Source: an uncultured Gammaproteobacteria bacterium (lineage in GTDB: Bacteria > Patescibacteriota > Patescibacteriia > Magasanikbacterales > GWA2-37-8). From it: a stretch of 64,000 nucleotides of DNA. Positions 1-64,000 of this stretch are shown here, piece after piece. Both the position numbers and the translations under genes were made by a program. Numbering within the stretch: the first letter of the stretch is position 1; each line of letters starts with the position of its first letter. The stretch spans positions 42,984-106,983 of the forward strand of contig CAYZGX010000001.1 in assembly GCA_964478235.1 (NCBI GenBank), in the 5' to 3' direction. The notes under the pieces were generated by a model, which searched no databases, was not told the DNA's origin, and worked only from the letters and a program-made list of their open reading frames with translations.

Positions 1-48
1 GTGGGCATAGAAAGAAAAAATTATCGCCCTCCCTGTGTTAGTTATAGC

Positions 49-1215
49 TTATACTATCACATTACGGAGCGCAAGACCAATAGCTGACGACATACGTGGG
101 CCAATAGCGTGTAGAATGGGTTTGAGACTTTCCTGATAGACCACTCTACCCCACGGATCGCCAATATAACAACGCATTTTAAACTTCGTTGCAATATGGT
201 CAGCCAAAAACGGAAACAACGCCGATCCACCGGTAAGAATAATTTTCTCTGGACGTTTATTTTGATTAGCGCTTTGGCGCAAAAATAAATCCAAACTATA
301 TTCCAACTCTTTGAGCACCGGCTCAACAATAGAATTAAATAATTCCAAAAATTGTTCTTTGGTAATTCCGCTATCAGCTGGATTAGCAATCAAGCGAGCA
401 AACATATCACGCTTTAATTGCTCGGTCATAGTGCCTGGCTCAAGTTTCAAAACAGATTCCAAAATAGCATTCATCTTAGCACCACCGCGTTCAATACTAT
501 GGTGGGTAATTGGCACCGCCTGGTCAACAATAAAGAAATTAGTGCGTTGTGCGCCCATATCCACCAAAATAGTAGTGGAAGCATCGCGACCAACAAGCGA
601 ACGAGTGATAGCAATCGATTCTGGCTCGAGCGATTCCAAAGTGAGACCAGCCTGTTGAAAGACTTTAGTATAGAAAACTACCATAGCTCGAGGCACCGCA
701 TTTACCAAAACACGTTGAGACTTGGCCCCAGCTTCGCCAGGCATCACTTGAGAATCAAGCACCATATCTTCTAGAGGATATGGCAACAATTTTTTAATTT
801 CCGCGCGTAAAATACGGTCAAATTCTTCTTTTTTAACAAACGGCATCGTCACAATTGCATGAAACACCGCCGACACCGGCAAGCTAGCTACCGCCGTTGT
901 CGATTGAGTCTTAGCCTGCTTACAAACCGCTCGGAGCATATCGGCATACATGGTAATCTTGCTTTGATCAACCACAATACTCGGAGCAGATTTTCCAGCA
1001 TCCGGCGAACGCATAAACTCATTAGCTTGAATCATTTCGTCAGGCGAAGATGGAACCGTTTTACTGAGCAGCTGATGCACATCGTGATTACCAACAGTAA
1101 AACCGTAGGTAAACAAAACCGGCCGATTCTTTTCGGCTCTCAGTTCGACTACTTTCACACCACCAGCGCCAAGATCGACGCCGAGATATGATTTCGGTTT
1201 GCTAAAAAATGACAT
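49..1215 (-). CDS. pilM: Type IV pilus assembly ATPase-like protein PilM (actin fold)
   Basis: N-terminus MSFFSKPKSYLGVDLGAGGVKVVEL is the classic PilM/FtsA-like start. Length is about 390 aa. Start moved to the internal Met (cat at 1213-1215). Confidence 0.75.
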   Translation of the reverse strand: MSFFSKPKSYLGVDLGAGGVKVVELRAEKNRPVLFTYGFTVGNHDVHQLLSKTVPSSPDEMIQANEFMRSPDAGKSAPSIVVDQSKITMYADMLRAVCKQAKTQSTTAVASLPVSAVFHAIVTMPFVKKEEFDRILRAEIKKLLPYPLEDMVLDSQVMPGEAGAKSQRVLVNAVPRAMVVFYTKVFQQAGLTLESLEPESIAITRSLVGRDASTTILVDMGAQRTNFFIVDQAVPITHHSIERGGAKMNAILESVLKLEPGTMTEQLKRDMFARLIANPADSGITKEQFLELFNSIVEPVLKELEYSLDLFLRQSANQNKRPEKIILTGGSALFPFLADHIATKFKMRCYIGDPWGRVVYQESLKPILHAIGPRMSSAIGLALRNVIV

Positions 1216-1319
1216 AGTTATACATAAGTATACCAAAAAATAACCACTTCAGATAGCCAACTGTTGATAACTCCCGCCAGATAGGCTAGTATACTGAGGT
1301 TATCGTATAACTTCTCTGT

Positions 1320-2687
1320 ATGACCATGCAGCTCTACAACTCTCTATCACGCACCACTGAACCGCTTCACTCTCTCAAAAAAGGGAAAATTACCCTCTAT
1401 ACCTGCGGTCCGACTGTGTATAACTACGCCCACATCGGCAATTTGCGCACCTATGTCTTTGAAGATATTTTAAAACGCACCCTCGCCTACAGTGGCTACA
1501 AGGTAAAGCATGTGATGAACATCACCGATGTCGGACACCTCACCAGCGACGCCGACAGCGGTGAAGATAAAATGGAAAAAGGTTCAGCCCGCGAAGGCAA
1601 AAGCGCTTGGGATATTGCCAAATTCTATACCAAAGCTTTTTTACATGACATTGAAGAATTGAACATCGAACCACCGACCAAACTCCCACGCGCCACCGAT
1701 CACATCAAAGAGCAAATTGCTATTGTAAAGACACTTGAGAAAAAAGGGTTCACCTATACCACCAGCGACGGTGTCTACTTTGACACTGCCAAACTTCCTG
1801 ACTACGGCAAGCTCGCTCGCCTCGACAAAAAAAATCTCCAAGCTGGTCAGCGAGTAGAGATGGGTGACAAAAAAAATCCGACCGATTTTGCTTTGTGGAA
1901 ATTTTCTCCAACCGGAGAAAAACGCCAAATGGAATGGAAAAGCCCTTGGGGTATTGGTTTTCCTGGTTGGCATATTGAATGTTCTGCTATGGCCACCAAA
2001 TATCTAGGCCAGCCGTTTGACATCCACTGCGGTGGCATCGACCACATTCCCGTTCACCACACCAACGAAATCGCTCAAAGCGAGGCTGCTTTTGGCAAAC
2101 CACTCGCTAATCTCTGGATGCATGGCGAATTTCTCCTTATCGGCGATGACAAAATGGCTAAATCTGGCGGTAATTTTATTACTCTACAAACCATCAAAGA
2201 CAAAGGTATTAATCCCCTCGCCTACCGTTTCTTCTTGCTTCAAGCCCACTATCGCAAACAGCTGGCTTTCTCTTGGGAGGCGCTTCAAGCGGCGCAAACT
2301 GGCTTAGAACGGCTCTATCAAGCTGCCCGTCTACTCCCCAAAAAAGGCGCTGATTCTAAAGAACTCACCGCTCAATTCAAAAACCATCTTGAAAATGACC
2401 TAGACACAGCTGGTGCTTTGGCAACCATCTGGACAGCACTCCACAACAAAACCATAGATCTTAAAACGCTACTCATTTTTGATAAAGTGCTCGGTTTGGC
2501 TATTAAGAAAAATCTAAAGGTTGTAAAAATTATTCTGACCGACACAGCAACAAACCTCGCCAAGGAGCGAGACGCTGCGCGCGCTACCAAAAATTGGAGC
2601 GAAAGCGATCGCTTGCGCAAAGAATTAGAGGCTCTCGGCTACACCGTTGAAGATACCAAAGACGGTACGAAAATTAGTAAAAAATAA
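1320..2687 (+). CDS. cysS: Cysteine--tRNA ligase
   Basis: Class I HIGH motif in [27 protein letters not shown] is the KMSKS-type motif. Zinc-binding WHIECSAM segment. Confidence 0.95.
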
Positions 2688-2697
2688 TCTAAAAAGA

Positions 2698-2730
2698 GCA
2701 ACCCGACCACCAAAGTGGTCGGGTTTTTTG
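2698..2730 (+). terminator. Rho-independent terminator after cysS
   Basis: Hairpin CCCGACCAC-caaa-GTGGTCGGG followed by TTTTTTG. Confidence 0.8.
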
Positions 2731-2748
2731 CCCTCCTTACTTCACCAC

Positions 2749-2964
2749 CTACACCACAGCCATGCTTGGTTCAGAATGTTGTGCTGGCGTAAAAAGCATC
2801 TCCGGCTCAAAGCACGCATCTCGCGTGTAATCATGCGCCTCTTCATCGCACGAATACACCGGTTCAAACAAGCATTCTTCAGCACCAGCCAAGCTAAGCG
2901 CTCCGAGCATGCCAACCAAAACAGCGAACACTACGCCGACAACTTTATCTCGCGACGTGAACAT
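2749..2964 (-). CDS. Small secreted Cys-containing peptide (hypothetical)
   Basis: 71 aa. N-terminal hydrophobic signal-like segment VVFAVLVGMLGALSLAGA. Twice-repeated C-x-FEP motif (ECLFEP, DACFEP). No homolog recognised. Confidence 0.3.
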   Translation of the reverse strand: MFTSRDKVVGVVFAVLVGMLGALSLAGAEECLFEPVYSCDEEAHDYTRDACFEPEMLFTPAQHSEPSMAVV

Positions 2965-3081
2965 GGCGACGCCTCCTGATTTGGGGTGGATGGTGACACT
3001 ACTATCTCAAAGTATACTCCCCGTTTTAAAAGCGTCAATAAAAAAACCGACTGAAGACACCGGCCGGTTCACTAGAACTTT

Positions 3082-4008
3082 CTATATCCATTCTTTCTTT
3101 TTGAAAATAGCCACCAAAATACCCGCTCCAAAAAGAACGAGGCCTAAAATAACATAAAAACCAAACTGATGACCGATAAATGGCGTACCGCCAGCATGAA
3201 TTGCAAACACCGAAGTGAGCAAAGTTAACGGGAAAGTTACCACCGAAATAACCGTCAGTGTCTTCATCACCTGATTAGTGCGGATCGTCAAAGATGACTC
3301 ATACGCTTCGTGGAGGGCATAAATACTCTCTTTCTGACTTTCGAGCATATGCCAGATCTCCCCATTAGCTTCACGAACATTGTTTAGATACGACTGATAC
3401 ATGGATAAATTGAGATCCTTACCACCATACAATACCAACCGTTCAAAAACTGTTCGGTGCCCCTGCATCGTACGACGAAACGTAACAATATTCGTTTTTA
3501 AACGCAAAATTTCCTGGGTCATTCGCCCTCCTCCTTGCGGAGCAAGCAGTCGGCTGTCCACAGCGGTAATATCTTCATTAATATGAAGCAAGATCGGAAA
3601 AATAGCCTCTTGCAAGCGATTCATCAGCTCAAACAAGACATGAGCTGCCGTTCCACTGAAAAAAGCCTGACGAATTTTCTCATTTTTACGGACTTCTTCA
3701 AAAAAGACTTCGATCGGCAACAAGCTGCCGTCATGAATGGTGACAATATAGCTAGAGTTCAAAAAAACATCGAGCTCGGTGAAATTCAAACGCTTGGTCA
3801 ATCGATCAAACACTGGAAAATGGAGGACAATAAAATAATATCCCTCTCGTTTCACGATTTTTGGACGTTGAAAAGGAGGCAAACACTCCTCAGCATCGCT
3901 TTTGAGAAAACCAAAACGCTTAGCGACCTCAGCCACCTCTTTTTTGTCTTGGCGAGCGACATTCACCCAGAGCAAACCATTCTGTTGTGTCTCGGAAATA
4001 TACTTCAT
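3082..4008 (-). CDS. CorA-family (2-TM-GxN fold) divalent cation transporter with non-canonical filter
   Basis: N-terminal FGF..HFPVF pattern, long coiled region, then two C-terminal TMs ending KKKEWI as in CorA. The position of the YGMNF signature reads FAIHAGGTPF, so GMN is replaced by AIH. Start placed at the Met of MKYISE. Confidence 0.7.
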   Translation of the reverse strand: MKYISETQQNGLLWVNVARQDKKEVAEVAKRFGFLKSDAEECLPPFQRPKIVKREGYYFIVLHFPVFDRLTKRLNFTELDVFLNSSYIVTIHDGSLLPIEVFFEEVRKNEKIRQAFFSGTAAHVLFELMNRLQEAIFPILLHINEDITAVDSRLLAPQGGGRMTQEILRLKTNIVTFRRTMQGHRTVFERLVLYGGKDLNLSMYQSYLNNVREANGEIWHMLESQKESIYALHEAYESSLTIRTNQVMKTLTVISVVTFPLTLLTSVFAIHAGGTPFIGHQFGFYVILGLVLFGAGILVAIFKKKEWI

Positions 4009-4091
4009 GTGAAGAAGTATACCACAAAAACAGTCGCAACAAAATAACACTTGGTGGCGAGATACAATATGTGCTATACTATGCTCATCCT

Positions 4092-4586
4092 ATGGCTATT
4101 GAAATCAACAAAAATCTAGGTGAATTTGCCGACCAACCGCCAGTTGAGCAGTTTGGAACAAAAGAATCTACTCCCGAACAAGAACCGGTCGAATCGTCCG
4201 ATTCTTTTGAGTCTTCCGAAGAACCAAGCGAAACCACCCCTCCCGCTCAACAACCTCAACAACAAACGCCAACTTCTCGACCACAAGTGACCGTCACCAC
4301 CGCCGACGAACTCACAAGACGAGTAGAAAAAATTATGGAGCAAGATTTGGGTGACGCTTTTAGCCATCTCTCCCCGCTCGCCAAACAAGAATTCAAAATA
4401 AAAGGTGAAAAAACTGCTCGCGCTATTCGCACACTTCTTTCAAAAACGACCCTCAAAGTAAAAAAAGTTTTTGAGCTGATTGTCGCTTGGCTCAAACTCC
4501 TTCCTGGAGTCAATCGTTTCTTTTTAGAACAAGAAGCCAAAATCAAAACAGATCGTATTATTGAACTCCACAGTGAATACCGCTAA
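4092..4586 (+). CDS. Hypothetical acidic/Pro-Gln-rich protein, first gene of operon with the T4CP-like ATPase
   Basis: ORF 3987..4586 trimmed to the ATG at 4092, downstream of a TATACT -10 box. Low-complexity EPSETTPPAQQPQQQTP segment. Stop lies 3 nt before the next start. Confidence 0.5.
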   Translation: MAIEINKNLGEFADQPPVEQFGTKESTPEQEPVESSDSFESSEEPSETTPPAQQPQQQTPTSRPQVTVTTADELTRRVEKIMEQDLGDAFSHLSPLAKQEFKIKGEKTARAIRTLLSKTTLKVKKVFELIVAWLKLLPGVNRFFLEQEAKIKTDRIIELHSEYR

Positions 4587-4589
4587 CGT

Positions 4590-7151
4590 ATGTCTTTTAA
4601 CGACATTCTTAACTTACTCGACATTGCCAACTATACCTCGTCGCCTGAGGCACTCCTTCTCCCCCTAGCTATTCTTGGGGGATTAATCATCTGCGTCATA
4701 GCCGGCCTCTTTATTCTCCGCGGAATTTTTCACAGTCGCACCCGTGAGTTTAAAGCTTTTCACAAAACAATTCTGCTCATCAAAGTTCCTAAAGAGCGCA
4801 AGAGCGACGATCAAGGCAAAGCCAGCGAAGATAACCTCAGCCAAGTTCGCGAACAAATTGCTGTGGCTGAAACGCTTTTTTCAGCTGTCTCTGGTCTCAA
4901 AAAAGAAAAAGGTTTTACCGCTTGGCTCAGAGGTAGAAATGATCATATCTCATTTGAAATCGTCACCAAAAACAATACTATCTCTTTTTATGTTGCTGTC
5001 CCAGACAAGCTGAAAGAGTTTGTTGAACAACAGATTCATGCGCAATACCCACATGCTGAAATCACCACCGAAACTGATTACAACATCTTCCAACCACAAT
5101 GCCACATTGTCGGGGCCAACTTGTGGTTCAAACACCAGTCTGCTCTCCCTTTCAAAACTTACAAAAAAATGGAGAGTGATCCACTGGTCGCCATCTTAAA
5201 CCCACTCAGTAAAATCTCTCCAACTCAAGGAGCGGTGGTGCAGTTTATCGTCCGCCCAACCAGCTCATCCTGGCGCTCTGAAGGTGTTCACATCACCCGC
5301 AAAATTAAAGAAGGTCGTCGTTTTGAAGAAGTTGTTGGCGAAACCGGCCTCACCTCATTTTTACGCGGCTTTGGTAAATTTTTTAGCGTTAAATACGAAG
5401 ATAAGCAACAAAAAAACGGCGCTGGCGAACGCTACCAACTCACCCAAACCGAAGAAGACATGGTGAAAACGATTGAAGAAAAACTCAGTCGCGGCGGTCT
5501 TGAAATAACTATGCGCGTGGTGAGTTCAGCTGAAACAGTAGAAAATGCTCAGCTCAATTTAGAAAATATTATCAATGCTTTTAGCCAATACAACATCTAC
5601 CGCTACGGCAATTCACTGACTGCCGCCATTCCAAGCAAACCGTATGATTTAATCCGCGATTCTATTTATCGCTCGTTTGACAACAACCATCACTACGTTC
5701 TCAACACCGAGGAGCTGGCTAGCTTTTGGCATCTCCCCCTTCCTGGCACCGAAACACCACACATCAACTGGCTCGGCGCTCGCAAAGCTCCTCCACCAAC
5801 CAACATGCCAAAAGAAGGTATTATTCTTGGTCGCACCATGTACCGCGGCGAAGAAACGGTTGTTCGTATGAAACGTGAAGATCGACGCCGTCATCTCTAT
5901 ACTGTCGGTAAATCTGGTAGTGGTAAATCTGTCTTTATCCAAAATCTCGCTGTACAAGATATCCAAAATGGCGAAGGGGTTTGTGTTATCGATCCGCACG
6001 GTGATTTTGTGGAATATGTACTTCAACATATCCCAAAAGATCGCGTTGATGATGTTATCTACTTCAACCCTTCCGATACTGATCGCCCAATCGGCCTCAA
6101 CATGCTTGAAGCTGGAAGTGAAGAACAAAAAGATTTCATTACGCAAGAAATGATCTCCATCTTCTACAAATTGGTGACTGATCCAAGTATGATCGGCCCG
6201 ATGTTTGAACACAACATGCGGAACGTCATGTTAACCTTAATGTCTGACGTAGAGAATCCTGGTACCATCGCCGAAATCCCTCGCATGTTCACCGACGACA
6301 CCTTTGTCGCCGAATGGAAGAAAAAACTCACCGATCCAGTTGTGCTCGCTTTTTGGGAAAAAGAAATGGCCAAAACCAGCGACTTCCATAAATCTGAAAT
6401 GCTTGGCTATCTTATCTCCAAAGTTGGCCGCTTCGTTGAAAACAGCATGATCCGAAATATTATCGGTCAAACTCATTCTGGTTTCAACTTCCGCGAAGTT
6501 ATGGATGGCAAAAAAATCTTGCTCGTTAATTTAGCCAAAGGGTTGGTCGGTGAAATTAACGCCAACCTGCTTGGTATGATTATCGTCTCCAAGCTCCAAA
6601 TGGCTGCGCTTGAACGCGCCAGCATCCCCGAAGAAGACCGTCACGACTTCTATTTATATATCGACGAATTCCAAAACTTCATCACCGATTCTATCGCCAC
6701 TATTTTGTCCGAAGCTCGCAAATATCGCCTGGAGCTGGTTATTGCCCACCAATATATGAAGCAATTAGAAGATAATAAAGGCAAAACCACTGTTCGAGAC
6801 GCCGTGCTCGGCAATGCCGGTACCTTGGTCAGTTTCCGTATTGGTACCGAAGACGCCGACATTCTCGCCAAAGAATTTGCCCCTGTCTTTAGCTCCTACG
6901 ACCTTATCAATGTTGAGCAATATACTGCCTATATTAAACTCCTTATTGACAATACAGCGGCTAAACCGTTTAATATGCTCACCTACCCTCCAATCCCGGG
7001 CAATAAAGAGCTGGCTGCCGCTATTAAAGAGCTCTCCCGCCTCAAATATGGCCGTTCACGTGAGCTTGTCGAAGCTGAAATCGCTGAACGCGCCCAACTT
7101 GGAGTGGCAGTGGCTCAGGCTGACAACAGCCCAAATGAGCCAACCCTCTAA
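4590..7151 (+). CDS. Type IV coupling-protein-like membrane ATPase (TrwB/VirD4/TraD AAD-bind family) with large N-terminal domain of unknown function
   Basis: N-terminal TM segment (LAILGGLIICVIAGLFIL). Walker A in YTVGKSGSGKSVF. VCVIDPHGDFVEYV matches the coupling-protein DPKGD box. Walker B in FYLYIDEFQNF. About 400 aa precede the ATPase and are shared with ORF 12767..14167. Confidence 0.75.
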   Translation: MSFNDILNLLDIANYTSSPEALLLPLAILGGLIICVIAGLFILRGIFHSRTREFKAFHKTILLIKVPKERKSDDQGKASEDNLSQVREQIAVAETLFSAVSGLKKEKGFTAWLRGRNDHISFEIVTKNNTISFYVAVPDKLKEFVEQQIHAQYPHAEITTETDYNIFQPQCHIVGANLWFKHQSALPFKTYKKMESDPLVAILNPLSKISPTQGAVVQFIVRPTSSSWRSEGVHITRKIKEGRRFEEVVGETGLTSFLRGFGKFFSVKYEDKQQKNGAGERYQLTQTEEDMVKTIEEKLSRGGLEITMRVVSSAETVENAQLNLENIINAFSQYNIYRYGNSLTAAIPSKPYDLIRDSIYRSFDNNHHYVLNTEELASFWHLPLPGTETPHINWLGARKAPPPTNMPKEGIILGRTMYRGEETVVRMKREDRRRHLYTVGKSGSGKSVFIQNLAVQDIQNGEGVCVIDPHGDFVEYVLQHIPKDRVDDVIYFNPSDTDRPIGLNMLEAGSEEQKDFITQEMISIFYKLVTDPSMIGPMFEHNMRNVMLTLMSDVENPGTIAEIPRMFTDDTFVAEWKKKLTDPVVLAFWEKEMAKTSDFHKSEMLGYLISKVGRFVENSMIRNIIGQTHSGFNFREVMDGKKILLVNLAKGLVGEINANLLGMIIVSKLQMAALERASIPEEDRHDFYLYIDEFQNFITDSIATILSEARKYRLELVIAHQYMKQLEDNKGKTTVRDAVLGNAGTLVSFRIGTEDADILAKEFAPVFSSYDLINVEQYTAYIKLLIDNTAAKPFNMLTYPPIPGNKELAAAIKELSRLKYGRSRELVEAEIAERAQLGVAVAQADNSPNEPTL

Positions 7152-7160
7152 TCTACTTGT

Positions 7161-8765
7161 ATGACCACTATCTACCGAAAGTACCGCCCACAAACATTTT
7201 CTGCCCTGGCTGATCAGGATCATATTGCAACCACTCTTCAAAATGAAATTATCATGGGCACTATCGCCCATGCCTACCTCTTTTCTGGCCCACGCGGTGT
7301 TGGTAAAACCACCTCCGCTCGTTTGCTCGCCAAAGCAGTCAACTGCACCAAGCGAGACAAAAAAAGCGGTGAGCCATGCGATGCCTGCGACATGTGCCAA
7401 GCAATTAGCGCTGGACGTTGTATCGATGTTATTGAAATTGATGCTGCGTCCCAGACCGGCGTTGATAATGTGCGCGAAAATATTATTGACAACGCGCAAT
7501 TCAAACCAACAAGCGCTGCCTACAAAGTCTTCATCATTGATGAAGTCCACATGTTGTCCACCAACGCTTTCAATGCTCTCCTCAAAACACTCGAAGAACC
7601 ACCAGCTCATGTTGTATTTATTTTAGCCACCACCGAGCTCCACAAACTTCCAGCCACAGTCATCTCTCGCTGTCAGCGTTTTCATTTCAAAAAAATCAGC
7701 TACGACAAAATGCTCGCCACCCTCCAAGATATTTGCGCGCAAGAAGAAGTTGATGTAGCCAAAGATGTTCTTGATAGAATCATTATCAAAAGCGATGGTG
7801 GGCTTCGCGATGCCGAAAGCTTGCTCGGACAAGTCTTGTCACTCCATCTCAAAAAAATTACCGCTCGCGATGTCGAGCTTCTTCTGCCAACCTCCAACGG
7901 CGATAGTATTATTGAATTTTTAGAAACAATTATCCGAAAAAAATCTGCCAAAGACGCACTCACTATAGTTCATCGTCAAATCGACGACGGTGTAGCCCCT
8001 GAGCAATTTATTCTAACCGTGCTTGAAGCTCTCCGCGCCATGCTCACCGTCAAAGCTATCGGTGATACCAAACATCTTGATGTTGATTTTAGCACTTCCG
8101 CCCTCGCTACTATCCAAAAACTTGGCGAACTCGTTGACAACCCAGAGCTTATCGCCATGATTGACGCTGGCATCAAGCGCCGCGTCGAAACCAAACAAGC
8201 CCCACTCCCAGAACTACCGCTGGAGCTATTAACCGTTGAGCTTGTTCTTATCGTTGAAAAAAAGCTTCCTCCACCTCAGATAAAAAACGAACCACTACCT
8301 GAGCCAGTCGTGCGGAAAATCACAACAGCAGAAGCAGCTCCAACACAACCTCCAAAAAATACAGCCAAAGCAATTGTCGAAGCACCAACAGCGCCAACCC
8401 CCGCCGCTGAACTACCAAAAACCACCGTTCGCGGAGGTACTGTCACCACCACCATTGAAGATCTCAAAAAACGCTGGAGCGAAGTAATGACGAAAATGAC
8501 CGAAGTCTATCCATCACTCGTTTTGGTACTCAATATGGCTATACCAAAACAAATTGTTGGCGACCAACTTATCTTGAGTGTTCCCTACAGTTTCCACAAA
8601 GATAAGATTGATGAAGGTAAATCTCGCCGTACGCTCGAGAGTGTTTTAGAAGCTTGTTTTAATGAAAAAATTTTTATATCCTGCACTGTTGATGCTGCCC
8701 CTGCCCCAACCGAGAACGTGATAAATGATCTTGCCTTAGCTTTTGGTGGGCAGGTCGTTGAATAG
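7161..8765 (+). CDS. dnaX: DNA polymerase III subunit gamma/tau
   Basis: YRPQTF...LFSGPRGVGKTTSARLLAKAVNC (Walker A plus zinc module CxxC). DEVHML box. SRCQ sensor. Confidence 0.95.
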   Translation: MTTIYRKYRPQTFSALADQDHIATTLQNEIIMGTIAHAYLFSGPRGVGKTTSARLLAKAVNCTKRDKKSGEPCDACDMCQAISAGRCIDVIEIDAASQTGVDNVRENIIDNAQFKPTSAAYKVFIIDEVHMLSTNAFNALLKTLEEPPAHVVFILATTELHKLPATVISRCQRFHFKKISYDKMLATLQDICAQEEVDVAKDVLDRIIIKSDGGLRDAESLLGQVLSLHLKKITARDVELLLPTSNGDSIIEFLETIIRKKSAKDALTIVHRQIDDGVAPEQFILTVLEALRAMLTVKAIGDTKHLDVDFSTSALATIQKLGELVDNPELIAMIDAGIKRRVETKQAPLPELPLELLTVELVLIVEKKLPPPQIKNEPLPEPVVRKITTAEAAPTQPPKNTAKAIVEAPTAPTPAAELPKTTVRGGTVTTTIEDLKKRWSEVMTKMTEVYPSLVLVLNMAIPKQIVGDQLILSVPYSFHKDKIDEGKSRRTLESVLEACFNEKIFISCTVDAAPAPTENVINDLALAFGGQVVE

Positions 8766-8769
8766 TGCT

Positions 8770-9597
8770 ATGAAAAAAATAACTTTTGCCCTAACCAGTC
8801 TAGCGACCATCGCTCTCACCCCACTCACCGCTCACGGCGCCACTGTCGTTGATTTACCAGTGCCACACATCTGGGAAATTCCCGACGGCGTCTGGGTCAA
8901 ACCGTGGAACAACGCCTGCGAGGAAGCGGCAATTGTTATGGTTGAAGATTTTTACCTCAGCCGCGGAGAAGTGAAACTCCCACCAAAAGAAATTAAAGCA
9001 AAACTATGGCCGTTGTTTACTTGGGAAGACAGAATCTTTGGTAGCAATGCCGACACCGACTCGTTTCGCACCAACCGGATTATTAATGAATACAGTTCAT
9101 TTTCTGGTACCGTAAAAAAGAATCCAACCCTACAAGAAATCAAAGCTGAACTCGACGCCGGACGACCAATTATCTCGTTTCATTACGGTTACGGCCTCAA
9201 CAATCCGCATCACCGTTTCCGTCGGGGCGGCTCGTCCTACCATGTCATTGTTTTGACCGGTTATGACGACACCAAACAAGAATTCATGACTAACGACTCC
9301 GAGATGAAAGATGGGCTTGACTATCGCTACCCATATGCTACTATTATGGACACTTTGCATGATTTCGACCACAAACGAATGAAGGCCGACGGAGTGCCGG
9401 TAGTTATCTTTACTGAGCCAAAACAGCTCGTCAAAGCCGAGGGTGGTAGTCGTCTTTTCTTGATTGAAAACGGCACCAAACGCTACATCACCCATCCAAC
9501 TGTTTTCAAAAATCGTCGCTGGTCGTGGAATGCTATAAAAACAATCAGCAAAGCCACCCTTGATGCCTACCCTACCGGGGAAGCTATCAAGCCATAA
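8770..9597 (+). CDS. Secreted papain-fold peptidase C39-like domain protein
   Basis: Signal peptide MKKITFALTSLATIALTPLTAHGA. Candidate catalytic Cys in WNNACEEAA and His in SYHVIVLTGYDD, which is the typical C39-like GHxVVLxGYD signature. Confidence 0.5.
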   Translation: MKKITFALTSLATIALTPLTAHGATVVDLPVPHIWEIPDGVWVKPWNNACEEAAIVMVEDFYLSRGEVKLPPKEIKAKLWPLFTWEDRIFGSNADTDSFRTNRIINEYSSFSGTVKKNPTLQEIKAELDAGRPIISFHYGYGLNNPHHRFRRGGSSYHVIVLTGYDDTKQEFMTNDSEMKDGLDYRYPYATIMDTLHDFDHKRMKADGVPVVIFTEPKQLVKAEGGSRLFLIENGTKRYITHPTVFKNRRWSWNAIKTISKATLDAYPTGEAIKP

Positions 9598-9605
9598 CCA
9601 CCAAT

Positions 9606-9676
9606 TGCCCGATCGTCTAATGGTAGGACAACGGACTCTGAATCCGTTTATCTTGGTTCGAATCCAAGTTGGGCAG
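9606..9676 (+). tRNA. tRNA-Gln (CUG)
   Basis: Acceptor TGCCCGA/TTGGGCA. 3-bp D-stem. Anticodon loop CTCTGAA. T-loop TTCGAAT. No encoded CCA. Confidence 0.8.
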
Positions 9677-9679
9677 CAC

Positions 9680-9815
9680 AGTTTTTTCAGCCTTGACTAC
9701 CGCAGAGTGTCTGGCGACAGGTCTCCCGGAGGGAGCGCCCCTACACGATGAAGCAGTAGTAATTAAAACCGGCTTTAGAGTCAGGTTTTTTATTTTTAAT
9801 AGCGTTAGCTCATAA
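9680..9815 (+). promoter_or_regulatory. Structured leader with terminator hairpin immediately upstream of the TerC gene (candidate Mn/yybP-ykoY-class riboswitch)
   Basis: GC-rich stems (AGGG-agcg-CCCT etc.) followed by AAACC...GGTTT hairpin plus TTTTTTATTTTT. It ends about 25 nt before the terC ATG, which leaves no room for a separate promoter. TerC genes are typical targets of yybP-ykoY elements. The consensus could not be matched by eye. Confidence 0.3.
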
Positions 9816-9817
9816 CT

Positions 9818-10738
9818 ATGGACATACAAACATTACTCTGGGCAGTCTTTGGGGCTTTGATTGTCGGCTTCTTGGTGGTTGACCTAGGATTTTTTAACAA
9901 GACAAGTCATCGAGTGGAATTTAAATCAGCCCTCTATCAATCACTCTTCTGGGTGGCGATGGCTCTTGGCTTTGGTGCGCTCATTTATTTTTTCCAAGAC
10001 AAAGAATTGGCTGCGCAATTTTTGAGTGCCTACGTCACCGAAAAAATGCTCTCTGTCGACAATTTGTTTGTCATCATGCTTATTTTTAGCTTCTTTAATT
10101 TAGAGGAAAAATATCATCATCGCGTTTTGTTCTGGGGTATCCTCGGCGCCATTGTTTTCCGTGGGGTGTTTATTACCGCCGGATCGCTCATCATCCAACA
10201 ATTCCACTGGGTGCTCTATGTTTTTGGCGCTATCCTGCTCTACACCGGTATTAAACTACTCAACGACAAAAAAGAAGAACATGTCGATTTTAATAACAAC
10301 AAAGTTATTAAGCTCGCTCGCAAATACCTCCCTTTCACTCCGAACCACCACGGTGGCAAATTCTTTCTCCGCGAAAATGGTAAATTCTATTTTACCTCTC
10401 TGTTCCTCACCATCCTCTTAGTTGAAGCGACTGACATTATTTTCGCCGTTGATTCTATCCCGGCAGTCTTTGCTATTTCGCAAAACTTATTCATTGTTTT
10501 CACCTCCAACATCTTCGCTATCATGGGGCTTCGCGCTTTGTTCTTCCTCATTGAAAATGTTTTACACCGCTTTCACCATCTCCAAAAAGGTTTGGCTTTT
10601 ATCCTGGTATTTATTGGGCTCAAAATGCTGGCTGGCATCTTCCATTTTCACCTCTCCTCCATGGTTTCGTTTGGTATTATCATGGGTGCCCTAATCTCTT
10701 CCATCGTTCTTTCAATGATTTTTCCGAAAAAAATCTAA
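9818..10738 (+). CDS. TerC/Alx-family integral membrane protein (putative Mn efflux)
   Basis: Multi-TM protein whose start MDIQTLLWAVFGALIVGFLVVDLGFFNK is typical of TerC family proteins. Confidence 0.8.
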   Translation: MDIQTLLWAVFGALIVGFLVVDLGFFNKTSHRVEFKSALYQSLFWVAMALGFGALIYFFQDKELAAQFLSAYVTEKMLSVDNLFVIMLIFSFFNLEEKYHHRVLFWGILGAIVFRGVFITAGSLIIQQFHWVLYVFGAILLYTGIKLLNDKKEEHVDFNNNKVIKLARKYLPFTPNHHGGKFFLRENGKFYFTSLFLTILLVEATDIIFAVDSIPAVFAISQNLFIVFTSNIFAIMGLRALFFLIENVLHRFHHLQKGLAFILVFIGLKMLAGIFHFHLSSMVSFGIIMGALISSIVLSMIFPKKI

Positions 10739-10800
10739 GCGTTCCCCTTGATTTTTTGCAGAATCTATGCTAGGATAGCCCCATTATTTACTCCCATTCT

Positions 10801-11637
10801 ATGGCCATAATCGACGGTAAAGCCCTTGCCCAAACAATTGAAAAGACTGTCGCTGAACGAGTTTCGCGCCTCAAACAACAAGGAATCACTCCTGAGCTCC
10901 ATGTTATTTTGGTTGGTGAAAACAAAGCTTCACAAAGCTATGTCAACAACAAGGCCAAAGCTGCCCTTCGCGTGGGAATGCATTTTGCGCTCCACGAATT
11001 GCCAGAGACAACCACTGAACAAGAACTTCTTGAAACAATCGCCACCCTCCAACAAAACCCTCGTCTCTCTGGCCTCATTATTCAGATCCCTCTTCCAGAA
11101 CATTTGTATACTGAAAAAGTTTTAAACGCTATTAGACCAGAAAACGACATCGACTGTCTCACCAACACCAATCTTGGTCGTTTGGTTATGAATAATCCCC
11201 TCTTCGTTCCACCAACTCCAGCTGCCGCCATGGCGATTATTGAGCACCTCGGCATGTCTGTCAAAGGAAAAAATATCACGGTCATTGGCACTGGCGCTTT
11301 AGTTGGCAAGCCGCTCGCCATTATGCTCATCAACGCTGGCGCAAGTGTTACGACTATTAACAGCCGCTCCACTAGTGTAGTTGAAAAATGCCTCTCCGCC
11401 GATATTATCATCACCGGCGTTGGCAAGAAAAATATCCTCAAAGCTGAAATGGTCAAACCAGGCGCAGTTGTCATCGACACCGGCTTTGTCTACGAGAACG
11501 GCATTGTCTCTGGTGACACTGATTTCGCTGAAGTCTCAAAAATTGCCGGCCACATCACCCCAACTCCTGGCGGCGTCGGCCCGGTCACTATCGCGCAACT
11601 TCTCACTAACACCGTTCTGGCTCAAGAAAACAAATAA
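10801..11637 (+). CDS. folD: Bifunctional methylenetetrahydrofolate dehydrogenase/cyclohydrolase
   Basis: MAIIDGKALA...LVGENKASQSYVNNK, TGVGK and PGGVGP motifs. Confidence 0.95.
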   Translation: MAIIDGKALAQTIEKTVAERVSRLKQQGITPELHVILVGENKASQSYVNNKAKAALRVGMHFALHELPETTTEQELLETIATLQQNPRLSGLIIQIPLPEHLYTEKVLNAIRPENDIDCLTNTNLGRLVMNNPLFVPPTPAAAMAIIEHLGMSVKGKNITVIGTGALVGKPLAIMLINAGASVTTINSRSTSVVEKCLSADIIITGVGKKNILKAEMVKPGAVVIDTGFVYENGIVSGDTDFAEVSKIAGHITPTPGGVGPVTIAQLLTNTVLAQENK

Positions 11638-11647
11638 CACCCCCTCA

Positions 11648-11680
11648 CAACAACATCTTCCCAGATGTTGTTTTTTTATC
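11648..11680 (+). terminator. Rho-independent terminator after folD
   Basis: ACAACATCT-tccc-AGATGTTGT plus a T-run. Confidence 0.75.
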
Positions 11681-11732
11681 CCTAATCATTGACTTTTGCC
11701 CAGTTTATGCGTATACTATCGGCTCATATCCT

Positions 11733-12725
11733 ATGAAAAACTTCTGGCAAAAACTCAAACGACCTATCTTTGTTCTCGCGCCAATGGCTAATGTCACTGA
11801 CGCGGCTTTTCGTCGTCTCATTGCCAAATACGGCAAACCAGATATTACCTGGACAGAATTCGTCTCCTGCGATGGGCTCCAATCCCCTGGTCGTCCTAAT
11901 ATCATGATTGACCTTAAATACAGCGAAGCCGAACGACCAATCCTCATGCAAGTCTTTGGGTCTAAACCAGAAAACTTCTATAAGACCGCCCTTTTAGCTC
12001 AAGAGCTTGGTTTTGATGGCATTGATATCAACATGGGCTGCCCTGACCGCAATGTAGAAAAACAAGGAGCCGGCGCTTGTCTTATTAAAAACCCAAAACT
12101 CGCTCAAGAAATTATCCTCGCTACCAAACGCGGAGCTGGCGATCTTCCTGTATCTGTTAAAACTCGTATTGGTTACAACAAAAACGAACTTGCCACTTGG
12201 CTCCCGGCTATTCTTGAAACCGAACCAGCTGCTATTACGATTCATTGTCGTACCCGCAAAGAAATGTCGCTAGTCCCAGCTCGCTGGGAACATGTCGCTG
12301 AAGCAGTCGCTCTCCGTGATAAATATAGCTCGCGAGAAAAAACTCTTATTCTCGGCAATGGCGATATTAAAAATATTGAAGAGGGTTACGCTAAAGTAAA
12401 AGAAACTGGAGCTGACGGTGTTATGATTGGTCGTGGTATTTTTGGCAACCCATGGTGCTTTACCAATGTTGATGCTGTACGCGAAGGCCAACCAGATGCT
12501 GCGCCGGTAAGTATTGAAGAAAAACTCCGTGTCATGATTGAGCACACCTATCTTTTCGAAGAATTAATGGTCGCTCACAAGAGTTTTGAAATTATGAAAA
12601 AACACTATAAAGCCTATGTTCATGGTTTTAATGGTGCCAAAGAATTACGCCTCGAACTTATGGAGCAGGCCAAAACTGCCGCTGATGTTGAGCGCATTAC
12701 CAAAAAACACTTTCCCAACCTGTAA
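11733..12725 (+). CDS. dus: tRNA-dihydrouridine synthase
   Basis: FVLAPMANVTDAAFRRL, GIDINMGCP (catalytic Cys), TIHCRTR. Confidence 0.9.
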   Translation: MKNFWQKLKRPIFVLAPMANVTDAAFRRLIAKYGKPDITWTEFVSCDGLQSPGRPNIMIDLKYSEAERPILMQVFGSKPENFYKTALLAQELGFDGIDINMGCPDRNVEKQGAGACLIKNPKLAQEIILATKRGAGDLPVSVKTRIGYNKNELATWLPAILETEPAAITIHCRTRKEMSLVPARWEHVAEAVALRDKYSSREKTLILGNGDIKNIEEGYAKVKETGADGVMIGRGIFGNPWCFTNVDAVREGQPDAAPVSIEEKLRVMIEHTYLFEELMVAHKSFEIMKKHYKAYVHGFNGAKELRLELMEQAKTAADVERITKKHFPNL

Positions 12726-12728
12726 ATA

Positions 12729-12760
12729 AAAAAACTGTACTCTCAAGTACAGTTTTTTTA
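12729..12760. terminator. Bidirectional terminator between dus and the convergent ORF
   Basis: AAAAAACTGTACTctcaAGTACAGTTTTTTT. Confidence 0.8.
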
Positions 12761-12766
12761 TTAGTG

Positions 12767-14167
12767 TTACGCAAACGGCAAATCATCAGGCGCTTCTTCA
12801 TGAGCTGGGGCAGACGGCAAAGGCTCACCCTTTTTACGAAGCGGAATCTCGCTTGTCTCGGTCGGAAGCCCTGCTGGTGGCTCAGATTTCTTGTGCCCAG
12901 CCTTTTGAAGCATCGGGGTCTTCACGAATGGCAATGGGAAGTGCCAAATTGTCGCTAATTCTTCGATATTAAGCACGTACCCGTCACACCCTGCCCATTT
13001 CATCTTACGCCCTTGAAAAGCGCTCATAAAGCTATTTTTGAGGACATTACTCTTCTTATGCTTTGAGTCGTAATGAGCGTGCGTTCCCATGTGTGGAACG
13101 ATAGAGTTGCTGCTCAAAATAGAGAACTGGCCCATCGCCCCAACAAACCCTTCAACACAGCGGTTTGGGCTAAAAACATTCTTCTTGGCAGAATACAACA
13201 GGCGCATTTTAGACTTAAAACCAATCTTAGATAGTTTATCTTCAATAAACTCAATCGTTGTTTTCATACCCGGCGTAAGCGCTTCTGCACTCCCGTGATC
13301 TGCCCCGTGATCGCCGTGCGCCCCTTCAAAGTTCCAGGTAATAATATTACGCAATTCTTGAAGAATAAAATCTGGCACAGCGAGCAGCGCTGCAGCAATA
13401 CCGCCACCATGATGACCGTGGCCACCACCACTCATTAAATCTTTGGCGAGCGCAATCCCCTTTTCTTTCCAACTGTTATCTATTGGTTCAATAATAAGTT
13501 GCATCCAAACATTTTCACCTTTGGCAATGCGAGAGAAGTTTTCCAAAATAGCCGCCATCGGATCGCTAAACACGGCGTCTTTACTCAAATTATATTGAAA
13601 CTCGTCATAGGTGCGGATTGGATATGCATCAGCCGAAGCGAGCTTAAATTCCATACCAAGCAAATCATACTCAGCGTCAGGATATTTGGCAGGAATATTT
13701 GTCACATAGTCTTCCACCTCAGTAATTTGCGCTTCGGTATACTGAGCGTAAATCGCTGCTTCCACCAAATCTTGATATTCTTTTTCAGTCCGAATTAAAA
13801 ACTGAATATATCCCTCAATACTAATAATTTCAAAGCTGAAAGTTTTTTGCTTGTGACCGGTCCAAAATTTAGCTTGAACATCAGCATGACCAAGCGTACC
13901 AGAAATTTGGGCAAAGATCTGCTCCACCGCTTTTGGCGACTGAATAAACATTGGCGGGATATCGACAGCTAGAAGCACCCACTCCCAATGAGCAATACCT
14001 TTTTTAGTACGGTATTCCACCCACATGGCCGCTCCTTTGGTGAACATAAACGAAGCCAACGGCAACCACAAACCAAGCGCAAAAACAACTTTCGCCTGCT
14101 CTAGCAAGGAAAGCCCAAGAAAGGTTGTCCAAAATGACAGATCTATAGTAAGCGTGTCGAAAAACAT
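12767..14167 (-). CDS. Membrane protein paralogous to the N-terminal domain of the T4CP-like ATPase; no ATPase domain; Gly/His-rich segments
   Basis: Blocks shared with 4590..7151: ...SFEII..IQFLI...AQYTEAQITEVEDY vs ISFEIV..ISFYV...AQYPHAEITTETDY, and IEELATIWHFPLP vs TEELASFWHLPLP. The protein ends where the paralog's ATPase begins. Contains GGGHGHHGGG and AHGDHGADHG stretches. Confidence 0.7.
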   Translation of the reverse strand: MFFDTLTIDLSFWTTFLGLSLLEQAKVVFALGLWLPLASFMFTKGAAMWVEYRTKKGIAHWEWVLLAVDIPPMFIQSPKAVEQIFAQISGTLGHADVQAKFWTGHKQKTFSFEIISIEGYIQFLIRTEKEYQDLVEAAIYAQYTEAQITEVEDYVTNIPAKYPDAEYDLLGMEFKLASADAYPIRTYDEFQYNLSKDAVFSDPMAAILENFSRIAKGENVWMQLIIEPIDNSWKEKGIALAKDLMSGGGHGHHGGGIAAALLAVPDFILQELRNIITWNFEGAHGDHGADHGSAEALTPGMKTTIEFIEDKLSKIGFKSKMRLLYSAKKNVFSPNRCVEGFVGAMGQFSILSSNSIVPHMGTHAHYDSKHKKSNVLKNSFMSAFQGRKMKWAGCDGYVLNIEELATIWHFPLPFVKTPMLQKAGHKKSEPPAGLPTETSEIPLRKKGEPLPSAPAHEEAPDDLPFA

Positions 14168-14179
14168 ACCAGTCTAAGA

Positions 14180-14365
14180 CTAATGATGTCCGCCGCCGTG
14201 TCCGCCAGCATCAATAGTTTTGTAAACAAAACCGTAGACAACGAACAGAGCAAAAACTGTCCACCACCAACCGTGGGGTCCGGAAAAATAGCCGGCGGCA
14301 TAGGCCAAACCAGCAATACCAGTGGCCAGTAGCGCCACCAAATGTCGAACAATTGTATCGTTCAT
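14180..14365 (-). CDS. Small two-TM membrane protein with C-terminal GGHGGGHH tail
   Basis: 62 aa from the Met of MNDTIV (cat 14363-14365), with a TATACT -10 box about 20 nt upstream. Two hydrophobic helices. It lies directly upstream of 12767..14167 on the same strand. Confidence 0.5.
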   Translation of the reverse strand: MNDTIVRHLVALLATGIAGLAYAAGYFSGPHGWWWTVFALFVVYGFVYKTIDAGGHGGGHH

Positions 14366-14454
14366 AGGCAAAAATAAGTATGGATAGTATACCACAAGGC
14401 TAGACAAAAAGAAAAACCCCGCCAAGGGCGGGGTTTGAGCGGACGAGCTCGGCT

Positions 14455-15381
14455 TTAGGCCTGAGCACGACGCTCCTGCCAACGCTCCACATATACGAGA
14501 AGCGGACTAGCAATGAAGATAGAAGAATACGTACCACTAGCCATACCCACCAACAAAGCGAGGGCAAAAGCTTTGATAGACTCACCACCAAGGAAGTAGA
14601 GGGCAAACAATGGGAGTAAGACAGTGACCGTAGTGTTAATAGAGCGCATCAACGTTTCATTAAGCGCTAAATCAACAATCGCTGAGAATGTATCAGCAGT
14701 TTTATGCAACACATTTTCACGAATACGGTCATACACCACAATCGTATCAGTCACCGAGAAACCAAGCACTGTCAACAATGCCAAAACAAAGTCAGTCTCA
14801 ATCTCGAGACCGGTAAAATGACCGAGAACAGCAAAAACACCGACCACAATCAGGATATCATGTGCCAAAGCCACAATAGCCAAAGCACCATATTTCCAAC
14901 TAGCAATTGGGCGAGATACTTTGCGGAAAGCGTAGGCGATGTATAAGATGATCGCTAGATTAACAGCAATAATAGCACTCACAGCGCGCTGACGGAGCGT
15001 TTCACTCACTGACGAACCGATAGTTTCCAGGCGTTTTTCAACAAGAGTATTTCCACCAGTAGCGTAGGCATCAGAGAAGGCTTTAAGCACCTTTTGATGC
15101 TGTTCTTCAGTCAAAAAAGTGGTACGGATAATAATATCCGATTCTCCACTACGCTGAACAACTGAATCGCCAGTGACAACTGTTTTAAGTGTTTCTTGCA
15201 CTTGTTCCACCGACGGGCGATTGCTGAAAGACATTTCAATCAAGCTGCCACCAGTGAAGTCAATACCGTATTTAAGGCCCCACTTAGCAATAGCAAGGAT
15301 AGCCACAACGGTCAGTGTACCACTGACTATCAACCAGAACTTTGAATATTTAATGAATGGAATTTTCATATAAAGGGGCAT
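14455..15381 (-). CDS. secF: Protein translocase subunit SecF
   Basis: Typical SecF topology and motifs (DFTGG, VYDRIREN). Confidence 0.9.
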   Translation of the reverse strand: MPLYMKIPFIKYSKFWLIVSGTLTVVAILAIAKWGLKYGIDFTGGSLIEMSFSNRPSVEQVQETLKTVVTGDSVVQRSGESDIIIRTTFLTEEQHQKVLKAFSDAYATGGNTLVEKRLETIGSSVSETLRQRAVSAIIAVNLAIILYIAYAFRKVSRPIASWKYGALAIVALAHDILIVVGVFAVLGHFTGLEIETDFVLALLTVLGFSVTDTIVVYDRIRENVLHKTADTFSAIVDLALNETLMRSINTTVTVLLPLFALYFLGGESIKAFALALLVGMASGTYSSIFIASPLLVYVERWQERRAQA

Positions 15382-17426
15382 TAGGAGCGTTTCGTATAAC
15401 CAAGGAACAACGCGTTAGCTTTGTCATCAAAACGACCAAAGATAAGGCGCATAATCGTGCGGGTCACGGTAATAGCCGAGAACAAACTCATGAGCACACC
15501 TGTCGCGAGCACCACAGCAAAACCTTGGATAAAGCCACCACCAAACCACATGAGCACGATACTACTGATCAAAGTGGTAACGTGACCGTCGCGGATAGAT
15601 GGCCAAGCACGAATAAACGACTCTTCCATCGCACTCTTCAAACTGCGACCATTTTGCAATTCTTCTTTCAAACGCTCAAACACGAGAACGTTCGCATCCA
15701 CCGCCATACCAATAGACAGGATAAACCCGGCAATACCAGCAAGCGTCAAAGTAACACCAAGCACCTTAAACAGCGCCAAAGTAACAAGCGCGTACACAGC
15801 CAGCGAGAAAACAGATAATAAGCCTGGCAAGCGGTAGTAGATAACCATGAATAACATAACCAAGAGAAGACCGGCAACACCAGCTTTAAAGCTTTTTGCC
15901 AAAGAATCCTCACCGAGAGTCGCATCAACTTTTTGCTGACTCAAAAGCTCGACTGGCACAGGAAGTGCACCAGAATTGAGGCGTTGCGACAAAATACGAG
16001 CTTCGTTCAAGGTAAAGTTACCGTTGATAACAGCGCTACCACTGGTAATCGGCTCATTAACCCGAGGAATACTGATTGCTTCGTTATCAAGGAAAATAGC
16101 GACTTCTTTGCCAGAATTACGAGTAGTAATGTCGGCAAACAGTTTTGTACCTTCGTCATCAAACTGAAGGCTCACCTGTACCTGGCCAGTCATACTATCC
16201 TGAGTCACCTCAGCGCGTTTCAATTGCTTACCAGACAAGCCAGTCGTCTTCCAAGGCTCTTGCGGAGGCAAGATATCGGTTTTGTCTTGTGTCTTCAAGA
16301 AAACACGAGCCAAATGATATTGTTTTGGGGTTTCCTGAGCTTTCTTATAGATCAAATGGTACCCGAACTCAGTTTCCACCGGACCAATGATGGTGCCAGC
16401 TTTAGCATCCCAGATAGCATCGGTGAACGCTTTCACCATTGTATCCTTGGTAAAGGTGCCCAAATCGCCAGCTCGGTCAGCTGCACCAGGTTCGGTAGAG
16501 TTTTGCTTCACCAATGTAGCGAAGTTGTAAATAGTTGCTTGTTTTTTGAGGTCATTAATTTTTGCCAACGCCTGTTCTTTGGAATAGATAGGGCTGTCAC
16601 AACGAGAAGCACCAGTATAGCAGATAAGTAAATGGGAGGCGGTGACTTGTTTTTCACCATCGCGCTCAGCTACTTTCTTCAAAATATTATAACCAGAGGC
16701 AGTCTTTACCAAATCGCGACCAACTTCACCAACTCGGCGAGTTTTAGCCCAAGTAAAGAATTCTGGATAAGAGGCTTGAGAAATAAAACCCATATCACCA
16801 CCGGTACTAGTGGTGGTGTCGTCACTATATTTCACGACAACATCTTCAAACTTTCCACCACGACGAAGAGCGGTGAGAGCTTCGTTAGCTTCTTTCAAGA
16901 CACCAGCATTAAAAGTGTCCATTTGTTTCTTTTCAACCGCAGTCAAATCACGAGCTGGCTCATTGTTAGCTTCTTTAAATTCCAAAATTGGTGTCTGACC
17001 AATCATGGTAATAGCCTGGTTCACATCAGTCACACCTGGCAATTCCACAATAATGCGGTAATCGCTACCAACACGGGTAGTTTGTACAATCGGCTCAGCT
17101 ACGCCAAGACCACCGCGAACACGGCGTTCAATAACATCACGAACACCTTCCACCGAGCTAGCTCGGTCAGCATCAGGAATACTGTCGGTTTTTGCTTGGT
17201 AAATCAAATGCGCCCCGCCTTGAAGATCAAGACCGAGGTTAAAACCACTCTCTGAGAGAGTTGGGATACCAATATTAGTCGACTGATTAATCGCGTTAAT
17301 ACCACGATTGATCTGTTTTGGGGCAATAACCACCAAACAAATAATGGACAACGCTACAATCGCAATAAACTTATTGCGCACCTGTTCACGACTTTCCCCC
17401 CTCGTTACCGGTGTTTTTTGAGCCAT
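15381..17426 (-). CDS. secD: Protein translocase subunit SecD with inserted PpiC/parvulin-type PPIase domain
   Basis: SecD TM bundle with the C-terminal GMAVDANVLVFER motif. The periplasmic region contains ASHLLI...GDLGTFTKDTMVKAF...FGYHLIYKK, the parvulin signature (compare E. coli PpiC). Confidence 0.85.
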   Translation of the reverse strand: MAQKTPVTRGESREQVRNKFIAIVALSIICLVVIAPKQINRGINAINQSTNIGIPTLSESGFNLGLDLQGGAHLIYQAKTDSIPDADRASSVEGVRDVIERRVRGGLGVAEPIVQTTRVGSDYRIIVELPGVTDVNQAITMIGQTPILEFKEANNEPARDLTAVEKKQMDTFNAGVLKEANEALTALRRGGKFEDVVVKYSDDTTTSTGGDMGFISQASYPEFFTWAKTRRVGEVGRDLVKTASGYNILKKVAERDGEKQVTASHLLICYTGASRCDSPIYSKEQALAKINDLKKQATIYNFATLVKQNSTEPGAADRAGDLGTFTKDTMVKAFTDAIWDAKAGTIIGPVETEFGYHLIYKKAQETPKQYHLARVFLKTQDKTDILPPQEPWKTTGLSGKQLKRAEVTQDSMTGQVQVSLQFDDEGTKLFADITTRNSGKEVAIFLDNEAISIPRVNEPITSGSAVINGNFTLNEARILSQRLNSGALPVPVELLSQQKVDATLGEDSLAKSFKAGVAGLLLVMLFMVIYYRLPGLLSVFSLAVYALVTLALFKVLGVTLTLAGIAGFILSIGMAVDANVLVFERLKEELQNGRSLKSAMEESFIRAWPSIRDGHVTTLISSIVLMWFGGGFIQGFAVVLATGVLMSLFSAITVTRTIMRLIFGRFDDKANALFLGYTKRS

Positions 17427-17555
17427 AAATAAGACAAGATTAAAGTGCGGGGATTTTAGCGCATTTCAACCATCTTGGCAAGTGGACAAGACCAGTAAAA
17501 AAGACTGATGTGTAAGCCAAAAAAATAACCCTCAGAGAGGGTTATTTTGTAGCAC

Positions 17556-20336
17556 TTATGCACCGTGGCACTTCTTGTACTTCTTACCACTACCACAATA
17601 ACATGGTTCATTGCGCCCAACTTCTTTAGCGCCTTGCGCAGGGCCAACAGCGGATTGCTGAGCAGGTGCTTCTTCTTTTTGAGCGCCCTGTAAAATAACA
17701 TTACCACTTTCCATTACACTCGGCGCCATCTGAATACCAATGCTGAGTTTGTAGATAGAGTAAACGACTTCTTTTTGAATCGCGCTCAATAACTCGCTAA
17801 ACATACGGTAGGTTTCGCGCTTATATTCCACCAATGGATCTCTTTGACCGTAGCCACGAAGACCGATACCGGTGCGAAGATAATCAATCGATACTAAATG
17901 TTCCACCCACAAATTATCAATACTACGGAGCAACATTTGTTTTTCAATTTCCAATATCACCTGAGCATGATGGGCTTTTTGCACCAACATCGTATCATAT
18001 TTTTCATGCGCCATCTTAATAATTTCCTCGGCGAGCGACTCGCGGAATTCAACTGCTTCCATTTTTTGAGTGCCCGTGTCAGTGTGCGCTTTAATTTTTT
18101 CTTTTTCCAAAGCTGACAACGGGAAAATAGTTTCTAGCGTAGAGATGATATCGTCCAAATTCCAACTCGAACGATCTTCAGCGTTGGTATGGTACGACAC
18201 AATTTGCTCAATTTCCGCATCAATCATTTCAAAAACCATTGCTCGAAGTGTTGGACGAGTAACTTCGCTTACCGCTTGAGGCAATGTATAGCTCGGATCA
18301 AGTGCTTTTTTCTCAGTTGCAAAACTTTCAAGCACCGCTCGGCGTTTACCATACACTACTTCACGATGACGATTGATAATATCATCATATTCAAGCAGAT
18401 GTTTACGGGTGTCAAAATGGAAACCTTCCACTTTCTTTTGAGCCGACTCAATAATTCGGGTAATAGACTTCTGCTCAATTGGCATATCATCTGGAATCTT
18501 GAGCATTTGCATCGCTTTTTTAATACGCTCACCTGCAAAAATACGCATTAAATCATCGTCAGTCGACAAATAGAACTGCGTTTCACCAGGATCACCCTGA
18601 CGACCAGCGCGACCGCGGAGCTGGTTATCAATACGACGAGATTCGTGACGTTCAGTACCAATCACAAACAAACCACCAAACGAGCGAACTTTTTCAGCCT
18701 GATCTTTATCTGGCGGGTTACCGCCGAGGATAATATCCACACCACGACCAGCCATATTGGTCGCAATCGTCACAGCGCCTTCACGACCAGCTTGCGCCAC
18801 AATTTCACCTTCACGTTCGTGGTTTTTAGCGTTCAAAATTTCATGTTTAATACCTTCAAGCTCAAGATGTCGACTGAGTAATTCATTTTTCTCCACAGAA
18901 ATAGTACCGATGAGAACCGGCTGACCTTTTTCTTGGAGCGCGCGAACAGTCTTCGCAATCGCCTGATATTTGGCCGCTTCATTTTTATAAATTCTATCAG
19001 GATGGTCAGTGCGTTGCGCCTTGCGGTTGGTAGGAATCACCACAACTTCCAATTTATAAATCTTCCCAAGCTCTTCCGCTTCGGTCACCGCCGTACCAGT
19101 CATACCAGACAATTTGGTGTACATGCGGAAATAATTTTGGAAGGTGACTGTCGCCATGGTCTGGCTTTCGCGCTGAATAGCCACTTTTTCTTTGGCTTCA
19201 ATCGCCTGATGTAACCCTTCGTTATAGCGACGACCCGGCATTTTGCGACCGGTAAATTCATCAACAATAATCACTTCCCCACCCTCAACCACATAGTCAC
19301 GATCACGCTTAAACAAAGCCTTGGCTCGAAGCGCCTGCTCCATATGATGAACCATGGACATTCCGCCTTCAGCATAGATATTTTCAATACCAAGCCAACC
19401 CTCCATTTTATGAAGACCGGCATCAGTCATGGTAGCTGAACGCATTTTTTCATCCACTGCAAAATCATCATGCTCAGTTAATTTTTCTACCAAGTCAGCA
19501 AACTTATAATAAATATCTGCTGCTTTTTCAGCTGGTGCCGAAATAATAAGCGGAGTACGGGCCTCATCGATCAAGATAGAGTCAACTTCGTCAACCACGG
19601 CAAAGTTAAGACCGCGCTGCACCATACTCTCCAAATCCTGCACCATGTTGTCGCGGAGGTAATCAAAACCAAATTCATTGTTCGTGCCGTACACGATATC
19701 GCACTTATACGCATCTTGGCGCGTACAGGACACGAGATATTCATATTCTACTTTATAGGCTCCTTTTTCATCACGCTCTTTATCAGCTTTTCCACCCTCA
19801 GCAACATCTTTAGTTTCTGGAGCTTCTGGAGTCACGTGCGGACTATAGCGATACGATACTGTTTGATTTTGAATAATACCGACAGTAAGACCAAGGAAAT
19901 CATAAATCTGCCCCATCCACACAGCGTCACGTTTTGCCAAATAATCATTCACGGTCACCACGTGTACACCTTTACCAGTGAGCGCGTTCAAATAGGTTGG
20001 AAGCGTCGCCACCAAAGTCTTACCTTCACCAGTGCGCATTTCAGCCACCGATCCACGATGAAGCACCACGCCACCAATAAGCTGAGCATCAAAATGACGC
20101 ATCCCGGTCAAACGACGAGATGTTTCACGAACCACAGCAAACGCTTCTGGCAAAACCGCATCAACCGTTTCGCCCTTGGCCAACCGCTCTTTGAGCGTGC
20201 CAGTTTTTGCTTTTAATTGTGTGTCCGACAAAACTCGCATCTCTTCTTCGAGCGCGTTAATCGCTTCAACAATTGGTTGAATACCTTTGAGGACTTTGGC
20301 GTTAGGATCGCCGAATAATTTCGTCAAAAAACCCAT
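17556..20336 (-). CDS. secA: Preprotein translocase ATPase SecA
   Basis: MGFLTKLFGDPN start. DEAD-like motor motifs. C-terminal zinc finger CYCGSGKKYKKCHG. Confidence 0.95.
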   Translation of the reverse strand: MGFLTKLFGDPNAKVLKGIQPIVEAINALEEEMRVLSDTQLKAKTGTLKERLAKGETVDAVLPEAFAVVRETSRRLTGMRHFDAQLIGGVVLHRGSVAEMRTGEGKTLVATLPTYLNALTGKGVHVVTVNDYLAKRDAVWMGQIYDFLGLTVGIIQNQTVSYRYSPHVTPEAPETKDVAEGGKADKERDEKGAYKVEYEYLVSCTRQDAYKCDIVYGTNNEFGFDYLRDNMVQDLESMVQRGLNFAVVDEVDSILIDEARTPLIISAPAEKAADIYYKFADLVEKLTEHDDFAVDEKMRSATMTDAGLHKMEGWLGIENIYAEGGMSMVHHMEQALRAKALFKRDRDYVVEGGEVIIVDEFTGRKMPGRRYNEGLHQAIEAKEKVAIQRESQTMATVTFQNYFRMYTKLSGMTGTAVTEAEELGKIYKLEVVVIPTNRKAQRTDHPDRIYKNEAAKYQAIAKTVRALQEKGQPVLIGTISVEKNELLSRHLELEGIKHEILNAKNHEREGEIVAQAGREGAVTIATNMAGRGVDIILGGNPPDKDQAEKVRSFGGLFVIGTERHESRRIDNQLRGRAGRQGDPGETQFYLSTDDDLMRIFAGERIKKAMQMLKIPDDMPIEQKSITRIIESAQKKVEGFHFDTRKHLLEYDDIINRHREVVYGKRRAVLESFATEKKALDPSYTLPQAVSEVTRPTLRAMVFEMIDAEIEQIVSYHTNAEDRSSWNLDDIISTLETIFPLSALEKEKIKAHTDTGTQKMEAVEFRESLAEEIIKMAHEKYDTMLVQKAHHAQVILEIEKQMLLRSIDNLWVEHLVSIDYLRTGIGLRGYGQRDPLVEYKRETYRMFSELLSAIQKEVVYSIYKLSIGIQMAPSVMESGNVILQGAQKEEAPAQQSAVGPAQGAKEVGRNEPCYCGSGKKYKKCHGA

Positions 20337-20459
20337 ACAAACATCAAAAATAGCTCCTTATAAACAGTGTGGGCAGTATAGCAAATAACCGAGAGTTTGT
20401 CCACCCCTTTGGGGACTAAAAAAGCCTGGTTTCAAGCCAAGCTTTCTAGAAGTGTTGCC

Positions 20460-21719
20460 TTATTCCTCCACCACCGGAAGCGGCCGCTCCGGACGATGAA
20501 AAAAGAGAAAAGTGATACCAGCAAAGAAAATAATCACTGCCGAAACTACCACCGAGGTATACGGGTGAAACGAAGCCGCCACAAACCCGGACAAAATCGG
20601 CGGCACCGTGTTAGCCAGTGATTGAACGCTAATATTAACTCCCAGAATCTCACCTTGCACCTCTGGACCAACTGAACGACTAATCAAGCCGGTTAGATTA
20701 GAGTGTGTCAAACCATTGAAGACGGCAAAAAACGGTGTCACAAAAAGCAGTTGCCACGGCGCAGTTGGTAAGAAGTACGCTAACACCGCAGCACTCATCG
20801 CAATAATGCTCACACGCAAAATCGCCACCTCAGAAAAATAACGAGCCATCACTCGAGTAACTAAACCTTGTGTAATAGAGATCCAAATACCGACGTAGGC
20901 GAAGAATGTCCCAATATCGCCTTGCGTAAAAGCAAAACGAGTCACTAGAAAAACACTAAAGAAGGTGGTGAAGAAAGAAAAACCACCGGTAAATAAAAAA
21001 TTGGTTAAAAACAAACGACGAAGTGGTTTGAAAGCAAAGACCCGGGCTAAGTTTTTTACCGAGGTTCCGAAATGTAAAACTAAACCAGATTGTTTACGAA
21101 CGTGCGTCTCTGGCAAGACAAACAAAACGAGTAAGGTGTTAACAAACGCGAGTAATGCAGCAAAGAAAAAAGGCGTAGCCGCATTAAACCAGGACACATA
21201 GGAACTATCTGACAAAACACCACCCAAAAATGGCCCGAGAATAAAACCGATACCAAAGACAGCACCAATCAAACCAAACGTGCGAGCACGCTCTTCTGGT
21301 TTGGAGATATCCGCCAAAACAGCTTGACCAACAGCAATATTACCACCAGTTAAACCATCGAATGCTCGAGAAATAAACAAGAGCGGAATATTACGAGTGA
21401 TAATCGCAAAAGCAAACACCACATATGACAAAGCCGTTCCAAACAGCGAACCAGCTAAAATATATTTACGACCATACTTATCTGACAATTGCCCCAAAAT
21501 TGGAGTAGCCAAAAACTGCATAAATGGATACATGGCTGTCAAAAAACCAAGCATAATGTACCCACGATCGATCGAAAACGAAGCTGGGAGTAAATAAAAC
21601 GAAGACGCTGGATCAGCCAAAAGAAGTGGAATAACTGGAATAAGGATACCAATACCGAGCACATCGATAAAAATCGTGAGCATGATAATCGGCAAAACAC
21701 GTTGACGAACAGGTTGCAT
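20460..21719 (-). CDS. MFS transporter (drug:H+ antiporter-like)
   Basis: 12-TM profile. N-terminal LGIGILIPVIPLL segment and DKYGRK motif typical of Tet/MDR MFS pumps. Confidence 0.8.
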   Translation of the reverse strand: MQPVRQRVLPIIMLTIFIDVLGIGILIPVIPLLLADPASSFYLLPASFSIDRGYIMLGFLTAMYPFMQFLATPILGQLSDKYGRKYILAGSLFGTALSYVVFAFAIITRNIPLLFISRAFDGLTGGNIAVGQAVLADISKPEERARTFGLIGAVFGIGFILGPFLGGVLSDSSYVSWFNAATPFFFAALLAFVNTLLVLFVLPETHVRKQSGLVLHFGTSVKNLARVFAFKPLRRLFLTNFLFTGGFSFFTTFFSVFLVTRFAFTQGDIGTFFAYVGIWISITQGLVTRVMARYFSEVAILRVSIIAMSAAVLAYFLPTAPWQLLFVTPFFAVFNGLTHSNLTGLISRSVGPEVQGEILGVNISVQSLANTVPPILSGFVAASFHPYTSVVVSAVIIFFAGITFLFFHRPERPLPVVEE

Positions 21720-21792
21720 AGAGAAATAATAAGTACCAAGTTTGGCTAGTATACGCTAAAAAAGACTTCTTGACTAGGGTCTAAAAACGATT

Positions 21793-21828
21793 CGAGGGCG
21801 ACCAGTGTGTGAACACCGATCGCCCTCG
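21793..21828 (-). terminator. GC-rich terminator downstream of the OMP-like gene
   Basis: CGAGGGCGA...TCGCCCTCG hairpin followed by a T-run on the minus strand. Confidence 0.6.
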
Positions 21829-21841
21829 TAGAGCTGACCTC

Positions 21842-22363
21842 CTACTCGTCTTCATCTAGGCGAATCTCGCCGAGCTGAAACGACCAGTGGAAGTTGACGA
21901 GTCCAGTCATGACTCCAGGAGGCGAACCAATCATCTTACCAACCGCGAGCCCAATATCAATGGAATCACTCTTGGATGTATGAAAGTTCATCTCAAAGCC
22001 AAACAGGACGGAAAAGTCGAACGCTGACGGCGTGAACCCAGCGTGGAGAATATTGACGAGCGACACCTTGCGGTGCACTTGCCAACCAGTCTCGAGGCCA
22101 AGCGTCACAATGTTGAAGTTGTACGACCGACCACCGAGCGTCTCGAGCCCGAGATTGGGAGCAAACGTCAGACCGTTCGGCAGGCTGAAGTACGGACCAA
22201 CATGGAACCCAAGCACTTGGCCTTCCGGCGAATGCCCGGCCTCGATGCTGAGCGTGAGCCCAACCGAAACCGATTCCTCCTCCTCACCGTGCGCGCCATG
22301 AGCCGAAGCCACAGGCGACAAGCCGAGGACGAGCGCTACCACAACGATACTGATGAAACGCAT
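21842..22363 (-). CDS. Secreted small beta-rich protein (8-strand OMP-like pattern), high GC
   Basis: Signal peptide MRFISIVVVALVLGLSPVASA. AHGAHGEEEE follows the cleavage site. Alternating hydrophobic dyads are typical of small beta-barrels. Local GC is clearly above the flanks. Confidence 0.5.
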   Translation of the reverse strand: MRFISIVVVALVLGLSPVASAHGAHGEEEESVSVGLTLSIEAGHSPEGQVLGFHVGPYFSLPNGLTFAPNLGLETLGGRSYNFNIVTLGLETGWQVHRKVSLVNILHAGFTPSAFDFSVLFGFEMNFHTSKSDSIDIGLAVGKMIGSPPGVMTGLVNFHWSFQLGEIRLDEDE

Positions 22364-22521
22364 GGTTCTGACCTCTCCCCAGCCAAAAGCTGGTGAAAAA
22401 ATGGGGTATCCCGTCTAAGTACGGAACAGGCCAGTGTAGCACAAAATAGGCCTTTTGTCAACCCCTAAACGAGCCAAAAAGCTTGCCGAAAGGGCTAATC
22501 TCGGCTATACTAAGGGCACCT

Positions 22522-22962
22522 ATGTCTACCGTTGAACATCTTATTACTAACCTCAAAAATACCGGCGAACGCATCACCGCTGTTCGTACCGCTGTTTTAG
22601 CTATTCTCACCAAAGAAGAGCATCCACTCTCTGTCCAGGACTTGTTAAACAAGCTGGCCAAACGCCATCTACGCGCCAACAAAACCACTGTCTACCGCCA
22701 GCTAGAGACACTGACCGCCAAACAAATCGTTCGAGAAATTCGTTTTGCCGACAGAACCGTCCGCTACGAGCTCGCTCGCGATAACGATCACCATCACCAC
22801 CTCGTCTGCCTCAACTGTGGTAAAACCGAAGATATTTCTTTTAAAGAAGATATTGAGCGCCAAGAAAAAAGCATCATGAAGCAAAAGAAATTTAAAGTAC
22901 TCGAACATTCTCTAGAATTTTTTGGCCTCTGCCACGCCTGCCAAAAGAAGAAAAAGAGATAA
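22522..22962 (+). CDS. Fur-family metalloregulator (Fur/Zur/PerR)
   Basis: Winged-helix N-terminus, then HHHHLVCLNCGK and a C-terminal CHAC metal site. AAGGG SD precedes the ATG at 22522. Confidence 0.8.
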   Translation: MSTVEHLITNLKNTGERITAVRTAVLAILTKEEHPLSVQDLLNKLAKRHLRANKTTVYRQLETLTAKQIVREIRFADRTVRYELARDNDHHHHLVCLNCGKTEDISFKEDIERQEKSIMKQKKFKVLEHSLEFFGLCHACQKKKKR

Positions 22963-22990
22963 CAATCACGACTACTATCCAAAACAAAAA

Positions 22991-23015
22991 CCAGTCCAAC
23001 AAGACTGGTTTTTGC
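22991..23015 (+). terminator. Terminator after the fur-family gene
   Basis: CCAGTC-caacaaga-CTGG plus TTTTT. Confidence 0.7.
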
Positions 23016-23260
23016 GTAGTGTGCCTCTCCTATCCCATTACTGAGATGTCTCCATCCTAGTCCCTCCTGCCGCCCTGGGGGTGAATGCGGGTGGCCGGGC
23101 TTGGAGAGGACTTTCCTACCCTACCACACCGAGATAAAGAAAAAATAAAGTGGAAATAAAGATAAGCTGGAGCCAAACGTATTGCGTTTGAAGCTCTCCC
23201 CCGCTACTATTGCCAGAACGGGGGAAGTATGCTTATATCACTTATATACAGGACTCAACT

Positions 23261-23941
23261 ATGCGACTTCTTCTCGTCGAAGATCAACCAGAGTTAGCCC
23301 ATTTTCTCTACAGCAGTTTGACTGAAGCTTGTTTTGCCGTCGACGTCGCGGGCGACGGTGTGCGCGGTAGCTATCTCGGAGCCTTAAACGACTACGATCT
23401 AGCTATTCTCGATTACAACCTCCCAAAGAAAAACGGTCGTGAAGTATGTCGAGCTATTCGCGAAGCTGGCAAAAAATATCCAATTATCATGTTGTCAGTT
23501 GAAGGCAGCACCCCGAAAAAGGTAGAACTGTTAAACAACGGGGCCGACGACTACATGACTAAACCATTTTCACTCGAAGAATTATTGGCGCGTATTCGCG
23601 CCATTTTACGTCGCCCCCACCACCTCCTCGAAGAAACCCTAGCGATTGACGACTTAAGCGTTAACACTCGCACTCATCTAGTAAAACGAGGTGAGAAAGA
23701 AATCTACCTCACCAAAAAAGAATTTATGCTCCTCGAGCATCTTCTCAAAAATACCGACACCGTCATTTCACGCGGCAGTCTAATTGAGCATGTCTGGGAT
23801 AATAGTGGAGACATTTTTAGCAACACCATTGAAACCCACATCCTGACACTGCGAAAAAAAATTGATTCACTCAGTCATCGAAAGCTTATCCAAACCGTGC
23901 CGGGGCGTGGCTACAAAATTAGCGCCAAAGCATTGTTATAA
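23261..23941 (+). CDS. OmpR-family response regulator
   Basis: Receiver domain (LLLVEDQPELA, D at the phospho-site region, KPF) followed by a winged-helix trans_reg_C domain (GRGYKI). Confidence 0.85.
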   Translation: MRLLLVEDQPELAHFLYSSLTEACFAVDVAGDGVRGSYLGALNDYDLAILDYNLPKKNGREVCRAIREAGKKYPIIMLSVEGSTPKKVELLNNGADDYMTKPFSLEELLARIRAILRRPHHLLEETLAIDDLSVNTRTHLVKRGEKEIYLTKKEFMLLEHLLKNTDTVISRGSLIEHVWDNSGDIFSNTIETHILTLRKKIDSLSHRKLIQTVPGRGYKISAKALL

Positions 23942-24082
23942 CTATGCCTCAAGAAACTAAAAAAACACAGCATACATTACTCAACCTTTTGACTGTGCTC
24001 AAACTAACACTTCACGAAGGACGAGAAGATGTGGGGCAACTACGCACCCTCTATACTGATTTAGAAAAAATTACTGACAAAC

Positions 24083-25465
24083 TTATTTCCACAGCGACAC
24101 AAATGTCACTGCCGAAAAAACTCCGAAGAAAACAAAAGCCAAAAAAATAATTCCTTTGCGCCACCAGGCTGGCTGTAATTCACGAGGAATAGCTGTGCGA
24201 TTGAGAAGAGCGACTAGACCAATATGCACAAACATACACACAGCGTTAACTGAGGCACCAATAACCAGCAACTTAAGTGGCTCGTGAATCCCAGCGGCAA
24301 ATACCACAATCCCAAAAGCGATCTGTAACCAAAGCGAAATAAAATAATATCGAGACAATAGCGCCTTGGCTCCCGAGCCTTCGCGAAGCATCGCAAAGTT
24401 CTCAGACATAATCCGACTCGTGGAATCAAGCACTGAAAATTGAGTTGAAAACAATGTCATCGCCAAAACCAAAGTAAAAAAAGTTCCTAGGAGTGGCCAA
24501 GTCGTATCACTAATGTAGCGCGCCTCATTAAGAACAAATTGAATACCACTACCATTATTTGGCAAACCAAAAGTGGTCGCATACGACAGCACCATAAGAA
24601 GCAGCATGGTAAAAGCTCCGAGCCCATAAAAAATAAATCCATGCTCACGATTAATAACTCGCCACCATTCTTTGAAACGCGCGACATTACTTGGCGTTGT
24701 TTGAAACTGATATCCATTCACATCAATCGTTTGTTTTTGACCATTAAACAGCCCTTTCATTTTTTCGGTATGAGCCGCCATGCCGTAGCCTTTTTCACGA
24801 ATATAACTCGATTGCGTCAAATTCAAATTTCCGGCTGCCCCACTAAAAGCAAACGCTCCCAAAAATGTCGCGAGCGATATCCCTGCTGGCAAGAACCAGT
24901 ACCCATCTCCCCGACCGATGAGACCATTACCCAAAGCAATCACATCAGATGAATCAGCAAAAAAGAATGTCAAAACAACGATCGCTGGAATACCAAGCAT
25001 AATAATCAGGCGAGAAAAATGCTCAACCGTCGTATAAATATATTTACCAATACTCAAAATCACACCAATGAGAAGGAGGAGCCCGATAGCTATTTCTGTT
25101 CCGTGACCACCAAACACACTTGCTAGCAAAGTAGCCGACGAAGCGATTATCCCCGGCCAACCAAAAGCCAAGAGCGTTGAGATGATAAGCCACGCCGGAA
25201 TAACTCGAGACAAACGAGACAAACCAACAAACACACTTTCGCCGTGCGCTAAAGTGTAGCGCTCAATTTCCATGTTAATAAAAAACTGAAATGTTATGCC
25301 CAAAAGCGCACCCCAGGCCACCCCCAAACCATAATTAGAGACAAGGTACGGCCACAAAATAACTTCACCCGAACCAAGACCGAGACCGAGCAAAATAAAA
25401 CTTGGTCCAAGAAGGGTGCGGAGTCTTGGGGCTGGAGGTAATAATCGAAACTCGGTGTGTAGCAT
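24083..25465 (-). CDS. mntH: Nramp-family divalent metal (Mn2+/Fe2+) transporter
   Basis: GPSFILLGLGLGSGEVILWP and FQFFINMEIERYTL resemble the Nramp DPGN/MPH regions. Start moved to the Met of MLHTEF. Confidence 0.7.
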   Translation of the reverse strand: MLHTEFRLLPPAPRLRTLLGPSFILLGLGLGSGEVILWPYLVSNYGLGVAWGALLGITFQFFINMEIERYTLAHGESVFVGLSRLSRVIPAWLIISTLLAFGWPGIIASSATLLASVFGGHGTEIAIGLLLLIGVILSIGKYIYTTVEHFSRLIIMLGIPAIVVLTFFFADSSDVIALGNGLIGRGDGYWFLPAGISLATFLGAFAFSGAAGNLNLTQSSYIREKGYGMAAHTEKMKGLFNGQKQTIDVNGYQFQTTPSNVARFKEWWRVINREHGFIFYGLGAFTMLLLMVLSYATTFGLPNNGSGIQFVLNEARYISDTTWPLLGTFFTLVLAMTLFSTQFSVLDSTSRIMSENFAMLREGSGAKALLSRYYFISLWLQIAFGIVVFAAGIHEPLKLLVIGASVNAVCMFVHIGLVALLNRTAIPRELQPAWWRKGIIFLAFVFFGVFSAVTFVSLWK

Positions 25466-25472
25466 ATAGGTA

Positions 25473-27440
25473 TTACCAAATAACGACGCGGTTTTCGGGC
25501 GCGCGATAGAGAGCGTCTTCAGACGCAACTTTAAAAGCGTCAAAAAAAGATTGCATATTACTCAGCGGCCCGTTGGTGCGAAACTTCGCGGGCGAATGTG
25601 GATCAACTTTGAGATACAGTCGCGCTTTTTCATCGCGAATGTTTGTTTTCCAACTCTGAGCATACGACAAGAAAAATCGTTGCGCCCCACTAAAGCCATC
25701 AATCGTTTCATGCGACCGACCTTCTGAAGTTCGCTGAAACGCTTCAAAAGCAATCGCCAAACCACCTAAATCGGCAATATTTTCCCCCAAAGTAAACTGG
25801 CCGTTTACAAAACCCCCCTCCACCGGTGAATAAGTGTTGAACTGCTCTACCAACCGCTTAGCTTCTTTAGTAAACAACACACCGTCTTCTTCGGTCCACC
25901 AATCGTGTAGATTGCCAACGGCATCATACTGCCGCCCCTGATCATCAAACGCATGAGTGATTTCATGGCCAATCACCGCCCCAATACTTCCATAATTCAT
26001 CGCGTCATCGGCCAACTCATCGAAAAATGGTGGCTGTAAAATTGCTGCTGGAAAAACAATCTCATTTTTAGATGGCTCAAAATAAGCATTCACTGTTTGT
26101 GGGTCCATAAGCCATTCTGTTTTGTCGACTGCTTTGCCGATTTTTGATAGCTCTCGACGAACTTCAAAAGCATAACAACGCAGAACATTGTCAGCAAGCG
26201 ATTCGTCGCCAAGTGTGAGCGAGGAATAATCGAGCCAAACATCTGGATAACCAATTTTCACCGTCATGCGAGCTAATTTGTGAAGCGCTTGTTTTTTGGT
26301 CGCGTCGCTCATCCAGGATAATCTTGTAATTCTATCCCCCATCACCACAAGCAAATTTTGTACCAAAGCTTCGGCGCGAGCTTTAGCCTGGCTCGAAAAA
26401 GCTTCGCGGACATACAGCTTGCCAACAGCCTTGCCAAGACAATCATTCGTAAGCTCCACCATTCGTTTAGCTCGCGGCTTCATTTGTTTAGCTCCGCTCA
26501 TCACTGTGCCAAAAAAATGAAAATGCGTATCTAAAAAAGCTTTGGATAAATATGGCGCCAAACCACGCACTGCAAAAGCTTCTAAATATGAGCGCACATC
26601 TTCCATCGACGCCTGAGACAAAACCTTGCCTAATCGTTCAAAAAACGGCAACTGCCCGACATCAATTGAAACTGCTGTTGAAACACCAAGCGTCGTAAAA
26701 TAAGTGTCCCAATCAAAACCAGGCACACGGGATTTCATTTCCGCAAACGACATTTTATTATAATTCTTTACTGGATCGCGCAAATCTTCTTTTGGAACAG
26801 AAATTTCCGCCAAACTAGTTTCAAGAGCGATAACTCGAGCAGTTTTTTCAGCTGAGTCCGCAAAACCAGCGAGCGTAAATAGCGTCGTCAAATACTCAGT
26901 ATATTTTTGACGAATCGCGACTGAGCGCTCATCAGTTGCCAAGTAATACTCCCGCTCCGGCAACCCCAGACCGCCTTGTACTAATCCAGATATAACTTGA
27001 TCGCTTGCTTTGGCATCAGTCGCCGCCAAAAGTACAAAAAGCGGCCGAGCGATTTGCAGGTGCATTTCAGCTGTCACTCGCGCCAACGAGACGCTATCAG
27101 AAACAGTAGCAATTTTTTCAAAAAACCCATTAAGTGGAGCGCGTCCAACTCGTTCAATTTTTTTTTCATCCATCGCTACGCGATAAAATTTCCCCACCAG
27201 CTCAGCAATAGAGGCGTCTTCAGTGCCAGCGAATCGCTCAGGATGCTCAATAATGTCTCGCACCGTTGCGTTGGTCAAATCGGCCAACATCTCAAACACA
27301 CCCCAACGACTTTGATCATCAGGAATCGGGTGCGCACGAAGCCAACCACCAACGGCATAATCATAAAAATCGTCTCCTGGTTTAACGGCTGGATACAGAT
27401 CGGTTTGTTTAAAGGCTAAATCACGGGCGGTAGACAACAT
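25473..27440 (-). CDS. pepO: M13-family zinc metalloendopeptidase (PepO/neprilysin-like)
   Basis: HEITHAFDDQG (HExxH), GENIADLGG and NAYF motifs. Confidence 0.9.
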   Translation of the reverse strand: MLSTARDLAFKQTDLYPAVKPGDDFYDYAVGGWLRAHPIPDDQSRWGVFEMLADLTNATVRDIIEHPERFAGTEDASIAELVGKFYRVAMDEKKIERVGRAPLNGFFEKIATVSDSVSLARVTAEMHLQIARPLFVLLAATDAKASDQVISGLVQGGLGLPEREYYLATDERSVAIRQKYTEYLTTLFTLAGFADSAEKTARVIALETSLAEISVPKEDLRDPVKNYNKMSFAEMKSRVPGFDWDTYFTTLGVSTAVSIDVGQLPFFERLGKVLSQASMEDVRSYLEAFAVRGLAPYLSKAFLDTHFHFFGTVMSGAKQMKPRAKRMVELTNDCLGKAVGKLYVREAFSSQAKARAEALVQNLLVVMGDRITRLSWMSDATKKQALHKLARMTVKIGYPDVWLDYSSLTLGDESLADNVLRCYAFEVRRELSKIGKAVDKTEWLMDPQTVNAYFEPSKNEIVFPAAILQPPFFDELADDAMNYGSIGAVIGHEITHAFDDQGRQYDAVGNLHDWWTEEDGVLFTKEAKRLVEQFNTYSPVEGGFVNGQFTLGENIADLGGLAIAFEAFQRTSEGRSHETIDGFSGAQRFFLSYAQSWKTNIRDEKARLYLKVDPHSPAKFRTNGPLSNMQSFFDAFKVASEDALYRAPENRVVIW

Positions 27441-27503
27441 ACAGTGTTAAGTAGAAAAGTATGTACCCAGTGTAACATATTCGCGAACCTCTTTCGAGGG
27501 GGA

Positions 27504-27534
27504 ATAAAAAAACAACCACCCGAAGGTGGTTGTT
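27504..27534 (-). terminator. Terminator downstream of the DEAD-box helicase gene
   Basis: AACAACCACC-cgaa-GGTGGTTGTT with a T-run on the minus strand. Confidence 0.75.
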
Positions 27535-27544
27535 TAGAAGTTGT

Positions 27545-28834
27545 TTAACGAGAGTGACGACGAGGGGCATAATTACTGCCACCGCGATCATTGTGGACAC
27601 GAGGACCACCGCGATGTCCGCCACGCTGACCTCCGCGATCATGACGACCAAAACCACGAGAGTTAGTTTCAAAGACATGTAATTTTGGCGGTGGGGTGCG
27701 ACGAGGTGGAAGCACTGGCAAAGCCAATACTGGCAAAGTCTTGCGGATCAAGCGCTCAATAGAGCGAACATCACCACGCTCTTCTGGAGCAGCAAATGAA
27801 ATCGCTTTACCAGACGAACCAGCACGACCTGTACGACCGATGCGGTGTACATAATCTTCTGGGTTATCTGGCAAGTCGTAGTTAATAACGAGAGAAATAC
27901 CAGTCACATCAATACCACGAGCAGCAATATCTGTCGCTACCAAAATACGGTATTGACCAGATTTAAAACCAGCAAGTGCTGCTTTACGCTGTGCCAACGA
28001 ACGGTCGGAATGCATTTCCACAGCAGTGTGACCCATGTGGCGAATAATCAAAGCGATTTTTCGAGCGCCATGTTTGGTGCGTGAGAACACGAGCACACTA
28101 CCAGTATGATCAGTAAGTAATTTATCAAGAAGCTGGCCTTTCATATCTTTTGGCACAATAACCACTTCTTGTTCAACCTTAGACGCTGAAGTACCAGCTG
28201 GAGCCACTTCAATACGAAGCGGCATTTTCATATGGCGAGCAGCCATCGCAGCAATTTCGCCAGGCATAGTCGCTGAGAAAAGCATTGTTTGGCGTTCAGA
28301 CGGGACAGTAGAAAGAATTTGTTTAATTTGTGGAGCAAAGCCGATATCAAACATACGATCAGCTTCATCGAGCACGACCACTGAAACAGTTTTCAAATTA
28401 ACTGTCTTTTGTTCCATATGATCTACCAAACGACCTGGAGTCGCGATAATCACATGTGGATTACGGCGAAGCTGTTGAATTTGCTGGCCCATAGAAGCGC
28501 CACCAATTAAAACAGCCGTTTTGAGACCGAGTGAGCGACCAATCTTTTGAAGTGTTTCATCTACTTGGAGTGCGAGCTCACGAGTCGGGAGCACGACCAA
28601 GCCTTGGCCTTTGTGGTGCGCCAAACGCTGAATCATTGGGATACCAAACGCCAGTGTTTTGCCGGTACCAGTTTGCGCGATACCAACCACATCTTTACCT
28701 TCGATAGCCAAAGGAATCGCCTGATGTTGAATCGGCGTTGGGACGGTGTATTTGTGATGGCTTAAAGAAGCCAAAAGTTTCGGGGCAATCCCGAGGTTGT
28801 CGAAGCTCAAAGCTCCGGGTGTAGGGTGTGTCAT
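27545..28834 (-). CDS. DEAD-box ATP-dependent RNA helicase
   Basis: Q-motif region TPIQHQAIP. AQTGTGKT Walker A. VLDEADRM DEAD box. SAT, HRIGRTGR. RGG-rich C-terminal tail. Confidence 0.92.
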   Translation of the reverse strand: MTHPTPGALSFDNLGIAPKLLASLSHHKYTVPTPIQHQAIPLAIEGKDVVGIAQTGTGKTLAFGIPMIQRLAHHKGQGLVVLPTRELALQVDETLQKIGRSLGLKTAVLIGGASMGQQIQQLRRNPHVIIATPGRLVDHMEQKTVNLKTVSVVVLDEADRMFDIGFAPQIKQILSTVPSERQTMLFSATMPGEIAAMAARHMKMPLRIEVAPAGTSASKVEQEVVIVPKDMKGQLLDKLLTDHTGSVLVFSRTKHGARKIALIIRHMGHTAVEMHSDRSLAQRKAALAGFKSGQYRILVATDIAARGIDVTGISLVINYDLPDNPEDYVHRIGRTGRAGSSGKAISFAAPEERGDVRSIERLIRKTLPVLALPVLPPRRTPPPKLHVFETNSRGFGRHDRGGQRGGHRGGPRVHNDRGGSNYAPRRHSR

Positions 28835-29118
28835 AGTGACTATTAGGCGACCCGCCGTCTGCTCGAGCCACTTGATGACACATTGAGAAGATACGAGTCT
28901 GTCTACCGCTTAAAATAGCGATAAAGACTTAAGAAACACTAGTATACGCCAAAAGGGGTGTTTTGTCAAGGTTAAGCGGAAGAAAGGTGGTCGGGACATT
29001 GACGAAATAGTCTTTTTAGAGTAGTCTCCGTCTGTTCTTTCTTACACGCCTGTGGGGCAGGTGTGGTCAGCTGTTCTCTCACAACCAACACCCCGCGTTC
29101 AGGGGCTACGAGGTCGTC

Positions 29119-30375
29119 ATGGCAGAAAACGTCACAGAACGTCATCCAGCTGGGTTCAAGTACGTATTTTTTGGAGAATTGGCCGAGCGCGCCAGCTATT
29201 ACGGCATGCTCTGCCTGCTCACCAGCTATATGTTGAGCGTGCTCGGATTTGAGCAGGGCAAGGCTGGATTTGTCAGTCACACCTTCAAAGCAATGGCCTA
29301 CATCCTCCCGGTTCTCGGTGGCTACGTCGCCGATCGCTGGCTCGGGAAATTCAAAACGGTGATGGTTTTTTCCGTGCCGTATGTTCTCGGACATTTCATC
29401 ATTGGAGAGTGGCGAACTGAATCCGGCTTGTATTTGGCACTGGTTTTGCTTGCAGGCGGAAGTGGGGCTATCAAACCGAACGTCTACCCGCTTATGGCGC
29501 TCATGTACGAACGAGAAAAAAAGAGCGCACAACTTCTTGACCGGGCGAGTACGTATTTCTACGCCGCCATCAACATCGGTGCGGCCATCTCAATGCTCAC
29601 GCTCCCGGAAATTCGGACTCAGTGGGGCTACGGAACGGCCTTCATGGCACCGACCGTTCTCATGATCGTCGCTCTCATCGTTTTCGCCCTTGGCCGGAAG
29701 CACTACCCGACCGAGGAATTGCAGACTGTGATCAAGACCCCTGAAGAGAAACGAGAAAACCGCCAAGTCCTTATCGGGCTCAGCGGAATCTTTCTCTGCT
29801 ACATCCCCTTCTGGATGGCATACGATCAGCAGAATACCACCTGGGTGTTCTTCGCCAAGGACATGGACCTCTTGGGGCTCAAGGAGCCTGACACCATCCA
29901 ATGGTTGAACCCAGCGCTTATCATCCTCTTCGCAATGGTGAGTGGGCGCTTCTGGGGCTGGCTCGAACGACAAGGCATCAACCCGCGACCGACCGACAAG
30001 ATGAGCTACGGTCTCCTGCTCACCAGCCTCTGCATGATGATCTTGACCATCGCCGGTCTCTTCGCCAAAACCAGCCAAGTATCCCTGCTCTGGGAAGTGG
30101 CGGCCTACGTCGTTCTCGGCCTGGCTGAGATGTGTCTGTCGGTGGTCGGGCTGTCCTTTTTCTACAAGCAGGCGCCGGCGCATATGAAATCGCAAGTGAT
30201 GGCGGTTTTCCTGAGCATGGCCTTTGTTGGCAATCTGATCGCCGGCAGTCTGACCTGGCTCTACACATCACTCGGTCCGGCTGCCTATTTTGGAATGCTC
30301 TCTGCTATTCTTGCTACCACGGCCGCAATCTTTACACTGGTCGTGGCGAAAAAGTTCAACAGTAGAACATTGTAA
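29119..30375 (+). CDS. POT/PTR2-family peptide transporter (short form), high GC
   Basis: GELAERASYYGM matches the PTR2 ExxERFxYYG signature. Multi-TM. Local GC is clearly above background. Confidence 0.7.
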   Translation: MAENVTERHPAGFKYVFFGELAERASYYGMLCLLTSYMLSVLGFEQGKAGFVSHTFKAMAYILPVLGGYVADRWLGKFKTVMVFSVPYVLGHFIIGEWRTESGLYLALVLLAGGSGAIKPNVYPLMALMYEREKKSAQLLDRASTYFYAAINIGAAISMLTLPEIRTQWGYGTAFMAPTVLMIVALIVFALGRKHYPTEELQTVIKTPEEKRENRQVLIGLSGIFLCYIPFWMAYDQQNTTWVFFAKDMDLLGLKEPDTIQWLNPALIILFAMVSGRFWGWLERQGINPRPTDKMSYGLLLTSLCMMILTIAGLFAKTSQVSLLWEVAAYVVLGLAEMCLSVVGLSFFYKQAPAHMKSQVMAVFLSMAFVGNLIAGSLTWLYTSLGPAAYFGMLSAILATTAAIFTLVVAKKFNSRTL

Positions 30376-30504
30376 CACTCAACAAGGAGGAAATTGAGCG
30401 ATATACGGCCCCACCGTAGACTCGCTCATCCTTTCCAATGCTTACGCTTTATCAAAAGATGGTCAGTGGAAATTAAAAAACCTACACGTTCTTGTGTAGG
30501 TTTT

Positions 30505-31374
30505 TTATTGAGTAAAAAACTCTGCCGGAAAGCCACTCGATGATTCAAGCGACATGTCTGATCGAAGCAAAGCGTATTCAAAAGAATAGGCTTTACGAAG
30601 TATATCTGGTGAAGTAAAAAAGAGAGCGGTCGTCAAACCATCTGCCACCAGAGCAGTATCGGCTATCGCCCACACCGCCACGATATCTTGAGGCGAAGTG
30701 AGTGTGTGCGGATTAATAATATGATGATACTTCCCCCACACACGGCGATTGCCCGCCGAACCACAAATACTCCCCTTCCCGAGCTCTGCCACACCAACAA
30801 CCTGTTTAGCATCAAACGGATTTTCGAGACCAACACGCAACGCCGGTTTAGTGCGTGAGTGTAAAATATCTCCACCAGCATCAATACTGAAATTCAAAAC
30901 ACCTTCGCGCTTAAGCAGGTCACCAACAATATCTATCAGATAACCTTTGCCAGCGGCGCCGAAATCTAAAAGAGCTGGTTGTTTAAGAATAAGTTTCGGA
31001 TGCGCATATGAAATGACCTCTTCGTAGCGAGGCGGGGTGTGTACTTCGCCCGACTTCAAAGAATACGAGGCATCATAACCAGCATCCACCAACACCTGAC
31101 CAATAAGCGGTGTTACTGCGCCATCGGTGAGGCGATACAGTGTTTCATACAAATCAAAAAGCGGCGGAGCGTCGTCAGGCATGACGTACTCCCCCGCTTG
31201 TTTGGCCATTGTCGAGACGAGTGAGTCGCCTCGAAAACGAGAATAATTTTTATCAAATTCAGCAATACGAACGCAAATCTTTTGGATAATGTCTGTTTGT
31301 TCGGCGTCGTTTAGTTCGTCAAAAATATCTATCTGCCAACGAGTACCAATCGCTTCAAAAACAAACGGTGACAT
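30505..31374 (-). CDS. apbE: FAD:protein FMN transferase
   Basis: FEAIGT, DFGAAGKGY, SIDAGGD, GKYHHIINPHT motifs of ApbE. Confidence 0.85.
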   Translation of the reverse strand: MSPFVFEAIGTRWQIDIFDELNDAEQTDIIQKICVRIAEFDKNYSRFRGDSLVSTMAKQAGEYVMPDDAPPLFDLYETLYRLTDGAVTPLIGQVLVDAGYDASYSLKSGEVHTPPRYEEVISYAHPKLILKQPALLDFGAAGKGYLIDIVGDLLKREGVLNFSIDAGGDILHSRTKPALRVGLENPFDAKQVVGVAELGKGSICGSAGNRRVWGKYHHIINPHTLTSPQDIVAVWAIADTALVADGLTTALFFTSPDILRKAYSFEYALLRSDMSLESSSGFPAEFFTQ

Positions 31375-31380
31375 ATCAAA

Positions 31381-31941
31381 CTAGGAATTCTTCGCGTCAA
31401 CTTTAATGTTAGCGAGAGCTTCGTTGAAACCTTTTGGAGTGAGACTGGAACTAGAGACTTTATCCAATTGCACTTCGTCAATATTTTTACCAAGCACTAA
31501 TGGTTTATAGTTTTTAATAAATACATCCTGGTAGAAAACAGATTTTGGAATAGTTGCTTTTGCTTCAACTTCAACTTCGGTAATTTTGTCATTCACTAAT
31601 GTTAGAACAACAGCAATCTCTTCGGCACCACCTGGTGAGCGGTAGTCGCCAATCGCTGAATAACGACCATCCTTATACACTGTCTTTTTGACAGCTGGAG
31701 TTGGGGCTGGTGAGGTTTCTTTGGTCGCCTCTGGAGTAGCAACAGGAGTAGTGGTGGCGAGAGTTGGCTCAGCCGAAGTGACTGGAGTCGTCACTACTGG
31801 ATCGACTGCTGGCGCCAAAGCACGACGCTGCCCCGACATATACATCAAAACACCAATTGGCAAAGCAATCAAAACAACAAGAGGAATAATAATTTTAGCT
31901 TTTCCAGAAGAAACTGGTTCTGGAGACATTGGTTGATCCAT
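31381..31941 (-). CDS. Membrane-anchored FMN-binding domain protein (likely ApbE substrate)
   Basis: N-terminal TM. Pro/Thr-rich linker. FMN_bind-like C-terminal domain containing DKVSSSSLT, a variant of the Dxx(S/T)GAT flavinylation motif. Confidence 0.6.
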   Translation of the reverse strand: MDQPMSPEPVSSGKAKIIIPLVVLIALPIGVLMYMSGQRRALAPAVDPVVTTPVTSAEPTLATTTPVATPEATKETSPAPTPAVKKTVYKDGRYSAIGDYRSPGGAEEIAVVLTLVNDKITEVEVEAKATIPKSVFYQDVFIKNYKPLVLGKNIDEVQLDKVSSSSLTPKGFNEALANIKVDAKNS

Positions 31942-32015
31942 ATAAAATAATTAGACAATTAGTACATAGTATTCTAACTGTAGACCAACAAAAAAGCAAG
32001 GTTTGAGGATGTGAA

Positions 32016-33410
32016 CTACGAAGAGTACGACTGTTTGAGCGACACATCGCTCGTCACCATATCCGGCGCATCTGGAACAAGCTCAGTTTTCATCCGGTAC
32101 GCATCAAATTGGTAGCGCCCACCCAAGAAAACCATCAACTGTTCAGCATCGCGAAGACCGTTATAGAGACAAACACTCGCCCCCGGCGACGGTGTCATAT
32201 TAAAAATAATCCCCTCGCCAAGAATTTTACCTTCACCAAGCTGGAGCTCGCCAGTTGTCACATTCACGCGCTGAAGACGCATCCCACCATAACCAACTGC
32301 TCGAGTCAGATCAGCACCAGAAATAGTTGGTACGATTTTTTTAATTTGTGACACAAAGAAGTATTTTCCAATATACGGTAATTCGTAAAGAATATTTTTA
32401 GCGAGATACAAAAAACGTAATGGGTCGAACAAAATACCGGCAAAACTTTTCCAAGTGACCGGGCGCAAAAGCCCAGCTGACGTAAAGTAGGCACTCATTG
32501 TTTTTAGGTTGCGACTTTCAAGCACTGGGAAAAACCGAGCTGTCGGGCCCCAACGAGTTTTGTTTGGTACATTCACATCCGGGTCACCATGTGCCGCTGC
32601 AAACGGCAGTTTCGGCTCTTGCATCGTATACACTTTGCCACGAAGTAAATCCTTGGAAAAATAAAAAGTACCAGCAATCGGAATGAGCGAATATTCATGG
32701 CCATAGCCCATCGCTTTGGCAAAGCCAAGGCTGTAGGCATCAGTGTCCACCACAACGGTGGTTGCGGTGAGAGTGCCCGCCGATGTTTCCACCTCAAAAA
32801 TACCATCAGCATTTTTGGAAATACGCGTGACTGAGCGACCAAGAAATACATCCACGATTTTGTCGGTAACTTTTTTAGCTTGTGAGACAAACGACTCAGC
32901 GAGCGCACCAAAATTCACAGCATACCCTTCGTTATTGGCGAGCGCCAAAACTGGCTCATCGGGTGAGCGCCCACGCATCACCGCCGGCTCACACTCAGCA
33001 ATCTCCAGACCAGAGAGTTTAGTTATTTCCGGAAAAAGCGGTTTCAAATCAGCATATCTTTTTTCTAGCGTCACCACTTCTTTGGCGCCAACCGCCAAAA
33101 CCATTTTATGAACTTTAGTAACAATCCCCGCTCGCTCAGCTTCTGGTAGAGCCTCGGCATACCGAGCCACCATCATAGCCGCTGGTTTCACTTGGCGAAC
33201 TTTATCTATCGTGTAATTCGTTTCAATATCGCCAACATGAAGCGTCTGACTATTATTTTTAGCGTTAGAATTAACTTGGCCAAGAGTGGCATATTTTTCT
33301 ACCAACGCCACCGAAGAAACATTGGTGTAGCGAGCCAAGGTATACAAAAGAGCGGTGCCGCTCGCCCCGCCACCGATAACTAAAATGTCGTAGTGTTGTT
33401 GTTTAGACAT
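32016..33410 (-). CDS. FAD-dependent oxidoreductase, malate:quinone oxidoreductase (Mqo) family-like
   Basis: DILVIGGGASGTALL dinucleotide fold. QVNSNAKNNSQTLHVGDIETNYT aligns with the Mqo SSNxWNNAGTGH...ELNYT block. Confidence 0.6.
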   Translation of the reverse strand: MSKQQHYDILVIGGGASGTALLYTLARYTNVSSVALVEKYATLGQVNSNAKNNSQTLHVGDIETNYTIDKVRQVKPAAMMVARYAEALPEAERAGIVTKVHKMVLAVGAKEVVTLEKRYADLKPLFPEITKLSGLEIAECEPAVMRGRSPDEPVLALANNEGYAVNFGALAESFVSQAKKVTDKIVDVFLGRSVTRISKNADGIFEVETSAGTLTATTVVVDTDAYSLGFAKAMGYGHEYSLIPIAGTFYFSKDLLRGKVYTMQEPKLPFAAAHGDPDVNVPNKTRWGPTARFFPVLESRNLKTMSAYFTSAGLLRPVTWKSFAGILFDPLRFLYLAKNILYELPYIGKYFFVSQIKKIVPTISGADLTRAVGYGGMRLQRVNVTTGELQLGEGKILGEGIIFNMTPSPGASVCLYNGLRDAEQLMVFLGGRYQFDAYRMKTELVPDAPDMVTSDVSLKQSYSS

Positions 33411-33492
33411 AGTCTGCTAAGCATAGCGGGTTTAGCTGGGTTTGTCTATGAATACAATAATCCCCCTCATATGAGGGGGATTATTTATTTAG

Positions 33493-33580
33493 CAGGCGCG
33501 GCAGGAATCCCGCTCGCTCCGACTCGCGGCCTGGGCGCTATACTCAAGACCTCGCACTTGCTCGGTCTTTTCTCGCGCCC
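33493..33580 (-). pseudogene. Degenerate tRNA-like gene (88 nt) sharing acceptor stem and 3' end with adjacent tRNA-Trp
   Basis: RNA GGGCGCG...CGCGCCTG has the same 7-bp acceptor and 3' T-stem strand as tRNA-Trp, but the body is unrelated and the T-loop is broken. It is followed by its own palindromic terminator, TCCCCCTCATATGAGGGGGA. Confidence 0.5.
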
Positions 33581-33638
33581 TTCGATTCCATCATGTCTAC
33601 TTAAATAAACACCTCATTTGAGGTGTTTATTTATTTAG

Positions 33639-33709
33639 CAGGCGCGGCAGGAATCGAACCCACGCAGGTGGTTTTGGAGACCACCGTACTACCATTATAC
33701 GACGCGCCC
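33639..33709 (-). tRNA. tRNA-Trp (CCA)
   Basis: Acceptor GGGCGCG/CGCGCCT (G1-U wobble). Anticodon stem GTGGT/ACCAC with loop CTCCAAA. T-loop TTCGATT. Discriminator G. Terminator hairpin AACACCTCAtttGAGGTGTT downstream. Confidence 0.75.
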
Positions 33710-33717
33710 AGATTATA

Positions 33718-34488
33718 TTATTCTTTCACTTCATCGTTCGTCACCACCACCGCCGTCATAAAGGCGAAGAGGGCAAGTGTGTTACCGTATGGCACCACAA
33801 TACCCACCATAGAGAGCCCCATAACAAGCAGGGTCGGCAAAGTGATAGCAAACAGCCCCATAGTAAACAATTCTTTGAAATACCACGGTCGGCGAACGAG
33901 CTGACCCACCAGATATACCAGACTTGTAACCACGATAAGGAGCCACACCTTTATAACAAAAAAGGTGATAAAAAGCAAGAGAACAAAGCCGAAAGCCCAC
34001 AAAACAAGTGCGGTTGGACTAGTCAGCTGAAGCAAGTTGCTTGCTACCATTTCCGAAGTTGCTGTCCCGTTTGGAGCAGTGTCCCACAATCGTGTTTCTT
34101 CTCGATCAGTTGTAGCGTTATACACCGTCACACCTAAACGGGAAACAGTAATACTATTAGTATTCAAACGAGAGATAGTGTTAGTTGCCACGGTATCCAC
34201 ATAAACAGTCATACCATTGCGTTCAACTACAAACGGTTGTTCTAGCCCGGCAATAGATAAAGTACCGCTCGCCATTGTAGCTGAAAAAGTCGGCAAACCT
34301 TTTTCGGCCACCTGTCGCACTTCTTGAACAACTGGCATCGCCGCCAAACCGATCGGCAAAGCCACCACCACCGTCAGAAGAAAAATAAACGACGAAAAAT
34401 ACCGCCACGCGCCCACGGTAGACACGCGATTGGCTTTGAGCCAAGAGATATCGGATAGACTGTTTCTAAAAGCGATGAGAAAGCGCAT
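33718..34488 (-). CDS. Multi-TM membrane protein (hypothetical)
   Basis: 256 aa. N-terminal TM, central extracytoplasmic segment and four C-terminal TMs. Confidence 0.6.
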   Translation of the reverse strand: MRFLIAFRNSLSDISWLKANRVSTVGAWRYFSSFIFLLTVVVALPIGLAAMPVVQEVRQVAEKGLPTFSATMASGTLSIAGLEQPFVVERNGMTVYVDTVATNTISRLNTNSITVSRLGVTVYNATTDREETRLWDTAPNGTATSEMVASNLLQLTSPTALVLWAFGFVLLLFITFFVIKVWLLIVVTSLVYLVGQLVRRPWYFKELFTMGLFAITLPTLLVMGLSMVGIVVPYGNTLALFAFMTAVVVTNDEVKE

Positions 34489-34532
34489 AGATGGCCAAAA
34501 ACAAAGCGAGGCTAGCGCCTCGCTCAGGTTTG

Positions 34533-34688
34533 TTATTTCGTTTCTTTGTGAGGAGTGCTTTTCTTGCAGTGTTTGCAGAACTTAGCAATTTCCAAGCGGT
34601 TCTTCAATGTCTTCTTGTTCTTGCGAGTGAAGTAATTGAGGTGCTTGCAAACCGTGCACTCGAGTTTGACCATGTTATCTTGTGACAT
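34533..34688 (-). CDS. rpmG: 50S ribosomal protein L33
   Basis: Hand translation gives [51 protein letters not shown] (51 aa), the CxxC...CxxC L33 zinc ribbon. Absent from the ORF track because it is under 60 aa. Confidence 0.85.
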
Positions 34689-34756
34689 ACGGGTTGGTTA
34701 TAATAGTGGGATTAGTCTACCACACAGGGTGTAAATAATCAAGGGGGTAGCCATTA

Positions 34757-34788
34757 GAACGAAAAAACCCACTTTCAGAGGGTTTTTA
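34757..34788 (-). terminator. Terminator ending the tRNA Tyr-Thr-Thr cluster
   Basis: AAACCC-tctgaaagt-GGGTTT plus TTTT on the minus strand. Confidence 0.75.
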
Positions 34789-34789
34789 C

Positions 34790-34865
34790 TGGAGCCGATA
34801 AGCGGGATTGAACCGCTGACCTCGTCCTTACCATGGACGCGCTCTACCAACTGAGCTACATCGGC
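34790..34865 (-). tRNA. tRNA-Thr (GGU), CCA encoded
   Basis: GCCGATG acceptor. Anticodon loop ATGGTAA. T-loop TTCAATC. 3' ...GGCTCCA. Confidence 0.85.
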
Positions 34866-34880
34866 ATATGATAGCCTATG

Positions 34881-34953
34881 AGCCGCCTGTCGGATTTGAA
34901 CCGACGACCCACAGTTTACAAAACTGTTGCTCTACCAGCTGAGCTAAGGCGGC
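34881..34953 (-). tRNA. tRNA-Thr (UGU)
   Basis: GCCGCCT/AGGCGGC acceptor. Anticodon stem ACAGT/ACTGT with loop TTTGTAA. T-stem GTCGG/CCGAC. Confidence 0.85.
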
Positions 34954-34989
34954 GTCTATGTTTCTAGTTTTTGCGCGGAAAACCGCTTG

Positions 34990-35071
34990 TGGGCAGTCTA
35001 GGATTCGAACCTAGGAAGGCGTAGCCAACTGATTTACAGTCAGTCCCGTTTGACCGCTTCGGTAACTGCCC
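34990..35071 (-). tRNA. tRNA-Tyr (GUA), long variable arm
   Basis: GGGCAGT/ACTGCCC acceptor. Anticodon stem ACTGA/TCAGT with loop CTGTAAA. T-stem CTAGG/CCTAG. Confidence 0.85.
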
Positions 35072-35079
35072 AAACAACC

Positions 35080-35970
35080 CTAGACCAATTCTTTAATTCG
35101 GTCTTGGAAAACCTGTAATTTTTGGTTTTTTGGATTCACGAGGCGAAGTTCTTGAAAACCATGCATCGCTAAATCCTTGTCGCCACATAGTATACCAACT
35201 TCTATCAATAAGTCAAGATACTTAGGGTTCTTGGGTTCGAGCTCTACTGCCGACAATATTGCCTCCTTGGCCACCAGGGGCTGTTTCACCTTTACCAAGA
35301 GCTCGGCGAGGTGATAAAACCGCGGGGACAAAGCGTCATTTAAAACCATCGCCTGTTCGTAATATTTAATTGCCTGCTCCAAATCCCCCTTAGCTTCGGC
35401 CATTTCAGCTAGCTTCACCATCGCTCCATCATCGTCTGGTTTGAGCTTGAGCAAAAAATGTAGTGTCTCTTCAGCCTCTTCGCGCGCCCCTTTGGCCAAA
35501 TACGTTTCCGCCAAACCGCGGTACGCTTCAATAGATTTTGGATCGGTGCTAATAACGTTAATATACAACGACTCAGCTTTGTCATATTCTCCCAAACCAA
35601 ATTGAACCCCGGCATCTTGGAGTGTGCTTTGAGCTCGCGAAGCTTCTTCAGCACCAGAAGACTGGGCTTTCTTTTTAGCACGCTGTTCGTGGTGAAGCAC
35701 ACGCTCAATCTTACCAACATACACCCGAAATTTAAGCTGCAAAAAACCCCACAGCTTACGAAGCGGTTTAAATCTATCGACTAAACGACGCATCATCGCT
35801 CCCCCTTCGGCCTGCATCCGACGACTCATAATTTCTTTTTTCTTACGAGCTTCTTTTTCTTCAGGCAAATTATCTATATCCACATGAGCCACCTGCGGAA
35901 ATTTGCGAACAATAATAGTTGCAAACACCCCAAAACTAATGACCATGAGTGCTAAAAGTATGTAGGTCAT
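35080..35970 (-). CDS. Membrane-anchored TPR-repeat protein
   Basis: N-terminal TM followed by several 34-aa TPR-like repeats (AYRGLAETYLAKG..., AIKYYEQAMVLND...). Confidence 0.7.
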   Translation of the reverse strand: MTYILLALMVISFGVFATIIVRKFPQVAHVDIDNLPEEKEARKKKEIMSRRMQAEGGAMMRRLVDRFKPLRKLWGFLQLKFRVYVGKIERVLHHEQRAKKKAQSSGAEEASRAQSTLQDAGVQFGLGEYDKAESLYINVISTDPKSIEAYRGLAETYLAKGAREEAEETLHFLLKLKPDDDGAMVKLAEMAEAKGDLEQAIKYYEQAMVLNDALSPRFYHLAELLVKVKQPLVAKEAILSAVELEPKNPKYLDLLIEVGILCGDKDLAMHGFQELRLVNPKNQKLQVFQDRIKELV

Positions 35971-35973
35971 AGA

Positions 35974-36729
35974 TTATGCTTTCATCGCCTTAAGAATAGC
36001 TTCTAGGCTTTCTGCTTTGGTGGAGGCGCCACCAATAAGTACACCATCAATAGACGGCAGAGAAATATACTCAAGAACATTTTCAGGTCGTACACTACCA
36101 CCATACAGCACTTTTGGCTCGACGCCCGGCACAAGCGCCGAAACATACCCAAGAGTAAGATCGGCCATTCTGTCGGCTTCAGCTGGATCACATGATTCTC
36201 CAGTACCAATCGCCCACACCGGCTCATACGCTATAATAAGTGGAATATTTTTTGGCCAAACAAGACCGGTAAAGGCAGCTCGCACTTGCGATTCTACTAC
36301 TTCAGCAGCCACCCCTTCATTGCGCTCGTGAAGCGTCTCACCAACACACAACACCGGAGTGAGACCATCTGCCAAAACAGCGGTCATTTTTTCTCGCACA
36401 TCATGATTAGTTTCTTTAAAAACATGACGACGTTCTGAATGACCAACCAAAGCAAACGACGCTCCAAGCTCGGCATACATCTCCGCAGACACTTCACCAG
36501 TATATCCGCCTTCTTCTACCCAATACACATTTTGAGCGCCAGTAGCCACTTTACCCGAAAGAACATCCTGCACACCCTTAAACGATAAGCTAGACGGAAA
36601 AACAGCCAAAGTATTTGACTTAGAAATAGAACTTGCCAACTTGGCGCATGTTTTGGCCAACTCAACACTCTTGTCGTAGCCCAAATACATTTTCCAATTC
36701 AAGAAGGTGTATAGCTTTTTCATACTCAA
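35974..36729 (-). CDS. tpiA: Triosephosphate isomerase
   Basis: AYEPVWAIGTG active-site loop, VGHSERR, GGS... Confidence 0.95.
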   Translation of the reverse strand: MSMKKLYTFLNWKMYLGYDKSVELAKTCAKLASSISKSNTLAVFPSSLSFKGVQDVLSGKVATGAQNVYWVEEGGYTGEVSAEMYAELGASFALVGHSERRHVFKETNHDVREKMTAVLADGLTPVLCVGETLHERNEGVAAEVVESQVRAAFTGLVWPKNIPLIIAYEPVWAIGTGESCDPAEADRMADLTLGYVSALVPGVEPKVLYGGSVRPENVLEYISLPSIDGVLIGGASTKAESLEAILKAMKA

Positions 36730-36730
36730 T

Positions 36731-46198: not shown

Positions 46199-47736
46199 AC
46201 CACAGCGCGTTTTTTGGATGAAACATTAAACCCTAAATACCGACCAGTCATCAAATGAGTAACCGCATCAAGACATGGCAAAGCCGAAAAGAACAAGAGC
46301 GACACTGGCACCAAAATCCATTGCAAAGCCATAAACGCATACATGTGTTTTGGGTGATGATCGGGGCGAGGTGGCAACAAGAGCATGCTCATAATAGTTG
46401 AGATGAGGAGACCGACCATAGAAAGCGTCATCAAAAACTGGAGCACTTGCGGAGTGTTAAAAAAAAGTGCGCTCTGACGGACATCAGTGTTCGCCACCCA
46501 GAGCGGCAGCCGACCAAGCAAAGTCACAATCACTGTCACGACAGCCCAGCTCCACTTCCCTTCCCATTCATGAAACAACATCACCGCTTTTTTAAAACGC
46601 GACATGTTTGGATGCAAACGATATTGCCATAATAAATACGGAATATTTTCCGTTCCCCACGCCCAACGACGTTGTTGCAAATACAAATTTTTTAAACTCT
46701 TTAATGTACTATCATCGCGCACCGTGTCCATTGAGACAGGAATATACAAAGGTGTCACTTCATAATCACCTTCATACTTAAGCCAGCACTGAAAAAAAAT
46801 CCGCGAATCTTCGCTCACCACATCTTTGGAGTGACCACCAACATCGAGTGCCGCTTTAAAACTCATACTATGCGACGAAAAGGTCACCAAATGCTCTAGG
46901 CGAGCCAAGCTAAACAACATCCAAAACGACGTACCAAAAGCCATAATTCGAAGCACTGCCGGCGAATCCCAAATATTATTATTGTAAAGAGTGATCGGCT
47001 GAAACGAACTGCGCTCTGGGCGAGGGTGCGAACAATACATGAAATTAAGGTGCGCAAAATATTCCGGATGCACGACAGTATCCACATCAAAAACTGAGAT
47101 AACAACATTTTCATAGCGCCAACCTTTTTTGTCAGCATAATCTTTGAACTGCCACTCCGCCGAATGAATATTGGAACCTTTGCCTGGAATCTCACCTGGC
47201 AAACCAGCTGGATGGGTATAACACAATACTTCGGCAAATACCTGTCCATACACAGCTTGAATCTTTTTTTGTAAGGCTCCCCAATGTTCAGCTTTGCGCT
47301 CTTCACCAGAAATAACAATATACATTTTTTTAGCTGGATACGACGAAGCTTTGATCGCATCAAGAGTGGTTTGCACCACTTCCCACGATTCGTTATACAC
47401 CGGCAAAAAAACAACATTAATTTTTTCCTCCCACTTCGGAAAAGACGTTGTCAGCTTTTCAAACCACCGCTCACGAATAGACAATCTAAAACGATTCCAC
47501 GAAACGATAACGTAAAAAGAAAAATAGAGTACACGAAGCACCCAATAGACATCAAAAATAATCACCGCATACATCATGGCGAGCGGTGATATAAAACTAA
47601 AGACAATACCGAGAATAATCGTGAGCCAAATCGATAATCCTGGAGCTATCTCATACCAGCGGTATCGTTGATAATCAGACAACATAAGGTTATTTTTTGC
47701 CAATTGAAGCTTCGGCACTGTAAATCGCTGTCGCAT
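46195..47736 (-). CDS. Processive family-2 glycosyltransferase (cellulose/chitin-synthase-like) with flanking TMs
   Basis: VFLPVYNES (DxD region), FDVDTVVHPEY, and LQQRRWAWG which is the QxxRW processivity motif. TM helices at both ends. Confidence 0.8.
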   Translation of the reverse strand: MRQRFTVPKLQLAKNNLMLSDYQRYRWYEIAPGLSIWLTIILGIVFSFISPLAMMYAVIIFDVYWVLRVLYFSFYVIVSWNRFRLSIRERWFEKLTTSFPKWEEKINVVFLPVYNESWEVVQTTLDAIKASSYPAKKMYIVISGEERKAEHWGALQKKIQAVYGQVFAEVLCYTHPAGLPGEIPGKGSNIHSAEWQFKDYADKKGWRYENVVISVFDVDTVVHPEYFAHLNFMYCSHPRPERSSFQPITLYNNNIWDSPAVLRIMAFGTSFWMLFSLARLEHLVTFSSHSMSFKAALDVGGHSKDVVSEDSRIFFQCWLKYEGDYEVTPLYIPVSMDTVRDDSTLKSLKNLYLQQRRWAWGTENIPYLLWQYRLHPNMSRFKKAVMLFHEWEGKWSWAVVTVIVTLLGRLPLWVANTDVRQSALFFNTPQVLQFLMTLSMVGLLISTIMSMLLLPPRPDHHPKHMYAFMALQWILVPVSLLFFSALPCLDAVTHLMTGRYLGFNVSSKKRAVV

Positions 47737-48070
47737 ACTGCCCGATTGGTGTTTCAGCTATTGTTTGAACAATAGTGGTGAAATCAACATCAACCACCGC
47801 GACCACCGGAATATGGCGCACGTACGCCAAAGTATTAGCGACCGTCACTGCTACGCGAGTAGCGGTGAAACGCCCTTTTCCTACTCGAATAGCTAAACCT
47901 TCCACCACCTCAAGCGTCACCGATCTGTCGCGAAGCGCTTCGTCAATTGCTCGAAGAAGTGCGTCTTCTTCGGTACCTGTATAACGAAAAGCTTGCCACT
48001 CATCCTCGGCCGAAGTGTATAGTACAATTTCATCAACCGCCGTATTATCAATAACAAGATACATACACAT
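47690..48070 (-). CDS. tsaB: tRNA t6A complex subunit TsaB-like (short form)
   Basis: MYLVIDNTAVDEIVLYT N-terminus resembles the YeaZ/TsaB start (LAIDTST...). 124-126 aa. Confidence 0.55.
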   Translation of the reverse strand: MCMYLVIDNTAVDEIVLYTSAEDEWQAFRYTGTEEDALLRAIDEALRDRSVTLEVVEGLAIRVGKGRFTATRVAVTVANTLAYVRHIPVVAVVDVDFTTIVQTIAETPIGQYATAIYSAEASIGKK

Positions 48071-48073
48071 CTA

Positions 48074-48673
48074 TTAATGAACCGACTCAAACCGATTAAC
48101 CACCATAATGTGTTTCGCTTCAAAAATGCTATAGAGGAAACGGTCGCCAATCTCTCGACGATCACGGAACTCTCGCTCATCCATCAAGGTGTAGCGCACC
48201 GCTTTACCCATATCTTCTTCGTAGGTCTGAATAATTTTGGCGATAATCGTTGGTTTAAGAGCGCCGACAATCAGCATATCAGTGTCTACGTCAGACTCTT
48301 GGGTGAAATGACCGGTTAGGAGAAGTAGGGCAACGTCACCAGCTTTTTCCTTAACTTCGTTCACCAGCGCCTGCTCTTCCATAACTTCAGCTTTCATAAG
48401 CAGAGCCTTAAGCTCACTATACAGCATCGCTTTAGTGTTCAACTTATAATATTTAGAGCGATCAGTACCTAGGTCACGGTTGGGTACGTCAGCTTGCGGC
48501 ACCTGCACCAGAAGGCCCGCCAGCTCTAAATGGGCAATTTCACGTCGAACAGCATTAAGCTGGGTCTCGATAAGACGAGCCAACTCACGGACATAAAAAG
48601 GTTGCTCAGGATGACGAAAAAACGTCTTCATGAGCTTAACGCGGGTCTTTGAACCAAAAAAGTGCTCAAGCAT
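48074..48673 (-). CDS. Winged-HTH domain protein with C-terminal nucleotidyltransferase-like region (putative regulator)
   Basis: MLEHFFGSKTRVKLMKTFF...YVRELARLI wHTH start. Acidic C-terminal domain. Confidence 0.5.
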   Translation of the reverse strand: MLEHFFGSKTRVKLMKTFFRHPEQPFYVRELARLIETQLNAVRREIAHLELAGLLVQVPQADVPNRDLGTDRSKYYKLNTKAMLYSELKALLMKAEVMEEQALVNEVKEKAGDVALLLLTGHFTQESDVDTDMLIVGALKPTIIAKIIQTYEEDMGKAVRYTLMDEREFRDRREIGDRFLYSIFEAKHIMVVNRFESVH

Positions 48674-48745
48674 AGGTATAGTTTCTGTAGACTTTGGAAT
48701 TGAGCTGTAGTATACTACTCGGGAGTACGTCTCGTCAAAGCGTTT

Positions 48746-51046
48746 ATGGATAGAATTTTACGGCTTAACGAATTCTTCGTTGAAGGCGGGAAGCAGGACA
48801 TTTCACATGTGCTCTTGCACATTACCGAACCATCGACCCCTGAAGAAATGCATAAAGGGTATTTTTTTGCTATTGCCGAAATAAATCAAGCCGAAACCAA
48901 GTACATTACTCGCCTCCAAGAACTTATTGACCAAGCTGAAAACGACTACTACGAACTTCCCGATGTTCCTGGTGCTGAAGCGCTTGAACAGGTGCTCAAA
49001 AAAATGAACCAAGAAGCGCTCGGTCTAGCCAAAGCCAATATCACCATGAGCTGTATCGTGGGTGCGATTCGCGATCCAGAAATCTCCTTCACCTACTACG
49101 GAGAGCCTCACATGTTACTTTTTTATAAGAATCGCGAGGGGGTCTACCAAAAAATGGACCTTATTCACTCCCCCGACGATGAGTCTGAGAGTGAACCAAC
49201 TCAACTTTTTTCTCAAATTATCCAAGGAAAAATTAGCCCAAACGACTTTTTGTTCGCCGGTACTCCGCATATTAGCGAGTTCTTTAGCCACGACCGTCTT
49301 CAGAAAATTATCACCAGTCGCCCGGCCGCTCAAAGCACCAAACACATTGAACGTGTTTTATCTGAAATAAAAAATGGCTTTTCTTTTGGCGGCCTCCTCA
49401 TGCATATCGACCGCTCCGACTCTGGCCCTATCCCTATCAAAAAGCCAACACCAATGGTCAAAGGCGCTTCTTCTAAATCCCTTCATTCTCTTTTTGATCG
49501 CGAGCGTACCACCACCAACACCCTCTCCACTTCGCTGTTCCCAGGTCTCAACGATCGAATGAAGCGATTGTTTTCATCACACGACGACGCACCAGCTGAA
49601 CCTGTCGATGAACAGCCACTCGAACCGGCTGTCCGACCAGCTGAAATCAACTCAGCCCACATTTCTCATCGCCAAAACCAAACCCCTCCCCCACCAAGCC
49701 GTCTCAAAAAAGAACCAACCACCAAAAAATTGGCGACAGCTCTCGATTTTAGCCTAGACCTTATCAAAGTCATTGGCCGAATTATCTGGGCAATTATTTT
49801 TACCGCCTACAGCTTGGTCTACAGCCTTATTCGCAATTTTATTCTTGTCATTTTCGCCGCCTTTAACTACCAAAAACGCCGCCAAGGCATCGTTGAAGAC
49901 TGGCGTCGTCAATGGCGTAGTTATCGAGAAAATGTTCGCAATCTCCCGCTCCTCACCAAAGTCCTCCTCGTCATCTCCGCTCTCGTAATCATCGCTTTTG
50001 TCGTCGGTATCTCATTTGTTCGAATGAAACAAGAAGAAACCGCTCGTCAAAAAGCTTTTGAAACCAGTATTCAACTTATTCGAGCCAAAAAAGATTCTAT
50101 TGAGAGCGCGCTTATCTACAAAGACGAGCGAGCTGCTTTGAACGAGCTCGCGAGCGCCAAGGAAATTATTGCCAATCTTCCGTGTGTCACCAAAGAAGAC
50201 AAAGTCACCTGCGCCACCCTCACTCGCGATATTGAGGAAATGGCCACACGTATCAACCGCATCGTCAGCGCCACCACCGAACAGCTCTACACCTGGCCGA
50301 GCGACACCACGCTCACCAACTTGGTAAAAATCGGCACCAAACTTATCGCCTTCTCCGACACCACCTCAACCCTCTTTGTTTTTGACCTACTCAACAAAGA
50401 AACCAAAATCATTCCAACCCTCCCAAACATTACCGGTTTTGAAAAAGCTAGCGTACCAAAAGAAAATGACTACGCGCTTTTCTTATATGACAAAAAGAGT
50501 ATCCTCTCCTTCAACCCAGAAGATGCTTCTGTCAAAATTTTAGACATTGCCTACAGTAGCCCGAAAGTTGCGATCACCGACATCACCGTATACAACCGTC
50601 GTCTCTACAGCTTAGATGCCGAGAATAGCCAAATTTATCGCCACGACAGCACCAAAAACGGTTTTGGCCAAGGTAAAGAATGGATAAAAGATGGCACCCC
50701 GATCAAAGATGGTGAAGAACTCACTATCGACGGCGATATGTTTGTCCTTCAACGCGGCAAACTCGTCAAATTTACGAGTGGCGTTTCCCAGCCATTTGAT
50801 ATCCCAAGTCTTAATCAAGATATTGCGAGTGGCGCGAGTATCTGGTCATACACCGACCTAAGCTACCTCTATATTCTTGATTCCGGCAACAGACGCCTTG
50901 TCATCCTCAACAAAGACGGTACGCTCAAAGAGCAACTCGCTTCATCAGTCTTCGCCAACCCGCTCGGTCTCGTCGTTGATCCAACTGCTAATCTAGCCTA
51001 CGCCATCGACAACAACCGCCTGCTAAAAATTACACTGCCTCAATAA
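48746..51046 (+). CDS. Large membrane protein: cytoplasmic N-domain, central TM hairpin, extracytoplasmic beta-propeller-like C-domain (hypothetical)
   Basis: 766 aa. TMs near residues 340-420. C-terminal repeats (YLYILDSGNRRLVILNKDGT, LAYAIDNNRLLKI) resemble NHL/YVTN blades. Confidence 0.6.
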   Translation: MDRILRLNEFFVEGGKQDISHVLLHITEPSTPEEMHKGYFFAIAEINQAETKYITRLQELIDQAENDYYELPDVPGAEALEQVLKKMNQEALGLAKANITMSCIVGAIRDPEISFTYYGEPHMLLFYKNREGVYQKMDLIHSPDDESESEPTQLFSQIIQGKISPNDFLFAGTPHISEFFSHDRLQKIITSRPAAQSTKHIERVLSEIKNGFSFGGLLMHIDRSDSGPIPIKKPTPMVKGASSKSLHSLFDRERTTTNTLSTSLFPGLNDRMKRLFSSHDDAPAEPVDEQPLEPAVRPAEINSAHISHRQNQTPPPPSRLKKEPTTKKLATALDFSLDLIKVIGRIIWAIIFTAYSLVYSLIRNFILVIFAAFNYQKRRQGIVEDWRRQWRSYRENVRNLPLLTKVLLVISALVIIAFVVGISFVRMKQEETARQKAFETSIQLIRAKKDSIESALIYKDERAALNELASAKEIIANLPCVTKEDKVTCATLTRDIEEMATRINRIVSATTEQLYTWPSDTTLTNLVKIGTKLIAFSDTTSTLFVFDLLNKETKIIPTLPNITGFEKASVPKENDYALFLYDKKSILSFNPEDASVKILDIAYSSPKVAITDITVYNRRLYSLDAENSQIYRHDSTKNGFGQGKEWIKDGTPIKDGEELTIDGDMFVLQRGKLVKFTSGVSQPFDIPSLNQDIASGASIWSYTDLSYLYILDSGNRRLVILNKDGTLKEQLASSVFANPLGLVVDPTANLAYAIDNNRLLKITLPQ

Positions 51047-51078
51047 AAAAACCGGCGCACTAGGCAGCCGGTTTTTTG
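51044..51078. terminator. Bidirectional terminator between the 766-aa gene and rplL
   Basis: AAAAAAACCGGCGCActaggcaGCCGGTTTTTTG. Confidence 0.75.
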
Positions 51079-51093
51079 TTTCTCTGAAAAAGA

Positions 51094-51471
51094 TTATTTC
51101 AAGGTAACTTTTGCACCTGCTTCTTCAAGCTTCTTCTTCATAGCTTCAGCGTCATCTTTCTTTACGCCTTCTTTAACTGCTTTAGGAGCACCGTCTACAA
51201 CAGCTTTAGCATCAGCCAAGCCAAGACCAGTGATTTCTTTTACAGCTTTGATAACGTTGATTTTGTTAGCGCCTGCTTCTGTGAGCTCAACAGTGAATTC
51301 TGTTTTCTCTTCAGCTGCTGCACCTGCGCCACCTGCTGGAGCTGCCATCATCATAGCTGGAGCTGCTGCAGATACGCCGAATTTTTCTTCCATTGCTTTA
51401 ACCAATTCTGCAAGTTCGAGAACGGTCAATTGTTCAACAGAGGAAATGATTGTTTGGAGTTTGTCACTCAT
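51094..51471 (-). CDS. rplL: 50S ribosomal protein L7/L12
   Basis: [33 protein letters not shown]...KVTLK. Confidence 0.95.
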
Positions 51472-51486
51472 ATAGGTAAAAAATTA

Positions 51487-52008
51487 TTAAGCTTTCTTTT
51501 CTTTATACGCAGTAAGTACGTTGAGAAGGCTGCGAACAACACCGGCATTAACTCGGACAAAGCCAGAGATAGGGGCGCTGAGCGAACCAACCATCTTGGA
51601 GAGAAGTTCGTGCTTGGTAGGCAAAGCCGAAAGTGCTTTAACCATACTTGCGTCAACGAATTTGTTTTCCAAAATACCACCGAAAATTTTCACGACTTCA
51701 TTTTTCTTCGCAAAGGTTTGCACGACACGAGCCGGCGCAACTTCATCAAGAGAAATAAATGTAGCGATACCACCGTTGAAAGTGGACGTATCGATACCAG
51801 TGAGACCAGCTTGTTCAAGCGCGCGCTGTACCAAAGTTTTCTTGGCAGCGAGCACAGTCACACCTTCTTTACGTGCTTCACGACGGAGATTTTCAGTTTG
51901 AGCTACAGTCAAGCCTTGGAAGTTGGCGAAGACTACGCCTTTAGCGTTCTTCAAGTCAGCGACCAACGCGTCGATAGTAGCTAATTTTTGTTGTTTTGAT
52001 TTAGGCAT
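51487..52008 (-). CDS. rplJ: 50S ribosomal protein L10
   Basis: MPKSKQQKLATIDALVADLKNAKGVVFANFQGLTV...; start at the internal Met (cat 52006-52008). Confidence 0.9.
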   Translation of the reverse strand: MPKSKQQKLATIDALVADLKNAKGVVFANFQGLTVAQTENLRREARKEGVTVLAAKKTLVQRALEQAGLTGIDTSTFNGGIATFISLDEVAPARVVQTFAKKNEVVKIFGGILENKFVDASMVKALSALPTKHELLSKMVGSLSAPISGFVRVNAGVVRSLLNVLTAYKEKKA

Positions 52009-52240
52009 ACGAATATATTTTTTTACTGTCGAGAGTAAGCTCCCAAGCAATAAAAAAATCTGTGTTATGCCACAGACTAGAATTCCACGTAATCTCGACC
52101 TGAGTGTGCCATTCCTCTAATGAGGAAAAAACACGGGCGATTACCTCGGTAGGATATTTAAGAGAGCCTTGCGAGCTCCCACCTACTGTCTATGGTGTAG
52201 ACACATACTACTAAAAAGACCGGGCTTTGTCAAGACGACT
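52009..52240 (-). promoter_or_regulatory. rplJ promoter and long 5' leader (candidate L10 autoregulatory leader)
   Basis: Minus-strand TTGACA-17-TAGTAT promoter near 52207-52240, about 185 nt upstream of the rplJ ATG. Bacterial rplJ leaders commonly carry the L10(L12)4 binding structure. Confidence 0.35.
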
Positions 52241-52302
52241 ACTTAACTCCGGATAAAAAGCTATTTTTTGGCTAAAATATAAGGAAATAATGCCTGTATA
52301 CC

Positions 52303-52331
52303 TTGACAAAAGGCTGTTTTTGTGGTATACT
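52303..52331 (+). promoter_or_regulatory. Consensus sigma70-type promoter for the small His-rich membrane protein
   Basis: TTGACA, 17-nt spacer, TATACT. Confidence 0.6.
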
Positions 52332-52399
52332 GGTTTGTTCCGTACTTGGAACCTTTTTCACCCCCTACCACGCGCCTCTAGGCGCCTCGAGGCCAACCC

Positions 52400-52726
52400 A
52401 TGACCGGGTCACTCGTACTGGCAGTCAGCTTGTTCAAGCAGTTGTTCGACACAGTCGGCACAATCGTGAGCACCGCCCTGACAAGCATCGTGATTATCGC
52501 ATTTGTAGTGTCAGTGGTATTTGCTCTCTGGGTATGGAACATCATGAAGCACACCATGGCGAGCGCTCGAATGCAGCCATGGGAAAAGAAGTACCCGCCC
52601 CACGACCACAAGCACGAAGATCATGGTCATGGTGACGACGGTCACCACGGCGAACACTCTAGCAAGAAGAAGAAAGACAAGAAGGAAGCCAAGTCCCACG
52701 ACAACGAACATAAAGTCCACCACTAA
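52400..52726 (+). CDS. Small membrane protein with His-rich C-terminal tail
   Basis: Two hydrophobic helices, then PHDHKHEDHGHGDDGHHGEH and a Lys-rich tail. Moderately elevated GC. Confidence 0.6.
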   Translation: MTGSLVLAVSLFKQLFDTVGTIVSTALTSIVIIAFVVSVVFALWVWNIMKHTMASARMQPWEKKYPPHDHKHEDHGHGDDGHHGEHSSKKKKDKKEAKSHDNEHKVHH

Positions 52727-52775
52727 CGTATCATTTCACTGACGGCGACCCCGTCGAGGAGGTGTACAAAGAAGA

Positions 52776-52865
52776 CCCCCGCGCTCAACTGAGCCGGGGG
52801 TCGTACTATTTTTATACACATTACTGAACTAAAAAGAGCTACTCCTAACGAGTAGCTCTTTTTGT
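52776..52865. terminator. Pair of terminator hairpins between the convergent His-rich gene and the high-GC orphan gene
   Basis: GACCCCCGcgctcaactgagcCGGGGGTC, then AAAAAGAGCTACTCctaacGAGTAGCTCTTTTT. Confidence 0.7.
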
Positions 52866-53040
52866 ATCTTCTCACTCCAACACACTTTTGTGTTACAGAG
52901 AAAAGACAGTGCGGAGGGGGGCGGTTGAGACCCCACTCCGCGTATGACTAGCACGGCGACTGCCATCGCCATGCAGTATCACACCCCTGAACTCACCAGG
53001 GCTCTGTCAGCGTCACCAGGACGCTGGTTCGTTCCGCTCG

Positions 53041-53583
53041 CTAGGCCTGGGCCTGCGGGCTGTCGACGAAGGCCATGAAGGCCTCGAGGCCGTTCACGAA
53101 CATGTTGTAGCGGGCGTTGACCTGCTCGTCCTGCGCCCACTCGACGTAGGACTTGCGCTCGTTCGCCTTGCGGAACGCGAGCGAGGCGTCGTACTTGTCG
53201 CCGGTGATGCTCTCGAGCCCGCGGGAGAAGTTGCCGACGCGCACGTGCGTGTCGACGATCTGGGCGATGCCCGCCTTCTCGCGGTTGTTGATCTTGCCGG
53301 CGAGGATGATGTTCATGACCTCGCGCTGGCCCACTTCGGTCGAGATGTCCATGCCGCGCTTCCCGCCGATGTAGGCGATCGCCGGCTCGATGGCGCCGAT
53401 CAGCGCGTACGACTTCTGCGAGCGCGGGTCGTTCTCGATGTCCTTCGGGTTCACCTTCTTCGCGTTCTTCGGGTCGAACTTGTTGCCCGTCGCACCGGCC
53501 GTCATCGCGAGGACCGCGAGGACGAGGGTGGAGGGGTTGGCGTGGATCTTGCCGACGATGCTGGACTTGTTGGTACCGGACAT
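53041..53583 (-). CDS. Hypothetical 180-aa protein, very high GC (likely horizontally acquired)
   Basis: Clean ORF with an AAGAGG SD. A sampled 60-nt stretch is about 65% GC against 45-48% in the flanks. Terminators lie on both sides. No family recognised. Confidence 0.55.
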   Translation of the reverse strand: MSGTNKSSIVGKIHANPSTLVLAVLAMTAGATGNKFDPKNAKKVNPKDIENDPRSQKSYALIGAIEPAIAYIGGKRGMDISTEVGQREVMNIILAGKINNREKAGIAQIVDTHVRVGNFSRGLESITGDKYDASLAFRKANERKSYVEWAQDEQVNARYNMFVNGLEAFMAFVDSPQAQA

Positions 53584-53905
53584 GGAAACCTCTTCTTCCG
53601 CTGGAACCTGGCCGAAAATCGGCTCAGTTGTCGAACTGCGCTTGGCGCAGGCGGAACTTCGACAAAGATGTGGAATATCAAAAGGCCTGAATTAAAGCCG
53701 TCTCATATCCCACATCTTTATCCTTGTATATAAGGGTGTGATACATTGTCAAAGAAACTATTTCCGAATACTTTTAGCTTAGATAAGCCAAAAGAGATAT
53801 CACGAAAAACAGTAAGCATGAGTATACACGAGTTTTAGAGCTCTGTCAAGAATCCCTCGAATACAACAAAAAAATCACTGCTTATACAGTGATTTTCTGT
53901 CTTTC

Positions 53906-54598
53906 TTAGCAAATTATCGTTCCCGGAAAATCATTTCCTCCAATCGCCTTCCCCACTGCTGACAAGTCGCTCCCTTTAACAAACCCGACTTTCAATTTTA
54001 ATTTTTCCGCCATTTTTGACGCTACTGGATCAAACGGCACATTGGCTCCCGGATTCCAGACATTACCAACAATTTTTCTAAATTCTTTCCAACCAATCTG
54101 CTCGATCTTAGTCGCTGACGGATCTTTGGCTGGGTCGGCGGTATAGACGTAATCAATATTGGACAAATTAAACAACTCACGGACACCATAAGTACGCGCC
54201 AAAAGCACCGCATCAGTATCAGTTGAGCAGCCCGGTTTCCAACCACAAGCCACGATAATTGGTTTAGTTGTTTTAATTTTCTTCGTTGGATTGACAACCA
54301 CTTCATGATGAGCCAAACCTTTGAACATATACCGTACCAACTCAGCATTAAGCCGGGTAACAGCAATGCCGACATAATCCAAATCTTCTTTATCAACTAT
54401 ACCAATACTTTTTGCTCCCGCCTGATACTGTCGAGCAGTTGCCCCACCACCAATTACCAAAATAAATTTTTTACCCTTCTTAACTTCTTTGACGATAAGC
54501 GTCCGAAATGAACGCAAAAAATCCGGATCAAATCCGGTTTTAGGAATCACGATAGAGCCGCCAACTGAAAGAATAGTGTACCCGGTCTTCATACGCAC
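53906..54598 (-). CDS. pyrH: Amino-acid-kinase-fold UMP kinase (archaeal-type PyrH-like)
   Basis: ILSVGGSIV, VIGGGATARQY (compare archaeal PyrH GGGSTARRY). About 228 aa. Confidence 0.7.
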   Translation of the reverse strand: MRMKTGYTILSVGGSIVIPKTGFDPDFLRSFRTLIVKEVKKGKKFILVIGGGATARQYQAGAKSIGIVDKEDLDYVGIAVTRLNAELVRYMFKGLAHHEVVVNPTKKIKTTKPIIVACGWKPGCSTDTDAVLLARTYGVRELFNLSNIDYVYTADPAKDPSATKIEQIGWKEFRKIVGNVWNPGANVPFDPVASKMAEKLKLKVGFVKGSDLSAVGKAIGGNDFPGTIIC

Positions 54599-54757
54599 AT
54601 TACCAAGATTTTTTTAAAAACGAGGGCTGTTTTTTGTTAATCTTTGTATTCATTCGTCGCTTAAAAGCCTCTGGTCGATTAGCGATCCAGCGATGTGGTG
54701 TTCCGTAACCGACCTTACCTTTATTTGCCCGAGCTGACGAATGATTTTTCACACTGA

Positions 54758-55105
54758 TTATTTTCTATCACTTCGAAGCAAGCTAGCAATAAGCCAGTTG
54801 CAGAGCCACATCAACATAGCGCCCCAAAACGCTGGCCAAAAACCGGCGACACCAAATCCTTTTACTAAGGTGGAAGCGAACCAAAACATCAGCGCGTTAA
54901 TAACTAGCGTAAACAAACCAAGGGTGATGACATTAAACGGCAACGTCAAAACTAAGATAATTGGACGAATAAGCGCGTTAACCAAACCGAGCACTAAAGC
55001 CGCTACCAAAGCAGCATACAGATTAGTGACGGAAATACCTGGAACATAATAAGCGATCGCAATGAGCGCTAAAGCTGACAACAGCCAGCGGAGAAGTAGA
55101 GACAT
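54758..55105 (-). CDS. Small 4-TM membrane protein (DUF360/phage-holin-4-like family)
   Basis: 115 aa, four TM helices, GFWPAFWGAMLMWL. Confidence 0.6.
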   Translation of the reverse strand: MSLLLRWLLSALALIAIAYYVPGISVTNLYAALVAALVLGLVNALIRPIILVLTLPFNVITLGLFTLVINALMFWFASTLVKGFGVAGFWPAFWGAMLMWLCNWLIASLLRSDRK

Positions 55106-55110
55106 AGATA

Positions 55111-55308
55111 TTATTCGTTACTAAGTTGTTTAAGTTCTTTGACTTTAAGCTCAACACTGCCCAAATACTGCTTCAATTCTTTTACAATGACAATTCCCTC
55201 TTCAAATTTTTTGATCCCTTCTTCTAAGTCAATATTTTCCTGCTCAAACCAAGCAACGATTTTTTCAAGCTCGGCATACTGTTTGGTGAAATCTACTTTT
55301 TTGGTCAT
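55111..55308 (-). CDS. xseB: Exodeoxyribonuclease VII small subunit
   Basis: FEQENIDLEEGIKKFEEGI... 65 aa. Confidence 0.9.
   Translation of the reverse strand: MTKKVDFTKQYAELEKIVAWFEQENIDLEEGIKKFEEGIVIVKELKQYLGSVELKVKELKQLSNE

Positions 55309-64000: not shown

Follow-up and report, generated by a model that had tools for sequence, protein, structure and literature searches.

The window (the whole stretch of DNA that was analysed, 64,000 nucleotides) carries two loci whose proteins share one domain (Table 1). At the type A locus, a fused ATPase is followed by dnaX and preceded by a small partner, up199, whose gene ends 3 nt before the ATPase start. The N-terminal part of up199 is acidic and proline-rich, its C-terminal part is helical and conserved (...PGVNRFFLEQEAKIKTDRII...), and searches against Pfam and NCBIfam gave no match. 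A tblastn search recovered up199 in 15 Magasanikbacteria loci, in each case upstream of the fused ATPase; the remaining loci are incomplete. In addition, its C-terminal 83 aa are 53% identical in L091/L092, upstream of a fused ATPase that is itself merely 56% identical. The fused ATPase adjoins dnaX in 23/23 loci where this could be seen, and dnaX is also nearby in L091.

Table 1. Features of the two DUF8128 loci and their neighbours in the window
Feature	Position	Strand	Basis
up199, small conserved partner, 164 aa from ATG 4092	4092..4586	+	tblastn, homologues
Type A fused DUF8128/T4CP-like ATPase, 853 aa	4590..7151	+	Pfam/NCBIfam, homologues
Single N-terminal transmembrane helix of fused ATPase (res 22-45)	4653..4724	+	hydropathy scan
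DUF8128 domain of fused ATPase (res ~58-409)	4761..5816	+	VirB4-N-terminal-domain-like fold
VirD4/T4CP-like ATPase domain (res ~411-831)	5820..7082	+	Pfam, NCBIfam, motifs
Walker A GKSGSGKS, residue 440, fused ATPase	5907..5930	+	motif
Walker B YLYIDE, residue 688, fused ATPase	6651..6668	+	motif
dnaX, starts 9 nt past ATPase stop	7161..8765	+	Pfam
Bidirectional terminator-like hairpin, ACTGTACT-CTCA-AGTACAGT, flanked by A run and T run	12734..12753	.	sequence reading
Type B adaptor, stand-alone DUF8128 protein (paralog), 466 aa, without ATPase domain	12767..14167	-	
Conserved extreme C-terminal motif PDDLPFA, after disordered tail	12770..12790	-	homologue endings
Gly/His/Asp-rich loop 2, GAHGDHGADHGSA, res 282-294 of paralog	13286..13324	-	pLDDT<50 at 281-293
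Gly/His-rich loop 1, SGGGHGHHGGG, res 246-256 of paralog	13400..13432	-	pLDDT<50 at 251-256
N-terminal transmembrane helix of paralog (res ~25-48)	14024..14095	-	hydropathy scan
Mini-protein, 61 aa, two-TM hairpin	14180..14365	-	homologues, start at ATG 14365
Candidate extended -10 element TGgTATACT, 20 nt upstream of mini-protein ATG	14386..14394	-	consensus resemblance only
Intrinsic-terminator-like hairpin, strong (10 bp, 7 G-C, then T run)	14414..14436	-	
secF	14455..15381	-	Pfam
secD with inserted PpiC-type PPIase domain	15381..17426	-	Pfam
secA	17556..20336	-	Pfam

The fused ATPase has at least 120 cluster representatives (71-98% identity, all ~850 aa), which show the architecture PF26449+PF10412+PF01935+PF02534+PF12696 throughout. 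Its ATPase half reached the Pfam gathering scores of TrwB_AAD_bind (40.3 bits), T4SS-DNA_transf (33.5) and TraG-D_C (28.5), and a PDB profile search with the ATPase domain matched TrwB (E = 2.9e-7) and not VirB4. These results bear out the first-pass annotation, which had described a VirD4/TrwB-like, T4SS-related ATPase. In the full-length model, an N-terminal helix spans residues 19-56, and the ATPase part has pLDDT < 50 and is unusable. Because the transmembrane helix is followed by basic residues, the positive-inside rule suggests that the protein is N-out/C-in.

Residues 94-409 of the fused ATPase aligned with residues 82-437 of the stand-alone protein in BLASTP (116 bits, E = 9e-32, 26% identity over 357 columns). 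Judged by this alignment, the two window proteins are paralogous in a domain of ~350 aa, far above chance. The shared N-domain that had been claimed is thus real, and the sequence blocks quoted for it fall in invariant columns of the family alignments (SFEI, AQYP/AQYT..EIT and EELA..WH.PLP). However, as a sequence family the domain is not novel. Both proteins have a precomputed assignment to PF26449 (DUF8128), obtained via near-identical cluster representatives, and this family includes 3,632 clusters at 50% identity. Furthermore, two independent models and two search methods gave the fold of the VirB4 N-terminal domain (NTD), with EccE, a membrane component of type VII protein secretion, as the second-best structural match. 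P-loop ATPases were absent from the structure matches of the DUF8128 models, so the likeness is to the VirB4 NTD and not to its motor. This resemblance is structural only (~10% identity), and sequence and profile searches did not match VirB4. In the literature that we searched, no paper mentions DUF8128 or gives an experimental datum on any member.

The stand-alone protein has an N-terminal helix at residues 21-58 in its model, and a motif scan found no P-loop in it, as expected for the paralog without a motor that had been described. The earlier view that it ends precisely where the ATPase would begin does not hold; the homology ceases near residue 437 and is followed by ~30 disordered residues that end in the conserved PDDLPFA. 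The family consensus of this ending is PPx(N/E/D)LP(F/Y/I/V)x-end. A [DNE]LP-type ending was found in 91 of 120 Magasanikbacteria-type homologues and in 104 of 136 family representatives (115/136 with a looser LP-ending pattern). Downstream, dus (stop codon at 12725) and the paralog (stop codon at 12767) converge, and the bidirectional hairpin occupies the interval between the two stops.

Meanwhile, the two-TM protein reported before the paralog is a genuine conserved partner, although it has 61 aa and not 62. Its gene stops 12 nt short of the paralog start, and the protein combines a conserved core (RHLVA..AGY.SG..GWWWT..VYG.VYK.ID) with a variable G/H tail. The mini-protein gene was directly upstream of the paralog in all 77 species-level Magasanikbacteria loci with DNA available, and the protein is also present in L093, though not called as a gene. 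Its HMM gave no match in the split-type loci or among 149 family representatives. A 100-aa ORF at 14180..14482 was rejected, since its upstream part is a translation of the secF terminator hairpin. This hairpin follows the secF stop and precedes the mini-protein gene.

In other Patescibacteria, the stand-alone DUF8128 gene is followed, after a few nt to ~30 nt, by a gene for a soluble ATPase (L084, L085, L086/87, L088, L094 and L096). The N-terminal ATPase domain of this ATPase-B (residues 12-431) is 43% identical to residues 403-831 of the window ATPase, and ATPase-B proteins have C-terminal CxxC zinc ribbons and very basic tails. In L095, ATPase-B neighbours scpA-scpB. In the Magasanikbacteria clade, ATPase-B is not adjacent to the stand-alone DUF8128 gene, which has the mini-protein gene directly upstream. 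A split module had been proposed for the window; the split is real, but the stand-alone protein appears to supply the adaptor for a second, paralogous module, whose ATPase half is encoded directly downstream in other lineages. DUF8128-ATPase homologues, both fused and split, also occur on haloarchaeal plasmids and Bacillus/Geobacillus phages. For instance, Bacillus phage G gp156 and Geobacillus phage D6E ORF23 are fused forms, and a haloarchaeal plasmid has the split form (a 352-aa DUF8128 protein and a 913-aa ATPase). These phage and plasmid homologues neighbour partition genes or VirB4-like genes.

Across at least 80 species-level genomes, both loci are intact and syntenic amid housekeeping genes, and this synteny with vertical inheritance upholds the view that they are chromosomally fixed and not mobile. 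Among the window ORFs that were scanned, there was no VirB4, VirB6 or relaxase, as had been noted for the neighbourhood, and no integrase or other mobile-element gene. In related Magasanikbacteria genomes, a canonical VirB4/TrsD/VirB3 T4SS is encoded elsewhere, as are several T4CP-like genes (PMC12102498 Table S3), and one related genome gave three T4CP-like matches. The arrangement had not been recognised as any described system. This holds for DUF8128 in the searched literature, but an earlier study had described orphan T4CP homologues from Patescibacteria (PMC12102498).

We consider it probable that the window encodes two paralogous copies of one membrane-tethered hexameric-type motor, which consists of a DUF8128 adaptor and a VirD4/T4CP-type ATPase and is fused in type A and split in type B. 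This reading is built on the homology, the fold, the domain architectures, the fused/split relationship, the synteny and the distribution. Another reading is that the Gly/His tail and loops together bind a metal (Ni/Zn/Co) and that this site determines what the module does. The G/H segments indeed exist in both the mini-protein tail and the paralog of this organism. In roughly half of the Magasanikbacteria paralogs, the loop region contains 4 or more His, and the His contents of tail and loops are weakly correlated (rho 0.24, p 0.036, uncorrected for phylogeny). However, these stretches fall within disordered loops or tails, and their length and position differ among homologues; G/H runs were found in a minority of Magasanikbacteria homologues and in only 1/149 family representatives, a tail with at least 2 His in just 8/75 mini-proteins, and no G/H run in the fused paralog. 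The stretches are lineage-specific and not conserved, and the metal-binding components suggested earlier rest on such low-complexity sequence; we regard a metal site of this kind as extremely improbable. A domesticated or decaying phage or plasmid remnant, with a degenerating and functionless ATPase-less paralog, is also very improbable. The full-length homologues in phages (phrog_5156, E = 3.4e-86) and haloarchaeal plasmids would fit such an origin, but the conservation of the loci largely refutes it. The paralog retains the invariant residues and the terminal motif, the GC of the region (0.44-0.47) is the same as in the rest of the window, and the search of 2.9 million viral contigs gave essentially no match, the sole one being a chimeric-looking fragment.

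The fused protein could instead be the T4CP of the canonical Patescibacteria T4SS encoded elsewhere in the genome, delivering substrates to VirB4/VirB6, with the stand-alone DUF8128 protein and the mini-protein as accessory T4SS subunits. The gathering scores of the motor domain are in line with this, related genomes have VirB4, TrsD, VirB3 and VirB2 homologues, and T4CP genes are frequently distant from virB4 (PMC12102498). However, every NCBIfam T4CP equivalog score was far under its cut-off, and the N-terminus, with one TM helix and a 350-aa cytoplasmic VirB4-NTD-like domain, is not T4CP-like. Each lineage has two paralogous modules with their own conserved neighbourhoods unrelated to T4SS. 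Furthermore, the Se T4SS is essential, yet its locus has no recognisable coupling protein (PMC10633639), and that organism can dispense with one of its T4CP-like genes. We find this reading unlikely. Unlikely, too, is that the modules act on proteins. They would then be motors with a functional tie to the Sec machinery that extract, dislocate or export pilins or membrane proteins. Such a motor role has been proposed for VirB4, of which DUF8128 has the NTD fold; the match to EccE points the same way, and secF adjoins the type B locus in 68/70 Magasanikbacteria loci, with secD-secF also upstream of stand-alone DUF8128 genes in several other lineages. However, the Sec linkage may be merely positional, because the strong terminator separates secF from the mini-protein gene. 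In L095 and L096, secDF is not beside the module, and the Sec context is absent around the phage and plasmid homologues. In addition, the motor resembles T4CP and not VirB4 in sequence, and the zinc ribbons and basic tails of ATPase-B also speak against a protein substrate.

For the two-copy motor, we infer the oligomeric arrangement, the partner contacts and the substrate from known systems. The closest functional analogue is the archaeal DNA importer CedB/CedD, whose proteins combine a TM helix, a VirB4-NTD-like domain and an ATPase and are chromosomal paralogues needed for DNA import (bioRxiv 10.1101/2024.09.27.615246). The NTD of VirB4 connects protomers, inserts into the membrane and binds VirB3; virB3, which adjoins virB4, codes for a small two-TM protein (PMC12857230). 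By analogy with VirB4 and CedB/CedD, the DUF8128 domains would hold the ATPase ring at the cytoplasmic membrane face and mediate protomer pairing. Type A is the complete fused enzyme (TM helix, DUF8128 and ATPase) and is co-encoded with up199 and dnaX. In type B, the TM-anchored DUF8128 protein would recruit the separately encoded soluble ATPase, which may dock on its C-terminal PPxxLP motif. The Magasanikbacteria adaptor would be co-transcribed with the clade-specific mini-protein, whose position and topology are those of VirB3 next to VirB4 and which may have a VirB3-like role; for a Gram-positive T4CP, a two-TM protein has been proposed as the anchor (PMC12857230).

The motor would pump a polymer across or at the membrane, and our best guess by analogy is that this polymer is most likely DNA. 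Hints are the T4CP DNA-binding-type domain of the motor, the zinc ribbons and basic tails of ATPase-B, the phage and plasmid homologues beside partition or VirB4-like genes, and the neighbours dnaX (type A) and scpA-scpB (ATPase-B in L095), though these neighbourhoods are weak evidence because the genomes are compact. Since Patescibacteria have an annotated FtsK, they do not obviously lack a segregation pump. The motor would work independently of the canonical T4SS, which we argue from the rarity of Patescibacteria T4CP homologues near virB4 (only 148/5,713; PMC12102498).

Comparison of the fused ATPase of the window (853 aa, here type A) with its stand-alone paralog (466 aa, here the type B adaptor) revealed a common N-terminal domain, as the first-pass annotation had claimed: residues 94-409 of the former aligned with residues 82-437 of the latter over about 357 columns (BLASTP, E = 9e-32). 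In addition, the sequence blocks quoted there as common to both proteins fell in invariant or nearly invariant columns of the family alignment. The observation was confirmed, and its interpretation was right only in part. For instance, the domain had been called novel, but its sequence family is already in Pfam as PF26449 (DUF8128). This membership is indirect, because it was precomputed on two protein cluster representatives (P0001 and P0121, 97% and 98% identical to the window proteins), and the direct Pfam/NCBIfam scan of the shared domain gave no match because the Pfam set scanned was without the PF26449 model. DUF8128 had no mention in the literature searched. A profile search of 1.84 billion representatives yielded 3,632 DUF8128 clusters, and the best 150 of these were mostly stand-alone proteins of 420-690 aa, two being fused proteins of about 858 aa.

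Structure comparison showed that the N-terminal domain has the fold of the VirB4 N-terminal domain (NTD). No P-loop ATPases were among the fold matches, and thus the likeness is to the N-terminal domain of VirB4 and not to its motor. Meanwhile, sequence and profile searches for a link between DUF8128 and VirB4 yielded none, and the DUF8128 profile returned only noise against the PDB sequences. Thus, the link to VirB4 is structural only.

The motor of type A belongs elsewhere. The C-terminal half of the protein exceeded the Pfam gathering score of TrwB_AAD_bind (40.3 bits, cut-off 20.5), and the motor also passed T4SS-DNA_transf (33.5 bits, cut-off 20.1) and TraG-D_C (28.5 bits, cut-off 22), which bears out the coupling-protein-like reading of the annotation. 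Walker A and Walker B are intact in the 853-aa protein, the only one of the two to combine them with the nucleotide-binding and all-alpha domains of T4CPs; the 466-aa paralog has no P-loop. By sequence, TrwB was the best solved relative of the motor in the PDB search. The full-length AF2 model of type A had pLDDT below 50 in the motor half, too low to decide between a VirB4-like and a VirD4-like motor by structure. Other models stayed below their cut-offs on type A: the VirB4 ATPase model TIGR00929 gave 13.2 bits (cut-off 643), FtsK_SpoIIIE 15.9 bits (cut-off 24), and the NCBIfam models CedD and CedB 26.6 and 18.2 bits (cut-offs 600 and 700) in the Walker A region only, and CagE_TrbE_VirB and AAA_10 had no match. 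The idea that the protein replaces FtsK is weakened, as FtsK is annotated in Patescibacteria. A defence-system identity was also rejected, since PADLOC gave just weak HerA/mad8 matches on the motor and no defence context. On the fold and motor comparisons, type A is a chimera in design, with a VirB4-type N-terminal domain and a VirD4/T4CP-type motor.

The features of the window and of the homologous loci compared (L-numbers) are listed in the table. On the plus strand, the row containing type A and dnaX continues with a C39-like peptidase gene, tRNA-Gln and genes for a TerC protein, folD and dus. On the minus strand, a gap of 12 nt separates the gene of a small two-TM protein (the mini-protein) from the paralog. 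The candidate -10 element, this gap and the bidirectional hairpin suggest, from sequence features, that the mini-protein gene and the paralog form a self-contained two-gene unit.

Features of the window and of homologous loci (positions refer to the window unless a locus is named)
Feature	Position	Strand	Remark
PilM-type type IV pilus assembly gene	49..1236	-	at left edge of window; partner genes would be outside
Small upstream ORF, 164 aa	4092..4586	+	head of tight gene row
Type A protein, 853 aa	4590..7151	+	begins 3 nt after 164-aa ORF
dnaX	7161..8765	+	begins 9 nt past type A stop
C39-like peptidase ORF	8743..9597	+	23-nt overlap with dnaX end
tRNA-Gln	9606..9677		next after C39-like peptidase ORF
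Bidirectional hairpin	12734..12753		after paralog
Type B adaptor, 466 aa	12767..14167	-	
Mini-protein, two-TM, 61 aa	14180..14365	-	start is ATG 14365
Candidate extended -10 element TGgTATACT	14386..14394		upstream of mini-protein gene
Strong terminator hairpin	14414..14436		after secF; longer mini-protein ORF reads through it
secF	14455..15381	-	
secD	15381..17426	-	PPIase domain inserted
secA	17556..20336	-	
ORF, 486 aa	24083..25543	-	no Pfam match at E<=1e-5
ORF, 513 aa	46195..47736	-	no Pfam match at E<=1e-5
ORF, 766 aa	48746..51046	+	no Pfam match at E<=1e-5
L10 leader	52044..52213		Rfam match
Sigma70_r4/HARE-HTH gene	L086 3830..5002; L096 5540..6574; JGI contig of P0355		
Type B ATPases with long C-terminal extensions	L085 6223..8658; L086 7020..9767		
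Type B ATPase away from DUF8128 gene	L095 8001..10889		soluble
Fused DUF8128-ATPase gene fragment	L097 21..536		viral contig
Phage G gp155-gp156	L099 3243..7385		
2,407-aa fusion, plasmid pHAR01	L101 7689..14912		

Type A was at least 71% identical in at least 120 clusters, and more distant representatives were 56-58% identical over the full length. Its small upstream gene was retained (the C-terminal 83 aa are 53% identical in L091 and L092), and dnaX adjoined type A in 23 of 23 loci. Meanwhile, the type B adaptor followed secD-secF in 68 of 70 Magasanikbacteria loci, and the mini-protein gene lay directly upstream of it in 77 of 77 loci. The annotation had asked whether the mini-protein co-occurs with the two large proteins in related genomes, and beside the type B adaptor it did so in all of these loci; it is a real two-TM protein, but its length is 61 aa and not the 62 aa first given. 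Outside the Magasanikbacteria-type clade, a mini-protein fused to or near DUF8128 was sought and none was found. The annotation had also suggested metal-binding components on the strength of Gly/His stretches. These stretches lie in disordered segments, vary among close homologues and were found in just one of the 149 family representatives. Metal binding was thus rejected as a core feature, and the stretches do not define the module.

Outside Magasanikbacteria, a soluble ATPase (ATPase-B) is encoded directly after the stand-alone DUF8128 gene, at distances from a few nt up to about 30 nt; such pairs were found in L084, L085, L086/87, L088, L094 and L096. The ATPase-B motor is N-terminal and 43% identical to residues 403-831 of the window protein. 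Being fused in type A and adjacent in the split form, adaptor and motor have a Rosetta-stone relationship, which on these gene arrangements indicates that they work together in either form. The ATPase-B family had 7,192 matches, of which the best 120 came from lineages other than Magasanikbacteria; three T4CP-like matches were found in a related Magasanikbacteria genome. Members are typically 480-506 aa long, with a CxxC-x17-CxxC zinc ribbon at the C-terminus; the tails of some are long and very basic. Furthermore, a putative docking motif, PPx(N/E/D)LPφx-end (PDDLPFA in the window), is conserved at the very end of the stand-alone adaptors, after a disordered tail.

Several further observations were made in the loci compared. 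The long ATPase-B extensions of L085 and L086 comprise 400-500 aa, are extremely Lys/Glu-rich and end alike in GQSV(H/K)FD; that of L085 contains repeated CxxC...CxxC zinc-ribbon motifs. In L095, the ATPase-B gene lies downstream of a ribosomal-protein/secY/adk/map cluster, and the genes scpA and scpB (SMC kleisin subunits) come after it in that order, scpA at a distance of 5 nt. A gene of 344-390 aa with Sigma70_r4 and a faint HARE-HTH domain repeatedly lies just upstream of stand-alone DUF8128 in non-Magasanikbacteria lineages. The SecD of the window has a PpiC-type PPIase (rotamase) domain at residues ~246-361, inside the periplasmic P1 region, and SecD with an inserted PPIase also occurs in L001, L085, L086 and L093. 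The C39-like peptidase gene is near the module in other loci too (for example L001).

Homologues of type A were also found in phages and plasmids. Type A matched PHROG 5156, a phage protein group of unknown function, with E = 3.4e-86 over residues 96-835, and tblastn found full-length homologues in Bacillus phage G (gp156), SP-10-like Bacillus phages and Geobacillus phage D6E (ORF23). The DUF8128 profile aligned by hhalign with residues 17-324 of gp156 (probability 98.8%) and with the N-domain of D6E ORF23 (97.2%). Like type A, the PHROG 5156 proteins fuse DUF8128 to the ATPase; unlike it, they are phage-borne and only about 20-24% identical. The D6E gene sits between an actin-like partition gene and an integrase. 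The N-domain also matched about 20 haloarchaeal plasmids and two Bacillaceae megaplasmids, and one haloarchaeal plasmid has a split form in which a 352-aa DUF8128 protein overlaps a 913-aa ATPase. Neither the phage nor the archaeal versions have an N-terminal TM helix. Thus, mobile elements carry these proteins elsewhere, but in Patescibacteria the genes are chromosomal and syntenic and the proteins have a TM anchor. The first-pass annotation had argued from the core-gene setting against a mobile element, and rightly so for this locus: composition, scanned ORFs and synteny across loci all led us to reject the mobile-element reading.

In phage G, gp155 lies immediately upstream of gp156. It was tried as a DUF8128 protein and rejected (hhalign probability 0.6%), being instead a VirB4-like ATPase (P-loop_TraG/AAA_10), and the phage thus carries a VirB4 plus T4CP-like pair. 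The pHAR01 protein of Halorubrum salinarum has a DUF8128-like region at ~105-374, an ATPase at ~700-1100 and about 1,300 further residues. A scan of viral contigs (IMG/VR) gave L097 as the sole match; at about position 500 the gene fragment abuts sequence of very different composition with phage-structural-looking ORFs, and L097 is probably a chimeric assembly.

The module resembles several known systems in part. Type A shares with T4CPs (VirD4/TrwB/TraD) the motor scores and TrwB as closest solved relative. However, T4CPs have a short two-TM anchor directly before the motor and no VirB4-NTD-like domain, whereas type A has one TM helix followed by about 350 aa of DUF8128. It also misses the curated NCBIfam T4CP models (TraD, CD1115 and related) widely, the best scores being 52.7 bits (cut-off 366) and 37.5 bits (cut-off 250). 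In addition, a split adaptor and motor form exists, and relaxase or T4SS channel genes were absent from the scanned window ORFs and from the examined genes in the 10-kb flanks of homologous loci. The earlier statement that no VirB4, VirB6 or relaxase lies nearby accordingly held for the window ORFs scanned. Quiñonero-Coronel et al. surveyed 2,918 Patescibacteria genomes and counted 5,713 VirD4-like T4CP homologues, or roughly two orphan T4CP-like ATPases to a genome; just 148 of the 5,713 are near virB4, and the authors suggest exaptation (PMC12102498). Type A is probably among the orphans. Their paper describes neither the N-domain nor the stand-alone paralog or split form.

VirB4 itself, which is the signature ATPase of T4SSs (an example is TrwK of plasmid R388), differs in that its NTD has no detectable sequence similarity to DUF8128. 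The window motor scores as VirD4/T4CP and not as VirB4, and the window proteins, unlike VirB4, have their own N-terminal TM helix and no VirB6, VirB8 or pilin genes alongside. TrsD of pGO1 and its homologues, which are common in Patescibacteria, are like the paralog stand-alone, related to the VirB4 N-terminus and without ATPase. However, they lie beside virB4 and match PF11130/FATA_trsD, whereas the paralog matches DUF8128 only and has secF and dus as neighbours. A canonical VirB4/TrsD/VirB3 cluster is likewise present at another place in Magasanikbacteria genomes, and TrsD there is PF11130 and not DUF8128 (PMC12102498 Table S3).

In T4SSs, the gene virB3 adjoins virB4 and codes for a small protein with two TM helices, and VirB4 NTDs join two protomers per dimer, embed in the membrane, contact VirB3 and VirB8 and assemble a hexamer of dimers (PMC12857230). 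The mini-protein fits VirB3/PrgI/TcpE-type proteins in position and topology, being small, with two TM helices and short cytoplasmic ends, and having its gene directly before a VirB4(-NTD)-like one. However, at 61 aa it has only half the size usual for such proteins (10-15 kDa), lacks the C-terminal helix, is restricted to the Magasanikbacteria-type clade and had no sequence match to any family in the libraries searched. TraI of pIP501 is a comparable case, proposed as a membrane anchor for a T4CP (PMC12857230).

In design, archaeal CedB/CedD come closest, although by sequence they are not of the same family. These proteins of Sulfolobales are co-occurring, non-mobile chromosomal paralogues with a TM helix, a VirB4-NTD-like domain and an FtsK/HerA-superfamily ATPase; they are needed for DNA import, and a VirB4-dimer-like assembly has been proposed (bioRxiv 10.1101/2024.09.27.615246). 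The window proteins show the same chromosomal, paired architecture, a likeness of design and not of membership. The Ced motors are HerA/VirB4-like, whereas the window motor is T4CP-like; furthermore, no CedA/VirB6-like channel gene lies alongside, and one window paralogue has no motor.

Published Tn-seq of S. epibionticum may bear on types A and B. SEML1_0142 (1,019 aa, P-loop domain at residues 381-800, flagged 'core family' and 'Patescibacteria enriched') was scored essential at all three time points; a small gene lies 12 nt before it and is essential too. SEML1_0293 (921 aa, TrwB_AAD_bind at 402-719), which adjoins a sigma-factor gene, was non-essential; the neighbouring sigma-factor gene, SEML1_0294, was essential. 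The architectures and neighbours of SEML1_0142 and SEML1_0293 parallel types A and B, as compared by description and not by sequence. The sigma-factor neighbour of SEML1_0293 recalls the Sigma70_r4/HARE-HTH gene before stand-alone DUF8128 in L086 and L096.

From the observed homology, fold, architectures, fused/split relationship, synteny and distribution, we infer the following mechanism. The single N-terminal TM helix would, by the positive-inside rule, place DUF8128 and the motor in the cytoplasm, and DUF8128 would tie a hexameric motor to the membrane and pair its protomers in the way known for the NTDs of VirB4. The mini-protein would stabilise the stand-alone adaptor much as VirB3 does VirB4, and the adaptor would use its C-terminal motif to recruit an ATPase, which would be its own type B motor or, in Magasanikbacteria, possibly the type A protein. 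DNA would be the most likely substrate, since the motor is of the T4CP type, zinc ribbons and basic tails occur in ATPase-B, dnaX and scpAB are among the neighbours, relatives are found on phages and plasmids, and the Ced proteins offer an analogy. A serious rival is a Sec-linked substrate, either protein or pilin, favoured by the secDF synteny and by a resemblance to EccE.

It is possible, though we consider it rather doubtful, that the DUF8128 and T4CP-like ATPase modules are an unrecognised Patescibacteria-wide translocase, independent of T4SSs and made of two ancient paralogous systems. Such a translocase, built from a membrane adaptor of VirB4 type and a motor of VirD4 type, would by analogy be a bacterial counterpart of the CedB/CedD DNA importer, with ancestry common to the phage and plasmid versions. 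By analogy with SEML1_0142 and its small upstream gene, the fused type A would possibly be essential, and the split type B, like SEML1_0293, would be dispensable. In Magasanikbacteria, a new two-TM subunit would have become the partner of the type B adaptor, and the motor serving this adaptor would be either that of type A or a relocated ATPase.

As to the origin of the DNA, the nearest public sequences were Candidatus Magasanikbacteria MAGs (Patescibacteria class ABY1), and L004 was 97% identical at the protein level. Many MAG records with clearly Magasanikbacteria-like DNA (L004, L006, L009-L011 and others) are titled 'uncultured Gammaproteobacteria bacterium', and L062, also Magasanikbacteria-like, is titled 'Candidatus Udaeobacter sp.'; these titles look like mislabelling. 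GC skew over 1..64000 was negative in 31 of 32 2-kb bins, and the cumulative skew drops nearly monotonically, so the window lies inside one replichore, without origin or terminus. Apart from the L10 leader, Rfam found only six tRNAs in the window. A 480-aa DUF4012 ORF adjoins the 513-aa ORF without a Pfam match.

The annotation had recognised no described system here. The domain was already catalogued as a DUF, the orphan status of these T4CPs was noted in the literature, and the relatives are VirB4/VirD4-family motors; as far as we found, the anatomy, the two-module organisation, the partner genes and the mobile-element links are undescribed. Patescibacteria account for a large part of the diversity among uncultured bacteria; their genomes are tiny, and they keep orphan T4CP-like ATPases. 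Our analysis gives these orphans an anatomy, a VirB4-like adaptor and a VirD4-like motor, and resolves them into two ancient paralogous modules, one fused and one split. It names candidate partner subunits (the small upstream gene and the two-TM mini-protein) and a candidate docking motif, and it connects the orphans with homologues on phages and plasmids and with the Ced DNA importer of archaea. The role of the orphan T4CPs is now open to testable predictions. Saccharibacteria can by now be manipulated genetically, and published Tn-seq data suggest that one gene of this kind is essential. Furthermore, the chimeric design of VirB4 NTD and VirD4 motor bears on the divergence of the two T4SS ATPase families.

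Follow-up and report, generated by a model that had tools for sequence, protein, structure and literature searches.

A Patescibacteria SecD with a putative nested pair of parvulin modules between its P1 base and P1 head

The secD gene of the window (the whole stretch of DNA analysed, 64,000 nucleotides) encodes a SecD with an insert in the extracytoplasmic P1 region, where it separates the P1 head from the N-terminal P1-base segment. Judged from profile and fold matches, this insert is made up of two parvulin modules, D1 and D2 (Table 1). We regard as probable a functional motor SecD that carries in its P1 arm a rigid parvulin pair derived from a tandem duplication, with the probably active D2 nested in D1, and that would serve as a foldase at the point of release.

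The secD open reading frame is intact and uninterrupted. The whole protein scored 377.4 bits on the NCBIfam model TIGR01129 (cutoff 244.4), the Pfam domains SecD_1st, SecDF_P1_head and SecD_SecF_C all exceeded their gathering thresholds, and Thermus thermophilus SecDF (3AQP/5XAN/5YHF) was the top PDB match in both sequence and fold. In the P1-base segment, Sec_GG (61-80) and SecD_1st (93-154) were recognized, and the mean identity among 59 homologues was 82%. The head matched SecDF_P1_head over profile positions 17-114 with 98.8 bits, and SecD_SecF_C covered residues 492-661. Hydrophobic segments (15-41, 509-583 and 622-656) and AF2 helices (13-34, 506-556, 562-591, 596-628 and 631-663) gave the SecD topology of TM1, a large extracytoplasmic P1 loop and five further transmembrane helices, with the membrane orientation taken from homology. 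The TM4 motif GMAVDANVLVFERLKEEL paired with GAAVDGNVLSFERIKEEL of T. thermophilus, and the proton-pathway aspartate Asp577, located in GMAVDANVLVFERLKEE, was kept in all 77 alignable genomes. TM1, P1 base, P1 head, TM2-6, the TM4 Asp motif and the adjacent secF are thus all shared with canonical SecD/SecDF, and the protein is most likely, on these matches, a functional SecD subunit in the proton-driven export motor SecDF of Magasanikbacteria-like Patescibacteria. The secF gene directly follows, its start codon overlapping the secD stop by 1 nt (TAATG). The secA gene lies immediately upstream of secD, and SecA Pfam domains are annotated at a homologous locus.

Table 1. Features of the secA-secD-secF region (positions in the window; residues of SecD)
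Feature	Position	Strand	Residues	Basis
secF	14455..15381	-		TIGR00966, 279 bits (cutoff 160)
secD CDS	15381..17426	-	681 aa + stop	ORF list, TIGR01129, Pfam, PDB matches
TM2-TM6, incl. TM4 Asp577	15438..15944	-	495-663	Pfam SecD_SecF_C
P1 head subdomain	15957..16250	-	393-490	Pfam SecDF_P1_head; T. thermophilus SecDF alignment from residue 147
Strand beta1b + linker into P1 head	16251..16328	-	368-378 (KQYHLARVFLK)	AF2 strand
D2, putative complete canonical parvulin PPIase domain	16329..16652	-	259-366	
D1, putative degenerate parvulin-like module without N-terminal beta1	16653..16949	-	160-258	
N-terminal P1-base segment	16965..17249	-	60-154	GG motif + SecD_1st
TM1	17304..17384	-	~15-41	Hydrophobic segment; AF2 helix
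Terminator-like hairpin, AATAACCCTC / GAGGGTTATT + T-run, between secA and secD	17519..17546	-		Read directly from sequence
secA	17556..20336	-		ORF translation

The initial annotation had proposed a single PpiC-type parvulin domain embedded in the head of an otherwise normal SecD. The embedded parvulin was borne out by Pfam, where Rotamase_3 matched residues 246-360 between the SecD domains with 108 bits (E=4.2e-31, cutoff 22.5) and Rotamase matched with 99 bits. The flanks are indeed normal SecD, but the location needs correcting: query residues 60-154 align with T. thermophilus 31-119 and residues 383-663 with 147-426, so that the insert precedes the head instead of lying within it. About 200 extra residues stand where the canonical protein has a connection of about 28. 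The idea of one domain was superseded as well. D2 is the domain that had been noticed, and D1 by itself, with residues 164-250, scored 42.9 bits against the Pfam model Rotamase (cutoff 21.7) and aligned to positions 16-92 of the Bacillus subtilis PrsA PPIase domain and to SurA P1. The initial annotation had further suggested that the domain may make up for periplasmic chaperones such as PrsA or SurA missing from a reduced genome. No further parvulin was found elsewhere within the 64-kb window, a result that applies to this stretch and not to the genome as a whole. The AF2 model of the insert alone (pLDDT 92.3, pTM 0.73) predicts a rigid body. In the full-length model, pLDDT was above 90 across the insert, and the pTM of 0.39 makes the placement of the pair against the head, the base and SecYEG tentative. 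Both modules are under purifying selection, with dN/dS about 0.04 in one sequence pair (D1, 0.039; D2, 0.034 with dS near saturation at 1.37; rest of SecD, 0.026-0.044).

D2 scored above gathering (PF00639/PF13616), has the parvulin fold and contains the motifs already quoted in the initial annotation: VTASHLLICY with His265, GDLGTF at 320-325 and FGYHLIYKK with His357. Both histidines of the dual-histidine motif were present in 80 of 80 genomes. The proline pocket, formed by the equivalents of Pin1 L122/M130/F134, was kept to a similar degree (Leu322 and Phe334, 80/80; Met330, 75/80), as was Phe354 (76/80). In the 60 homologues and in the 80 species genomes alike, catalytic and pocket residues were invariant or conservatively exchanged. 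The position equivalent to Pin1 C113, Par10 C40 and the SurA-P2 Asp is Glu312 here, with Glu in 48 and Asp in 32 of the 80 genomes and Cys in one relative (P0170). A published assay of a Glu variant at the parvulin catalytic Cys/Asp position was not found. By its residues, D2 is probably a complete and active PPIase domain.

The same residues bear on a rival explanation, in which the pair is a non-catalytic holdase extension of the P1 head that enlarges the capture surface and for which isomerase chemistry is irrelevant. Parvulin domains of Sec-associated chaperones are often catalytically dead or dispensable, as in PpiD and SurA P1. The PpiD parvulin is not known to have PPIase activity, and the chaperone function of SurA is not known to need its PPIase domains. 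The functional importance of the PpiD parvulin domain has been questioned. The loss of both histidines from D1 and the Glu/Asp alternation in D2 also fit a holdase. The conserved histidines and pocket of D2, however, together with an acid always at 312, form the pattern of a maintained active site and not of a generic binding surface, and we consider the holdase explanation rather unlikely. A second alternative, which we find distinctly improbable, makes the insert mainly structural, a spacer or docking module that determines where the P1 head stands with respect to the cell wall or S-layer, or to partners such as YidC or SecYEG, in the unusual envelope of Patescibacteria. The predicted rigidity suits such a role, and the site tolerates bulky additions: other SecD representatives (e.g., P0143, P0225 and P0247) carry non-parvulin inserts of 90-190 aa there. 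Nevertheless, a spacer does not account for parvulin active-site residues that stay invariant, or for the recurrence of the same enzyme family in several architectures. An assembly chimera or a frameshift-fused neighboring PPIase gene has a negligible probability and was rejected, since a single ORF has normal SecD sequence on both sides, the order secA-secD-secF-DUF8128-dus-folD-terC with a 96% identical secD-parvulin gene recurs in three independent JGI metagenome assemblies, and these observations together with hundreds of MAGs and the low dN/dS rule out an artefact, for which the ORF, synteny and homologue comparison gave no support.

Our preferred reading, a motor SecD with a probably active D2, assigns a different part to D1. 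This module has neither the dual-histidine motif nor the canonical strand order; it begins without the N-terminal beta1, and its Pfam match covers the profile from position 6-37 onward. The equivalent of the beta4 histidine is Asn247, a position occupied by N or S in 58 of 60 homologues and by N, E, H, S and others among the 80 genomes. By its Rotamase score D1 is parvulin-like in fold and descent, but from its residues enzyme activity is not expected. The missing strand may be provided from the other side of D2. In the AF2 model, strand beta1b directly follows beta4 of D2, and by position it corresponds to the C-terminal beta1 ('..ASHILFKT') of SecDs from related lineages that contain a single, circularly permuted parvulin, in which beta1 is placed after beta4. 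De-permutation of such sequences in silico raised their Rotamase_3 scores (101.4 to 112.8 and 99.2 to 105.8 bits) and brought back the profile coverage of beta1. The His-equivalent position of beta1b (371) varies both in the homologues and in the 80 genomes, so that beta4a and beta1b each have a degenerate His-equivalent. We infer that beta1b completes the D1 sheet, and the topology appears to be a canonical D2 nested inside a permuted, histidine-less D1, an assignment based on residue co-conservation and fold-search coverage. Two side-by-side permuted domains were disfavored relative to nesting by the pattern of histidine co-conservation and by the fact that whole parvulin domains superpose on the model almost completely and in order. 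A literature search for 'circularly permuted' and 'parvulin', with subscription journals largely outside its reach, returned no paper, and the permuted and nested arrangement is apparently a variant of this small enzyme fold that has not been described before.

One of the closest known proteins is SurA, a periplasmic chaperone with tandem parvulins, the inactive P1 and the active P2. Residues 179-360 of the insert are colinear with 178-359 of E. coli SurA (1M5Y), an alignment that spans both P1 and P2 (E about 1e-15), with the degenerate module first and the active-looking one second. Unlike in SurA, the first module lacks its N-terminal strand, and the N- and C-terminal chaperone core is absent (no SurA_N-type Pfam match). 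SecD reached 72.7 bits on the NCBIfam SurA model NF008038 (cutoff 394) and falls outside that family; the likeness may simply come from two generic parvulin matches and not from common ancestry. As the host lineage is regarded as having no outer membrane, the delivery of outer membrane proteins would not be the job of the insert. AlphaFold docks the P1/P2 parvulin domains of SurA onto the P1 head of SecDF (PMC9987972).

PpiD, which in the E. coli PpiD-YfgM complex (8ZHT) is a parvulin chaperone at the SecYEG translocon exit, gave a weak fold match to the window SecD. It has been reported to touch SecD's periplasmic domain and to cooperate with SecDF, but it is a distinct protein that has a TM anchor and chaperone domains of its own, whereas the parvulins described here belong to the SecD polypeptide itself. 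In monoderm or genome-reduced bacteria, PrsA of Firmicutes and the PrsA-like 'dome' lipoproteins Mdp444/436/489 of Mycoplasma pneumoniae serve as extracellular parvulin foldases for Sec substrates. The PrsA PPIase domain aligned with both D1 and D2. These are again separate lipoproteins with SurA/trigger-factor-like chaperone domains, in contrast to the window SecD, whose parvulins have SecD P1 sequence and not chaperone domains on either side. PrsA models gave 62-68 bits on SecD against NCBIfam cutoffs of 343-361, which leaves it outside the PrsA and PpiD families. Mdp444, located over SecYEG, forms crosslinks to SecDF, and in M. pneumoniae the PrsA-like PPIC proteins assemble on SecDF/SecYEG (bioRxiv 10.1101/2025.04.25.650208, 10.1101/2024.09.05.611430).

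A foldase at the translocon exit, already suggested in the initial annotation, is a reasonable proposal that fits the published PpiD-SecD, SurA-SecDF and Mycoplasma PrsA-like/SecDF contacts. The insert would most likely function as a foldase/chaperone carried along by the mobile P1 arm. The P1 head would capture the polypeptide leaving SecYEG and then swing, and the attached parvulin pair would bind the same unfolded chain. D1 might offer a binding surface, like SurA P1 or the PpiD parvulin, and D2 would catalyze prolyl cis/trans isomerization of the emerging chain. Folding help would so be delivered at the point of release, and no separate PrsA/PpiD/SurA-type partner would need to dock. Both the catalytic activity of D2 and the coupling of the pair to P1 movement are what we infer here.

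It is still unclear how extracytoplasmic folding factors receive the proteins that leave SecYEG. For contacts of the types PpiD-SecD, SurA-SecDF and Mycoplasma dome-SecDF, the evidence has come recently and consists partly of models or crosslinks. The SecD fusion would amount to a covalent form of the PpiD-, SurA- and PrsA-like contacts that SecDF makes elsewhere, and its conservation in deep Patescibacteria lineages, under strong purifying selection, is independent evolutionary evidence that the two activities belong together. If the proposed working is true, this natural 'Rosetta-stone' fusion would support the debated hand-off between SecDF and parvulins (PpiD, SurA, PrsA-like dome) as something general and ancient in bacterial secretion. 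The fusion is also a single-polypeptide system in which the hand-off could be studied structurally, and a candidate lineage-typical trait for the poorly understood envelope biology of Patescibacteria. A published description of a SecD-parvulin fusion was not found in our literature search, which left subscription journals largely aside.

The SecD parvulin is an old and widespread trait of Patescibacteria and not a peculiarity of one genome. The best 120 SecD homologues (62-96% identity) all had the same domain set, and D1, D2 and the head occurred in one ORF in all of the 80 best GTDB loci, a sample found with a query of five closer sequences and hence biased to the window's own type. A comparison of related SecD architectures, which the initial annotation had recommended, revealed a parvulin at the insert site in 71 of the best 150 representatives of clusters at 50% identity and in 118 of 120 SecDF fusions of the Peregrinibacteria/Gracilibacteria type. 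A D1 remnant was detected in these fusions by hhalign (probability 92%, E=5e-7). The trait is present in Magasanik-, Uhr- and Falkowbacteria and, as SecDF fusions, in Peregrinibacteria/Gracilibacteria (lineage names from genome records and NCBI names). The most likely origin of the pair is a tandem duplication of a circularly permuted parvulin that the SecD of related lineages already had. More tentatively, and with somewhat less than even confidence, we propose that much of Patescibacteria SecD bears a circularly permuted parvulin, that this was duplicated to a nested active-plus-degenerate pair in the Magasanik/Uhr/Falkow and Peregrini/Gracili groups, and that the pair is coupled to the proton-driven P1 swing, so that the motor would hand each chain to its own isomerase.

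A separate profile search with a diverse alignment of 19 sequences matched mostly fragments and stand-alone multi-parvulin proteins.

The secD product scored 377 bits against the NCBIfam SecD model TIGR01129 (cutoff 244), and the Pfam scan found a rotamase match nested between SecD_1st and SecDF_P1_head (E-values in the table), so the parvulin domain within SecD proposed in the initial annotation proved correct, far beyond chance. Its site had been given as the P1 head. When the insert was mapped against T. thermophilus SecDF (PDB 3AQP), residues 60-154 of the window SecD paired with 31-119 and residues 383-663 with 147-426; by these limits, about 200 residues stand in for a connection of about 28 residues and lie between the N-terminal base segment and the head of P1 (the extracytoplasmic arm of SecD), not within the head. 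The TM4 proton-pathway motif GMAVDANVLVFERLKEE, with the motor residue Asp577, was intact in the alignment to T. thermophilus SecDF, and Asp577 was kept in 77/77 related genomes; the SecD portion looks like a working motor subunit. The secA gene lies upstream, and the ATG of the downstream secF overlaps the secD stop codon (TAATG). Since a terminator-like hairpin directly follows the secA stop, secD-secF may be transcribed apart from secA. The secA-secD spacer spans about 130 nt in the window versus about 400 nt in a 96%-identical relative.

Coordinates of secD, its domains and modules, and other features of the window
Feature	Position	Strand	Remarks
secD	15381..17426	-	ORF, 681 aa
Sec_GG	aa 61-80 of SecD		Pfam
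SecD_1st	aa 93-154 of SecD		Pfam
Rotamase_3	aa 246-360 of SecD		Pfam, E=4.2e-31; Rotamase likewise, E=3.1e-28
SecDF_P1_head	aa 393-490 of SecD		Pfam; profile matched only from its position 17
SecD_SecF_C	aa 492-661 of SecD		Pfam
D1	aa ~160-258 of SecD		parvulin-like module
D2	aa 259-366 of SecD		parvulin module with both His
alpha1 to beta4a	aa 160-256 of SecD		tandem-unit reading
beta1a	aa 260-268 of SecD		tandem-unit reading
alpha1 to beta4b	aa 283-365 of SecD		tandem-unit reading
beta1b	aa 368-378 of SecD		tandem-unit reading
Hairpin after secA stop	17519-17546	-	10 bp, GC-containing, with T-run
Protein downstream of secF	12767-14167	-	466 aa; no Pfam match in the scan
Small hydrophobic ORF	14180-14482	-	adjoins the 466-aa protein; ends in GGHGGGHH
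Ribosomal protein L10 leader	52044-52213	-	Rfam, 46.9 bits, just above gathering 44
tRNA cluster	33.6-35.1 kb		Tyr, Thr, Thr, Trp

The parvulin first taken as a single domain is genuine in its second module (D2), but the insert comprises two. Residues 179-360 were colinear with E. coli SurA 178-359 (E ~1e-15), whose P1 and P2 parvulin domains match the D1 and D2 stretch in order. The first module (D1) aligned over residues 178-256 also to the PrsA PPIase domain, from position 16 of that domain on, and the 155-257 fragment alone scored 42.9 bits on Pfam Rotamase (cutoff 21.7). D1 carries Asn at the equivalent of the beta4 histidine, and lacks an N-terminal beta1 strand. By its residues, D2 appears to retain the parvulin essentials: among 80 species-level genomes, the dual-histidine motif (His265, His357) was kept in 80/80 each, the proline pocket (Leu322, Met330, Phe334) in 80, 75 and 80, and Phe354 (equivalent of Pin1 S154) in 76, whereas position 312 (equivalent of Pin1 C113, Par10 C40 and the SurA-P2 Asp) was Glu in 48 and Asp in 32. 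The same pattern was seen in 60 closer homologues. Cys269 and Cys276 of D2, also invariant (80/80 each), may form an extracytoplasmic disulfide.

Related SecDs of ~560-620 aa (the homologue representatives P0131, P0137, P0139, P0149, P0151 and P0157) have one parvulin at this position, arranged as alpha1...FGYHIIKK, loop, ..ASHILFKT. Since the His-bearing beta1 comes after beta4, these domains are circularly permuted parvulins. Moving the beta1 strand to the front in silico raised the Rotamase_3 score of P0131 from 101.4 to 112.8 bits (profile coverage from 29-115 to 14-115) and that of P0149 from 99.2 to 105.8 bits (28-115 to 15-115). All six look catalytically complete (FGYHII ... ASHIL). 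In P0137 a low-complexity stretch of ~50 aa is inserted between beta4 and beta1, which shows that this loop, the place D2 would occupy, accepts insertions. The window insert itself reads as two permuted units in tandem, an order with which the AF2 secondary structure agrees. Two permuted domains side by side are conceivable; however, it is beta1a and beta4b that carry the conserved histidines, both beta4a and beta1b being degenerate (60 homologues; 80 genomes), which favours a canonical D2 (beta1a with beta4b) nested inside a permuted D1, in which beta4a would pair with beta1b. The AF2 model of the insert alone is confident, with pLDDT 92.3 and pTM 0.73.

The rotamase and SecD domain set was present in all 120 best homologues (62-96% identity, ~680-700 aa), the named members being Candidatus Magasanikbacteria or Patescibacteria. 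The SecD survey proposed initially, in which HMMs made from the window family were run on the top 150 representatives at 50% identity, gave a parvulin-like match between base segment and head in 71, and Pfam confirmed a parvulin in 9 of 10 picked by hand. Four size classes emerged: ~560-620 aa with a single permuted parvulin, ~680 aa with D1 and D2, ~775-810 aa with extra sequence around the parvulin, and SecD-SecF fusions of ~1015-1100 aa. Other representatives (P0143, P0225, P0231, P0247 and others) had inserts of 90-190 aa other than parvulins where base and head join, a junction that seems an insertion hot spot; the P0225 insert gave no extra Pfam match.

A GTDB scan with one genome per species returned, among the matches listed, at least 561 stretches encoding relatives, with records from Magasanikbacteria, Uhrbacteria, Falkowbacteria, Nomurabacteria, Paceibacter and the Parcubacteria/Patescibacteria group. 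In its best 80 loci D2, linker and head were fully covered, and D1, D2 and head lay in a single ORF in 80/80. The fusion class belongs to Candidatus Peregrinibacteria/Gracilibacteria, with a parvulin in 118/120 best members, and the ~110 residues ahead of its D2 matched the D1 profile (hhalign 92% probability, E=5e-7). Because these SecDs and the Magasanikbacteria type share D1 and D2, the nested pair either arose before at least two deep lineages of Patescibacteria parted or spread between them. Two Peregrinibacteria-type fusions, P0412 and P0416 (962 and 978 aa), had no Rotamase Pfam match, unlike 118 close relatives, and may have lost the parvulin secondarily. Many 'binchicken' TPA MAG records titled 'uncultured Gammaproteobacteria bacterium' (loci L001, L004-L006, L010, L013 and more) encode a Patescibacteria-type SecD with the nested pair, 51-68% identical to the window SecD; their label is probably a placeholder or error.

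Three independent JGI assemblies contain a 96%-identical secD in the same gene neighbourhood (MFS, secA, secD, secF, small ORF, DUF8128, dus, folD, terC). In the comparison with the 96%-identical copy, a single pair with high dS, dN/dS was 0.039 for D1, 0.034 for D2, 0.026 for the P1 head and 0.040 for TM2-6; on this pair, D1 and D2 are maintained as strongly as the SecD motor itself.

The published working model of SecDF has the P1 head catch the chain leaving SecYEG in its amphiphilic cavity and then, powered by proton flow, swing between F and I forms (PMC5974789). [quoted passage not shown] Whereas these chaperones are separate proteins at the SecD arm, the Patescibacteria parvulins are covalently fused to it, and the fusion is most simply read as a covalent form of the same partnership. 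D1 would bind chains held by the P1 head, and D2 is predicted to act on them as an isomerase. Two rival readings may also hold: a structural or docking role, which has some support from the non-parvulin inserts at this site in other SecDs, and a purely non-catalytic holdase, with which the invariant active site of D2 is difficult to reconcile. The full-length AF2 model (pTM 0.39) does not fix where the pair stands with respect to the hinge or SecYEG. The initial annotation also suggested that the insert may make up for absent periplasmic chaperones such as PrsA/SurA. In the 64-kb window, the part of the genome scanned, no other parvulin was found.

Each of the components was known before, and precomputed Pfam annotations show their combination. 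A full-text literature search, with most subscription journals outside it, returned no paper on a parvulin fused to SecD or on circular permutation in a parvulin.

Elsewhere in the window, the 466-aa protein, whose 465-aa counterpart in syntenic relatives is annotated DUF8128, contains the Gly/His-rich stretches GGGHGHHGGG and GAHGDHGADHGS. Together with the small hydrophobic ORF it keeps its place after secF in three related assemblies; the pair may bind metal or be envelope-related. GC skew was negative in 31/32 2-kb windows of positions 1-64000 (cumulative -3.97) and the long ORFs lie mostly on the minus strand, so the entire window probably belongs to one replichore, its genes co-oriented with replication.

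Follow-up and report, generated by a model that had tools for sequence, protein, structure and literature searches.

A second, partial copy of the tRNA-Trp 3' end and its terminator in a Parcubacteria-like CPR bacterium

Islands and prophages integrated at tRNA genes reportedly carry a displaced 3' fragment of the gene (attR), as in the descriptions attributed to Reiter in 1989 and Williams in 2002. To our knowledge, few tRNA-targeted integrative elements have been documented in CPR bacteria. Other systems with which a repeat beside a tRNA gene may be compared are small tandem segmental duplications with concerted evolution, tandem intrinsic terminators, and tRNA pseudogenes or tRNA-like small RNAs, an example of which is the Bacillus cereus tRNA-Other. 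The criteria used by Islander for tRNA-integrated islands are a cognate, co-oriented END fragment, a crossover at a known sublocation, a tyrosine integrase in between, and a length of 2-200 kb; T-loop/T-stem sites account for 1836 of 3919 islands (PMC4383910).

In this study, we analyzed a tRNA-Trp locus within a 64-kb stretch of DNA (the whole of this stretch is called the window below). A previous sequence-only reading had described an intact tRNA-Trp gene followed by a degenerate tandem twin. The locus resembles tRNA-integrated islands and prophages in having a perfect, co-oriented direct repeat of the tRNA 3' end that starts in the T-loop, and an empty site in a relative; it differs from them (attR; PMC4383910) in its interval of 117 bp, the lack of integrase and cargo, homology that extends to a -35 box, and no detected element with an attP. 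As in small tandem segmental duplications with concerted evolution, there are two co-oriented blocks of 62-67 nt lying 146 nt apart, of which one sub-segment is homogenised, and the locus could equally be placed in this class; unlike plain slippage duplications, which have no filler, it has an 84-nt compositionally foreign and structured filler between the copies. Similar to tRNA pseudogenes and tRNA-like small RNAs, the supposed twin adjoins a real tRNA gene and has an acceptor-strand sequence in common with tRNA-Trp, but it has neither a cloverleaf nor an anticodon arm, its 'T-loop' is 3 nt long, and it is not conserved. In addition, two related GC-stem hairpins with A/U-rich flanks stand in series before the next promoter, as in tandem intrinsic terminators, whereas the doubling here would be a by-product of a duplication that copied part of a tRNA, any benefit being conjectural.

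Layout of the locus

On the minus strand, the DUF1189 gene is followed by tRNA-Trp(CCA), terminator 1, a GC-rich insert, the 3' fragment, terminator 2, a promoter-like site and the Mqo-like gene. The features, in this direction, are:

33718-34488, minus: gene for a DUF1189 membrane protein of 256 aa, the upstream gene (Pfam)
33638-33709, minus: functional tRNA-Trp(CCA), 72 nt, no encoded CCA (ARAGORN; Rfam RF00005)
33627-33655, minus: copy 1 of the 29-nt repeat, made up of tRNA positions 57-73, one base, and the 11-nt trailer TAAATAAATAA
33594-33655, minus: copy 1 of the duplicated block, 62 nt, with T-loop, tRNA 3' end, trailer, hairpin 1 and TTATTTAAGTAGACA, a duplicate of the -35 box region (alignments)
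33597-33638, minus: terminator hairpin 1, core ACACCTCA-AATG... at 33608-33627, A-rich and U-rich arms extending the stem
33510-33593, minus: GC-rich insert, 84 nt, 62% GC, which holds the GGGCGCG read earlier as a 5' acceptor strand
33533-33580, minus: compound hairpin of 48 nt within the insert (folding, pair probabilities >0.99)
33492-33580, minus: the 'twin' as drawn earlier, 89 nt, not a tRNA (ARAGORN, Rfam, folding)
33481-33509, minus: copy 2 of the 29-nt repeat, a displaced tRNA-Trp 3' fragment (exact match)
33443-33509, minus: copy 2 of the duplicated block, 67 nt, with the 3' fragment, trailer, hairpin 2 and the -35 box TAGACA of the Mqo-like promoter (alignments)
33456-33485, minus: terminator hairpin 2, perfect 15-nt arms (inverted repeat I2), core TCCCCCTCATATGAGGGGGA at 33461-33480, U-rich tail
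33420-33448, minus: promoter-like site TAGACA-17-TATGCT of the Mqo-like gene (promoter scan; alignments), kept in both sister species
32016-33410, minus: gene for a FAD-dependent oxidoreductase (Mqo/DAO family) of 464 aa, the downstream gene (Pfam, homologues)
Junction at the 84-nt insert: GAGCGAGCGG followed directly by GATTCC

The DUF1189 stop codon lies 8 nt before the start of tRNA-Trp. According to Pfam and the loci of relatives, the neighbours of the tRNA gene are syntenic housekeeping genes, and the closest named homologues of the Mqo-like oxidoreductase come from Magasanikbacteria, Kaiserbacteria and 'Patescibacteria group' MAGs. Four assemblies of this species, made independently (Logan SRR12487046, ENA ERZ4216102, JGI 3300045377 and 3300045378), agree base for base at the locus, so its arrangement is not an assembly artefact.

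The 29-mer TTATTTATTTAGCAGGCGCGGCAGGAATC occurs exactly twice in the 64-kb window when up to three mismatches are allowed, at the two sites given in the earlier reading and without a mismatch; the chance expectation is zero, with no match in any of 100 shuffles. The repeat has a period of 146 nt, with 117 bp between the two 29-mers. Its right copy had been taken for the 3' end of a normal tRNA-Trp(CCA), and this is what it is: the gene, running from 33709 to 33638 on the minus strand, was recognised by both ARAGORN and Rfam (57.7 bits), and the 29-mer combines the final 18 nt of the gene, which begin at T-loop position 57 and end one base past the discriminator, with 11 nt of trailer. The start of the repeat, at position 57, falls between TTC and GATT.

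Alignment of both copies with two sister species (L133 and L008, described below) revealed a duplicated unit larger than the 29-mer. It starts in the T-loop, takes in the tRNA 3' end, the trailer and the terminator, and ends with TAGACA, the -35 hexamer of the Mqo promoter. The likeness between the copies extends ~35 nt past the 29-mer, through the terminator to the -35 box; in this part 27 of 39 positions match, and TTATT...TAGACA is common to both. Identity thus falls abruptly from 29/29 to ~69%, with P ~2e-5 under uniform divergence. The sister species have one terminator region each, to which both copies of the block are homologous (71-73% identity of each copy to that of L133 and L008), and the two terminators are as diverged from one another as from these orthologues. 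The identical stretch also takes in the 11-nt trailer, which differs from both sister species.

Regarding the terminators, hairpin 1 is an inverted repeat (I1) with 20-nt arms that are 90% complementary. The terminator scan called terminator 2 at 33478-33462 on the minus strand (GC-rich hairpin and U-tract) and missed terminator 1, whose U-tract is part of the extended stem. These hairpins had been described as near-identical perfect palindromes preceding each repeat copy. The palindrome at 33461-33480 is indeed perfect, while that at 33608-33627, AACACCTCATTTGAGGTGTT, is a perfect 8-bp stem with a 4-nt loop. Only the core CCTCA(W)ATGAGG is common to them (11/12 positions match), and the outer stems differ by compensatory changes (ACACC/GGTGT versus TCCCCC/GGGGGA), so 'near-identical' does not apply; in the sense of the tRNA, moreover, they come after each copy, as terminators. 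With at most one mismatch, the core is found in the window at the two terminators and at one L10-leader site, and nowhere else. It is not a generic motif in the window, and the two terminators are specifically related. Copy 1 retains a duplicated -35 box without a -10, and the promoter scan detected no promoter-like site before the twin.

The left copy and the GC-rich insert

The left copy had been interpreted as the end of an 88-nt RNA with the same acceptor stem as tRNA-Trp. With GGGCGCG at 33580-33574 on the minus strand, a stretch of 89 nt (33580-33492) can in fact be drawn with a 7-bp acceptor-like pairing, but the sequence match is not significant and the fold is disfavoured. A 7-mer able to pair with CGCGCCT was present in 18.5% of dinucleotide shuffles of the insert, and in 6.3% when placed at the distance of an RNA of 70-95 nt; the 'same acceptor' of the left copy lacks statistical meaning (p about 0.06-0.19). 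When the tRNA-like fold was forced, its energy was -38.1 kcal/mol, 4 kcal/mol worse than the MFE of -42.1 kcal/mol, and the acceptor pairs have a probability <0.001 in the ensemble. The 5' GGGCGC of the twin pairs with an internal GCGCCC (probability >0.99), and AGGC(C)GCG, also internal, is the partner of the acceptor 3' strand. The T-arm-like GCGGG/AUU/CCUGC has a 3-nt loop and not the 7-nt TTCRANY loop on a 5-bp stem. As a whole, the twin folds with z = -2.7 against shuffles.

Gene prediction gave the same picture. ARAGORN made no call on the left copy at its default, 80% or 70% thresholds, and at 60% with introns it produced spurious calls only, none of which fits the twin. The Rfam tRNA model (RF00005) had no match at E<=10 in either a 381-nt or a 101-nt search, and no other Rfam family matched. 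The left copy is neither a tRNA nor a detectable pseudo-tRNA nor a member of an Rfam family; one outcome that would have overturned the earlier reading, its scoring as a normal tRNA, did not occur with either program. For annotation, it is worth noting that acceptor-like pairing plus a shared 3' end is insufficient for calling a tRNA or pseudo-tRNA.

The description of the interior as GC-rich and unrelated to tRNA-Trp is borne out. The insert is 62% GC, compared with ~46% for the genome, and neither local nor gapped alignments of these 84 nt with tRNA-Trp and its flanks, on either strand, rose above shuffles (gapped p = 0.15-0.8). The best forward match is the 7-mer GGGCGCG (p = 0.36), and the best reverse match is a 9-mer (p = 0.06). 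The insert also folds better than chance (z = -3.16), with none of 200 shuffles folding as well. In its 48-nt hairpin, GGGCGC/GCGCCC closes a 6-bp AAGACC/GGUCUU stem, followed by a tandem G.A pair, a GC stem and an AAGU loop.

Several candidate origins of the insert were rejected. An inverted, degenerate copy of tRNA-Trp was considered on account of two matches at collinear spacing, GGAATCGAA being the T-loop region in reverse complement and TATAGCGCCCAG that of the 5' leader/acceptor/D start; the likeness is not significant (p = 0.06 for the 9-mer, 0.15-0.4 for gapped alignments). A 5' end of the L008-type tRNA-Trp (GCGAGTCGG) reached p = 0.047 in one of several tests, which was lost after multiple testing. 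A 29-nt target-site duplication around a 117-nt insertion was rejected in view of the specifically homologous terminators.

We also searched for a source of the insert and for traces of a mobile element. The 117 bp between the repeats contain no integrase and no gene in six-frame translation, and their coding potential is unconvincing. No relative of the insert was found in the 64-kb window or in the fetched related loci, and a blastn search against phages and plasmids returned chance matches only (E of 3-10). With an attP written as P-O-P', exact-pattern scans of viral contigs for the insert hairpin, the P/O junction and O plus trailer gave no match; nor did a scan for the P/O junction in JGI metagenome contigs, a collection that misses even the same-species short contigs carrying the twin. 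In all, no integrase, attP or further copy of the insert was detected in any of the collections searched, which are themselves incomplete. The 18-nt shared tRNA 3' end had at least 119 matches in genome contigs, nearly all of them chance matches in GC-rich coding DNA without a tRNA; the sole relevant one was L064, the same contig as L133. Contigs reached by way of the downstream 186-aa protein were too short to show an attR side or an empty site.

The locus in related genomes

Two sister species were recovered through the flanking proteins. They are ~90% identical to each other at the nucleotide level and ~82% identical to the window, which makes L133 and L008 sisters to each other. In L133 (GCA_964442985.1), DUF1189 is followed after 5 nt by tRNA-Trp, one terminator, the same promoter and Mqo, with no twin; its tRNA-Trp is identical to that of the window at 72 of 72 positions. 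In the other species (L008-L011), the place of the ancestral tRNA is taken by a heterologous tRNA-Trp (AGGCGAG acceptor) and an ORF of 223 aa whose N-terminal part is an HTH_23 domain; one terminator follows, so that L008 too has a single tRNA-Trp and one terminator in the orthologous position. A homing endonuclease was considered for this ORF and set aside, HTH_23 being the sole domain found. Judging from these sequences, the tRNA-Trp of the window is the ancestral gene.

The comparison with orthologous loci, which the sequence-only reading had proposed, thus yielded relatives that lack the extra copy and no case of two functional tRNAs. The extra 146 bp are absent from the sister species and give no tRNA signal. 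Because neither sister species has the twin, it is lineage-specific and not conserved. With two lineages only, gain in the lineage of the window and loss in the ancestor of L008 and L133 require one event each, and the change is therefore not polarised.

One contig from the same strain, L007 (JGI 3300045395), is identical to the window upstream (950/950 positions). Past GATTCCT, its tRNA-Trp switches to ...ACCGCCCCTGCA, after which unrelated DNA begins a signal-peptide ORF. The resulting tRNA would carry a C4:C69 acceptor mismatch. The contig is either a real recombinant at the same T-loop/T-stem site or a chimera with a related species that has a compensated G4:C69. Its junction had no match in viral or metagenome contigs, the L007-type tRNA end had none in viral contigs, and a protein search found no homologue on record for its downstream ORF fragment.

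Three closely related species show three states of the locus, one with a single tRNA, one with a tRNA and its partial duplicate, and one in which an HTH-ORF cassette comes with a heterologous tRNA-Trp; L007 is one possible strain-level recombinant. In this small clade of Parcubacteria-like CPR bacteria, recombination has a hot spot at the tRNA-Trp gene.

Origin of the second copy

Any explanation has to meet three facts: host-type homology across the whole block, identity confined to its first 29 nt, and a foreign-looking, structured filler. Two histories fit: a local duplication combined with gene conversion, and an integrase att scar that has since decayed. We lean, with somewhat less than even confidence, towards a lineage-specific tandem duplication of a host block of 62-67 nt, with the 84-nt filler at its junction. 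Illegitimate or unequal recombination, with one break falling in the T-arm hairpin, would have produced the duplication. Afterwards, the terminator stems may have diverged through compensatory changes, while short-tract gene conversion from the selected tRNA 3' end would have kept the first 29 nt identical or recently made them so. The DUF1189-tRNA-Trp unit would thereby have acquired two tandem terminators ahead of the Mqo promoter; apart from these two serial terminators between the tRNA unit and that promoter, the segment seems to bear no sign of function. A read-through RNA would probably fold as a 48-nt 5' hairpin and a 39-nt 3' hairpin, the latter formed by AGGC(C)GCG with the acceptor 3' strand, and would have no cloverleaf. 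We regard the extra 146-bp segment as an ordinary, species-specific recombination scar and not as a second tRNA.

This duplication is favoured by the similarity past the 29-mer, the empty sister sites, and the lack of any mobile-element or tRNA signal. It explains the block homology directly, needs an extra assumption for the 29-nt identity, and leaves the filler unexplained. Given the uneven divergence (P ~2e-5), an additional event such as gene conversion, or selection, must be assumed. Moreover, terminator copies as diverged as orthologues imply that the duplication is old or that one copy is foreign; if it is old, it is puzzling that 146 bp of junk persisted in a small genome. Other points against it are that the identical stretch includes a trailer unlike that of both sister species, that the filler is compositionally foreign and more structured than chance, that the left boundary lies in the T-loop, the classical integrase crossover sublocation, and that gain and loss are not polarised. 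The earlier suggestion of a decayed tandem duplicate survives in part: there is indeed a tandem duplication, though of the tRNA itself it takes in no more than the final 18 nt, together with trailer, terminator and -35 box, and the 64-nt interior is unrelated.

The principal alternative, which we consider possible but unlikely, is an integrase scar of the attL/attR-like kind that the earlier reading had also put forward. An element with a tRNA-Trp 3' fragment in its attP would have integrated by a tyrosine-integrase crossover in the T-loop, and its integrase and cargo would later have been deleted. The tRNA would have been regenerated as copy 1 together with the terminator of the element, the original 3' fragment would have been displaced as copy 2, and of the 117 bp left between them the 84-nt GC-rich piece would be the last remnant of the element. 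The geometry suits this history: an intact tRNA gene with a downstream, co-oriented 3' END fragment is the canonical signature under the Islander criteria (PMC4383910), the fragment starts at T-loop position 57, a known crossover sublocation, and the boundaries of identity are sharp. The compositionally foreign insert and the empty site in L133 argue in the same direction, as do the hot-spot behaviour of the locus and its state in L008, which was independently rearranged by insertion of an HTH ORF together with a heterologous tRNA-Trp. Right after GATTCCT, L007 continues with the 3' end of a heterologous tRNA and with unrelated DNA, so that this contig and the repeat boundary of the window bracket a 7-nt segment, positions 57-63, of the size of an integrase overlap region; however, L007 may be chimeric, and its downstream ORF has no homologue on record. 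The scar would account for the foreign filler naturally and for the 29-nt identity in part. Against it, the arms remain homologous for ~35 nt after the identity block ends, across a specifically related terminator and the -35 box; this is unexpected for attP/attB and more in the manner of duplicated host DNA. The identity block itself also holds a lineage-specific trailer. Among the Islander tests, the side and orientation of the END fragment, the crossover sublocation and an unoccupied site (in L133, gain versus loss not being polarised) agree with an island, whereas the tyrosine integrase filter and the length filter of 2-200 kb do not (no integrase in the 117 bp between the repeats; period of 146 bp), and searches of the viral, metagenome, phage and plasmid collections, incomplete as these are, brought up no attP, no free element (P-O-P') and no further copy of the insert. 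Since the geometric criteria agree but the defining ones (integrase, size, attP) fail, we do not file the locus as an island. If the integrase reading were true, the locus would represent a trace of tRNA-targeted integrative elements in CPR genomes.

Two further explanations, both improbable in our estimate, treat the 89-nt region as a unit. The region might be a decayed duplicate of the whole tRNA-Trp gene and its terminator, the interior of which was later scrambled or replaced while both ends survived. Its 7-nt GGGCGCG 5' end and 18-nt 3' end are identical to those of the tRNA, at a spacing of 89 nt compared with 72 nt, and GCGGG/AUU/CCUGC could be a T-arm with a 4-nt loop deletion; yet the interior shows no significant similarity to tRNA-Trp (p = 0.2-0.8), chance alone gives the 7-mer match in 6-19% of shuffles, nothing upstream of the 7-mer is homologous, and decay would not leave 36 terminal positions perfectly intact while erasing 64 internal ones. 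Alternatively, the region might encode a small, structured and functional RNA in which the tRNA-Trp 3' end is put to a new use, with transcription reading through terminator 1 and stopping at terminator 2. It could, for example, mimic an acceptor stem by means of its 39-nt 3' hairpin, AGGC(C)GCG...CGCGCCU plus G73, and serve as a substrate of RNase P/Z or the CCA-adding enzyme or as a TrpRS decoy. Folding better than shuffles (z = -2.7 for the twin and -3.2 for the insert), a GC-rich composition kept in an AT-leaning genome, a strong terminator of its own, a 29/29 identity compatible with purifying selection and, if terminator divergence reflects age, long persistence would all suit such an RNA. 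But neither of the nearest relatives has it, it lacks a promoter-like site of its own, and no Rfam family matches it; all available copies of the twin are identical, which precludes covariation, and selection on structure would not demand identity of an AT-rich trailer. The specific proposal of a functional, lineage-restricted small RNA whose 3' hairpin mimics the tRNA-Trp acceptor/T minihelix plus trailer is slightly less probable still. Acting as substrate or decoy, such an RNA could engage TrpRS, CCA addition or the processing of tRNA 3' ends, with the 29-nt identity maintained by selection and not by gene conversion.

Elsewhere in the window, a second tRNA-like oddity at 39794 had been set beside the left copy because of its length. 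The two are unrelated in sequence, and the second resembles the tRNA-like ends of tmRNA: 39794-39882 matches only the two ends of the tmRNA model, with 18.5 bits.

Cassette-like segment at the tRNA-Trp locus of a sister species

In a sister species with about 82% nucleotide identity to the window, the ancestral tRNA-Trp was found to be replaced by a segment of about 800 nt (873-1690 of locus L008, and also in loci L009-L011). This segment has the appearance of a mobile cassette, and carries the following features in L008.

960-1631: ORF of 223 aa with HTH_23 at its N-terminus and no domain assigned to the remainder
1610-1682: heterologous tRNA-Trp with an AGGCGAG acceptor

The 3' end of the ORF overlaps the heterologous tRNA-Trp by 22 nt. 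No nuclease family was detected in the 223-aa ORF, which is possibly a free-standing homing-endonuclease-like gene together with which the tRNA would have been co-converted.

Junctions and variants in other assemblies

A contig from JGI 3300045395 (L007) is identical to the window over its upstream 950 nt. Within 946-1089 of this contig, the 3' end of tRNA-Trp changes after GATTCCT to ACCGCCCCTGCA, which results in a C4:C69 mismatch and is followed by the start of an unrelated ORF, MKKLFSISSFVIGSFCLLGSVLQYAPASAAEIANL... This junction stems either from true recombination at the T-loop/T-stem or from chimeric assembly. Another contig, L006 from Logan SRR12487035, corresponds to 34940..33638 of the window: it begins within a tRNA-Thr gene, and its other end falls precisely on the final base of tRNA-Trp. 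This endpoint may be an assembly-graph branch, that is, sequence variation directly after tRNA-Trp in SRR12487035, or a coincidence.

In L002 (ENA ERZ4216102), which is otherwise 99.95% identical to the window with one gap, two ORFs (279 and 202 aa) were called at 5079-6475 for the Mqo-like gene, the next gene after tRNA-Trp and its twin. Either the gene has become a frameshift pseudogene in this population, or the split comes from a sequencing error.

A tmRNA-like RNA at 39794-39882

The tRNA-Trp twin (near 33492..33580, minus strand), which repeats the 3' end of tRNA-Trp, has no sequence relationship to a tRNA-like RNA elsewhere in the window, whose features are as follows.

39781-39786: -10-like TATACT
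39805-39879 (+): tRNA-like RNA of 75 nt, with a G3:U70 pair, a T-arm (GGGG/UUCGAUU/CCCC) and an encoded ACCA end
about 39887-39916: terminator

The Rfam tmRNA model matched this RNA with 18.5 bits (E = 1.8e-5), below the gathering score of 47, and only by its two ends, with 21 nt standing for 320 model positions. ARAGORN made no call at default thresholds, and at a 70% threshold called it as 'tRNA-Gly(acc)'. The RNA could be a tmRNA cut down to its tRNA-like domain, an ssrA gene with an internal deletion, or a pseudo-tRNA.

A promoter with its leader, and a possible second pair

Upstream of the class II aminoacyl-tRNA synthetase gene (38033-39403), within 39614..39435 (-), a promoter precedes a leader of about 150 nt, in which both GGGUGGAACC and a terminator hairpin lie.

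39614..39586 (-): strong sigma-70-type promoter, TTGACA-17-TATACT
39487..39478 (-): GGGUGGAACC
39461..39435 (-): terminator hairpin

On visual inspection, the leader resembles a T-box; an Rfam search (E<=10) returned no T-box match.

A further promoter-like site precedes the tmRNA-like gene.

39648-39676 (+): promoter-like site, TTGACA-17-TAATAT

Behind it come short hairpins and, at about 39730-39752 (+), a hairpin that has a GNRA loop and a T-run. The region 39648-39752 (+) is possibly a small RNA or a leader.
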